A DNA stretch of 54,169 nt from positions 1 through 54,169 of the forward strand of contig MEDY01000192.1 of the NCBI GenBank assembly GCA_001724265.1, read 5' to 3'. The stretch is from Rhizaria sp. SCN 62-66 (taxonomy: Eukaryota). The stretch's first letter is position 1, and the number at the start of each line of letters is the position of its first letter. Positions 1 through 54,169 of this stretch are shown in pieces. The notes beneath the pieces are model-generated. The model ran no database searches. It was not told the DNA's origin and saw only the letters and a program-made list of their open reading frames with translations. Position numbers and translations under genes: made by a program.

Positions 1-1
1 C

Positions 2-169
2 ATGGTCATGCCCGGCACGCCCGTCGTCAACGCGCTCGCCAAGCAGCAGCGCATGGTCACCAACATCCTCTCCGCCTGCGCCGGCCTGCCCCCGGACAAC
101 GACATGCTCCTCGAGCACAAGACCAAGCTCCCCAAGCCCAACGCGCAGCGCCTCAACGCCAAGCTCTAA
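2..169 (+). CDS. INO1: myo-inositol-1-phosphate synthase, 3' end only (gene begins upstream of window)
   Basis: Frame 2 reads [40 protein letters not shown]...TAA(167-169). This matches the conserved eukaryotic MIPS C-terminus ([11 protein letters not shown]....N...AC.GL.P.N.M.LE). Confidence 0.9.
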
Positions 170-1133
170 GTCAGTCAGCCAGTTGTTTTCTTGCTTAACA
201 TAACAGAAAACAAAACTTTTGTCTTGCTCGGCTCTTTCTTTCTCTCTCTCTGTTGAGAGGAGGTTGCGCGCTTAAACTGAAAGGAGAAGCAATTCTAACT
301 GTATATTAATGACGGTGAAACTTGCGTTCTCTTGATTCGATTTCTCTCGATTTTTCGTTCTCTCTAAGCACTCTTCTGTTTGTGTCCTGCTGACTAACGC
401 CTTTTTGGCAGATACCATAACCTTCCCTCCCCGTTTTTCTTTGTGCGCTGTTGCCACACACGCATCCACACCCACACCACCACACTTAGTTGTTATTGTC
501 GCTGTTGCTGTTGTTGTGTGACTTCACTGCATGAAGAAGTACTCATCAAACGTAAAGGTTTTTAGTTAAAACACGCACGCGTTGTCTTCCTGTTATTCAG
601 CGATATCTATTCGGACATCCCGTGTTTCGTGTTCTATCACACATCTTTATTGTTTTACTCAAACTCAAATTCAATAGTCAATATCTTCTTCTCTCTCAAC
701 TCAAAAGTCTTTGGGCGGCGGCGAGCATATTGTTGCGTCGTCTCGTGCCACAGTCTCATCAGTATATATGCTAAGTTCATTGGTAATAGATTCTCTCTTT
801 TTTAAAACATGCTGACCTGACTGTATCATATCGTCAACGTTTAAAACGCTCTTTGATCGATCTGACAGTGCATATCCAGTGAATTGTGTCGCTCTGCGCG
901 ATGATGAAGCGTTCGTGGTGACGTGGCAATTGGGCTTATCGGAGCTTTTGAATGAAGATCGATGGGGCATCTGCCATCGTAAATCAGGAATTTCACGACG
1001 GATTCATGTTTAAACATGAGGTTTTATTACTTGTCCTGTTTGGTTTGTCTTAATCACTTTGTTTTGCTTGCGATATCGCCTTTCTCCGCCCACCCCTTTG
1101 CTCCCTTTTGCTTACCGCTGTAGCAAAAGACAC

Positions 1134-2459
1134 ATGTCTGCCGCTGTAGCCACCAAGATGCAAGAGATCCAGTCTTGCCAACAAAAGGTAAGATTTACTT
1201 CTGTTAATATCTTCCACCTTACTGCCTGACCTTGCCTGTGTCCATCTTGCATATCCATAATCTCGCCGCAACACAACTCACTTCTTCTCTTAACTGGGGC
1301 CTTCGCTGCTTCGCTCTTGCATTCCACGCGTGACAACAACAACAGGGCGATGCTCTGTTTAAGGAGGGCAAATTCCGCGAGGCCCGCTCCTGGTACGAGC
1401 AAGGTCTCCGCGTCAACAAGAACCAGATCAAGGGTTCCGCCTCGGTTCTCAAGCCTTTCGCGTCCCAACGCATCCGGCTCGAAGCCGAGATGTTTGCCGC
1501 TGTCGCCGACTGCTGTCTCCACGCCACGCCGCGCGACCAGCTTGCCGCGCTTAAGGCCGCTACGGCCGCGCTCGAGGCCGACGCCGCGTGCGAGAAGGCG
1601 CTGTTTCTGCGCGCCAGTGCTTTTTCGCTCGACGGTGTCTGGCAGTCCCGCAGCCGTTTCGACGCTGACAAAGATAAGCTCCTGGTACGCTATCATATAT
1701 TCGCATCTATGGATAGTTCGTTTATATTCATATACATGTTACGTTTATTCTTATTATTGCTTTATCTCGCATCTGTAGACCATAATCTTTGTGCTAATAT
1801 CTGTAATGATAATGTTCGCTTTGATTTTTTGTTTCTGTCAGTCTCTGTACCCCGAGAGTATCTACGCGGCCCCGATTCTCTCCATCACGCCCCCGTCGCT
1901 TGCCAGCGACCGGATCTTTGCCCAGCTCCCGACGAAGCCGGCCCCCGCGGCGACCAAGGCCTTCGGTGTATCTGTGACGAGCTTCGCGGACCGGCCCAAG
2001 GACGACAGCGACAGCGACGGGGAGGAGCATCCCGATGATAAAGAGGCGCGCGAGCGGCAAGGTAAGCTGCAGGAGAAGCTGGTGGCGTCGATGAGCAGCA
2101 ATCTCGACTGGCACAAGCAGTTTGTACTGAAGAACCCCGATTTCGCAGCCAAGTACCCCTCCACCACCAGCAGCAGCAACAACAACAACAACAACAGCGG
2201 CAGCGGCAGCAGCAGCAGCGTTAACAAGACCGCTAGCCCGAGCCCCGCCGTTGACAAGGCTGCGGACAGCTTTAGCAGCGACAAGGACGTTGTATCGCGC
2301 GCGTCACTGAGCATCCGCCAGTCGCGTCGCCGCTGCACCGAGCGTATCGCCGATCTCCTCATGTATCTCGTCTCTTTCTGCGCCGACACCGGCGTCAAGG
2401 ACGGCAATAACAACGCAGACGCGAACGGTGCTGTGAGCGAGCACGCCAAGGACAAGTGA
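1134..2459 (+). CDS. TPR-domain protein; exons 1134-1187, 1346-1684, 1842-2459
   Basis: Two phase-0 GT-AG introns join MSAAVATKMQEIQSCQQK|GDALFKEGKFREARSWYEQGL...KALFLRASAF...DKLL|SLYPESIY. The G..LFK.G.F..A...Y..GL and KALF.RA motifs are TPR-like. Stop is TGA. Confidence 0.75.
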
Positions 2460-3372
2460 GCGGAGTGTTAGCGCGTTTTGGAGTCATATTGCCGCTGTAA
2501 TATTGTGCGTGTGGCTGTCTTAATTGGTGTTCTCTTGTGTAGAGGACGGCAGTGAAGAGCTCGATGGCCAGATTACGCGCATATGCGCTGTAAATCGACT
2601 CACTTAGAGTAGTGTTAGATTAATATGAATATTATACACTTGAAATTGTTGAATTAAGGCTCACTGTGTTGATTTCAGCGCGATACTGGTTGAAATTTCT
2701 TTGTTCGAGGATTCTCTAAGTCCAGGTAGGAAATGTCGGTTTGTATTGAGTTAGAGTGATGATTACTGATTATAAGATAATGAATTGCACCAAAATGGGA
2801 GCAATTCCATCGGTTTGTCCCCGTGAGTTCCAAACTCTGAAACTGCTCACAGTCACTTTTACTACACTCCTGACTTTTTCGGTCCCGCCACCCGACTGAC
2901 GATGTGAGATTAGCGCGCCATTTGGCCACAGTCATGTCGCCAATATCGAAGGGAAATTGAGGCTATTGTACATTTTGTAATGAAGTGCTGTGAATTGATT
3001 TGAATAGGGCGCTGCCTTGAGAGTAATATGTGATTATAGGCACGCGTTATGTCAATATCTGTGGTCTCTATTTCCTTTCGTCGGTGCACCGTCTTCGCGG
3101 TTCGCTTCAGCAGTTGTCTTTGCCTGCGCTCTGTCCCAGGCTTTTGCACGTTCACTTTCCGCTTTTTGCACTTGTATCAGCACATTCATATACTTGATAT
3201 GCACAAATATTCCCCGCATATCTGTTCCCGCTGACGGATTCTCCCACTTTCGTGCTCTTTTCCCCGCTTCCTCACGTGTTCCCACTGCCCCGCTCTCAAA
3301 CATGCTCTCGTGCTTGCACCTGCGCCTTGTGTCACTTCGCTCTGCTCTCGCGCTCCCCACGTCACGATCCAG

Positions 3373-4488
3373 ATGTTCCGCCTGTCCACCGGCCTTTCCA
3401 AGGTCTTCACCACCTCGGCCGCCGCCGTGAAGCCCGCCCCCGCGGTGTCTTCCTTCCTGTCCATCCCCACTATGGGCTTCGCTCGCGTCGCGCGCGCCGC
3501 CAAGGTCGAGGTCGTCGAGCCCGCCGCCGCCCCGCGCAAGCGCAAGACCGCCGCCGCCGCCGCCGCCCCCGTCGTCGTGGTTGCCGCGACGCCCAAGAGC
3601 CGTGCCAAGCTCGCCACGACCCCCGCGACCGCGGCGGCCAAGAAGACGAAGCTTCCCGAGGGCCTCGCCTCGAGCGCCGGCATCGACATCGTCCCCGCTC
3701 CCCCCGCGCCCCGCTCCAAGCTTCCCACCCGCGCCGCCATTGCCGAGGCGTACTACGTCGCGTCTGGCGCCAAGGTCGCCGGCGGCGGCCGCCGCGCCCC
3801 GTTCGTCCCCACTCCGGCCCAGCTGCTCGCGCACCGCACCGACTCCGCCGCTGTGAACGACCAGTGCATCGCCAGTGCGACGGCTGCGCTCCCGGCCACG
3901 GCCACCAAGGCCGAGGTCGCCGAGACCGTCGCCCGCGCGCGCGCGGCTGCTAAGGAGATCATCGAGCAGCAGAACAAGATCATCGAGCGCTCTGCGAGCA
4001 TGATCATGAAGCGTCATCGCACCAACCAGCTCTCGGAGCGTCTGCTCATCAAGGACGCGCTGCTCCGCGGCCGCGCCCGCCCCCAGGGCTGGTATGCCAT
4101 CTTCCTCAAGTCCCTCGACGCCTCTCAGCGCCCCGAGGGCATGACCCTGATGTCGTACGCGGCGTCGAAGCGCGCGCAGCTCACGGACAGCGAGATTGCC
4201 GAGTTCCGCATGCAGGCTAAGCAGCTGAGTGAGGAGTTCAACGGCGAGCTCGCCAAGATTCCCAAGCGCCCGCTCTCGGGCTACGCGCGCTTCTTCTCCT
4301 CCAACTTCAAGTCGGTCCCCGTCCCCTCGGACCTGTCTTCGCGTCAGGCCGTGACGTATGTCGCCCGCGAGCTTGGCGCGGCCTGGAAGGCGCTGCCCGA
4401 GGAGACCAAGAAGGAGTGGGCGCCCGCTGAGGAGGAGAAGCTGGCGTACAAGGAGGCCATGAAGAAGCTCCACGCTGAGGTTCTCTAA
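3373..4488 (+). CDS. HMG-box protein with probable mitochondrial presequence (TFAM/Abf2/Glom-like architecture)
   Basis: C-terminal HMG box PKRPLSGYARFF...VARELGAAWKALPEETKKEW..AEEEKLAYKEAM, preceded by a degenerate box (RPQGWYAIFLK...QLTDSEIAEF). The N-terminus MFRLSTGLSKVFTTSAAAVK is acid-free. Stop is TAA. Confidence 0.75.
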   Translation: MFRLSTGLSKVFTTSAAAVKPAPAVSSFLSIPTMGFARVARAAKVEVVEPAAAPRKRKTAAAAAAPVVVVAATPKSRAKLATTPATAAAKKTKLPEGLASSAGIDIVPAPPAPRSKLPTRAAIAEAYYVASGAKVAGGGRRAPFVPTPAQLLAHRTDSAAVNDQCIASATAALPATATKAEVAETVARARAAAKEIIEQQNKIIERSASMIMKRHRTNQLSERLLIKDALLRGRARPQGWYAIFLKSLDASQRPEGMTLMSYAASKRAQLTDSEIAEFRMQAKQLSEEFNGELAKIPKRPLSGYARFFSSNFKSVPVPSDLSSRQAVTYVARELGAAWKALPEETKKEWAPAEEEKLAYKEAMKKLHAEVL

Positions 4489-5392
4489 AGTGCGTGCTTG
4501 CAGCAAGGGTAACTTTTGCTTGGGTGTTCTTGGTTTTTTGAGCACAGAGCAAACATGGCTGTAGGAGCACTCGTAATTATCAAAGTAGTCGTAGCAGTAA
4601 TCACAATTAGTATCAGTGAGTAAAAAAGCAGCAGTAGCGCTTGCACCGTTTGTTTTTGTTTGATTCTTGTTTGGAACAAGAGCAACGTCAAGGCTGCCGT
4701 CTCTCTGTTGCTTTCTGCTTGCTTGTATCATCTGTCTCTATCTTACGGGGGAGGTACCTTGCTTGTTAGGATAAGTCAGTGCGTTTTATAGTGCGTATTT
4801 GTACGCGTAATGTATTTTGTGTGTGTATGTATTAGTAATAACAACATCTGCACAGTTGTCGTCGCCGTGTTACTCGGCGCTGTTGCTGTGCTTAAAGACA
4901 CGACCACTTGTTGTCGTCGCTGTCTCTGTCTGTGCGTGTTTGGGAAGTTTTTTTTCTGTCATTCTTGCTATGCTCTTGCGCAACAAGGGGTTGATGACAA
5001 CACGTATGCAGGACGGAGCAGCTGTGACAGCAGCAGGTATCTTGGGGTTGAGAGACTACAACAGAAGCAAGCAATGGTGTGGTTCCTCCAAGTGGCGGTT
5101 GTGGTACAAATAATGAGAAGAATAAATAGTCTGTCGTGTCGTGGAGACTCTGCAGATCAAATCATAAACAACGTTTTAAGACATCAAATCATTGCATTGT
5201 TTATTTTATTTAATTATATCTCACACAATCATCGTTTGTCGCTCCATATCTTGTTCCAAGCTGCCCTTCGGCCCACACGTTTAGGCAACTTCGTCAAACT
5301 TTGATTCCCCTTGCTCTCACGCCTCACAACCACACTGCAGCAACACATAGTTTCGGAAACGCGCTTGTTGACTGCGTTGGCGTTGTGGTACG

Positions 5393-8077
5393 ATGGCGAC
5401 TTTGCGCATTTTCCCCGCGGAAGAGGTTCTGCAGCCCCCTTCTGTGAAGGAAGGCGGGATGTCGATGAGCACCGAGCGCCGCATCCGCTTCGTCTTTGTG
5501 CGCCTGATCTACGACGCTGCGGCTCTGCTACACCTGCCAGCAGTGACTGCCGCCACGGCCGCTGGCTACTTCCACTACTTTTATCAGTACCTCAGCATGC
5601 TGCATCACGATCCGCTCATCTGCGCGCAAGCCTGTCTCCTGCTCGCCGCCAAAGTCAACGAAAACACGCGCCGCGTGCGCGACATCTACACCGTTACCTA
5701 CCACCTCTGTAACTCCCCCACGGGCGCGCCTACCGTCCCGCTGAACATGGCCTACTGGTCCGTCAAGGATTACATCGTCCGCTGCGAGCAGACTCTGTTG
5801 CGCGTTCTCTCCTTCACCGTCTCGCTGCCGACGGCGCTAGCCTACATCGCGCCACTTGCGCGCGAGCTGGAGCTCTCGGACGCGCACACCACGCTCGCAC
5901 TCGCCGCTTGCAACGACGCCGCCGCGCTCCCTCTTTGTCTGCAGTTCCCGCCGCTGGAGATTGCGTGTGGCGTGCTGCGCTTCACGGCTGGGCTCTTGGC
6001 GGGCGCGCCCGTGGCTGCGACGCTAGATACGCTTGCTGAGGCGGCACCCACGCTACGGCCGCGCTCACGCTCGCATGTACGCTCGCGGTCACGCTCCCGG
6101 TTGCGCTCACGGTCTCGTTTGGATTCGCACTCGCGCGCCCAGCCACAGTCACGCTCGCATGATAAGCACTGTCGTGTTCACAATCATTCGCATGCACAAT
6201 TGCATCAAAATAGGAGCAACGGCAACATGGCGGATAGCGCGATTAAGACCGAGTCTGATGAGAGCAATCACATCAACAACGGCAATAACGACAACTGTAA
6301 TGGTGACACTAACTGCACGTGTAGCGTGAGTGCTAGTGCGAGCGCACCTGCGAGTGGCAAGACTAACGCGTATGCGCGTTTTGCCTGCAACAGGGATCGA
6401 TTTAAGCGTATTGTGCATGATTTTGGTGCGAAGATATCTCTAGTTCCCCGTTCATGTCCAATTTCAGCGCTTTCCCTTCAAAGCAACACAAAATCCAATC
6501 GCCCCAGTGTTAATAGCCCAACCGCGAATGCAGGTGCTGAGAATGAGGCTGAGGCTGCTGCTAAGGCGGATGCAGACTGTGACACTGGTATCAGCACTAA
6601 CAACGAACTTATCACCAAGCTTATGAATAACAACAACACCACCAACAACAACAGTAAGCGTGACACCAACTCAGCCGCGCACAGCGCAGCGCCGTGCGCT
6701 GGTTTGAGCGCCAGCAGCGCAGTGTCCGCTGAGGACGCCGTGATCGCGGCCTACGCCCAGCACGCGGCGCCGCACCTGCTTTCGGCCGCCGCCGCCGAGG
6801 CCGCGGCCGCGACTGCGCCCGCTGTGCTCGCCGCGCGTTTTGCTGTGTCCGCGGAAGCTGTGGTGACCGTGAGCCGGGCCATCGACGGACTGTACACACA
6901 GCAGCCCACGGTCGTGGACGGGGAGGCAGAAGGGTGGGTCTGGAGCGGCGGGTCATCGGACTCGAATTCAGACTCCAATTCTGGCTCTGAGTCCGACTCC
7001 GGCGATGATAGCGATAATCACAGTGACGTTGGTGGTGATGAGTCGACTGCTGGAGCTGTTGTTGCAGCTAAGAGCGGCGGGAAAATATCGAGTAAAAGTC
7101 GCCATGGCAGGGAGACGTTTAACGACGCGGATTATACGAATGACTATGAGTATGATTACGATGATTACGATGACGGCGACTATTACGATAGCTCTAGGAG
7201 CAAGAGCAAACGGAGCAAGAGTAAGAGCAATTCAAATGCAACAGCAATGAGCGACGAAGCGAGTAACAACGCGATGACGAACACTGCGGACAAAATAACA
7301 AACAACAACGGCCGCGGGCCACGTGGTGAGAACGATGCTGAGTATCGCTGTTATTGTGGCTCTGCCACAGATAGTGACAGCGACAGCGACAGCGATGGTT
7401 ATAGCGACTATGACGCGTTCATTGCTGAGCTTGAAGCAGCTGAAAACAATGCTACAACGAACAACAGCACAACAAGTCAGACGAAGGCTAGTATTAGCAA
7501 CAGCAACTCTGCTGACACTGAGATAAAGGCACATAAGGCTCACAACAACACACCAGCAGTATCCCCTGTCGATGCGAGTCACGATAACCACCGGCATTGT
7601 CGCAACTGCCGGCGCTGCCGCCGCCGCTGCCGACACCTCAACGGCGGCCGCGACTGCCTTGAGCGCCGCCGCAGGGACCGCGCTTCGTACTTATCGTTTG
7701 CGCTTGCTCTTGCACGCGAACAGGCCGCAGCGAAGGCGCAGCAGCAGCAACTTGAGGAGCAGCAACAGCGCGCCGCCGCCGCAGCTGCCGCTGCCGCCGC
7801 CGCGACTGCTTCTGCCGGAGCTCCAGGTGTGAGCTACAGCGTTGGCGGGGTTGGAGGACGCACGCCGTTCTACGGCCGTATTTCTGCGCTCAATACCAAC
7901 TGGGGATCATACTCTGGCCCCACTGCAGCGAGCTCGAGCGTCAACACAAACACTAATCCTTATAACGAAGCTATTTTATCGAGCAACGGCGCGGCTGGTG
8001 TTAACACTGCTGTTGCAGCAACGCCTGCGTACGGTACTGCCGCGCAACAGGCACAACACGGACAACAGCAGCATTAA
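5393..8077 (+). CDS. transcription-type cyclin (cyclin L / cyclin Q-FAM58 family) with long low-complexity inserts
   Basis: Cyclin box LLHLPAVTAATAAGYFHYFY...ACLLLAAKVNENTRRVRDI...YWSVKDYIVRCEQTLLRVLSF, plus an RS-rich tract. 894-aa uninterrupted ORF, stop TAA. Confidence 0.85.
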   Translation: MATLRIFPAEEVLQPPSVKEGGMSMSTERRIRFVFVRLIYDAAALLHLPAVTAATAAGYFHYFYQYLSMLHHDPLICAQACLLLAAKVNENTRRVRDIYTVTYHLCNSPTGAPTVPLNMAYWSVKDYIVRCEQTLLRVLSFTVSLPTALAYIAPLARELELSDAHTTLALAACNDAAALPLCLQFPPLEIACGVLRFTAGLLAGAPVAATLDTLAEAAPTLRPRSRSHVRSRSRSRLRSRSRLDSHSRAQPQSRSHDKHCRVHNHSHAQLHQNRSNGNMADSAIKTESDESNHINNGNNDNCNGDTNCTCSVSASASAPASGKTNAYARFACNRDRFKRIVHDFGAKISLVPRSCPISALSLQSNTKSNRPSVNSPTANAGAENEAEAAAKADADCDTGISTNNELITKLMNNNNTTNNNSKRDTNSAAHSAAPCAGLSASSAVSAEDAVIAAYAQHAAPHLLSAAAAEAAAATAPAVLAARFAVSAEAVVTVSRAIDGLYTQQPTVVDGEAEGWVWSGGSSDSNSDSNSGSESDSGDDSDNHSDVGGDESTAGAVVAAKSGGKISSKSRHGRETFNDADYTNDYEYDYDDYDDGDYYDSSRSKSKRSKSKSNSNATAMSDEASNNAMTNTADKITNNNGRGPRGENDAEYRCYCGSATDSDSDSDSDGYSDYDAFIAELEAAENNATTNNSTTSQTKASISNSNSADTEIKAHKAHNNTPAVSPVDASHDNHRHCRNCRRCRRRCRHLNGGRDCLERRRRDRASYLSFALALAREQAAAKAQQQQLEEQQQRAAAAAAAAAAATASAGAPGVSYSVGGVGGRTPFYGRISALNTNWGSYSGPTAASSSVNTNTNPYNEAILSSNGAAGVNTAVAATPAYGTAAQQAQHGQQQH

Positions 8078-8346
8078 TAGTGGCAACGTGGAGGTGTATT
8101 TCTTCGTCATTCTTCCATTGTTAAGATATTTAAGGTTTACCGTTACAAAGTCACAGTTTACAAAGCCGTTAATTACAAAGAACATTAAGCTTATTTTCTT
8201 TATTTTATCATAATACACGAATGTGTAAGATCTAAAAACATTATTATTCGTCGGTTATTGTCATTAATCGAGAGACAACACGTTTATATCATATCCGCAA
8301 GTCGCAATCAAGATTGCAACGTGTTCGTTCGTCCACCCATTCTCAT

Positions 8347-11300
8347 TCACTGGTGCGAGGCCGTCTTCTTGAGCTTCTCATGGAGGCGCCCCAGCTCAGC
8401 CTCGAGCGCCACAGGCCTGCCGGCCCTGGTGGGCACCGTGGGCACGACGTTCAGCCGCCCGGGCTCTGCGCTCGTGCCTGCGTTGGGGTGATCGATCGTG
8501 ATCACGCGCGGCCGCCCGTCGGCCGGCTTGCGGAACACTGCGTCAGGCCACTGCAGCGGCTTCACCTGCAAAAGCTCACGCAGCTCGCGCGCGCCCGGGT
8601 CCGAAGGCAGGACTGTAAGCGTCGCGGCGGCGTTAAGCGCGTCCAGCTGCGCCAGAGAGGGCGTCGGCACAGGCGCGTCCCCCAGCAGACCGGCCGAGCC
8701 AGAGCCTGAGCTGTGTGGCTGCAGCAGAGCTAGCGAGCGTGCGCTCACGCCGCTGCCGCCGCTGCTGTTGCTCGCGGACGAGCCCTCTGCCGCTGCGGCG
8801 GCCGCGGCGGCGCGGCGGCCTGTGTTGCGCGCGCGCTGCGCGTTCGCGGCTGCGAACGCCGACGACGCCGGGGCCTGATACAGCCCCGCGAAGGACAGCG
8901 CGCTCGACGGCGGGCCGGGGCGGTAGTTGGACGAGAACGAGCCGTAGTCGTCCTCGCCGCCGTCGCCGTCTTCGTCATCGTCGCCGTCGCGCCTGCTGCT
9001 GCCGCCGCCGCGGTTGTCCGTCGTTGTGAGTGCCGTGCTGGCGGGAGCGACCGGAACGAGCGCGCGGGCGTTCCCGCCGCTGGAGCTGGAAGCTGCGGCT
9101 GCGGCAGCGGCGGAGGCGGCGGCGGCGGACGCGGCTGCGGTGGCCCGGGTGAGACCGCGCGGGGGCGCGCCGGCCTGCTGCTGTTGTTGTGCCGGAGGTG
9201 AGTAGAGCGAGTTGGCAAAGATTGCGGTGGCATAGTCGTCGCGACGCTCGATCTCGTAAGCGTCCATCTCATCATCGCCGTCGTCCTCTTCGTCATTGTC
9301 GCTGTAGCCAGCGGAGCCAGAGGCAGCGCCACCAGTCTTGGACGTGCGAGCATTGTTGTTACTCGCGGCCGTCGCAGGCGCAGAAGAAGCTGCAGTCGCA
9401 GGCTTGGCTTCAGCGAAGGCCTCAGGGTTCGCTGCCGCGTTGGTAGCTGCGTCCGAGTCTTGCTGCTGTTGTTGCAGGTGCTTGCTGTACTTAGTGAGCA
9501 CGCTGCGCAGCCGCTCAGATGATGTCAACCCGGCAGCGCTGTCAAGCGCGCTCCTGCGCGCCCTCGCGCCCGCAGCCTCGCGCTGCTCCTCTTCCTCGAT
9601 CAGCCGCAGCTCCTCCATGTCAACAGCCGCGCTGGAGCGGCCACGCGTCGCCGCCGCCGCTGCAGCCGCGGCGTCGCGCACTTCGTCCTCATTCTCCGAG
9701 GCGCTCACATCACACCAGCTGCGCGGCGCAGAGGACTCCCTCCGCGCCGCCGCCGCCGCCGTCGCAGTGGCCGCTGCGAGGTTCGCGGCCACGGCGGCGC
9801 GGCGGCGCGCGCGGCTCTGCGCGGTGCCGGACTGGCTCGTCGCCACAGACGCCGCGGCTTCGGCGGCGGCGGCGGCGGCGGCGCTGGCGGCGGAGGCAGC
9901 GGCCGCCGTCGCCGCGGTGGCCTTGGCGCGCGGGCAGAGCGCAAGATCCCACGGCACGTAGTGGCGGCAGCGCGGGTGCGAGCACGCGATGGAGCCGTCA
10001 GCGGCGCGCTCCTCCCCGTCCTCGGCGCACTTGCCGCCGACAACAGACCTGGAGACTGTGCAGCGAGCGCTGTCCTTGCGCTCAGCGGATGAGGACACAG
10101 CGGTGGAAGCGGCGGCGGTGAGCTTGTGGGTGTCGACGTCGTCATCATCGTCCGCGGCGTTGTTGTTCGCGTAGAGGTTCGACAGGAACGTCTTGTCTGC
10201 TGCGGCGCCCGCAGTCTTGGCCTTGGCGGCCGCGCTGGCTGGTGCGGTCAAGCTGGCGAACCCGCTCAAGCCACTGACGACCGATGCGGCGATGTTGTTC
10301 GCGCGCGCCCGCGCCGCGGCCGCCGCACGGTTGCGCCGGGCCTTGTTCTCCTCCTCTTCCTCCTCGGCGGCCAGCACGCGCATCTGCCTCTCCGCCGCGC
10401 GCACGCGCCTGCGCAGCCGCGCGGCGGCGCCATGCATGTGCTCGGTCCCGCGCAGCCTCAGCAGCAGCGCGGGCACGTCCAGCGTGGGGCGCACACCGAG
10501 CTCGCCGACGAGCTGCCCCACGCGCGACCACACGCGCACTTGTCCGTTGTCCGACGCCGTGGCGAACGCCTGCAAGTGCGGCGCGGCGACCACGGCGGTG
10601 GGCAGGCCGCGCGCGTGGGGCCGCCACGAGTGGATCAGGCGGAACAGCGGACGCACGTGCGCGCGCAGAGACGAAACCACTGCGTTGGACAGCGGGAGTG
10701 CGATAGAGCTGCCACTAATAGGGCTGGTGCTAGCATTGGAGTTAGAGCTGGATGAGGCGTTGGCGTCAGTGTTGGCGTCCGCGCTAGACGTTGCCGTCGT
10801 GGCCGCAGCACCAGCGGCGCCAGCTGCAGTTGCACTGGCATCGGCTGAACTGCCGCTACTGCCACTGTTGCTGCTGTTGGCAGCACCGGGAGCAGAAGTT
10901 GCGGTAGTCCCAGCAGTCGCCGCCGCTGCCGCCGCCGCTGCCGCCGCCGCCGCCGCCGTCGTCGCGGCCGCAGCTGCGACAATGGCGGGGCATCCCGCGG
11001 CCGCCGCAGCCGCTGCGGGGCCCAACGCGCTCTCCACCGCAGCCGTCGCTGTTGTGGCAATGCCGGTCACTTCGAACGCGGTCGCGCTCGCACCGGGCGC
11101 CAGATCGCGCGCGATGCCGCGCCCGGCCTGACTCGCGCCAGCGGCAGCAGCGGCTGCAGCGGCGGCGGCGGCCGCGGCGGCAGCGGCGCGGGACTGTTTA
11201 CCGGCGGCCGCGCGCACCGGCACAAGCGGCGCGCGCGCGAGCGCGGCAGCAACGCCGAGCGCAAGCGGCGAGCATGAGTACGTGTGTCCGCCGTTGTGCG

Positions 11301-14300
11301 CGACGGTGGGCGGCACGGTCGCGGGCTTGGCCTCGAGCAGCGCCGCAACGTCGTCGAGCGCGAAGACGCGTGCGTTTCCGCTGGCAGACACCACGAGCAG
11401 GTGCGTGTCGCGGGTAAGAGACGCCGCGGCGGCCACGGCGGCGGTCGCCGACACAGCGCCAGATCTAGCACCCGCGCCTGCGCCCGCACCCGTGCCCGCG
11501 CCCGCGCGCGCACCGCTGCTGTTGCTGTTAGACTTCGCAGCGGAGTGGAGCGCAGGGCCTGAGCCAGAGGCAGGAACGGTGTGGCGCGGGCAGACGGCAA
11601 AACGCGCGGCGTCGGGCGAGGGCGCAAAGCGCATCAGGGGGGGCTGCGGCTCAGTCTTCTTCTCGCCCTTGCCGCCAGACACGGCTGCGGCGGAGGCCGC
11701 GGCGGCAGCGGCGGCGGCTGCGGCGGCAGCGGCAGCGGCGGCGGAACCCGCTCCCGTGGCCGCGGCTGCTGCTGCTGCTGCGGCTGCTGCTGCAGCGGCG
11801 GAGGCAGCAGCAGCGGCGGCAGCAGCGGCGGCGCCCGTGCCGGTGCCTGCAGAAGGGTCGGTGACGCTGGTGTCGGGCTCACCGCCGACAGAGGCGAGGA
11901 TGGCCATGTTGGTCACGGCGTCGGGCGCGGCGCGCGCGAGCGTGTGCAGCAGCGTGAGCGAGCCCGTGACGTAGCGCAGCACGTGGATGTCACCGTCGTC
12001 AGTGCCCGCAAAGAGCAGCGTCACAGTGTCGCCGGCACCAGCGGTCGCGGAGACCGACGCAGCCGCGGAGGCGGAGGTCGCTGTCCCGCCGATGTGGCTT
12101 ACACTCGCGTTGTTGGCGCTGGCATTACCGTTTGCGTTGGCGGGGGCAGCGGGGAGACGGAGGGACGCAAACAGCATGCTCGTGACCGACGCAGCGCCAG
12201 GCGAGACGGCCAGGACTGACGACTGAGCGCCGCCAGTGCTGCCGATACTAATGCTGCCCGCGCCACCAGCAGCCACACTGCCAGCGGTCGCGTTGCTGGC
12301 GCCGTTCGCAGACTGGGCCGCGCAGTCGCCAGCAGCAACGCCAGCGCTAGCGCTACTATTGCTGTTACTGTTCGCGTTCGCAGCAGCGGAGCCGGAGGTA
12401 ACAGTCGTGAGCATCGGCGGCGCAAGCCCAGCGCTACTGCCCGCGCCCACACTGCCAGTGCTGTTGCTGTTCGCAGCCGCAGCAGCGCTGAGCGGGTCAC
12501 CGGGCAGCCAAGGGCACTTGGCCGTGCGCGCGCGCCCTGGCGCCGCGGCGACACGAGCCATGCGCGCGCCGCGCACGACGGCCTCGGCCTCCGCGGGCGT
12601 GAGAGAAGGCGGGAGCGCGATTGAGGCGATAACGCGCGTGGATTCTTGGTTCCACAGCACGACCTCGCCGGAGCTGGTGCCCGTGGCGAGCGCGGAGCCC
12701 AGCGCGGCGACCGAGGTGATGTCGACGCCGGGCGCCAGACGCGCGTGCTCGAAGGGCTGCGCGGTGGCGGGCGCGCTGGGGTCAGGCCAGCGCAGCACGG
12801 GGAGGTCCCAGCCCGTGCCCACGAGCGTGTGGTCCGTGCGCGGCAGGTGCAGCAGCGCAGCAACCTCCTTGTTGTTGATGGGTACGTAGTCGTGGACGAG
12901 CCCGCCGTTGTGGATGTTCCACATGCACACGCAGCCGGAGCGGAAACCCGTGATCAAACGCCGTCCGCGCACGTCGACGCACACCGCGGTGACCGGGGAG
13001 CCGCCGCGCGAGCCGTTGCCGCCGCCAGCGCCGGAGCCGCCGCCGGAGCTGCGCGAGACCACGACGGCGCTCGTGCCAACAGAGGCCGAGGCAGAGCCGG
13101 CGCCCGCGGAGGTGGCCGCGCCCGACGCGCCGCTGCGCCCGTCACCGCCCTGTTGCGGCGGCGCTGCGGTGAACTCAAACACCGCGCGGCCCGTCTCGAG
13201 CGACCACAAGTGCACGACGCCGTCCGCGCCGACCGAGAGCAGCTGGTTAAACAGCGGCGAGTGGCCGAGCCCGACGACGAGCGACGCGTGCGCAGGGAAC
13301 CCCGTGCGCGCGCGGTTGCCTGGCGCGACTTGCGTGGGCCAGAGGCGGAAGCGCGGGCCGGCAGTGATGAGCCGTTGGTTCTCGTAGTCAAACGCAGCAG
13401 ACGTGACTGCGTTGACGGGCGCGTAGTCATGCGAGTCGACCGACACGGAGAGACAGCGCATGGTGCGGATGTCAAACACGCGGGTGCGCTTGTCGGCGCA
13501 CACGGCGAGCAACTGGTGGCACGGCTCGTTGGCGATGACTTGCACGACGCGCGACCCCGTGGGCAGCGAGCCGACAGTGGTGCCCAAGTGCGGATCCCAC
13601 AACGAGATGTGGTTGCTGAAGCCGACGGACGCGATCAGACGCCGCGTCGCCGCAAACGTGTAGATCCCCTTGCGGTGCCCGCCGCTGCCGCCGCTGCCGC
13701 CACCCGGCGCCGCCGCGTGGGGCTGCGCCCCAGCGCGCGCGAGGCCGCCGGCGCCGCCGCCGAGGATGCTGGGCAGACCCGCGGCCGCGGCGGCCGCAGC
13801 GGAGGGCGAGGCGGAGCCGCTGGACCCGGGTCCGTTAGAAAGCCCAGATGCCGCGTAACCCGACCCCATGCCGAGCCCCGTGCTGTTGCTGTTCAGCCCG
13901 CCGCCGTGGCCGTAGCTATTCGCGTTCATGTTCGCGTTGGCAGTGCTGGCGTTGGCGCCGAGAAAGCGGATGCCTTCGCCGAGGCGGTGCACCGGCGCAA
14001 CAGCGAGCAGCCCGTCAGTGCCGCACGACACGAACGCGGCCAGGTGCGGGACGTACTGGATCTTGCTGATGACGTGGCCGGGGTGCGGCGCGTACGACAG
14101 AAGCTGGTGGCCCGCCAGACCGGGCGCGGCCAGCGGTTCGTTGTACAGAGACGCCAGCAAACCGCGACCGCCCTCGTTGTTGACGTAGCCGGCGCCGACG
14201 ATCGCGCTGTTGTTGCTGTAGTAGCTGCTGCTGCCGCTGCCCGGAGCAAAGGCGGCCGCGGACGAAAGCACGCCAACGTCATCACCGTCAGCGGCGGCCA

Positions 14301-17300
14301 GAGTGCGTCGGTAGTACGACACGAACGAGCCGACGCCCGTGGTGTCGTTGCGCTCGTCCTCGTCCACGTCCGGACCAAGCCCGCTGGCGCCGCCGAGCCG
14401 GCCTGCGCTGGCAGCGGCGTCGGGCGCGCTGCCAATGGCGCTGCCGCCGAGGCCCTGCGCAAACAGTCCCGCGCTGCCGTTGCTGATCGACAGCGCGGTA
14501 TTCCGCCCACCGGCGCTCGCGCCAGCGCCGCTGAGCGCGGCGGCGTTGGCGCTGGCGCTGTTGGTGATGACAGGCACTGCGCTAGTATGCGCGGGCGCGC
14601 ACGGCAGTCCGCGCGACGCGAGGCCGTACACAGTCACCGTGCCAGTCACGTCGCCCGCTATGAGCGCGTTGTCGACCGTGTCGAGCGCGACTGTGAGCTG
14701 CGGCGTTGTGAACAGATCCGTCAAGTGGCACCCAGTGCCGGCGCGCGGGCCTGACGTGGGGCCGTGCGAGAACAGATACGTGAAGCGGTTTTGACCGGCG
14801 ACGACGATCTGCCGCCCGCTGCGCCAGTAGCACAGCGCGGAGTGCGGCAAACCAGGCGGGCGCGCGGAGGACCGGCCGCCGCCTCTCGACTGCCCGCGGT
14901 GCCCGCGGTGGCTGCCGCGGCCGGAGGTGGAAGCGCGAGACTCGATGTCACTGCCGCTGTCGCTGTTGCTGTGGCCGTTGGTGTTTTGCGCATCGCCGTC
15001 GCCGTCGCCGTAGTAGCCGAGGCTGTTGTGTGCGCCGTCGTTGTTGTCGTTCTCGCTGTTGTCACTGCCAGCGTTGCCATCGTCGCTCTTTCCGACGAAT
15101 CCACGAGCCTTGCTACTGTTGCTGTTGCTGCTACTGTTGGGACCGCGGAATGCACTGGGCAACGCCGCCGCCGCGGTGGCGGATAGGCGCGCGCGCCCGG
15201 GATCGACGACGCGGCCGCGGCGGAACGTGGGCTCGCCACGGCCCTTCGACGAGTGAACACCCTTAGTCGACGACAACGAGGAGGAACCCTTAGATCGCGC
15301 CGCGCCGCCCTTGGACCGCGCCGTCTCAGCGCCAGAGGCCGTCATACGCGCAGTCTTACCGGCATCGCCGTCGTCGCCACTGCTATAATTGTTCGTAAAC
15401 TCACTGTCGCTACCGTTGTTGTTGCTATTGTAGTAGCCGTCATGGTCTGAGCCCGCGCCGCCCGAGTCAGATCCGCTTTCATAGCCGCCCCAGCGCGTGC
15501 GCCGGCCGCGCGGCGCCGACGTCCCGGCGCTCAGCGCCGCCGCCGCGCGCGCCGCGGCCGCCGCCGCGCCGCTGCCACCGCCGCCGCTGCCGGTGTGGTA
15601 CGCACTCGCGGCCGGCGGGGGCGCACCGCGCTGCAGTCCGAGCGCGGTCTCCCGCGCGCGCGCAAGCACGACGGCGCGCAGATCGTCCACGGTGACGCCG
15701 CGCGCGCTGCTGCTGCTGGCCGTGGCGCCACCCGTGGAGCCAGGGTCGGAGAGCAGCGCGCGCGGGCCAATCAACGCTGCGGCGGCGTCGACCAGGGACG
15801 CAGCGGCGCGGCCGCCGCCGCTTGCGTTGCCGTTGCCGCCGAGGCCCGCGCCGGCGCCGTTGCCGGCCGCGAAGTGGTGCGCGCCGGCGCCGCGAGCGCT
15901 GCTAGTGCCGCCGCTGCCGCCGCCGCTGCTGCCAGGGCCGCCGCCGCGCCCGCGCGCCGCCGCGACGGCCGCCGCGCGCGCCGATGCGCCGCCGAGGTGG
16001 GCGTAGCGCGGGCGCGAGTACGACGCCGAGGCGAGCGAGCCAGCGGCAGCGGCGGCGGCGGCGGCGGCGGAGGACGACGCCGAGGACTGCTGCAGCAAGT
16101 ACTGGCTACCGTCGTAGGTGTTGCTGGCGCTCGCCGCGCCAGAGCCGGCGCCGGTCGTGGCCGTGCCCGCGGTGGGAAACGCGGACCGCAGTACGGCCTG
16201 CGCGGCGGCGGAGGACGACGGCAGCGCCGCGGCGGTCGCAAGAGTGGGGCCCTTGCGGCGGCCGCGGCTGGAGAAGCCGCCGCTGATCGAAGACAGCGCT
16301 TTGGGGTTGTTCGCGTTCGCATTATTCAGGCTGTTACTGTTGTTGATAGAGGGCAGGGCAAGGAGGTCGTACTCGCTCAGATGCTCGTCGATCTGGCTCT
16401 GCTCCAGTGCCGCCGCGGCCGCCGCAGCCGCGCCACCGGCGCCCGTGTTGGCGTTGCCGTCGCCGTCGTCATCGCTGTCGCCAGCTGTCGGCACGGCGCT
16501 GCTCCAACGCGCCTTGCGCCCGCGCCGCCCGCTGCCCGCACCGCCGCCGGCGTTGACGAGTGCGCCACCGCCGCCGCCGAGCCCGCCCGCGAGGGAGAAC
16601 TGCGCGATAGCCTGGCCGGCCGCGGTGACGGCGTGCTGTGACGCGCTCGACGACGCCCCCGCGCCGCTGCCGCTGCCGCCCGTGCCGGCGACGGCGGCAG
16701 TCGCAGCGGCGTAGGTCTGCGCGAGATCGGCCAGTCCATGCACCGGCAGCGTGGTCGCGTAGACGGCCGAAGCAGGGCCGGGCACGGTGTGCCAGAGGTG
16801 GATGTTGTGGTCAGAAGTCGAGAAGAGATACAGCGCGCCGGCGGCACCAGGCGCGCGCGCGACGGAGCCTGCGGGTGTAGTGAGTGAGCCCACGGTCGGG
16901 CCGACACCGATGCTGCCGCCGGCGTTGACTGCGGACGCGTTGGGCGCGGCGGCCGTCGCAGCGGCAGCGGCCGCGGACGCCAGACTCGCGCCGCCAGCGC
17001 TACCGCCAGCAGTCGCCGGCGCGGCCGCAGTCGCGGGCGTGCCGCCGCTCGCACCAGCTGCGGATGCGCCGCTGCCACTGCTGCTGTTGCTGGCGCCAGC
17101 GGAGGTGCCACCGATAGCCTGCGTGATCGCAAGCGCGGCGACGTCTGCAGTGAGGCCCGTGACGGTGGCCGGCAGCGCAGCGAGCGAGCCGGGCGCAGCT
17201 GCAGCAGCGCCGGCGCCAGCGGCCCCGTGGCTGCCAGTGCCCGCGGCCGCGTTGGCGGCGCCTGTGTCCGTGGACGGCACGACGAGCACACGCGTGATGA

Positions 17301-18963
17301 CGCCGCCGCCGCCGCGCCGGTCCGCGCGCTGCGGCGGGCGCGGGTCCTCGCGCAGTGAAAATGCGCCGCGCGCCGACACGCGCTGTGCTTCGAAGGCGAC
17401 TTCACGGTGCACGAAGGACAGGTACTCGATCCAGGTGAGGGAGCCGTCGTCGTTGGCGTCGATCTTGAGAAACAGCGCGTCCAAGTCCTCCGGCGGCATC
17501 GATAACAGCGAAGACAGGAGCGCAGTGAACTCGGGCCGGCGCAGACCGCTGTCGCGCGGACGGCGCTGCCAGATCCGGCCCAGGTCCGAGAGGGACTCGA
17601 TCACGCTCAGGTGGTTGTTGCTGTTGACGTTGCCTCCGCTGCCACTGTTAGTATTGCTATTACTGCCAGTGGTCGCAATGAGAGCCTTGGAGTCGCTCGA
17701 CGCGTTCGCCGTGTTGCTGTCGCCACTGGAACCGTAGGACGAAGAGGGCAGGAACGCGGCCGCAGCGGCCTCCGCAGCCGCAGCGATCGCAGCAGTGTCG
17801 CTGCCGCCGTCACCGTAAGCACTCGCCCCTGCGGACGCGTTGTTGCTGTTGAAGCTGCTGCTCTCGAACAAAGCCAGTTCGCTGTTGGCACCGTGCGCGG
17901 GGATGGCAATGCCGTCTGCGGCGGCGAGGGCGGCGGCCTCTTCCTCGGCCGCAGCGGCCGCGGCGCCCGCAGCCGCTGTCGCAGCAGCGCCTTTCTTTTT
18001 CCCAGCCCGCCCGTGACCGTGACCGCGGCCGTTACCGAGGCTGTTGCCGTGGTTGCTGCCGTGTTGGGCAGCGTCGGCGGCGCTGTAGTTGCCGGGGCCG
18101 AGCGCCAGCGCACGCTGCCGCGCGCGTTTCGCCGCGATTGCAGCGCCGGCGTTGCGGAGCTATGCGATTTGGATCGCCATCGCACTCGGAGCAGCCGCCG
18201 CAGCAGAAACCGCGGTTGTATTCGGCGCCGCGGTGGCGCCGGCGCCCGGAGTCAAGGGCTGCAGCTGCGACGGCTGCCGCTGCAGCTGCTGCTGTGGATT
18301 GGCGGCGTTGACGTTGATGTCGCTGCCGTCCTGGTGCTTGCGGATGGCGCGGTGGGCGTCGACGAGCGAGGTTTTGCTGTGTGAAGCGAGGAGTTTGACG
18401 CCGTGCCATGCGGCCCACACGCGCTCGGACGCGCCGGAGCCCGTGAGGCCGTACTGCGCGAGCGCGACGGCGCGCGGGTCACGCTCAGCCTGTGCAGCAG
18501 CTGTTTCTGACGCAGCCGTTGCAGCTCCGGTCGAGGCGAGACGCTGCGAGCCCTGCAGCTCGCCAGACGCAGAGAACGAGCCCGCGGGCGCCGCAACGCT
18601 GCTGGGCAACAACGCGGGGTTCGCCGGGTACTGCTGCGACTGGCCGTACGAAGCTTGAGACGCGTGCGAAGGGTTTGACGAGTGGAGCGCGGTGCGCAGC
18701 ATCTGCGCCCACTGGTTTGGCGACTGGCGCGCGGGGATGTCGCGGCCGAGCATCGCGGCCATGCGCTGCGGAAGAGACTCGCGCCGGGCCGCGTCGGACG
18801 TCATAAACGAGCCTGATGAGCCCGCGCTGTGGGCCGTGGCGCTGCTGCTCGAGCTAGCGCTTGCTGAGGCAGCGGGGTCTAGTGGGGGAATGATTGGGGA
18901 GAGCAGCGACGGGGACGGCGAGCCCGAGTGGCTCCGGGAAGAGTCCGCCGGCGCGCGACTCAT
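8347..18963 (-). CDS. giant EF-hand + WD40 protein (CFAP337/WDR49/WDR64/EFCAB8-like), 3538 codons including one in-frame TAG at 18160-18162
   Basis: EF-hand LDALFLKIDANDDGSLTWIEYLSF; WD40 repeats GHRKGIYTF...IASVGFSNHISLWDP, QLLAVCADKRTRVFDIRTMRCL, RRLITGFRSGCVCMWN. ORFs 18160-18963 and 8347-17871 are in the same frame, and I translated the gap (LRNAGAAIAAK...NSELALFESS) stop-free. Terminal stop is TGA. Confidence 0.8.
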
Positions 18964-20336
18964 AGAGACGCGTGAGAGAGCGTCGCCGAGGTCGGCGGCT
19001 TTGGGGAGTGTGACGGAAAGGGAGGAGACGGTGGGAGAAGTGGAGTTGGCTGTTACTCGCTTGGCAACTGAACGAGGTTTGAAATCAGGTGAAAATCGGA
19101 GTGAGATAAGAGTATATAAAAATGTTATTAAGTGTGTGTGTACAAGTAATACATAATAATATCATAGTAAAAAGGAATTTTAACTGACAGCTATTTGAGC
19201 GTGGTGTTTCGACGAAAAGTGAGGTGTCCTTAGGTCTTGGGAGACCCAGTTGGCCATCGCAGCGAAGAACCGCTGAATACAAGGCACAGCCCATTTCTCA
19301 AGTCACTTTGAGCTTATCTGATCATCAGTTGCGATATAGACATCACAAGTAGAGTTACTACGTTTATTCAGACCTGCACCGAAAATATTATTTCATCAAG
19401 TGCTTTTTGTCGCGACAATCCTGACCCAAGTGTGAACATCTAGCAGGTGTATTGAGAGAGCTTGCGCATTATCTCCCCGCCCTGTTGCACGCGCACCGTG
19501 CTATCAGAGCAAATAGAAACACGAACAGCACCGCACGCAGCGCACAGAGAGAGAGAAAACAGGACAACAACGTCGCCCTGACTAATGACAGCGTTTAAGA
19601 GCGTATATACTTAGCAAATCTAAGCCATTTCACGCCAGACGCACAGCGCACCCCCGGGTTAGCTGAGGCCACAACAAAGAAGAAAAGAGAAAGGAAAGAG
19701 TGATAGAGTAGAGAGTGAATGTGTGTGTGTGTGCGTGCGCGGAGCTGGTTGTTGTTGCCGTACATGACAGATTTCGTGTTGCGAGTTTCGATGAAACAGA
19801 TAACAACATGAACGCAGTACCATGCACGCACACACAGATTGAAAACAAACGTAAACTAAAAAAAGCAAAAAAAAGAGAAGAGGCAGTACCACTATTAATT
19901 CTGTAGCTGTCTTACGTACGTCCCACGTAGAAAAATAGCAAGCTATCTGAGTTAGTTAGTACCGCAACAACGAAACTACAGCAAAATAGATGAAAAACAA
20001 ACACAGAGCAAAACCAAACAACAACAAAAACAAATTGAGCCACCATAAACCATGTTATGTTAGCAGTCCGAATCCGCTTAGACCAGAGCTAGAACTACAA
20101 ACAAAGGATGACTATTCTAATGAAAGACTCGAGCGTCTGTGCGTGTGTGCGTAGCCGTGACAGGCATAAATAATAAAGTCACGACTTTTGTGTGAGAAAG
20201 AAAGAAAGAAAAGCGAAAAACACATACAGCCTCAAATCCGTAGATGTCATCCTTTATAACCGTTCATATTTGATGCGTTGCACCCACACGCACTTACATC
20301 GCACGTAAGCAAGCATCAAGTACTTAGACTAGGTCC

Positions 20337-21278
20337 TTAGTCGAGCTTCTTAGACGCGCCGCCCGCCTTGCCGCCAACCACAGGCACGGGAGAAATGGGC
20401 GAGCCCGCGCCCGAGGGCGTGGCGTGCGGGTAACTGCGCTCACTCTGCTTCACAGCATCCTTGGTGGAGCCGGTGGCGGCGGCGGGAGTGCGGGGCTTCT
20501 TGCAGATGTACTGCTCAGCGAAGAAGCGGATGAAGAAGAGCAAGTAAACAGGGACGAAGAGGTAAGGAACGAGGTAAGCGAACGGCTCGCGCTGGAGGAA
20601 ATCCGAGTAGGCGGCGCAGTTGCGGGAGACCTCTGACCAGATGAAGGTGCCGGTCATCAGCTGGATGATCTGCGCACCAGTGATGAGCGGGCGGACAAAC
20701 ATCGGGAGACGGAAGGCGTAGTGGTAGTACATCAGCGAGTGGACAAAGCCGTTGAGCAGCAGGCCGACCTTGTTCGCGCCGGGGGTCGCGGCGGTGTGAA
20801 GGAAGCAGAACACGGTTGTCGCGTGGTGATAGCAGTGCAGGAAGCCGATCTTCTGCAGCGATTGCCCGCGCCAGATGAGGATCGCGGTGTCGAGCCACTC
20901 CCAGATCTTGCTCACGGTGAACGACAGCGACAGCAAGTGGTACCATCCGGGCAGCGGCTTGCAGAGGTACGACTGGTAGTCGGAGATCTCGCCCGATGAG
21001 ACCATGTGGTACAGAGTGCCCACACACGCGAGCGTTGAGTAGAGGAACAGACCGATGTAGTGGTACTTGGAGATGACGGCGAGAACCTCCTTCGAGGGCT
21101 TAATGGCCGGAAAAAGCACGTAGATGCAGAAGAGGTACGCGACGGTGGTGCCGAAAGTGGCGAGGTAAGGGAACCATCCGCCCCAGTGGATCGTGGTGTT
21201 GAAGTACGGCAGGTCGGTGATGAGACCCTCGGCCAGCGTGAACGTGTACCGGGGAGCGTCCACCAGCACAGACGACAT
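20337..21278 (-). CDS. fatty acid elongase (ELO/GNS1/SUR4 family)
   Basis: Motifs KIWEWLDT, FLHCYHH (HxxHH box), NGFVHSLMYYHY and ITGAQIIQ; several hydrophobic segments; C-terminal KKLD ER-retrieval motif. Intronless, stop TAA. Confidence 0.93.
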   Translation of the reverse strand: MSSVLVDAPRYTFTLAEGLITDLPYFNTTIHWGGWFPYLATFGTTVAYLFCIYVLFPAIKPSKEVLAVISKYHYIGLFLYSTLACVGTLYHMVSSGEISDYQSYLCKPLPGWYHLLSLSFTVSKIWEWLDTAILIWRGQSLQKIGFLHCYHHATTVFCFLHTAATPGANKVGLLLNGFVHSLMYYHYAFRLPMFVRPLITGAQIIQLMTGTFIWSEVSRNCAAYSDFLQREPFAYLVPYLFVPVYLLFFIRFFAEQYICKKPRTPAAATGSTKDAVKQSERSYPHATPSGAGSPISPVPVVGGKAGGASKKLD

Positions 21279-22537
21279 GTCAGCGACTGTTAAAGGCGAA
21301 CGTAGGGCGCGAAGCAAGAGGGCGGAAAAGCAGAGCGTGGGAGAGAGGGTGTGAGAGAGCGGCGGTTAGAAATAAGAGCGGTGACGCTGTTCCGAGATTC
21401 TAGAGAGAGGTGGCGTCAGAAATTCGTTCCGAACGATTTAGCGCACAGAAGGCGACGCGAGCGCAGCGTAAAAAGAAGGTGAATAAAAACGATTGCACAA
21501 AAGGTGCGCAAATCTAACGATGAATATGTGCTTTCGGCGTTTAAGAAGGCATGACATGGCTTGAGAGCGGAAAGAATAGTCGCGTGCGTTAGCGGCGTGG
21601 GTCAGCAGCTCGGCACACTTCTGTGCTGTATCTTATGCGTTGATTGCGCCGGCGTTTTTGCAACACAAAAAACGCAACAGAAAAAGTACTGAAGTGCGCT
21701 TCGCAACGCAATATCCAAGCATACACAGCGCAGGCTTGCCGGAAGCGAACTGAGAGCGTGACCCGCAAGATTGGAGGGGGATCGGCGGGCAACAGGCTTC
21801 AGAGCCGTGAATCTTACACATTTAGTGCTAGATTAAACAAAAATAGCTACTCGCGCCATCGGGCTACCGTTAAGAGCCTAAACTTTTCCATTATACGATG
21901 TCTTTTACGCAACCAAGCATTCCGAATGCGATGCCTGCGGACTCCACGCTAGGGGTTGCGGCCAGACCTCAAATACTAAAGACGGCTTATGCGGTTGAAA
22001 TTGTCACGGCACCAATCAAACGGCATTATAACTCAAAGGCCACAGAAACTTGCATGTGATGATGCAGATTTAACGCCAAAAAATGTGCGTATATTGTAAA
22101 ATTTGATGTTTATGGGTTCGGACTCAATTCCCGTCACTTTGCCCAGACGATTTTTTGCGAACCGGTCTCGCGCCGAAATTGACCGAATTGATTTGGGTCG
22201 GCCGTGGCTGACATCAAAACAGGTCTATCAGCGCTCAAAGGCTTCGACAGTTTAAATACTACGCACATATTGGCATTTTCTGGCATATATTTCTCTTATT
22301 CCGTTTAATTATGCTCTCTGGATCGACAGTCTTCCCCCAGTACACGTCATTGCCCGCTCACCCTTTCCACCCGTTGTTGCATTTCGTTGCCGCCATCTTT
22401 CACCCACGCCCGCGTCTTCAGCCTGCTCTGCTACGACTCAGCGCTTGAGCACCCGGTTAAAACTACTTGTATTTATCTTGTCGCACCGACAGCACCTGAT
22501 TCGCCTGACACCGCGCCGCGTGCACTCGTGATCTCCG

Positions 22538-23402
22538 ATGTCTCTGGTCGCGCTTCCGTCTGCCCAGTCCTCGGCCCTGGTCGCCTCCGCGGGCTCCGCG
22601 CTCTCAGCCACGCGCACCAGTACGCTCCCCGTGCCCACGCTGCACCTTGCGGGCCACTCCGGCGCCGTTAACGCCGCCGCATTTTCTCCCGACGGCACGT
22701 GGCTCGCCACGGGAGGCCAGGACTGCAACATCCTCCTCTGGGACCTCTCCCCCTCTACCAACCCTGCTACCGCGGCCGCGGCGGGCCCCTCGTCGTGCGT
22801 GAACACGGCCGTGCTGTCGGGGCACCGCGCGGACGTGCTGCAGCTTGCCTGGACGCCCGACTCGGCGCTCATCGCATCCGCCGCGGCCGACGGAGGCGCC
22901 TTTTGGGACGCCGAGACCGCGACTCGCGTTAAGCGGCTCCGGCACAGGCTCACGGTCACTTCTGTCGCCACTGCACGGTCGGGCCCCGCGATGGCGCTCA
23001 CAGGCAGCGACGACAAGACGGCCGCGCTCTGGGAGCCCCGTTGCAAGGAGGCAACTGCTGTGTTTAACTGCCCTTACCAGGTCACTGCTGTCGCACTCAC
23101 TCCGGATGTACGTCGCATATTTCTCTCTCGTATCAACGTTAATCAACAAAAGTATTCAGTTTAACACGATGCCATTTTTATTGCATTTTTAAATTTTTAG
23201 ATTTTATTGCGATTTACGTTGACCTTGATCTCTATATCTCACTTTCTATGTCACGCTTTTGTTGTTGTGATTCGCTTGGCGTATCGCAGGCTGCTTTTGC
23301 GTTCACGGGTGGTCTCGACGAGGTGATCCGCTGCTGGGACCCCCGCCGCACCGAAAAGCCCGTCTACACCCTCCAGGTACGTTCTTCAATCACTCAAACA
23401 AC

Positions 23403-23462
<60 letters not shown>

Positions 23463-23968
23463 ACCCTCTTAAACAACTACAATGCCTCTCGAATCTCACC
23501 ATATCAACTTCTCAACTTTGCGCATTTCTCGGTTTTCTATCTTTTTTTTTGTTGCTTTCACCACAGGGCCACACTGGCACGGTGACCGGCCTGTCCGTCT
23601 CCCCCGACGGCACGCTGTTGCTCTCCAACGGCTCGGAGGGTGCTTTGCGGACCTGGGACTGCCGGCCCTTTTGCCCCGGCGGCGTCACCGCGCGGCCCAT
23701 CGGCGCCTACGGCGGTCTGGTACACGACCCGGCCGCGGGCGCGCTGCTACGGTGCGCAGTGAGTCCCGACGGCGAGCGCTTCGTCGCCGGGTCAAGCGAC
23801 GGCGTGGTCAACGTGTGGGATCGGCAGAGCTACAAGCTCGTGCACCAGTTGGGCGGACACAAGGGCGCGGTCAACGACGTCGCGTGGCACCCCAAGATGC
23901 CTGTGCTGGCCTCCGCGAGCGATGACAAGAGCGTCATCCTCGGCGAGCTGCCCCTCACCGAGGACTGA
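22538..23968 (+). CDS. SNRNP40: U5 snRNP 40 kDa WD40 protein; exons 22538-23107, 23290-23376, 23567-23968
   Basis: RTSTLPVPTLHLAGH, PYQVTAV, TGGLDEVIRCWD, GHTGTVTGLSVSPDG.LLSN, WDCRPF, LLRCAVSPDG and ASDDKSVILGEL all match U5-40K. Two phase-0 GTACG...CAG introns. Stop is TGA. Confidence 0.9.
23404..23460 (+). repeat. (AAC)19 microsatellite in SNRNP40 intron 2
   Basis: Perfect AAC run read directly. Confidence 0.95.
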
Positions 23969-24436
23969 GTCCGGAGCTGATAGCGCTGGTATGATGACAA
24001 GGACTGACAGAGAAACATTCTGTTACTTTTGTGGGATATAGTGGACTGGTTCTTGAGTTGAACAGCTTCAAAGGAAGGCCACGTGATTTTAAATACACAC
24101 TGTTATTCTTTTATCCACTCAAGGTGACCAGAGGCAAATATTTGAGTGAGATATATTAGATGGAAGTGATTACACCACAAACGGTATGTGACGGCGCGGT
24201 TGGCTGGGTAGGCTGTGGGTAGGACTGTTCTGCGAGCCATTTTGTGATAACAATTTCGCGGTCTTTGCACCATCAGTAAAAACAACAACCTCTAAAGCAG
24301 AACAAACAGTTTATACTGTTCAAGTTTTTCTTTTTACTACCCCACCAGCGCTCTTCTCCGGGCTCTTCCGCGTCTATCTCCGCAGCCCTCTCGCCGCAGT
24401 CGTTCGCTGCATTCGCCCGTCATCCTCTCGGCCCTG

Positions 24437-25533
24437 ATGTCCGCCTCTTCCGCGTCCTCAACAATGGAGTCCTCCTTCGCGACGCTTTTCCCGCAGGAAT
24501 ACTACGCCAAGTTCTTCGCCGCACAGTGCCGGCCCGACGGCCGCGCTCTCACAGGCCTGCGCAAGACTGTCATCACGACGCACGATGTGCTGTCTAACTC
24601 CCCCGGCGCGTCGATGGTTAAGATCGGCAACACCACTGTTATGTGCGGCATCACGCTTGAGGTTGCTGCTCCCAATGCCAGCCACCCGTCGCATGGGTTT
24701 TTGACTGTGGACGTCACCACCCCGGCGCTCTGCTCCGCGCGTCTCGCAACGCACCGCGGCCCCTCAAACACACAGGTACGTCCTATAATTTTCTTTCCAC
24801 TCCAGATCTCTCTATCAATAACATTTTAAGCCAAAAATGTACGGTATCAGTATATATTGATATATGCACCTATTTTCTAAGTTTTACAGAGTTTTTCTAA
24901 CATTACGTGCTTCATTTTTTGTTTTTTCGGTATGCGCAGGAGATGTCCAACGCGTCGCTGTCAGTCTTCCTCCGCGACCTGGCCCTCAACGCGCGCGTGC
25001 TGCGTCCCGCGCAACTGGGCATCATCGAGGGCGTTGCCGCCTGGCTCGTCCGCGCCGACATCGTTGTGCTGAACGACGACGGCAACACGCGCGACGCGTG
25101 TGTGCTCGCGCTCGTCCACGCCATCTCGGCGCTCGAACTCCCTGAAACCACTGCGCCCGACGACAAAGAGGTCTACGTCATCCGCGGCGGGCTCGCGCGC
25201 TCGCTGGGGCTCTCCGCGCGCGACCTGGTTGTGCCGGTCACCTTCGCGGCGATGCCTGATGGTGTTACGCTGGTTGACCCGACTGCGCGTGAGGAGGAGC
25301 TCGCACTCGATCTCTACACTCTGGTCTTCACGGCCCAGGGCGCCGTTGCGGGCGTCTACAAGCCCGGGGGCGAGCCACTCGCACAGGACGCCATGCTGCA
25401 CGCTATGAAGCTTGCTGCCAAGCGCGCGGGAGGCTGGTTCCGCGCGGCTGCGACCGCGGCGGACGACGCGGAGGGCGGCGCTAAGGCGGGCCGGATGGTC
25501 GTGCCGCTCGTCGCCAACGAGACAGAGCTCTGA
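24437..25533 (+). CDS. EXOSC8: exosome complex RNase PH-like subunit RRP43; exons 24437-24775, 24940-25533
   Basis: FATLFPQEYYAKFFAAQCRPDGR, GASMVKIGNTTVMCGI, VLNDDGNTRDAC, LVDPTAREEEL and YKPGG. One phase-0 intron. Stop is TGA. Confidence 0.88.
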
Positions 25534-25954
25534 GCGGTTAGGAGGGGTGTGCGGTCTGCGCGAAATTTCGTTTATATATATAATACAGTAGGACTTTATT
25601 TGTGATATATCGCGGATTGGTTCCCTCATGCCCTTGTTATGACTTGAAGGGCGTCTTTTAGTGGTAAACTTCAGGTCACTGCCGGTCTGACGGAGTCGGC
25701 TGCAAGTGACCGTGAGCAGCGAGGGGGAAAGCAGACATAGGGCCAACTTTGGAGCTGTCGTGCGCCCCGTTCCGCGGACAGACGTAATTGTCGCTCATTG
25801 TGCTCAATGAAAAAATCCTGCAGTCTTATAATATAATTTCAATTCCCTTGATATTCGCTATTTGTCCCTCATGTGCCCTTCCTCACCAAGCCCCATCCGC
25901 TCCCTTGCTCTTGCCTTCGTCCACCCCGACCCGACGCACTCTCCTGCAGTGACA

Positions 25955-26607
25955 ATGCAGCGCATCTCCATGCTGTTTGCATTCCTGGCCGCCATCGGCC
26001 TGTGCCTGCTCTCCACTGCGCAGGCATACATTGTTCTGTCCAGCGACCTTGACAATCCTGAGCAGAAGATCGACCCCGCTGTGCAGCTGGCTGCTGAGAA
26101 CCTCCGCGACGTTCAGGCCCGCGTTCCCGAGCTCAACCACGCCAAGCCGGACCTCAACCGCTACGTCGTCGTCACTCCCGGCTCCAAGCTTGCGTCTTCT
26201 TTCCAGCCTGTCACGGTTGCCAAGTCGATGCCCTCGCTCGCGCGCCGCCGTCTCAACCTTGAGGTACGTTCCCTCTGGTCTCTCCAGCGCTTCATTATCG
26301 TCTCGCGAAGCATAAAGATGGCCTGTTATCTTCACTGAGCCCATGCTATTCGAACTCATTTGCGCCTTTCTATACTATATACTATTTACGCTTCATGCCA
26401 CGAAAATCTTCGTTATCTGTATCCCTATTTCATTTCTCACATCATAAAAACGGTCCCATCTTCTGTTCGTCGCTTTAGGCTCCTATCAACGACGCCTTCT
26501 CGTCCTCGGTCTTCGACCGTCTGCCCGACTACCGTGAGTCGCTGATTGCCCAGGTCCCCAAGCTCTCCCCTCTCGTCTCCAAGATTGACCCTAACCACGA
26601 GGCGTAA
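25955..26607 (+). CDS. small predicted secreted protein (about 145 aa), no recognised family; exons 25955-26263, 26479-26607
   Basis: Signal peptide MQRISMLFAFLAAIGLCLLSTAQA|Y; strongly C-ending codons; GAG|GTACGT...TTAG intron keeps frame. Stop is TAA. Confidence 0.75.
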
Positions 26608-27223
26608 GTCTGCTGTGTCAACAGTGTGACGTGGCAGTGTGAGCCTGCGCGTGTGCGACACAAAGCGGATCTATTCTACTTAAGTGACCCATGTGTGACT
26701 GTGCGTGCGCCTGAGTGTGTGGGTGTTTGTGTCAGCGTGTAGGCGTGGATTGTAGAGAGGTAGTGACCGGTGAATGAATGAATGAGTGAGTGAGATGGCT
26801 GCTGTGGCAGGACAACGCTGCACGACAGAACATGCGTGTTGGGGTTTGGTCTCTGTATCTATGTGTCTCGTACTACTCACGGTGTGGGAGTTGTTTGTGT
26901 TCTTCATGTTGCATGTGTGTGTGTGTAGGTGGTTTCTATTGATGTTGTTACTGTCTTACTACAAATGTTACTCAAACAAAGCTATCACAAAGTTGGACTA
27001 AATACGGTCTATCACGACGTTGTTAGTCGTGAACATGGAAGAACAAATGAAAAGCAATACAAGTAGTTGTAATTTGCATCAATCATAAGTCAACAACACT
27101 GTTATAAGATGCCTTAGATCATTGTATTCGCCGTTTTCGACCCCGTGTGGTTACTAATTAGCTCAACCTTGAATCTAGGTAAGGTGTCGTCTCAAAAGAT
27201 GGTTGAATGTGTTACATGCAGCT

Positions 27224-29341
27224 TTACAGCTCCTCTGTTTCATCGTCAGCTTGCACTTCAGCTTCAGTCTCGTCATCAGCATCAACAACATTAGCATCAG
27301 CCTGAGTCGAAACGTGGGTCTCAACCCTGGTCTCCGCGAGCGCTGTCGCGACTGCTTGAAACAACGCGAGTTTGCTTTGCTTCGAGATACCAGCGGCGCG
27401 CGCAGAAGTTGACGCGAGCACAAACACGCGTAGCAGCGGCCGCGGCACAAAGCTAGCACTCGCGCTGCTGTTAGCGTTATTATTGTCGGTGCTATGATAG
27501 TGCGAGCGAATGAGTTGAGACCAATGCGAAAAGAGCGACGTAAACGACGTGTGCTCAAAGTTGCTTGCACTGTGACCACACTCACAGCCTTGCTCATGAG
27601 CTCCGATGCCGTCAACAGTGTTCCTCGTTTGATCGTTGTTCCTTGTGCTCGTGTCGCAACGATTGCTGTTGTTAACGCGATCGCTGTTGCTGATGGCACT
27701 TGCCAGCAATTGCCTCAGCTGGTTATGCTGTTGACTATGAGTACGGCACCACGTCTGCGGCCGCACAGCAATCGCACTCACACAGCTGTTGTCCACACTG
27801 TCGTTTTCGTTTGGGCTTGCGCCTAAGGCTGCGAGTACATCTTGTTGCTGCTGCTGCTGCTGCAGTTGCTGAGGCTGCTGCTGTTGCTGCTGCAGTTGCC
27901 GCTGTTGTAGCGGTGCTGGTGTGATGATTTGGCGCAGCAGCACGGGGCAGGACCCAAGCGCCGCTGCTGCCCAGCACAGCGGCGCCTCGCCGAAAGCTAA
28001 GCCGCCACTTTTAGTTTCGCCGCCGCGTGTTTGCGCGTGCTTAGGACACGGTTTGTGCCGGAGAGCCCACAGTAAACACTGCGCCAGCGCGGCCTCTGCG
28101 TATGCGATAGCCTGTGCAGTAGAAGCGTCACTGTTCGAAGTTGCACCAGTAACAGCAGCATCAGCAGAGGCAGCATAGGCTGACGCGGAGGAAGCCGATG
28201 CAACAGCAGCAGCAGCGGTGGCAGCATAAGTTGCGGCTTGTGTTGTTGTTGCTGTTGTTGAATCAACAACGGCGGCCGCCTCTTGCTCCCATTTCTCAGT
28301 AACGCGCATATCAAAGGCGGCATGACTCGGCTGACTGTGAGCAGTCGCAGCTGCAGTAGAAGTCGCAACGCGACTATAGTTGTGGCAGCCGTTGTGACAG
28401 TCACAAGCACAGCCGACAACAGTCTCTTTGTCACTCAACGCGGGCGTGTTTTTGCTATTCGTGCTGTTGCTGCTTGCGCTTTTCACTTGCTTCTGCTGCC
28501 TGTCACTCGCCCTCGTGTTAACGCACAGTGCATCGAAGATCTCTTTGCCATTAAACGCAATGATCCTAACCGGTGATAAAGTTATACACGACAGCTCGAG
28601 TGTGAGAGATTGAGAATAAGACAAAACAAGCCCATACTATTACCAAGAACAAAGAGTGACAACACAGACATGTTATTTTAGTTTCGATGTTGTGTGCAAG
28701 AATATTCATCATATTGGCTCGTACCTTGGCAGGACAGCGCAGAGTTTGCCTTTAAGCTTTGCAGCGCCGTCGCGCCTCTCTTGCCTCTCCAAGTCATCCG
28801 ACCCCGCGCTCGGCCTGTCCATTAAGTTGCACACCCCAACGTTCGCAACGTGGGGCGCGCGCAGATGGCGCTCGCGGCGGCAAGCGGGTGGGAGCAGCCC
28901 GGTTTCAGAGATCAGAGGCCAAAAAGCGTTTGTCGGACCTGCGTAAGGGTAGCTTTTCTCTGCTGACGTGAGGCCTGGGTTGATGCCGACAATCACTAAG
29001 TCAAGCCGAGGAAGTAGCGCGTCGGGGACAGGAAGAGCAGGCTCGACAGTAGGTGAGAACGGCTCTGCCGCAGTTGAAGTCGCGACTGGAGTTGCTGCCG
29101 CTGCTGTGCTGGTCGTTGCACGTGCAGTTTCAGCTTTCGCAGATGGAGAAACAAACACAAACGCGGATAGAGCCTCTAGCGCGGTCTGCGCGGTGCGCGG
29201 AAGCTGCACAAGCTCTGCAGCCTGCGTCTCATCTGCGGACGGTGGCACGAGAGTGCGCTTCGGGGTTTGAGAGGCTGGCGGACGTGATGATACTGACAGC
29301 CAGAGAGACTTGCGCGGAGGCTGGCTTTGCGAATCACTCAT
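27224..29341 (-). CDS. G/T(U) mismatch-specific DNA glycosylase (TDG/MUG family); exons 29341-28725, 28565-27224
   Basis: LVIVGINPGLTSA..YAGPTNAFW, NLMDRPSAGSDDL, LPR|IIAFNGKEIF across a phase-2 GTACG...TTAG intron, and VFVLASTSAR (MPSSSAR equivalent). Stop is TAA. Confidence 0.88.
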
Positions 29342-29741
29342 TTTCAAGTGCGCAAATCAGCCCACATACAAAGAAAAAACTCAAAGAGTCGTGCGCGCAA
29401 ATTATTAATGCAGTTTCGTTGCGTCGTCAGGGATATCAGACTACCAAGAGGCGTGCGCTGCTCTCAGTGAGTGTGGCGCGGCTTAACTTCCCGCATTTCC
29501 GATCAGATCACATCACAGTTTTTTGAGGATAATTCTGCAAGATTCTGTTCGTCGTTTGTCCTGAAAGCAATTTTGCAGTAGATTACTTATAATTTACTAT
29601 ACATTGTGTTATTAATACTTCTACTGGTTGCGATCTTACCTCTGTACCGTCCAAGCTGCGCCCCCCGACTCACGTTCTTTTCCCAATCAACCTTCTGCTC
29701 TTCGGTTCACCCGCTACCGCGGAAAACAACAGTCCACCTCA

Positions 29742-30620
29742 ATGCTTGCCCGCACCAAGGTTGCCACTCGCTTCGCATCTTTTGCTCGCGCCTTCTCCTC
29801 CGCTGCCGAGACGGCCGCCGCTGATGCAGTCGCTGCCACCACCAGCCGCGCCCCCGCTCCTGCGCCCTCGGTCAACGCCATCAATTCCACCAAGGCACCC
29901 GCTGCCGTTGGTCCCTACTCCCACTCCGTTGTCAGCACTTACCCCAGCACCGCGTACGTGTCTGGTCAGCTGCCGCTTGACCCCGTCACCGGCGAGATGG
30001 TCGGCACTGATGCTGCCACCCAGGTACGTTAACGCAGACGCTACCTCGCACGCACAAATAGTTTACGGTTTCTATTTTTCTATTTTTCTTCTTGGATTTC
30101 TTGTTATCATGCCGTATCAGCGCTTTCTAACACGTGCTTCTTTCTTTGCTGTGTCAACAACAACAACAACAACAGGCCGTCAAGTGCCTCGAGAACCTCG
30201 ACGCCATCCTCTACCGCGTCAACGCCCGCCGCGACACCGTCGTGAAGACCACCGTGCTCCTCACTGATCTCGCTGATTTCGCTTCCGTCAACAAGGTGTA
30301 CGCCGAGTTCTTTGGTGACCACGCCCCCGCTCGCGTCTGCTACCAGGTACGGTGTTTTTAGACTAGCTTTGTTTCTTGCAACGCAACATATTTGCTTTCA
30401 ACTGTAAAACTCGTTTGATGTCATATCTTCTCACTAGATCTCGCTTGTTTTGTTGTGTTTTTGCTTGACCCAGGTTTCCGCTCTCCCCAAGGGCGCCCTG
30501 GTCGAGATCGACGCCATTGCCGCCACCATGGGCCCCCGTCGCCGTCGCACTTCCAGCCCTAAGTCCAAGAAGTCTGCTGCCACTGACGTCCCCGTTGTCG
30601 CTGCTGCTGAGTCCAACTAA
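29742..30620 (+). CDS. RIDA: RidA/YjgF/UK114 reactive-intermediate deaminase, probable mitochondrial; exons 29742-30023, 30176-30346, 30474-30620
   Basis: APAAVGPYSHSV, YVSGQLPLDP, VVKTTVLLTDLADFASVNKVYAEFF and PARVCYQ|VSALPKGALVEIDAIA. Presequence MLARTKVATRFASFARAFSS. Stop is TAA. Confidence 0.92.
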
Positions 30621-30971
30621 GTTGAATGCGAAACTGCATTTTCCTTTTCTCTAACTTAAACAGCGGTTTCGACTCTCTTTCACTGTCCTTATTACAGCCT
30701 AAACGAGCGTAAGGTCGTGTCTTATCTATTACTTTAGTGCGAAATTGCAAACATATACAAAAAATGTTCACTCGAAACCGTAATTGGAGCAATGGGAGCA
30801 AATGATGATGAACTATCATTGATTGGCCGTTTTGTAGAATGACACTTTATTTTGGCCCGATCAAACATATTATATTATCAAAACTATAGTACTTTTTACA
30901 CATCAATAAGAAGAAGTTGCAACTCACGTAGTCACACACAGCTCATCACAGTCACTCTGCCACTTTGCCGC

Positions 30972-33900
30972 TCAGTCGGTCCACACGGCCCCGGTGTAGC
31001 CCAGGTCACGCGCCGCCGCCGCCGCGGCCTCGTCGCCAAGCCCCAGCACACGGCCGCGCATGTCGCTGCCAGTCACTGTCTCGGGCAGGTACGCCGACAG
31101 CGGGCTCGTCAGCGGGTTGAGTCCGCCGTGCACGCTGTTAGCCATCGCGGCCGCCACGGCGCCGGCGTTGGCCCCACCGGCGCGCCCGCGACCGCCGAAG
31201 AGCCCCGGTCGCCCCGCGGCCGCCCCGCCAGTCTTCTTGCCGCCGCCGCTGGCGTGGGCAGCGGAGGAGGCGCGGAGCGCAGCGGCGCCCGCGGAGGCCG
31301 GCGTGGGGGTGGGCAGCGCGCCCTTAGTGTGTAGCACGTGCAACAGCACGCGGAGCTCCTTCTCGCTCATGCGCTCGCCCAGCGTGCGCACTGCGGCGGC
31401 CAGGGCCGCGCGGGAGACGGCGCCGCCGGCGAGCAAAGCTTCTGCGGCCTCGATCTCGGCGTCGGCGTTATCATGAGACTAAAAAAAAAGAAGAAAACAA
31501 CAAAATCGGAAATGAATATCTTATGAGTTCAATAGTAAGTCTAGTAAAAATATTGTAGAAACTTAAGCACGGAATACATTTATCAATTTTGTGATATATC
31601 GCGAGGAAACTTCGAATAAGCGTACCTGTGTCATGGCCGCCCCGAGCACGCCGACCGCGCCCTCAACAGCGCCGGGCGCGATGCCGAACACTGGCCTGTG
31701 GTTGGCCAGGAGACGGATGACGTCCCGCAGCCCCACAGTCTCCTCGCGCACGCCCCCGCGCGTCGGCACGGGTGTGATACGCCGCGCCGCGCGCGCAGTT
31801 GCCGCCGCGAGCAAGGCCGCGTCACTCCCACTCCCGTTGCTGCTGTTGCTAATGTTGTTGTTTGCAGCCTGAGGCGAGATGAACGCGTCCCACATGACCT
31901 CGGCGTGGATCTCCTCGACCTGCGCCTCGCTGGGGTAAAACCCGAGCGTGCGCATCATCACCACGGCCTCAGCCAGCGGGATGCGGCCCGTCACACGGCG
32001 CTCCCCGCTCTTGTGCAGGCCGTCTGCGCGCAGCTGCGAGTGGTGGAACGCGTCGACGAGCTCTTCGTACACCTCCGCAGCCGTCACAGCGCCGCCCGAC
32101 GCGCGCGCCGCAGCGGCAGAGGCCGAGCTGGAGCCCAGCGCTAGCCCGCCGTCGGCGGCGGCGCCGTCGGTGATGAGTTGCAAGTACGAGTCCGTCACGG
32201 AGTCGCCGGTGACCGTTGCGCTGTAGCTCGCGCTGCTGCTGTTGGCGGTGCTGCTGGCGGCGAGCGCGAGGGACGCGTCAAGCGCGGCAGTGTTGACCCC
32301 CCAGAGGTTCACCGTGCGGTCCCGGCCGCCCGCAGTGAGCACGAAGCGGCCGTCACACGTCGGCGCCAGCGCAGTGAGCGCACCGGGGTGCGCAAGCATG
32401 GCCATCGACCGCTCGGGATCACCGGTCAGCGGCAGCTTCATCAAACCGATGATCTTGCTGTCGCACGCGTACACCACGTAGCTCGACGCCGCGAAGCGCC
32501 GCTGCGGCCCGCCCGCGCCGGCAGCAGCGCCGGAGACCGAGGCCGAGGCCGAGGCGGGGACGCGCGTGGGCAGCGACACGAGGCGCGTGACGGGCCCGCC
32601 GTAGGCGGGAGCGAGCGTGACCTTGCGGCAGATGAGATGCTTGAACGCGCTCAGCGGGCACACCGCCGTCGCGCTGAGCCCCGAACCGCTGTTGTTGGCG
32701 CCGCCAGAGGCCGAGGCAGAGGACTGGGCCTCGGCGACAAGCGCGCGCAGCGCCGACGACGGCTCACCGTTGAACCCGGCGTCCGCCGCGTCGTCGCCGC
32801 TCGCGCCGCCGTTCGCACTGCTGTCGCAGCCGCTGCTGGTGACGAGCGCGGGGTCGGAGCACAGCAGCGGCGCCCACCAGAAGGGCTGCGCGCCGCCGCG
32901 GTTGAACGCCGCCGCCTGCTCCGTCGGCCGCATGAGTGCCGTGTTCCCGGCGGCGGCACCCGCAGCGGCACCCGTGGCCCCGTGTGCCCCCGCGCTGGCG
33001 GCCTTGCGCGCGCCGCCCGGCGTGCGGAACGGAGAGTTCATCATGTTTGCCGTCGACGCGGGCCCGTGGTGCGGGGTGTCGAGCCCACGGTCGCCGCCGC
33101 CGCCGCCACCCAGCGCCACGCCCGTCGCAGTGCCCGGCGCGCCGCCGCTCAGCATGCGGGACGCGGCCGGCGTGGCGAGGACGGAGCCCACGCCGCCCGC
33201 GGTGCCGATCGAGCCTGCGCCGCCCGCGGTGAGTGGGACAGACCCCGCGGCGGCGGCAGCGGCGGCGGCGGCAGCGGCGGCGGCAGCGGCGGCGGCAATG
33301 TGCTGCGACGGGAACGCCGTTTGCTGGTGGAAAAGCTTGAGTTTGTATCCTTCCGTGGAGACGACGACGCAGTCGCTCTGCACCAAAAGGTCTCCGGACT
33401 CGCAGTGTGATAGTACCGAGGCTGGGGGCAGCGCGCCGCCCGCGCCCGGGTGGATCACGCCGCCACTCGCCGTCACCATCACACCGCCACCGCCACTGCT
33501 GCTGCTGTTGGTGTTGGCGCCGGCGAGAGAGGCGGCGGCTCGGCGGAACTCGGCCGCTGTGGCCACGACACCGGGCAGCGGCAGCATTGCGACTGCAGCG
33601 TCGGTCTGGTCCACCGCGCTCGCGGCCGCAACGAGCACGCCGTCCTTGATACTCGCGCGCGCCACGTCATACTCGACGAGGCGCCGGTCCGCGCCGAGCG
33701 AGAGCAGGCGCGGGGCGGCGGCGCGGTAGGGCTCCCCGCGCGCGGGCAGCAGGGGGGCCACGGCGGCGGCCGCCAGCGCCAGCGCGCGCGCGGCCTGCTG
33801 CGCGGCGGCGCTCGAGCCCGAGGTCGCGGCGGCGAGCGCGGCGGCGACGGAGGACGCCGAGGCCGCGCCCGAGATGGAAGCGGCCGACTGCGGCGGCGGC

Positions 33901-36565
33901 TGGAGGTGACGCGGCGGGTGCGTGGCGTGGAAGCGGCGCAGGCGCGCGGCCTCGGCGTCGAACTGTGCCGCCACGCGGTCGGGCGTGCGTGAGAGGTCGA
34001 CGGCGCCCGGAACAAAGCGCAGGTCAGTGATGGAGGAGTAGTGGCCCTTGTTGCTGCCGATGAACACCCACTCGAGCTGTCGGTCCAGGCGCTCGTCCTA
34101 AAGCGGTTCGATGAGCGGTTTGATAAGACACAAAGAAATAATCAGATATGACACAAATGAGCAGTATTCAAAAATACAATTAAAAAAAATTAAAAAAGGG
34201 TCATTTTAGCAAGGCTGCTTTTTAGCGATAAAATTGACGTTTGAAGATGTTTGAAGTCAAATAACAGCGAGTAGCCTTTGTTTTGCTGTTACCGTACCTG
34301 GTGTGTGTAGCGGAAGAGCGAAATGTACTGCGCAGAGTCGGCGACGGCCAGCCACTGCTCGTCCTTGGAGAATGCCACGTGTGTAATCGCGCCGGTGCAG
34401 ACCGCGAACGACTGGAACACCTTGAGCGGCTCCACTACAAGTGCGCCGCCCTCGCCGTTCGCCCCGTTATCGCCGTCCGTGGTCAGCCCGGGGACGGCGG
34501 CAGCGAGCGACGTAACGAGCTCGAGCGCGCCCGAGGCCATGCCGACGGCGATGACGCGCCCGGACGGCGAGAAGCGCACGGTGCTAATCCGCGCCGCAGC
34601 AACCGCGGCAGCAGCGGCGGCCGACGACGAGGCCGACGCTGCCGACGAGCCGCCGCTGACGTTGCTGCCGTTCGTGGCGCTGGAGTCGCCCTGGAGGTAG
34701 CCGCTGGCGCCCGCGGTGGCGGCGGCCGCGGCGGCCGTCTTGGCGCTGGGCAGCACGAGCGACGACACGAGCGCGGTTTTCCCGCCGTCAGCGCCGCTGC
34801 CGCTGCCGGCGTTGGCGTTGTTGACGGTCTTGCCGTTGCGTGCCGCGTGCGTGCGCGAGCGCGTCTTGGAGTTAGCCGCCGCGGCCGCGGCCGCCGCGGC
34901 CTCGAGCACTGCGGCGGCGGCGGCGGACGTCGCCGTGACCGCGGCGGCCGCGATAGAGCTCGAGTGCGTCGGCGGCGGCGGGTTCAGTGACGCGCCGACT
35001 AGGGACCGGGAGGCAAGGAGCTCGCGGTCTTCAACGTCCCACAGCTGCAGCGTGCCGGCCGCGGTAGCGGCAACAAAGACGGGCAGCGACGGGTGCGTGT
35101 CCAGCGCGATGACGTCGCCGTCGAAGCCTTGGACAACCAGGCGGCCCTGTTATCGAAGAGTAGATTTAAGCACAAAGATATGAGTGAATAAGGACGAAAA
35201 TTATGCATAAACATTGTTAAAATAGATAAAATCTATTTTAACAATAGATAAAATGTGAGCAATGACGGTTAATTTCACGGTTCAAGAATATAGTTGCGCT
35301 AGGGATCGTACCTGACGGGCGGCCGAGTCGTCGCCTTCACCGTCGCCGCCAAGCGCGTCGAGCTGTTGCGCATCCAACCGCACGATTTTACCGTGCGCAG
35401 TCGCTACCAGCAGCTCTGGCACAAGGAACTCCGTGATGGTCGCGGCCGCGGCGGCGGACGTGGCGCCAGTCTTGTCCCCGGCGCCCGCGGCGGCGGCGGC
35501 GGCGGCGGCGAGCGCGGGCACAGTGTTCTTGTCTGCGAACGACGTGGCGACGATGGGGCCCGCAGCGAGGTCTTCGAACCACGCCACGATGCGGAACTGG
35601 AAGTCGAAGAAACGTACAGCGCCGTCTTGGCAGCCACAGACGAGGTAGCGGTCGAGCACGGTCGAAACGATGTTGATGCCAGAGTCAGTGCATAATTCCA
35701 GCACCTTGATCGGCTCGCGGCCAGCGGTTTGGACAAGCTCTGACACGGGGTAGTCCCACTGCACGACCAGACCGGTTGAAGTCGCGGTGCACGCCTTCGT
35801 GGTGTATGGGAAAAACGTCGTTTGCGTCATGGCGCCGAGACGCTTCGACCCCGGTGCGCGCGGCGCCTTGGTGGGGTGTAGCGCGGTGAGGCGGTCGTCC
35901 GCGCCCCAGGACCAGAAGATCACCTTGGAGAGCCCGTTGGTGACGATGTCGCGCACGTCGACAGGGTTAAAGCGCACGCAGTGCTGGAACTCGCCGCCGT
36001 CGACGACGCCGCGCACTACGGGCAGCCCCGACGTCGCGGCGGCCGCGGCGGCGGCGGCGGCGGAGGAAGTGGCGAGCGCGGGCGGCGACGAGGTCCACTA
36101 CCAGACCGCGATTTCCTGGCGCGGGAAGGCGTGTGAGAGCGCGACGATAAACATGGCGTCGGCGGAGAGGTCTAGCGCGCACACGCCCGACGGGAACGGG
36201 TTGGGGATGATCTTGACGGGCGTGGCCTTGAGGGCGTCCCAGACTACGATCATCGACTCGTTGCCGCAGTCGGCTGTCACGATCCAGCGTTTGTCCGTGG
36301 AGACGCATGCCGCCGTGATGGGGTTGCAGTGGCCCTGCAGCAGCGACTGCTTGTCTGTGGCCGTGTCCAGGATCACGCCCGTGTGCGCAGCGACGTAGAA
36401 GACGGCGTTACGCTCGGCTGTGACGAGGCTGATGGCGCCGCCGGGGATCTGCGAGTTGAAGCCGAAAGACCAGCGCAGGTTTAGCGCGTTGGCGTCTGCC
36501 ACAGAGCCGGGGCTAGGGCCTGCGGCAGAGGCGCCGCCGGTGGCGGAGGCGTCGACCAGAGACAT
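30972..36565 (-). CDS. CFAP251: cilia/flagella-associated protein 251 (WDR66); exons 36565-35312, 35146-34298, 34097-31626, 31478-30972; in-frame TAG at 36098-36100
   Basis: LNLRWSFGFN, LLQGHCNPIT..VSTDKRWIVTADCG, GAVRFFDFQFRIVAWFE, LLSLGADRRLVEYD, RKVTLAPAYGGP, GLMKLPLTGDP...AHPG, MRTLGFYPSEAQVEEI, RLLANHRPVFG and GERMSEKEL. Three phase-0 CAG|GTACG introns. Terminal stop is TGA. Confidence 0.9.
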
Positions 36566-37152
36566 CCTTTGTTTCCCTCACTGAAGTGCAAAACAACAAC
36601 ACTTGTGGGCGGACGTGTGAAGGTGTGCTGCGAGTGAGTGCAGCGGAATGAGAAAGAAGGGACGCGCAAAGGGAGCTTGCAGGAAGCGGAAGAGACGCAG
36701 TGCGCTAGCGGCTGGGCCAATCCACAGGAAATAGGCTCACGAGCTGGTGCGCACGGAGAGGTTGAGTCGAAACCTGGAGACAGAGAAGCGTTAGGGCAAA
36801 AAGGGCTTTGTAAGCAGATCGTTCTGAGGAGATAGTTGAGGACTGAAACAATGCCGTTAAAATTTCCAAACAGAATTTATAACGTTATTTTCAATATTGC
36901 ATCGATGTCTTATTCTGATGGCCTTGTGAGGCTCTGATGGCAGCTTTTGATCGTTTCCGTTTCCGTCTTTTCGAAACGGTCGGCTCTGTCTGATCTCCGA
37001 GTGCGGTTCTTAAAAAGTCGACCGACCGACTCATCTGTGGTGTTCTCAACGGGCGGCAATCTGTGATTCAAATTTGACGGCTATAACTTCTGTCAAACGC
37101 GATTTTTAAATCGGAACCACAAACTATCCTTTATAAACAGTTATACTTCACA

Positions 37153-40100
37153 ATGAGCACTGACGAAGTCGGAACCGTCTTTGGCACAGGTACGTTTTCT
37201 TTCCCCTTCAACAGCATCTTCCAACTTTGACTCTTTTTCAGCAAGATCATACTGCGTGATTTAAACCTGTAATGGTTTGCAATGATAGCATGATTTTCTG
37301 TTAGATCATCTTCATTTCTACCCTCTGGACACGATTTTATTCTTCTCGCTTGCTTCCCCAACAGTTTGGCAGAGACCCTTTGTTGACGTGTTCAAGCAGG
37401 CGGGCCTGTACGACAACCACAACGTGCAGCTCGTCGGCGATGCCGTGCTCGTGCTTGATTCGCAGCTCGGTAAGCGGGTCGTGCGTCTCCGGGGTCCGGT
37501 TTCCGCGACCAACTATGTCCGGCTTCCGCACCCTTATCGCAAGCCCGTGCCGGCCGCGGCTGGCTCGATCGTGGCCTCCGTGTCTCCCGCAGCAGGCTCG
37601 GTTCCCTCTGCCGGCAGCGGCCCGTCCCTTGGCCTGACGGGCGAGTACTGCTACCTACAGCTGCGCGCAGTCGGCGAGAAGGTCTTCACGTTCCACCTTG
37701 ATCTCATCACTGAGGAGGGCCCTCCCGTGCGCCTGTCGTTCAGCAACATGTTCAAGACGTTCAAAACAAGCGGCCACACCTACTGCTTCCCGTGCCGCAT
37801 CATGTCCACGCGTTGGACCGTCTTCGCGCTGCACTTCCCCTCGATCCTGCGCATGTACTCTACTTACGCCTTTAAGGCGCTTAAGGCCGTCCAGTTCTGC
37901 TCCTCGCTTTTCGTGCGTGGCGTCTTCACTAGCCCCACAAAGTTCACCATCCGCTCGCTCCCGCCCGCGCTCGCGTTGCCCGTGCCGCGCGGCGCGCTCT
38001 GGGCAGAGACCTACGACTGGATCTGGCTTAAACCCGTTCCCGAGGCCGACACCGACGCAGAGAACCCCGACGCAACTGCTGCAACTGCAATTGCGACTGG
38101 GGCAGATGCACCTGATTCTGCTTCTGCTGCATCAACTGCTTCGGCGCCCGGTGTCGTTTCGCGCATGGGCCGCCCCGCCGCCGCCACGGCCGCGATGGCG
38201 GGCGTTCGCGGCGCCGCACGCTCGACAGTCGGCACTGCTGCTAACGGCGGGCTGTCCCACGGTGTGTATGACATCGAGGCCGACGGACCTCTCGGCGATG
38301 TTCTGGACGCAGACGCTGCGGCTGCCGAGGAGCGCGCCGCGGCCGCCGCCGACGCCGCCAACGCCGCCGCAGCGGCCGCGACGACTGCGCTTGCGAAGGC
38401 CCGCGGTGTGCTTGCGCGCAAGAACGCGGCTGCCTCGAGTGCAAACACTGGCAGTAGCAACAGCAATGCAAACGCAGAGTCCGCGCCCGCTAGAGCGCGC
38501 TCCACCGCGAGTACCGCGACTGACAGCTCTAGCAAAGGCGATGCCAATGCCACAGGTAACAGTTCTGGCAGCGTCGCGAACGAGTTGTTCGGCCCCAGCG
38601 GCGCGGGCGCCGTCGTGCACCCGGATCCGCTGCTGCAGCTGAAGCAAGTGATCGGTTTTACTCCGCGCGTCAAGGGACGCAACGTGGCCTGGGCGGCCGA
38701 CGGGCAGCAGGTACTGTTTACCTCCCGCCAGCTCGTTATCGCCATGGACACCAAGACCGGTCGCCAGCGGTACTTAGACGGCCACACTGCGCCCGTCTGC
38801 ACGCTCGCTCTCTCAGCGCACGGGCTGTTGGCCACCGGACAGGAGGGCCGCTTCCCGCTCATCCGCCTCTGGGACTTTGAGACGATGGAGCTCCCGGAGG
38901 TTCCTCTCGAGTTTCAGCAGGACCCCACGGGTGCCGCGGCCGCCTTCGACGCGCTCTCCGCGGGCGACGTCGGCGTATCCGGCGCCGGTGCAGGCGCGGG
39001 CAGCGGTGGTGACGCGATGTCGGGCATGCTGTCGCCGTACGCACTCGCGGCCGCGGGGCGGTACGCGCAGCTTATCCGCGCGCAACAGGCCCGTTTCCAG
39101 CACTTGCACCCGCTCGCGCCGTACGGGGCCGCGCTGCAGGCCGCCGCGCAGACGCTTACGGCTGTCTCACACGCGGGCGCGCCCTCGGCGGCGGCCGCGG
39201 CGGCGTTCCGCGCGCTGCCCGCGACGGGCGACGCGGTGTGCCTGACCACGGTCGCGTGTGATTTGGCGTCGCTGCACTCCGTTGCGTTCGGACCCTGCTT
39301 CAACCGCGAGACGCAGCTCATGGCTGCATGCGGTGCCGTACGTTCTATCATTGTATAATGAAGCGCATGCTCTTCATCGCATTGGAGAACTCATTAAAGT
39401 ATTTTATATGTCATTTATTTTCACGATTTTCTTGGTCTGTTTTTGTTTTGCCCGCGTTTTATTGTAGGATGAGTTCAACCGTCCAGTGCTGACTGTGTGG
39501 GACATCGCTGGCGTCCGCACTCTCCACCCCGTCACTGGCGAGCCCGCTGCTCCGACCGTGGTCGCGCGTCAGATCTCCGAGTACCCGGTGAACCGCATGA
39601 AGTTTAACCCGTACCCGAATGATAAGTGCATGCTTGTGACCGTGGGCCAGAGCAACATTCGCTTCTGGCGTATGAAGAACGGCCATCTCCCTGTATCTTC
39701 AGTGCCGCTTAACGAGCACGCGCGGCAAAACTTCACCGATTTTGCCTTTGAGGCTGGTTATGGTGACGGCGACGCGACGAAGAAGCGCATGTACGTTTCC
39801 ACAGCGTCGGGAGCAGTGTTCCAGGTCAACATGCAAGACCGCCGGCTGGAGGCCATCTTCCAGCTCCACTCTGGGCCCATATACTCTATCGCCATCAACG
39901 AAGGCTTCTGCGTCACGGGCGCTGGCGACCGGTACCTGCGCGTGTGGCCGCTGGACTTCAGCGACTATTATCTTCAGGCGCAGCACCCCAGCGCCGTCAT
40001 TGCGGGCGACATCTCTCCCGATGGACTCAAGGTCGCAGTCGCCACAGAGGCGGGCTGTCTTGGCGTGCTTGATCTCGCGTCCACGCAGTACCAGACCAAG

Positions 40101-43100
40101 CTGCGCGCGCACACGGGCTCTGTTTGCGCCATGGCACTGGACCCGCACAGGGATGAGTTTGCTACCGCGGCCGACGACGGCTCCATCCGCATCTGGGGCC
40201 TCGCCTCCATGGAGCAGGTACGATCACCTTTTTGTGAAACACGAAGTGCCAGTATGATTTAATTCTGTGAAAATGCGACTTTTATACTTATCTTTATTTT
40301 TATTGAATTTGATTTTTTATGTTTAGCTCTACGAGTTCATGTGCTCCCCTGGCGAGACGTGCTCCGCTCTGGCGTACCACCCGTCGGCCCAAGAGTACCG
40401 CCTCGTGTGCGGCTTCACTTCCGGCGTGCTGCGCGTGATGGACATTGCGACGACGGCGACCGTGGTCAAGCTCAAGCAGCACGACGGTCCGATCGCCAGT
40501 GTCACCTTCTCGCCCAACGGCCGCTGGCTTTACACTTCTGGCTTCGACGGCCGCGTTTGCGCATACGACGTCTCCAAGAATTACCAGCCCGCTCGCATGG
40601 CCGCCACGGCCTTTGCCAGTCCGCTCGGCGCTGCCGACGGCGCTGTCTATTCCTCCGCGGCCGCCGGCGTCTCGGCATCCGCACTCCAGCACTCTGGCTC
40701 ATACGGTATTTCGGCCGAGCTTCCCCCCATCGGTCCCAACTCGGCTCTGTACCACTCCGCCGCCGCGGCCGACGCCGGCGCGCTCCACAACACGGGTTTT
40801 GCGCCCGAGCCCGCGCGCGGCCAGCGCACCGTGTCCGCGGCCACTATCGCGGGCGTCACGCGTTCCTTCTACCCCACGACGTCACCCGCGATGGCCGCCG
40901 CGGTCGCCGAGGCTGGGCAGACGACGTCGACGCTTGCCGCGCTCCACGCCGCGCACCCCGCTGCGGCGCTGCTTGCCCCCTCGGCCGCGGCCGCAGTCGG
41001 CGGAGCCGTGCCCGCTCACGCATACCTCAAGATGGTGCCTTCGCTGGCGTTGAACTCTGACGGATCGCTGCTCGCTGTGTCGGGCGAGGACCCGCACACC
41101 GTGCTGCTGCTCGACGCTATGCGCATGCAGGAGGTCGCGCGTCTTGCCACGGGCACCGCCAACGCGCCGATCGCCAAGATCCAGTTCGCGTTTGCGCCCG
41201 CGCGCAAGGTGCCCGTTGCGGCGCCCGTTGCGGGCCAGCGCACTGTCTCCGCCCCCGCCGAGCCCGCGAACCCGCTCGCGCCCCAGCAGCCACAGGCGAA
41301 GAAAGATGCGCTCCAGCAGGCGTACACGTACCTGCCGCGCGAGGAGGAGCTCATGGTCACGCTCTCGGACGCGTCTTTCCTGCGCTTCTCGCTACCCTCT
41401 GGCAAGCTCTTGTACCACTCCACTGCGCGCGCGCGCGGCCCCGCTGGCGCCCCCGGTGCTGGAGCTCCCAACCGGCTGTTCACCATCACCGCGCACGCCG
41501 GTGCGCGTGCCAACGCAGCCAGTGGGTCCCGTAGCTTTGCGGGCGCCCCGGGCGCCAACGGTACTGCTGGCGGCTATGTTCCCGCGACGCTGACGACGCC
41601 CGTGTCCGGCGCGTTCAACACTGCGTCGACGAGCGGGCCGCACTCGCTGCTGGCCTCGGCGACCACCACGCAGCGGCTGCTGAGCGAGCACGCGAAGCGC
41701 TTTGGCGCGCAGGCCGCGGCGGCGCTCAAGGGCCCGCTGCTCTCCGCGGCCTCGCAGCAGCAGGCGGCGGGCGCGCAGCGCGACGGCGCGCTGCTGTCGG
41801 CGCTGGCCGAGTCCGCGGCTGGCAGCGATCCTGCCTTGCTCGTGTGCACGTCGTCCTCAGTCTCTCCCTGCGGCCGCTACGTCATCACGTCTTCTTGCGG
41901 CGCGCAGAACGCGCGCACTGGCGCCGCCGCGGCTTCGGTGATCCAGATCTGGTCTTACGACCCCACAGTCTCGGCCGAGCTGGAGGCCGGGCCCGACGGT
42001 GACGACGGCGTCTTCTTCGAGGAGGTCGGCTCTCTCGGCCGTCACGGCACTGCTGAGGACCTTGCCGCTCAGGCCACGCTCGTCGCTGAGCGCGCGGCGG
42101 CCCGCGAGCGCGCGCCGTGGCGCAAAGGCTCGGGTCAGCCGTCGCCACACCAGGTTTTCTTGGGTCCGCAGCCCTACGTCGCCACCACTGCGTTCTGCAC
42201 GCTCTACGACGGCGACGTTGAGGCCGCGAACCCGCTGACGAATCCCCCCGGTCCCACAGTGTCTCCACTTGCCTCAGGCCCGCGCGTGCGGCCGAGTCTG
42301 GCGGCTGATGTTGCTGCTGTCGAGTCTGCGTCCGGCTCCGGCGTCTCATCGCTGTCGTCCGCGCTCTTTGGCAGCGGTGCAGGCGGTGCGGCGTCGGGCA
42401 ACGCGGCGACCGAGCCGCTGCCGTCCGGCGTGTGGCGTATGCTCGTCGCCGGCGGCCAGTCCGTGTACATGTACTATTTCGGCCCCGGCGTCAAGAAGTG
42501 GGCACAGCGTAAGGTCAAGGCCCAGGAGGACCAGCGCCGTCGTCTTGTCGAGGCCGCTGCGGCTGCGCTCCTGGGCAGCACGGCTCCCGCGGGCGTGCGC
42601 AGTGGCGACGACGCCGACTACAGTGTCGACCCGGAGGCCGCGCGTGACGCCGCCACGATCCAGGCCTTTGCACGCACTGCGCTGGCGCGCGGCGGTGATG
42701 GGCTCGACCTCTCGCTGGCGCCGCCGCACGTTCGCAACGCGGCTGCAATGCTGGGCGCGGACGGCAAGGGCGGCGCGGCACTGCATTTGAGTGCGGCGCA
42801 GAAGATGCGCGCGTACCGTGAGGTTGAGGCCGCGCGTGCCAAGGAAGCCGCTGCGCGCAAGGCGCTGCAGACCGCCGCGAATTCGCAACTGGGCGCCGCC
42901 ACCGGCAAGCGTGGTTCGGTGCGTCCCGGCAGCGATGGCGCACTGGCTGCCATCCCGCCCGCTGACGTGGCTGCCGCAGCTGGCGAGGAGTTTGCTGTTG
43001 ACAGCGGTGCCACGCTTGAGGGCGAGGACGGCACCGCGCTTCCGCAGCTGCCACGGCCTGAGGCGCACCCGCAGGGCGCCGACGGCAAGCGCCGCGGCGT

Positions 43101-46100
43101 CGGCGTGCGCAAGGTGCCTGGCGCTGCCGCTGCGCGCGCTGCGGCCGCCGCAACTGCCGCGGCCAAGGCTGCTACGAGCGCGGCGCGTCTCTTTGCGCAC
43201 CCGCACCGCCGCACGCAGTGGACTGCATACAGCGGCGACACTGTGCTGTCGGTTGAGTCGGAGCCCGCACAGCCGTCGTTTGCGCCAGTGCCCGCGGGCT
43301 TTTTCCCCGCGCAGCGCGGCGCCACGGCCGGGTTGAGTGTGCGCCATGTGACTGCGCCGCCCGCGTCGGCCGCCGCCCCTGTACTGTACAGCGAGAATGC
43401 GCTCGACATTGCGCGTGCTTTCGCACCCGTGGGCCGCATGGTGCGCGCATTTGCCCGTGCTACGCACCTCGCACAGCGCGGCATCGCTGGCGGGCACGGC
43501 ACGTGGTTTGCCAACGCCGCTGATAGCGCGCACCCTTTCAACGCGCGTCACTCCTCCACGGGATACTACAACGCCGAGCTGGCCGCCGCCGAGGCTGACG
43601 CCGCCGCCGAGGCCGCCGCGGCCGCCGGCAGCGCCGGCAGTGTGCGCGCACTGCAGCTAGCGCACTCGGTGCCCGCTCTGACGCACGCCGGTGCCGCTCC
43701 TACGCTGGGACTGCTTGTGCCTCAGAAGACCGTGCCTTTCACGTCACTGCGTGAACTCTGCACCGCATTTGGCATCGATCACGACCGCTGCAAGCGCACG
43801 CCTTCGACTGCGGCCGCGCTTGAGGAGCTTATCGGCCCCGCTGCGCTTGCTGCTGCGCCTGTTCCCGCGCACGGCGGCGCTATGATGCTTCCCGCCGGTT
43901 TCGCTATCGCGGGTTTCAACGGTGATGCGCGCGACAACGTTGTGTTCCACGCGGCGTCCGGACTGCTTGCTTACTCAGTTGGCAACGCTGTTGTCACTGA
44001 GCTTACTGCTGGCTCCGTCGGTGTCCCTGGCGCCGCGCTTGATGGCGATAACGACGCGTCATCCCACGTCCCGCCCGCTGTCAGCGCAGCCCTCGCTGCC
44101 GAGGCTGCTTCAGCCGGCGGCGCGGCCTCTGCGCCAGGCGGTGCCAACGTGCGCCCTGCGCTTGGCCGTGTCCACGAGCGCCGCGTTCTGCTTGCGCACC
44201 GCAACGAGATTACCACGATGAAGCTCTCGCGTAACGGTCGCGTGCTGGCCACCGCCGCGGCCTCCATGCCTCCATTCATCGCACCCAACGCAGCCGTGGA
44301 CAATGCTGCAACGGCGCCGCTGCTGCCGCTGCCGGAGGACTATAAGGAGATCGCGGTCTGGGACGCGCGCGCGGGCACGCTGCTGCGCCGCCTGTGCTCG
44401 CCGGTGCGTCGCCATCGCTGGTACCACGCACAGGGCATCCAGTGCATGGAGTTCGACCCTTCCGGCGCTGTGCTGGTGACCGTGAGTTGCTTCCTGTCGC
44501 ACGAGGTCCGCCAGCAGCATCTGCTCGAGGCGCAGGCCGCCGTTCAGCGCGCGCCTTTCGCCCCCGGCTCTAGCGCGGCTACTCCGCTGCCCGCGCGCGC
44601 TGAGGACGCCCCGCCGTCGGGCTCGCTCGTGTGCGTGTGGGACTGGCGCCGAGGTGTGCTCCTCGCGCACGCCTACTCAAGCTCCGTCGTCAACGCGGTC
44701 AAGTGGCTGCCCGACACCTCAATCCAACCGCTGCCGCACCCCATGGCGCGCGAGAGCGGCGCGCTGGCCTTCGCCGTCACTGACGACGCGGCTGCCGACG
44801 CGCGCGCGCTGGTGACCCGCGGCGTGGGCCCGGCGGGCGGCGTGGACCCCGCGGACTGGCCGCACGCCACACGCTCTGGTTTCCCACGCATGGCCACTGC
44901 CGTCGCGATCAACGCCGCGTTCCAGACTGGCGCTGTTGACCCCGACTCCATTCCCGGTGTGGGCGACTCGACGGGCGCTATCTACGGGCCCGGCATCGGT
45001 CCGCTGGACGCCACTCAGGCGCGGCCCGAAGACGGCTGGCACTTCATGACTGCCGGCACCACGATCGACTGCTGGGCCATCGTCGCTGCCGCTGAGGCGA
45101 ACTCGGACGACGAAGACAACGACGCTGCTGCCGATATCAACGCGCCCACGCCCGAGGCGGTGCCGCTGCCCGAGGGCGCGGCTGCGCTGTGCACGTCGCT
45201 GTTTGCGCAGCCGGCGCGTCTGGGCGCGTGCTCACTGCAGGCGCGCCCGTTCAAGACGGCGCGTCAGCTTGGCCACCAGCAGGCCACTTGCCTCGACGTC
45301 GTGTGGGCCACGAGCGACTACGACGACCGCGGCCGCGCCCGCGGCTTTGGCATGGGCGTGGACCGCCGCCGTCGCGCAGACGGCTCCGCGGGCGCCGACA
45401 GCGGCTCTGATTGGACTGCTGGCGACGACGACAGTGATGACGACGCCGATGTTGCGATCAACGGCCTCCCGCCTGTACCGGGGTACATGGCGCACAAGGG
45501 CGCGCCGCGCCGCCGCGGCCGCTACTCGCGTCGCCACCCGCACCCGCACCACGCGCGCTCGCGCTCCCGCTCCCGCTCGCGTTCCCGCTCGCCGCAGCGC
45601 GCGCGCGGCCCGGTTGAGTACGTCGTTATGGCGGGCTCGGCCGCGGGCGACGTGTCCGTGTGGCAGGGCGTCGTTGCCGGTCACGGCATGGTTGCACGCT
45701 GGGGTACCAACACCGCGGGCGCCGATGAGGGCGACGTCTTCCGCGCGGAGACGGGCTCGCCGCTGCCCGACACCGGCCCCGCGCAGGCGGGCAACGACGT
45801 GACGCTGCTGCAGGCCAGTCCCGACGGTTTCCACATCGTTGTCGGCACGGCGCGCGGTCAGGTTACGCTGTATCGCCGCCTGTGGCCGAGCCACCTGGGC
45901 TCTGACCCGACCGCGTTTGACGCCACCCGCTCGCTACACATGCTGGCGGATAAGAAGCGCGCGATCCGCGACCGCATCGAGGCCGTGCTCACGCGCGCTG
46001 TGCTGCGCGCCGCCGCCGCACGCACCGTCACCGCGCTGCTGCCCGCGGACGTGCGCCGCATGGTCGCCGAGCAGGTCGAGAAGGAGATGGCGCAGCTCGA

Positions 46101-48201
46101 GCTTTTCCACCGCGAGAGCCAGGCCGCCTACCGCGCGCGCCTCGACCCTGGTGCGGGCGTGTGGGCCGCCGTCGTCGCAGACATGTTCCCGTCCGTAGCC
46201 GCTGGTCGTGAGTCGTTCCACGACGCCGCCACGGGCGCCGCGAGCGCCGCCGCCGCCGCGGCCGCTGCTGCCCACGCGCCGGCGCGCGTGCCCGCCGAGG
46301 GACCCGACGCCGTGCTGATCTGCGCGACGGCTACGGTCGAAGGTGCGGTCACCGCGGGCGCGTTTGAGCCCCGCGGCCGTCTCGGCGTCGTCGGCACCAG
46401 CAGCAACACGCTGTTCGCCGTGCAGCTAGCACACACGCGCGCGCAGACTCAGCTGGAGGCGCACCTGCCCTCCTACCTGCAGCAGCAGCGGCCTGAGCGC
46501 GCCGTGCGCCTCGCCGACGGGCCTGTAGGTTTCCTCGCCGGCGCCGCCTTCGACCCCTCTGGCACGTTCCTGCTCGGCGCCGGCTGCGACGGATCACTGC
46601 GCTGTTGGCTGCTCGAGGACCCTCTCGCGGCGCCGCACGTCACCCAGGCGCTCGCCGTTGCAACCACCGTGGCCAAGGCCATGGGCCCGCGCGCCCCGGC
46701 GCGCCAGCGCGGCGGCATGGCCGCGGCTGTGGACGCCGCACAGGGCGCTGATGGCGACCGCGCGCCGTTCCCGGCGGCCGTGCTGGCCGGCTCGCAGCCG
46801 CGCCAGGTGCTGCAGTTGCGTGTGCCCGGCGCGCAGTGTCTCTGCGTTGCCGTCGACGCCGCCACGTGCAACGTCAAGCGCCAGGCCGTCACGCTCGCCG
46901 GCACCGCGCCGCTGCGGCTCGACGCCGTCGCCGGTTACGCCGACGGTGCGCTGCGCTTCGTCGCACTTGCTGATATGTCCGTCACGGCGACTGTGGCGCT
47001 GCACCGGCCCAACGCGGACTCCGGCGCAGAGGTTCCGGGCTCGCTCGCGGTCTCCGCGGTCGCCTTTGCCCCTGCTGCCGTCGTCGCAGCTGCCGTTGCT
47101 GCGAGCAGTTCCGACGCGGAGCCCGCGCAGCCGCCTGTGCTGGCCGCGACCGCGAATGGCGACGTCTTCCTGCTCAGTCTGCCGCTGCAGCAGACGGTCT
47201 ACCTGCGCGAACCCTCCGCTGCGCACCGCGGCCGCCGCATCGACTCCATCGCCGTCGCAGCCCCCACGGCGGCCTTCGGCGGCGACGGGCTCGTCGCTCT
47301 CTCTGACTGCGCCGGCACGGTCTCCGTCTGGCGTGTGGCCTACGCCGCCGCGCTTGCCAAGGGCCCCGCTGCCGCCGCCACCGGCGCCGGCGCGGCCGTC
47401 GTGCACGTTGCGACACTCGACGCCGCCTCGCTCGCTCCCGCAGGCGCGACTGTCCCGGCCGCTGCGGCCGCGCTGCGTCTGCCCACGCTCGCGACGTTCT
47501 GCCCCGCGTTCCCCGACATCCTCGTCTGCTCCACTCCCCGCGCCGCTGCAGTCCCCGCAAATGCGCCTGCAGATGCGACAGTGAATGCGGCTGGTGCGGA
47601 GGACGAGGCGCCGCTCTGGCGCGTGGGGCTGCCGTTCGACATGAGCATCGGCAGCGACCTCCGCTCCAGCGACACAGCGACAGGCCGCGTGTGCTTCTAC
47701 TCTCTGCGCCTCCGCCGCGTTGTCGCGTGGCTTCCGACTGCGGGCTCGCCCGTCTCTGCGCTCGCGCTCTCGGCCTCCGGCGGCACGCTCGCTCTGGGCC
47801 ACCTAAATCGCGCAGCGACCGTGATCCGCCTCGACGCCGCGGCCGCCGCGCTTGCGCTCGGTTGCGCGCTGCCTGCAACGGCCCCCGCACCGCGCTCGGC
47901 TGCGGAACTGGTCGCCGCGGTCCGCGAACAGGCCGCCGCTGCCGCTGCCGCGCGCGCGCGGGCTCGCGCGAGCTACTGGGGCGGCAACGCCGCTGCTTCT
48001 GGCGCAGGCGCGGCGCTCGCGAACTTTGCGGCTAGTGCAGGTGGGATGCCAGTGCCCGTGGCCGCGGCGGCGCATTTCCAGGCTGCGAGTGACCTGGTGA
48101 ACGTCGTTGCTGTGTCGGCTGACGGCTCGCGTGTGGCGGCCGCGTCGGCGTCGCAGCTGCGCGTTTACGGCATCAACACCCACACCAGCGTCTCCGAATG
48201 A
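37153..48201 (+). CDS. WDR90: WD repeat protein 90 (POC16; N-terminal CFAP20/DUF667 domain), about 3544 aa; exons 37153-37189, 37365-39337, 39468-40217, 40327-48201
   Basis: WQRPFVDVFK, GPVSATNYVRLP, LGLTGEYCYLQ, VRLSFSNMFK, PDPLLQLKQVIGF, NIRFWRMKNGHL, YLRVWPLDFS and MEQ|LYEF. Three GTACG introns. Stop is TGA. Confidence 0.9.
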
Positions 48202-48344
48202 AAAAGGATGTGTCTCTGCATGCATTTAAGGTCGCATGTTTCTACGACTCATTGTGATAATATAGAAGAATATGAAGCTCGATTTTGTTTCAAAAGATAA
48301 CTTGACAATACATAAATGATACCCTCTGTTCACTCTATTAAGAA

Positions 48345-48369
48345 ACGCCGACGCCGACGCCGACGCCGA
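48345..48369 (+). repeat. (ACGCCG)4 hexamer tandem repeat, intergenic
   Basis: acgccgacgccgacgccgacgccga read directly. Confidence 0.85.
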
Positions 48370-48802
48370 ATACGACCAAGCGTTGCGAGATCAGCGCCAT
48401 TGCCATCTATGTGAATGCGCCTATAAGTAAAAACAACTATTTAGATTATCACCTTTAGTTAGTTACGTAAGCTTACTGCTTCAAATTTGTTTCTAAAAAG
48501 ATTGATCAATGTATTGTTTTGCACTATTACCTCATAGTGGAGTGAACAAATTGCCATTAACAAATGAGTTAGTTACGTTTTGGTTTCTTTGACAAATGGA
48601 GTAAACACTGATTACAGACAAGAGCAATCGGGGGGAATAAAGAGGGACTACGTAGCGGGGTCGTACACACTAAAAGGCCGACTGGGTGAAGATTCAGAGA
48701 TGATATGCCACAGAAACTGCACTATGATTGCTTAGGTTTCGTATGCGCTGCATACGTATTGCACATGCCCGTGGTAATTTGATGTTCTTTTGTGTTTGCT
48801 GC

Positions 48803-50239
48803 TCACGCGAGGTCGACGTCAGCAACGTCAGTCTCCTCAACAGCCTTGCCAGCAGCAGCGGGCTCAACAGCCTCCTCATTCGTGGCCTCAGCCTCAGCAG
48901 CAGCAGACTCAGGAGCAGCAGCATCACGAGCTGGCTTGTCCTTGCCCTCAGCCTGAGTGCCGGCCTCAGCCTTCACCCAGTCTCCGTCCTCCTCATCTTC
49001 ATTCTCAGCGCCAGCAGCAGTGGGAGCGACAGCGGTAGCAGCAGCCTTGGCCTCCGCGTTGGCCGCAGCGTCATCCGCGTTGCCCACGGTCACCCCGGCC
49101 GCCTTGGCAGCCATCGCAGTCGCCACCACCCCGGCCAACCCGGCGGCGTTCCGCTTCGGTGCAGAGGGCGACGCCAGCGACACAGCAGCAGCGCCCGTCG
49201 CAGCAGCAGCAGAAGCGGTGATGGGGGCGCTGGCGACGGGCGCGCCGGGCCCGGCCTTAGTGGTGACCACAGCCAGCTCCAGCGCAGGGCCAGTGGGGGA
49301 GCCGTTGCGGGGCGAGGCCGGCGCGGAGGACATAAACGCGTCCATACTCATGGTACGCGCGCCCTGCTGTTCACTCTTACCGTCACCGGAGCCGCCGAGC
49401 CCGGCCTCCATGTTATCAAGCGCCCCGCCCTCAGCGTCCGCGGCCGCTGACTCAGCTGCAAGTTGGTTAAGCCGCTCCTGTTCCTGGCGCTGCTCCCACT
49501 GCTTGCGCTCGTGCGCGTCAACGACGTACTGGTAGCGCGACTCGGTGATGCCAAAGAAGTCCGACACGGCTTCGCCAGCGCGGTCGGCGCCGTCGGCGAT
49601 CTTGTAGGCGAACCACTTGAGCTTGGACTTGAAGGGTTTGTTTTTGACGAGGGACCATTTGCTGTGGTCGCGGTAGTCTTGTGTCTCGTCGTAGTCAACC
49701 CACGCCTGCATGCCCTGGGGCTCGGGCTCGGCCCCCTCAGCGCCAGCGGGCTGTGCGCACGTTAGAGAGAAGAGTGACGTGTGACAGAAAGACAGCGAGG
49801 CAAGTGAAAGATAGAACGAAGGGAATATCAGGAAAGGGTAAGGTTGAGCAAGAGTAATCACATTGAAATAAGAAACAAACATGCATCTTGAGTACAATGT
49901 GCAAGCGCTGTCTTGTTTGAGCGTGAATAAACATGTTTCGCAGAGCGGAAACAACAGCTCACAGAAAGTGTGGTGAGAACAACAACTGACCTGAGTAGTG
50001 GCGTCAACAGAGCCGGGCGCGATCGCCACAGCGTCGTCACCGAGGCTAACAACGTGCGGGTCCACGCTCGCGTCGACGGGCGCGTCCGCGGTGGCGCTAG
50101 TGGCGGCCTCGAGCGAGGTGGAGAACGGGGAGGCAGCGCCGGCAGCGTCGGGGGCGGGAGCTTCACAGTCGGGCTCGGCGCCGGCAGCTGGCACGGGTGG
50201 CGGCGCAAGGTGTGTCACCTCAGCCGGAGGAGCGGACAT
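48803..50239 (-). CDS. FAM177-like protein; exons 50239-49991, 49750-48803
   Basis: ADRAGEAVSDFFGITESRYQYVVDAHER resembles the FAM177 motif (D.LGE..A...GI...KYQYAID). The AT-rich intron runs GTCAGT...CTAAC...ACAG. Stop is TGA. Confidence 0.7.
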   Translation of the reverse strand: MSAPPAEVTHLAPPPVPAAGAEPDCEAPAPDAAGAASPFSTSLEAATSATADAPVDASVDPHVVSLGDDAVAIAPGSVDATTQVSCCSHHTFCELLFPLCETCLFTLKQDSACTLYSRCMFVSYFNVITLAQPYPFLIFPSFYLSLASLSFCHTSLFSLTCAQPAGAEGAEPEPQGMQAWVDYDETQDYRDHSKWSLVKNKPFKSKLKWFAYKIADGADRAGEAVSDFFGITESRYQYVVDAHERKQWEQRQEQERLNQLAAESAAADAEGGALDNMEAGLGGSGDGKSEQQGARTMSMDAFMSSAPASPRNGSPTGPALELAVVTTKAGPGAPVASAPITASAAAATGAAAVSLASPSAPKRNAAGLAGVVATAMAAKAAGVTVGNADDAAANAEAKAAATAVAPTAAGAENEDEEDGDWVKAEAGTQAEGKDKPARDAAAPESAAAEAEATNEEAVEPAAAGKAVEETDVADVDLA

Positions 50240-50964
50240 TGCTGTAGCAAGATGTGAAACAGAGTATGGCGGGGTGAGAAGGCGAGTGGAGCGAGGACGG
50301 GGCGCGTGGGCGAGTGCTGGAGGGAGCGAGTGACGTGGTAGACGTTGGTTCAAAAGCGATTGCAATTTTCCAGGATGTCTCAATTCAACCCAAAGCAATG
50401 CGCATAGAATTTTAGGGAATTAATAAATGCTATACGAAATGTCATAAAGTCGCACTATAACCCTTGTTTACGGACAGTGAATGGTTTATAGCACGAGATT
50501 TGGAACCTGCTCGGTCGGCACGTTGCCACACCGCTTCGGCTCGTGCTTGCTCAGCACGGCTGCTGCTTTAGCTCGGAGATAGATTGTGCGGCCAAAGCTA
50601 TCTGTGACGTTATGATACAACAACATGTCATTATCACAACTACTTTCTATCTATTTTTCTAATCACTGCGTCTTCCGACGATTATTTGTTTGCATACATC
50701 CACTTGAGCTGAAACGGAGCAGGACATCACGCCCCGCTTTGTGACGCAACTTAAAGAGATTACACAAGGAGAACAAACTTATTTTTGCACACGCTTCAAA
50801 TATATTTCATTCATAACCATTTTGTATCTTAAAACATGATGTTTTCTCTTATTCTTCCTCCGTAGACGTAGTGAAAGCGCTACTTCCAACCTCTTTCGCC
50901 ATCCGTTGCTCCTGCACTTTCGCCCTGCCGTCGCCCGCGCGCGCGCAGCTCGCCGCTCCTCCCC

Positions 50965-53900
50965 ATGGGCGACACGCAGTCTACCCCGGACAACGGCGCG
51001 CATGACGAGCACGTTGACCAGCCGATCCCCCAGGGTGCCGTCGGTCCGGTCGCGCAGTCCGCAGTCGCCCGCGACTCCGCGGGCGCAGGTAGCGTGCCTG
51101 CTGTGCAGCCGCCGCCGGACCCTTCAATAGCCGCGCCCTCCCTCGCTGCGGAGTCAAGAGCGGCGCCCGATGGAGCCGCGCTTGCGCCCCCGACGCCCCC
51201 GGCGCCCGCGGGTGGCAGCGACCCGTTCCTGGCGTCATACATCGACCACGAGCACGAGAACGAGCACACAATCGCGAACGACCTCGCGCTGCTCGCCGCC
51301 AGCGAGCACTCGCAGCCCCAGTCGCAGGCGCCGCCAGGCGCGCCGGCGGGCTCCGACGCGGGTTCCGCGCCCGTGGCCGCGCTCCCCAGCGCCGCCGCCA
51401 CGCTCGCTGTATCGCTCGCAGCGTCAGAGTCCCCGTCTGACTCGTTCGCTGATGCCGACATCCCAGTCCCGGACGCCAACGCATTCCACGCCAGTGCATT
51501 CCGCACTCGAGCTCCTGCTGCCGCCATGGCTGATTCTCATGTTTACGCGGCTGCTGCTGTTGCGCAGAGCACGCTGCAGATCCCCGCGCCGCCGCAGCAG
51601 TCGCCGCCAACGCAGTCACCCGCGCTGACGCCGCGCCGCTCCCGCCGCTCCCCCGCGCCCTCAAACACCGGCAGCACCGCCAACGGCGCAGAGCTTGTGA
51701 CTGGCAGCGGCGGTTATGGGACGGCGTCGGGCTCGTCGCCAGCGCTGACGCCGCGGCGCCGTGCAGCCTCGACGCCGCCCGCTTCCAGGAGGCCCGCGGG
51801 GGGATTCTTCTTCGCTCCGGACAACAGCAGCAACAGCAGCAATAACAACAACGGTAATAGTGGAGATAGCGGTAACCCGAGGGCCAGCCCGGTGGTTCCG
51901 TCGTTGGTGTCGGTCAAAGAGGCCGTTGGCGATGAGACAGGCTCCCTGTCGATCCTTCAGCTGCCACAGCCCGCGCTCCAAGCCCATGCAAAGCCTCTCC
52001 AACAACCGCAACCGCAAAGTCAGCAAAAGCTGCAAAAGCCACAGAATCCGATGCAGCAGCCGCGTCCGTCTCCGAACGTGGCCCCTGCACAGGCACCATC
52101 GCCCGCGCTGCACCCAGCGCAGTCGCCCACGCTTGGCCTCACCGGACAGTCGCCTGTCGTGGGATCGGCCTCATCCTACACGCAGTCGCCGTCGCTGAAC
52201 CCCGGTCAGTCCCCTGCTCTGCACTATGGCCAGTCCCCGGCTCTGCACTATGGCCAGTCGCCGTCGCCCGCGCTCCCGTCCCCGTCGCCGTCCCCGGCTC
52301 TGGTGCCGTCCCCAGCCCTGCCGTCCCTCTCCACTGGCGCTGGCTCTCTCGCTGGCGCTGGCGCCGCTGCCGTCACTGGTACCGGCGCCGGCGCGGGGCC
52401 AGTCTACAGCAGCACCGGGGGAGCTGTTCTCGCTGATCGGAGCCGCGTCTCCCCCACCGCCAGCACGACCTCGCACTCCTCCACTGCCGCAGCAGCGACT
52501 CTCACCGCAACAACTACGACGCCGGCCGCGACAACGACCACCGGCGCCCCGGCCGTCTCCGTGACCGGCAGTGCCTCTTCGGCCGTGTTGGCGCCCGTCT
52601 CGCGGCTCGCGCTGCCGCGGCGGTCCATCGGCGGTGCGGCACCCGGCATCCCTGCCATGGCAGGCGGCACACGCGCGGCGCGCCTGCCTGCGTTCGACGC
52701 CCGCACGGGCTACCTGCGCCCCTCCGGCCCGCGCGGCCCGGGCGCGGGCGCGCGCACCCCCGGCACGACGACCCCGGGCATGGTGCTGCAAACCGCGCGC
52801 ACAGGCACCGGCGCGAATGGCGGCGGCGGCGGCGGCGGAGTGATCACCCCTGGGGGCGAGAGCCCGCGGCTGCCGAGTCCGCGCGCGCAGAGCCCCGCGG
52901 CGTCGCTGACCGCAGTGCCCCCGCCGGCGCCACGCACGCCGGGGCTGCCGCCGGCGCCTCTCGACGGCGCGCGCGCGCACGCCGACGCCGCGGTCACGGG
53001 CGTCGCTTCCGCGAACAGCGCGGGCAGAGTCGGCGCCCCACCCACCAGTGTGAGTGCGAGCGCGAGCGCTAGTGTGAGCGGCCTTGGTGCGCCGCTGCCT
53101 GCGACGGCGTCTGTGCCCAACTCGCCGCCGTTTTCGCTGCAGCCCCCGCGCGCCGCTATTTCGGCGTCGTCGATGACCGGTTTGCCGCCCGCGCGCCCCG
53201 CCGCGGCGACGTTGAGCGCAACCACGCTTAGCTTGGGCGGCTACAGGCACAGCCTCGGGGGCGTGACGTCCAGCGGCATCACTCGCACGCTCACGGCGCC
53301 CTCGGCCAGTTCGCCGGCGCCCCCCGGTTCCGCTGCTTCCGCCGCCGCTGCCGCCGCCGCTGCTCGTGTGGCGGCGGCTGACAAGGCCCAGCAGGTGCGT
53401 CCGCAACTGAATCCACCGCCGACTGTCGAGGCGTGTGACGCGACGAGTAACGACGGCGACAGCGACGAAGACGCCGGTGACGGCGACAGCGACGGTGAGG
53501 CTCGGGCCACTGCGCAGGAGAACAGCGGCGCCGATGCGCGCAGTGTGCTGACCACCGCCTTATCGCCCACGATGACAGGGCTCTCCGTGGCCTCCGCGGC
53601 GCACACCGCGGCCTCGGCCAGCGCTGCCGCGACGGGGAACGATACGCCCGTCGTCCCCACCGCCCCCGCGGCCTCGGTCGCCCCGCTTCGACTACATCCG
53701 TCCCCGCTAGCGGTCACCACGAGCGGCACCGCTGACCGCGCGCGGTCTTGCTCCACCGCGTCCACCTCCTCCTCGCCTCAGGCCGCCGCGACCGGCACGA
53801 CGCCGACCGCGGGGGCGCGCGCGCTGTCGAGAGCGAACGCGGTGACGCTGCTGCTGGCGCCGGTGCACGTGCGCCCCAACGCCGCCTCCGCAGCGACCGT

Positions 53901-54169
53901 CGCCGCGCTCACGGTCGCGGACGGCATCGCGCCGCTGCGCCCGGACCGCCCCGCCGCGACAGCTCCGTCGCAGTCGACACCCGTGTCGGCGGCGGCAGCG
54001 TCGGCGGCGGCAGCGTCGGCGGCGGCAGCGTCGGCGGCGGCAGCGTCGGCGGCGGCGGCGCAGCGGCCCGAGTGCGTGCCCGCGCCCGTGCTCTCGCGCC
54101 TGGCCGCGGCGGTGCTCGCGGCCGTCGCCGTGGCGCCGATTGCGACCGCGCTGCGCGCGCCGCCCTCCG
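50965..54169 (+). CDS. long Pro/Ala/Ser/Thr-rich low-complexity protein, truncated at window end (not in the ORF track because no stop is reached)
   Basis: Frame from ATG 50965 (MGDTQSTPDNGAHDEH...) is open for more than 1060 codons to the window edge, with coding-type GC content. No domain recognised. Confidence 0.75.
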   Translation, partial: MGDTQSTPDNGAHDEHVDQPIPQGAVGPVAQSAVARDSAGAGSVPAVQPPPDPSIAAPSLAAESRAAPDGAALAPPTPPAPAGGSDPFLASYIDHEHENEHTIANDLALLAASEHSQPQSQAPPGAPAGSDAGSAPVAALPSAAATLAVSLAASESPSDSFADADIPVPDANAFHASAFRTRAPAAAMADSHVYAAAAVAQSTLQIPAPPQQSPPTQSPALTPRRSRRSPAPSNTGSTANGAELVTGSGGYGTASGSSPALTPRRRAASTPPASRRPAGGFFFAPDNSSNSSNNNNGNSGDSGNPRASPVVPSLVSVKEAVGDETGSLSILQLPQPALQAHAKPLQQPQPQSQQKLQKPQNPMQQPRPSPNVAPAQAPSPALHPAQSPTLGLTGQSPVVGSASSYTQSPSLNPGQSPALHYGQSPALHYGQSPSPALPSPSPSPALVPSPALPSLSTGAGSLAGAGAAAVTGTGAGAGPVYSSTGGAVLADRSRVSPTASTTSHSSTAAAATLTATTTTPAATTTTGAPAVSVTGSASSAVLAPVSRLALPRRSIGGAAPGIPAMAGGTRAARLPAFDARTGYLRPSGPRGPGAGARTPGTTTPGMVLQTARTGTGANGGGGGGGVITPGGESPRLPSPRAQSPAASLTAVPPPAPRTPGLPPAPLDGARAHADAAVTGVASANSAGRVGAPPTSVSASASASVSGLGAPLPATASVPNSPPFSLQPPRAAISASSMTGLPPARPAAATLSATTLSLGGYRHSLGGVTSSGITRTLTAPSASSPAPPGSAASAAAAAAAARVAAADKAQQVRPQLNPPPTVEACDATSNDGDSDEDAGDGDSDGEARATAQENSGADARSVLTTALSPTMTGLSVASAAHTAASASAAATGNDTPVVPTAPAASVAPLRLHPSPLAVTTSGTADRARSCSTASTSSSPQAAATGTTPTAGARALSRANAVTLLLAPVHVRPNAASAATVAALTVADGIAPLRPDRPAATAPSQSTPVSAAAASAAAASAAAASAAAASAAAAQRPECVPAPVLSRLAAAVLAAVAVAPIATALRAPPS
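52207..52260 (+). repeat. 24-nt coding tandem repeat (QSPALHYG x2)
   Basis: cagtcccctgctctgcactatggc cagtccccggctctgcactatggc cagtcg. Confidence 0.85.
53986..54060 (+). repeat. 15-nt coding tandem repeat (SAAAA x5)
   Basis: tcggcggcggcagcg x4 plus one variant copy. Confidence 0.9.

Follow-up and report, generated by a model that had tools for sequence, protein, structure and literature searches.

The 54,169-nucleotide stretch of DNA analysed here, in the following called the window, carries on its minus strand a giant EF-hand/WD40 gene whose reading frame is interrupted by a single TAG at 18160..18162. None of the 14 definable gene ends of the window is a TAG and two TAGs lie inside flagellar genes, which suggests that TAG is probably read as an amino acid; we give a probability of about 0.65 to the reading that it is decoded as a rare sense codon in this organism. 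The ribosome would then pass the TAG at 18160 by insertion of an amino acid, TAG would no longer be a terminator, and termination would be left to UAA and UGA. The decoder of UAG would presumably be a tRNA carrying a CUA anticodon; alternatively, near-cognate decoding would be combined with a weak recognition of UAG by eRF1. Ala/Gly/Ser-rich inserts would bring the giant protein to 3538 residues. The original prediction, which was made from the letters of the window, had stated that the open reading frames on both sides of this TAG form one gene, that the TAG is not a splice acceptor and that it is translated, with Gln or Glu as natural readings in a low-complexity region that does not identify the residue. 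The first two parts were borne out; translation is favoured by way of the second in-frame TAG and the lack of TAG among the terminators, and of the two residues, the only informative site favours Glu.

A single gene spans the TAG at 18160

The giant gene and its parts are as follows; X3 (DNA) and X4 (RNA library) are runs of other studies, L001 is a contig of a relative, and P0035 and P0036 are related proteins.

18160..18162, minus strand: in-frame TAG, codon 268 of the giant gene (sequence; X3 and X4 contigs, 0 differences)
18163..18963, minus strand: N-terminal 267 codons, first in-frame ATG at 18963 (codon model; GC drop 5' of 19000)
8347..18159, minus strand: remaining 3270 codons and TGA stop, with EF-hand block, WD40 propellers and long Ala/Gly/Ser-rich inserts
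18361..18453, minus strand: conserved N-terminal motif YGLTGSGASERVWAAWHGVKLL, residues 171-201, upstream of the TAG (match to the L001 orthologue, P0035 and P0036)
17263..17646, minus strand: conserved EF-hand block, residues 440-567 (conservation starts at HLSVIESLSDLGRIW, upstream of M489)
17497..17499, minus strand: M489, first ATG 3' of the TAG, within the conserved EF-hand block (A, L or M in the orthologue column)

On the minus strand, the TAG stands at 18160-18162 in the context ATG GCG ATC CAA ATC GCA TAG CTC CGC AAC, as had been read before, and it is the sole stop in a single frame that leads from the ATG at 18963-18961 to the TGA at 8349-8347. The 267 codons, the TAG and the 3270 codons add up to 3538 positions, and when this frame is counted only from a TTG at 17871, it gives the 3174-codon ORF that had been described downstream of the TAG. 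In-frame Met residues are found at positions 1, 54, 68, 71, 88, 262 and 489 among the first 520 positions; the first ATG after the TAG is indeed M489 (17499-17497), which is part of LSMPPED. The composition is alike on both sides, with a GC1/2/3 of 0.66/0.64/0.79 upstream of the TAG and of 0.64/0.63/0.78 between the TAG and M489, and the GC content is about 0.44 beyond 19000, that is, 5' of the giant gene. In 2000 shuffles that preserved the position-specific composition, the upstream 267 codons came out stop-free in 0.7% of cases, and the 220 codons that separate the TAG from M489 did so in 14%. Because 14% of the shuffles lack a stop, the openness of the latter segment is weak evidence when taken alone, and the one-gene argument is carried by the codon model and homology, not by openness. 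When all six frames were scored with a model of codon usage that had been trained on the other genes of the window, 18163-18963 reached +0.258 bits/codon, the segment from the TAG to M489 +0.412 and 16000-17499 +0.422, always in the same frame; the remaining five frames are negative in each of these segments, and all six frames are negative in the 5' flank beyond 18963. It is therefore well supported that the 267-codon ORF belongs to one gene with the 3270-codon frame.

The TAG is neither intronic nor a splice acceptor

In the window, 13 introns were recognised, all of which are AT-rich and have a GTACG donor; the 5' splice signal is unusually uniform across them.

1685, 23108, 23377, 24776, 26264, 30024, 30347, 39338, 40218, plus strand: intron donors, GTACG
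35311, 34297, 31625, 28724, minus strand: intron donors, GTACG

Eight introns, whose ends were read or which are skipped by cDNA contigs, are around 110 to 215 bases long and end in YAG; two of the 13 are spliced out in cDNA contigs of run X7. Exonic GTACG is mildly depleted (19 observed, 27.7 expected). The two GTACG motifs upstream of the TAG (G at 18649 and 18454) both lie in codon phase 2 (xxG TAC Gxx), in line with the original prediction, as do four further GTACG in the body of the giant gene, which are plainly unspliced; the two upstream ones are ordinary Tyr codons. Use of the TAG as a splice acceptor breaks the frame, as had been claimed: when either GTACG is joined to its AG, a stop is reached after about 190 codons. 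Furthermore, the region around the TAG has a GC content of 70%, unlike all 13 introns, so that it is well supported that the TAG at 18160 is neither intronic nor a splice acceptor. One of the introns, which belongs to a WD40 gene with the look of SNRNP40, contains a long (AAC)n microsatellite at 23393-23470.

Orthologues of the giant gene

The giant gene is predicted to encode a WDR64-like EF-hand/WD40 axonemal protein. Among solved structures, WDR64 is its best match (chain 9fqr_No, E 1.7e-9), and Pfam assigns WD40 and propeller families; no EF-hand family was found in Pfam at E 0.01, and the loop DANDDGSLTWIE, as judged by eye, agrees with the canonical pattern. In the giant protein, as in WDR64 and other EF-hand/WD40 axonemal proteins, the EF-hand block lies at the N-terminus and the WD40 propellers come after it. 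However, WDR64-like orthologues, with which the EF-hand block is shared, are 1041-1439 residues long, and the window's protein is, with 3538 residues, two to three times longer. The excess in length is due to low-complexity inserts (Ala 23.5%). A further difference is the additional N-terminal motif, which is common only to P0035 and P0036.

A metagenome scan yielded the relative L001, 21 kb of a 200 kb contig with about 52% GC. Its giant orthologue, which is present in the protein library as P0035 (2946 residues), is a single ORF of around 2945 codons from the first ATG with zero stops of any kind. This ORF matches residues 171-201 of the window's protein, upstream of the TAG, with 45% identity (BLASTP E 4e-7) and also the EF-hand block (residues 473-567) with 52% identity (E 4e-31), so that the upstream motif and the EF-hand block are found in one uninterrupted ORF of the relative. 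The same arrangement, with the N-terminal motif and the EF-hand in one polypeptide, was found in a second relative, P0036 (1346 residues). A HMMER search with residues 1-641 of the giant protein against 1.84 billion representatives gave 25 hits at E<=1e-3, one of which is the window's own upstream ORF. Eleven of the 25 hits were chosen for an alignment; the EF-hand block aligns in all 11, and 10 of these are conserved from HLSVIESLSDLGRIW (HLSVIESL) onwards, around 45 residues before M489, which itself falls into an internal column of A, L or M. A start at M489 would, as had been argued, cut into the conserved block, because conservation precedes M489 and there is no other ATG between the TAG and M489. 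Since the ORF of the relative is uninterrupted and conservation begins upstream of M489, the TAG lies within an ancestral continuous coding sequence.

The site of the TAG itself is not alignable. A by-eye alignment of the TAG flanks to L001, which had placed the TAG opposite a Lys, was dropped, as it was not significant by Smith-Waterman (score 33, shuffle mean 28, 65 of 500 shuffles as good). A word-indexed homologue search with residues 1-640 gave no match, low-complexity words having swamped the 2285 candidates, and genome contigs scanned for an exact match to 40 bases at the TAG had none.

A second in-frame TAG in CFAP251

A further TAG interrupts exon 1 of a CFAP251 gene, which is encoded on the same strand; it is presumably the TAG that the original prediction had counted as the first.

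36098..36100, minus strand: second in-frame TAG, CFAP251 exon 1, context QEIAVW-TAG-WT (X4 contig 35819-36209, 0 differences)
30972..36565, minus strand: CFAP251 gene, four exons, three AT-rich introns (donors 35311, 34297, 31625), TGA at 30972-30974

The gene product matches Chlamydomonas FAP251 (chain 8glv_LY) with an E value of 2e-57, and the TAG is flanked by a conserved W and a conserved WT ("W-E-W-T" motif). An intron cannot remove the single codon between these two conserved Trp residues. Among 27 homologues of nearly the same length, the TAG column contains E in 15, D in nine (one alignment being doubtful), A in two and a gap in one; 80 longer homologues, which were placed by pairwise mapping, have E in 56, D in 10, A in eight, N in one and K in one, and four are unaligned. 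Overall, Glu occupies the column in 71 of the 102 aligning homologues (107 examined) and in all 14 members of the window's own CFAP251 clade; Gln is found in none of the 102. Glu is thus the best guess for the residue that would be inserted if TAG is decoded, a guess drawn from one CFAP251 column as the sole informative site; the earlier suggestion of Gln or Glu is favoured in its second half and not in its first.

When a residue was called broadly conserved if it is conserved in at least 80% of 33 other CFAP251 sequences, the window's protein keeps 34 of 35 such residues upstream and 52 of 60 downstream of the TAG, the latter being inside the range of other divergent orthologues, which keep 43-58 of 60-63 residues. 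The identity of exon 1 to the clade is 0.585 upstream and 0.492 downstream of the TAG (ratio 0.84), and the corresponding downstream/upstream ratios of clade members are 1.01-1.15; the lower downstream identity may come from window-specific Ala-rich inserts or from some relaxed constraint. No match to a CFAP251 piece was found in the scan of genome contigs. The best named hits are oomycetes, with 40-45% identity. In a FastTree analysis (34 sequences, 354 columns; sampled as the 15 best unnamed and 18 named hits of the 107 found), the window's sequence falls into an environmental clade with a support of 1.00, outside the oomycetes, and deeper nodes of this tree have supports of 0.11-0.48. As judged from these sequences, the organism represents a flagellate lineage, which is possibly a stramenopile.

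Base calls in independent runs

The runs in which the window is found are bioreactor, wastewater and activated-sludge metagenomes of several studies. The base call at the TAG at 18160 was confirmed by an X3 DNA contig (17500-18478) and by a 484-base contig from the polyA library X4 (17896-18379), both of which match across the TAG with 0 differences and belong to studies other than the window's. No alternative letter at either TAG is listed across the four runs compared; simple sequencing error and visible editing at the TAGs are excluded. X4 contigs also cover introns of CFAP251 in their unspliced form (35090-35340 and 31238-31829), which means that the library carries pre-mRNA or DNA, and they cover few of the AT-rich intergenic bins. 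Because introns are covered unspliced and few intergenic bins are covered, the X4 contig across the TAG proves neither mature mRNA nor DNA carry-over. None of the listed pieces of X5 and X7 bridges 18160; strain differences between the window and these two runs include 11 in coding sequence, four of which are synonymous, too few for a selection test.

Stop codon usage in the window and in relatives

The 14 definable gene ends of the 54 kb window comprise 7 TAA, 7 TGA and 0 TAG. If TAG is assumed to account for 20-30% of stops, the probability of finding none among 14 is 0.044-0.007. In-frame TAG was found in two conserved genes, the giant gene and CFAP251, a small sample that corresponds to two in 10,158 codons counted, or in about 13,000 by a rough sum that includes the remaining exons. 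Under the GC3-rich codon usage of these genes, 66% of random single-base nonsense changes create a TAG, and two TAGs out of two are therefore expected in 44% of cases under plain nonsense mutation; the type of stop alone says little.

In the relative L001, two of the five gene-like ORFs examined, SMC1 and the giant orthologue, end at the first TAG.

L001 1263-5378 and 9500-18337: SMC1 and giant orthologue, both running to the first TAG

The TAG of SMC1 comes 51 residues past the end of the SMC_N match, and no internal TAG was found in about 4300 codons of L001. Since the ORFs of L001 end at TAG and contain no internal TAG, this relative reads TAG as a stop, and a change of the code, if there is one, would be confined to the lineage of the window. 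L002-L006 gave no indication that TAG is used as a sense codon. Searches of the window and of L001 found no tRNA of any kind and no Rfam family.

Alternative explanations

The main competitor of sense decoding is the standard code with both TAGs as fixed or nearly fixed nonsense alleles, the two genes being recent pseudogenes or encoding truncated products while the flagellar apparatus is relaxing. We consider this unlikely, although several observations are in its favour. At the Glu column of CFAP251, a change from GAG to TAG takes one transversion, and TAG would arise in an estimated 66% of random nonsense changes; both interrupted genes are axonemal and could decay together, because both are ciliary. 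Furthermore, the relative L001 stops at TAG, the conservation of CFAP251 exon 1 is slightly lower past the TAG than before it, and in-frame TAG is very rare, far rarer than in the described reassigned codes. On the other hand, two hits in around 17 genes would have occurred, each without any other defect: 3270 and an estimated 1400 further codons follow without a second stop or a frameshift, splice sites and conserved residues are intact, and so is the adjoining WDR90/POC16. In addition, identical letters are found in contigs from runs of other studies, and the lack of TAG among the 14 terminators would be left unexplained. A still less probable reading, also under the standard code, is site-specific leaky termination, in which near-cognate tRNAs read through the two sites and TAG acts as a stop elsewhere. 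A TAG followed by C is a leaky context in eukaryotes, and C does follow the TAG at 18160; both in-frame TAGs are followed by a pyrimidine, whereas a purine follows 12 of the 14 true stops. However, the two sites have no readthrough motif in common (TAG CTC CGC and TAG TGG ACC), and for the 100 nt that follow each TAG, the predicted folding is not better than that of shuffled sequences (z +0.54 and +1.16). Supply of a structural axonemal protein by rare readthrough only is hard to square with a conserved function, and TAG, although it would stop elsewhere, terminates none of the 14 genes. The window's sites resemble programmed stop-codon readthrough in that a lone in-frame stop lies within an otherwise intact ORF; they differ from it by their lack of a shared context or downstream structure and by the absence of TAG from the 14 terminators.

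Readings other than sense decoding, readthrough and nonsense alleles are, even when taken together, very improbable. One of them holds that the upstream ORF, as a separate product or a long leader, ends at the TAG and that the WD40 protein is made separately, starting at M489 or at a non-AUG codon of either this transcript or a shorter one. With M489 as the start, the EF-hand loop would be kept, and gene callers do split the locus, with P0034 as a separate protein of 267 residues. Against such a split, which we hold to be most improbable, conservation extends around 45 residues upstream of M489, a column that A, L or M occupies in orthologues; the part of the frame that leads from the TAG to M489 has a coding score (+0.412 bits/codon), both parts are joined in one polypeptide in relatives, and there is no AT-rich intergenic spacer, unlike between other genes. 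That the true base differs, owing to an artefact of assembly or sequencing, is the least credible of all; no observation in its favour was found, contigs of X3 (DNA) and X4 (RNA library) from other studies match across the TAG at 18160 and, for X4, also across the second TAG with 0 differences, and no other letter is listed at either site in four runs. Sense decoding of TAG is thus the reading that we prefer.

Comparison with known nuclear code changes

Nuclear genetic codes have rarely changed. Among the known exceptions, UAR stands for Glu in peritrich ciliates and UAG for Gln in Amoeboaphelidium. According to PMC5304391 and PMC11687900, the described nuclear code changes come mostly from ciliates and a handful of other protists, and Amoeboaphelidium is listed as having a non-canonical code in the former. 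There is a close likeness to the rhizarian exLh (UAG=Leu) and to Iotanema spirale (UAG=Gln), which are reported as UAG-only nuclear reassignments (PMC5304391). As in the window, only UAG interrupts frames there, the terminators are UAA and UGA only, and close relatives apparently still stop at UAG, which makes the change specific to the lineage (PMC5304391). However, the same report gives 384 in-frame UAG in 71 genes, as compared to the window's two in about 13,000 codons, and the residue is Leu or Gln, whereas the one informative site of the window points to Glu (PMC5304391). Phyllopharyngean ciliates with UAG=Leu or Gln were found by mining metagenome assemblies and are thus alike in being metagenome-derived and in the reassignment of UAG alone (PMC11687900). 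In these ciliates, sense UAG is reported to be widespread and suppressor tRNA genes have been identified (PMC11687900); in contrast, the window is from a non-ciliate, its UAG is rare, and no tRNA was seen in the window or in L001. The code of Blastocrithidia nonstop is described as UAR=Glu (PMC12153298). Such UAR=Glu codes share with the window the reading of a stop codon of the UAR box as glutamate, but they change UAA too, and Blastocrithidia also reads UGA as Trp, whereas UAA ends seven of the 14 genes here. The literature search found no code that assigns UAG alone to Glu, and no nuclear stop reassignment for stramenopiles or oomycetes.

A more specific proposal, which is doubtful and put forward tentatively, is an undescribed nuclear code of an uncultured flagellate from wastewater, in which UAG would mean Glu and the stops would be UAA and UGA only. 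The change would be at an early stage, with UAG lost as a terminator and barely reappearing as a sense codon, while a relative with around 50% protein identity still stops at UAG. Should this be confirmed, an abundant wastewater eukaryote would have provided a new variant of the code, caught at an unusually early stage, with no TAG terminators and very few sense TAGs, which would bear on the debate between codon capture and an ambiguous intermediate. In practical terms, gene callers split genes at TAG: P0034 (267 residues, giant gene) and P0006 (244 residues, CFAP251) are listed separately.

Gene content of the window

The window is a eukaryotic contig with genes on both strands; coding stretches have a GC content of 70-75%, spacers and introns of 44-55%. 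By Pfam and PDB matches, its genes encode a TPR-like protein, an HMG-box protein, a cyclin, the giant EF-hand/WD40 protein, an ELO elongase, an RNase-PH exosome subunit, a secreted protein, a UDG/MUG glycosylase, RidA, FAM177, CFAP251 and WDR90/POC16 with a CFA20 domain. A further WD40 gene looks SNRNP40-like, for which Pfam gives WD40 only. Three large axonemal or centriolar genes, the WDR64-like giant, CFAP251 and WDR90/POC16, are found within 40 kb (8347-48201), and all of them are inflated by low-complexity inserts of Ala, Gly, Ser and Asn. Long antisense ORFs that originate from the high GC content are numerous across the window. The longest ORF at 3052-4731 on the minus strand (559 residues) is such an artefact; the real gene on the opposite strand encodes an HMG-box protein (3373-4488, plus strand, GC3 0.88, Pfam HMG_box).

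Follow-up and report, generated by a model that had tools for sequence, protein, structure and literature searches.

The locus examined here raises the question of whether UAG is translated as an amino acid in an organism that still terminates translation at UAA. A TAG lies at 36100..36098 of the window (the whole stretch of 54,169 nucleotides that was analysed), in the minus-strand sequence cag gaa atc gcg gtc tgg TAG tgg acc, and a first-pass annotation of this DNA had proposed that the codon lies inside the frame of a CFAP251 gene and is read as sense. Nuclear codes that give UAG and UAA different meanings have been described from only a handful of lineages (excerpts of PMC5304391 and PMC11687900), and codes that split the two codons bear on how a genetic code can be altered in a cell that survives the change.

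The CFAP251 gene and its in-frame TAG

Translation of the minus strand showed that the frame from 36577 to 35282 contains a single stop, which is the TAG, and that the start ATG is at 36565. The exon model was rebuilt, with the following features.

30972..36565, minus strand: CFAP251 (FAP251/WDR66-type) gene, four exons, 1693 codons, terminal TGA at 30974-30972
36565-35312, 35146-34298, 34097-31626 and 31478-30972, minus strand: CFAP251 exons of the gene model
36098..36100, minus strand: in-frame TAG, codon 156 of CFAP251, flanked by two conserved Trp
35147..35311, minus strand: CFAP251 intron 1, 165 nt, GC 0.31, cag/GTACG...ACAG, the positive control for spliced RNA in run X7

Joined, the exons make up 5082 nt, i.e., 1693 codons and the TGA, and the TAG at codon 156 is the sole internal stop. 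The model hence reproduces what the first-pass annotation had described, namely a TAG within a frame of 1693 codons, an exon-1 donor at 35311 and four exons that are otherwise intact. Two of the introns (147 and 165 nt, GC 0.29-0.31) are confirmed by spliced RNA contigs from run X7, with joints at 35145/35311 and 31478/31626. The remaining one, intron 2 (200 nt), was placed by its AG/GTACG...TTTAG boundaries and lies inside an AT-rich stretch of GC 0.35. The AG/GTACG donor is common to all three.

The protein encoded by exon 1 had matches to 1,744 representative proteins (E values up to 0.001, top identity 54%), and the named database matches were oomycete proteins annotated as "Cilia- and flagella-associated protein 251" (37-46% identity). 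Its best match among solved structures was a Chlamydomonas-type FAP251 (8glv_LY, E 2.3e-57), in which query residues 28-412 correspond to FAP251 residues 4-369, and further matches were to chains named CFAP251 in 9e5c, 9y6s, 8j07 and 9d2f. The N-terminal WD40 beta-propeller is therefore homologous to the FAP251/CFAP251 of solved axonemes, and the protein would be expected at the base of the radial spoke.

We then examined the residue that homologues carry at the position of the TAG, which lies in the motif Q-x-[IL]-x-[IVL]-W-x-W-T. Among the 147 homologues that span the site, out of 194 examined, the column contains E in 76, D in 36, A in 14, N in 11, Q in 3, R and K in 2 each, and S, L and H in 1 each. 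The expectation that relatives have a polar or charged residue here was borne out in 132 of the 147, with E the commonest. In an AlphaFold model (40 sequences; pLDDT 82.9, pTM 0.81) the codon falls two residues past a strand at 154-158 (QEIAV), and predicted propeller strands flank it at 48-158 and 188-347. Since strands of one propeller stand on either side, stopping at the TAG, or restarting after it, would cut a single propeller. Directly after the W-x-W-T there is a 17-residue low-complexity insertion relative to the homologues, and the residues on both sides of it align to them.

A quick maximum-likelihood tree of 53 CFAP251 N-terminal regions placed the query in a clade made up of metagenome proteins only, separate from the clade holding all named oomycetes; the query branch is long (0.82) and the sampling of named species is thin. 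The query's clade has 18 rows (SH-aLRT 99), and its 17 other members have E at the TAG site in 14 cases and D in one, with two uncovered.

Several other genes of the window were looked at. A WDR90/POC16-type gene lies in the neighbourhood, indicating that the organism has ciliary genes, and a search for WDR90 homologues returned nothing at E 1e-30. An exosome RNase-PH fold was confirmed for a protein of the window. A metagenome scan with the gene at the right edge found one contig only, L001, of 4,133 bases, which repeats a portion of the window at 100% identity and does not extend it. For the elongase encoded in the window the longest contig has 54,121 bases, so that the window amounts to essentially the entire contig. 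The matches of this elongase were taxonomically scattered and included rotifers and a Lygus hesperus record; the transcriptome of Lygus hesperus is contaminated by the rhizarian exLh (excerpt of PMC5304391).

Presence of the TAG in independent DNA and RNA contigs

The stretch was found in 17 public runs from eight studies of bioreactors, wastewater and activated sludge, dated 2015-2025. Four of these runs (X3, X4, X6 and X7) were compared with the window over 31000-37200, as assembled contigs, in which a minor allele may go unnoticed. The TAG is covered in three of these runs, X4 having no listed contig there. In X3 (DNA, another study), record 6 (36076-36834) spans the site with 0 differences; in X6 (a poly-A RNA library), record 22 (35819-36209) spans it with 0 differences and 0 gaps; and in X7 (a cDNA library), record 28 (36001-36151) spans it with 0 differences. 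No letters but TAG were reported at 36098-36100 among the four runs compared, so that the CAG or GAG variant that would have pointed to a miscalled base did not appear in the X3, X6 or X7 contigs. With the same letters in independently assembled contigs from three other runs in three studies, it is hardly credible that the source contig was misassembled or misread here.

Another explanation is that the codon is removed or changed in the RNA, either through RNA editing or because a non-canonical intron takes it out in frame. Two points in its favour are the low-complexity insertion that follows the W-x-W-T and the GT and AG dinucleotides close by. However, the RNA contigs from X6 (35819-36209) and X7 (36001-36151) run collinear with the DNA and show neither a gap nor another letter, and the residues flanking the insertion align to homologues. 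The candidate introns, running from a GT at 36101 or 36098 to an AG ending at 36016, 35990 or 35984, are 86, 112, 118, 83, 109 and 115 nt long. As none of these six lengths is divisible by three and the reading frame does not change across the TAG, a canonical intron cannot excise the TAG in frame. Moreover, the segment around the TAG (35718-36565) has a GC content of 0.68, versus 0.29-0.31 in the RNA-confirmed introns and 0.29-0.35 when the AT-rich stretch around CFAP251 intron 2 is included, and the AG/GTACG donor is absent. A canonical intron over the TAG was ruled out on these grounds of length and composition. The arguments that the first-pass annotation had raised against splicing, a frame shift by the local intron candidate and GC-rich surroundings unlike those of introns, hold for all six GT..AG pairs and all three CFAP251 introns, and the RNA contigs show no splice across the codon. 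Removal or alteration of the codon in RNA is, in our view, very improbable.

The two RNA runs differ in what they contain. X7 splices both introns that its contigs cross and has zero depth in a bin within CFAP251 intron 2, as well as in upstream bins, which means that it contains mature CFAP251 RNA. X6 includes one unspliced contig across intron 1 (35090-35340) and is hence not purely mature RNA. Judged from the X7 and X6 contigs, the CFAP251 TAG is present in mature mRNA; it is kept in RNA at a position that is conserved among homologues.

These data also bear on the possibility that the code is standard and that the internal TAGs are true premature stops, from recent nonsense mutation or in young pseudogenes, that became fixed in a clonal population living in wastewater. 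A change from GAG to TAG is one step away from the residue of the relatives, and contigs could conceal a minor functional allele. Against this, the TAG is identical in X3, X6 and X7, which come from three studies and from samples of 2017, 2024 and 2025. Variants at 36497, 36501 and 36503 are common to X4 and X7, implying that at least two haplotypes exist, and X7 nonetheless has the TAG. The TAG-bearing transcript is detectable, and no alternative copy with a different letter at the site was found at 90% likeness in the runs compared.

A second in-frame TAG and the use of stop codons in the window

We also looked for further in-frame TAGs, which a reassigned code predicts, and found one in another gene.

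8347..18963, minus strand: long WD40-containing gene, about 3,540 codons, TGA at 8349-8347
18160..18162, minus strand: second in-frame TAG, with coding signal in one frame on both sides

Here an ORF at 19161-18160 on the minus strand closes with the TAG and a 3,271-codon ORF (18159-8347) carries on in frame. An ATG at 18963 stands 267 codons before the TAG, and the next in-frame ATG, at 17499, stands 221 codons after it. Coding potential was scored as a codon-usage log-likelihood trained on 8,685 codons from seven long ORFs. The score of the TAG frame was positive in seven of seven windows around each of the two TAGs, whereas the other two frames of the same strand were negative in every window but one (+4.9). 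In the six-frame totals, the TAG frame reached +77.3 (upstream) and +103.0 (downstream) for the long WD40 gene and +62.4 and +78.7 for CFAP251, and no other frame exceeded +3.2 at either site. There is no GT near the second TAG, and its surroundings are GC-rich. It sits in low-complexity sequence, and Pfam matched no family in the 267 residues upstream; the evidence for this site is the coding signal, without homologue support. We take both TAGs to be real, the CFAP251 one being the one seen in other runs, and both lie inside continuous coding frames; the further TAG (18162-18160, minus strand) is backed by coding scores rather than by a conserved position.

To place the two sites in context, every stop triplet of the window (2,555 over the two strands) was surveyed for stop-free, coding-like flanks (120 nt per side, score above 6). 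Ten stops had such flanks on both sides (8 TAG, 1 TGA and 1 TAA); eight of the ten are antisense to long genes, and the only ones on the coding strand are the TAGs at 36100 and 18162. In-frame TAG thus occurs in two of 14 genes, at about 2 per ~13,900 codons (~0.15 per 1000), and homologues occupy the position at the CFAP251 site only.

Fourteen gene ends were inferred from composition segments and coding scores.

TAA terminators at inferred gene ends: 167, 4486, 8075, 20339, 26605, 27226 and 30618
TGA terminators at inferred gene ends: 2457, 8349, 23966, 25531, 30974, 48199 and 48805

In this small sample of model-derived ends, UAA and UGA are used as terminators (seven each) and UAG is unused. 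More AT-rich sequence follows 13 of the 14, the exception being 26605 (GC 0.58 upstream and 0.60 downstream). The models behind three of the ends are weak, namely those of a 55-codon fragment (2-166), of the gene at 25.9-26.6 kb and of a low-GC ORF (27227-28636). TAG normally ends perhaps 20-25% of genes. With that share, the chance of finding no TAG among 14 ends under the standard code is about 0.02-0.04, which is mildly unlikely. That many genes end in TAG, an outcome that would have spoken against the proposal, is not what the window shows.

For the premature stops considered above, the second site adds arguments of both kinds. One-step routes from the codon usage of these genes to a stop lead to TAG in 1051 of 1534 cases (about 69%), so that the TAG identity of both internal stops is uninformative with respect to random nonsense mutation. 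Nonetheless, two of 14 genes of one 54-kb contig would need to have been struck, with one lesion each and, along 1,693 and about 3,540 codons, neither a frameshift nor a further stop, and the codon bias holds up downstream of both TAGs. Because the genes are otherwise intact, and given the recurrence over years and the presence in RNA, two single-lesion nonsense mutations would be an unlikely coincidence, and we regard this explanation as improbable.

A more serious rival is that the code is otherwise standard and the two stops are leaky, through site-specific or low-level readthrough in which near-cognate tRNAs or a weak suppressor read them with a smaller yield of full-length protein; an ambiguous decoding of UAG belongs here too. 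Its seriousness comes from the sparse use of UAG, from the uninformative TAG identity and from the content of the window, in which ARAGORN detected no tRNA gene, Rfam matched nothing and eRF1 is absent. Internal TAGs occur very seldom, and the window is too small to establish that TAG never terminates. The sequence contexts are TGG TAG TGG ACC at 36100 and GCA TAG CTC CGC at 18162, with T as the base 3' of one stop and C of the other, C being the leakier context. On the other hand, the two sites have no common context motif, TAG ends none of the 14 inferred genes, and no regulatory logic is known for reading through a stop at codon 156 of a structural protein of the axoneme. In addition, the coding signal is undiminished after the TAG over 1,537 codons in CFAP251 and about 3,270 codons in the long WD40 gene. 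Leaky stops are therefore an unlikely explanation, albeit the one to be taken most seriously among the alternatives.

Possible meaning of UAG and comparison with known codes

UAG stands within two long genes that are intact in every other respect, and none of the inferred genes ends with it, so that it is probably a sense codon. We consider it likely that this organism translates UAG and keeps UAA and UGA as stops. The proposal that UAG is sense and UAA a stop is thereby supported, not proven, as every test run that might have refuted it came out in its favour. That an amino acid is inserted at the two TAGs, and which one, is what we infer from these observations. As to its identity, the first-pass annotation had named Gln or Glu as the best fit: Glu stands, being the commonest residue of the column (76/147), and Gln is possible (3/147). 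Judging from this single informative column, Glu would be favoured. Since E is the majority residue, 14 of the 17 clade members have E and GAG far outnumbers GAA among glutamate codons (220 versus 25), a change from GAG to TAG with UAG meaning Glu would be the most economical account.

The reassignment could have come about as follows. A tRNA bearing a CUA anticodon, one anticodon change from tRNA-Glu(CUC) or tRNA-Gln(CUG), would decode UAG, and an eRF1 that recognises UAG poorly may act alongside such a tRNA. UAG would have dropped from gene ends and returned only sparsely as a sense codon, with an ancestral GAG mutating to TAG at codon 156 of CFAP251. Altered stop-recognition motifs in eRF1 are typical of UAG reassignment, not universal. 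Likewise, widespread sense UAG is typical of described reassignments, not defining; such widespread use is not seen in this window. A bolder and distinctly less likely version of the proposal, which we put forward tentatively, is that the organism is a non-ciliate wastewater flagellate with a code absent from the described tables, in which UAG is Glu and UAA and UGA are stops. On this view the code change may have been caught early, with UAG gone from gene ends and just beginning to reappear as sense.

If UAG is indeed sense, one more case, apparently an independent one, would be added from an uncultured eukaryote outside the ciliates that has turned up repeatedly in wastewater and bioreactors over ten years, and the sparse UAG would offer a rare look at a reassignment in an early or minimal state. 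If, in addition, UAG means Glu with UAA and UGA as stops, the table would be an undescribed one, and together with an early stage it would offer a natural snapshot of the codon-capture route. On the practical side, gene callers set to the standard code would split or truncate the genes of this organism, as with both genes here.

Among the known systems, the closest in kind are two other non-ciliate eukaryotes in which only UAG is sense. In the rhizarian exLh, UAG is Leu, with 384 in-frame UAGs in 71 genes and only UAA (56) and UGA (15) as terminators, and in the fornicate Iotanema spirale (Panek et al. 2017), UAG is Gln and, according to the title of that paper, UAA is kept as a stop (all from the excerpt of PMC5304391). 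Both codes were found through in-frame UAGs at conserved positions, and a tRNA(CUA) arising by one anticodon change was predicted (same excerpt). The present case differs from exLh in the frequency of UAG, two in 14 genes versus 384 in 71, and it differs from both in the residue, since the column favours Glu over the Leu of exLh (1/147 here) and the Gln of Iotanema (3/147 here).

Phyllopharyngean ciliates, in which UAG is Leu or Gln (McGowan et al. 2024), have internal UAG in 78-91% of their genes (excerpt of PMC11687900). They resemble the present case in that UAG alone is affected, UAA is still a stop and the data are metagenome-derived. As far as that excerpt goes, UAA is their overwhelming stop, whereas TAA and TGA end seven genes each here. 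Unlike in ciliates, the exons here are GC-rich (about 0.72) and the introns 147-200 nt long, and no ciliate affinity was observed. The use of UAG in the window is far below that of every UAG reassignment described in these excerpts, which counts against the sense reading.

Glu also fits UAG in three systems that differ in their UAA. In peritrich ciliates UAG means Glu, and the ciliate PL0344 reportedly has UAG as Glu and UAA as Lys. In Blastocrithidia nonstop, both UAA and UAG (UAR) are Glu (excerpt of PMC12153298). In all three, UAA is also reassigned or ambiguous, whereas TAA ends seven of the 14 inferred genes here.

Programmed readthrough, as known from animals, fungi and viruses, gives a C-terminal extension or occurs in defined contexts. 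It is like the present case in that a stop is read as sense although the organism possibly uses it otherwise as a stop. It is unlike it in that the TAGs here are deep in a structural domain or a long ORF, have no common context and are absent from the terminators.

The Amoeboaphelidium type of code, with UAR as Gln (excerpt of PMC5304391), was set aside, as TAA ends genes here. In the literature searched there was no report of UAG as Glu with UAA and UGA as stops in a stramenopile, in a wastewater eukaryote or in a sainouroid beyond exLh; for a reassigned UAG in stramenopiles, sainouroids or metagenomic eukaryotes, it led back only to the papers cited here. Reassignment of UAG alone is a known kind of code change, as the excerpted papers describe it, and the present case would be a new and apparently independent member of that kind.

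Introns and an insertion in CFAP251

We found that the three introns of CFAP251 share the same 5′ boundary, AG|GTACG (3/3), and are very AT-rich, with a GC content of about 0.29-0.35 compared to about 0.72 in the exons.

35147-35311, minus strand, CFAP251 intron
34098-34297, minus strand, CFAP251 intron
31479-31625, minus strand, CFAP251 intron

Together, the AT-rich introns, the GC-rich exons and this boundary form a strong compositional signature, which could be used for binning the organism. Immediately C-terminal to the conserved W-x-W-T motif, CFAP251 carries a 17-residue Ala/Ser-rich insertion (SSPPALATSSAAAAAAAAAT, 36041-36091), for which none of the 39 aligned homologues has a counterpart. 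The AlphaFold model has low confidence for this insertion, part of which is predicted to be helical.

Other genes in the window

CFAP251 (minus strand) and a WDR90/POC16-type gene (plus strand) are arranged head to head (36565-37380).

37289-39355, plus strand, CFA20 domain of the WDR90/POC16-type gene
After the CFA20 domain, up to the TGA at 48199, plus strand, propellers of the same gene

As their starts lie about 0.6-0.8 kb apart, the two ciliary genes may have a divergent promoter in common. The cyclin-domain gene is closed by a tandem TAA TAG (8075-8080); if UAG is read as sense, this TAG would have no role in termination. At 23284-23460, in the SNRNP40-like WD40 gene, the frame of an exon segment continues as a long run of Asn codons (AAT/AAC repeats) bordering an AT-rich stretch; this run may be coding, or an intron may begin here. 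One further reading frame was listed:

27227-28636, minus strand, 470-codon ORF

Its codon bias (GC3 0.54) is much weaker than that of the neighbouring genes and it had no match in Pfam; it may not be a true gene, or may be of a different origin.

Sequencing runs over the CFAP251 region

In the poly-A RNA library X6, the summed contig depth reached about 2,400-4,900 at 34519-34932, compared to less than 20 elsewhere. This is likely due to contigs of other organisms drawn by the GC-rich low-complexity (GCC/GCG) sequence, a true expression peak being the less likely explanation. A second haplotype was present in two public runs, X4 and the cDNA library X7, with three changes clustered in a 7-base stretch in the 5′ part of the CFAP251 coding sequence (36497, 36501 and 36503), while a change upstream of the coding region (36661) was found in X4 only. 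The presence of this second haplotype in X4 and X7 shows that the samples differ in strain content.
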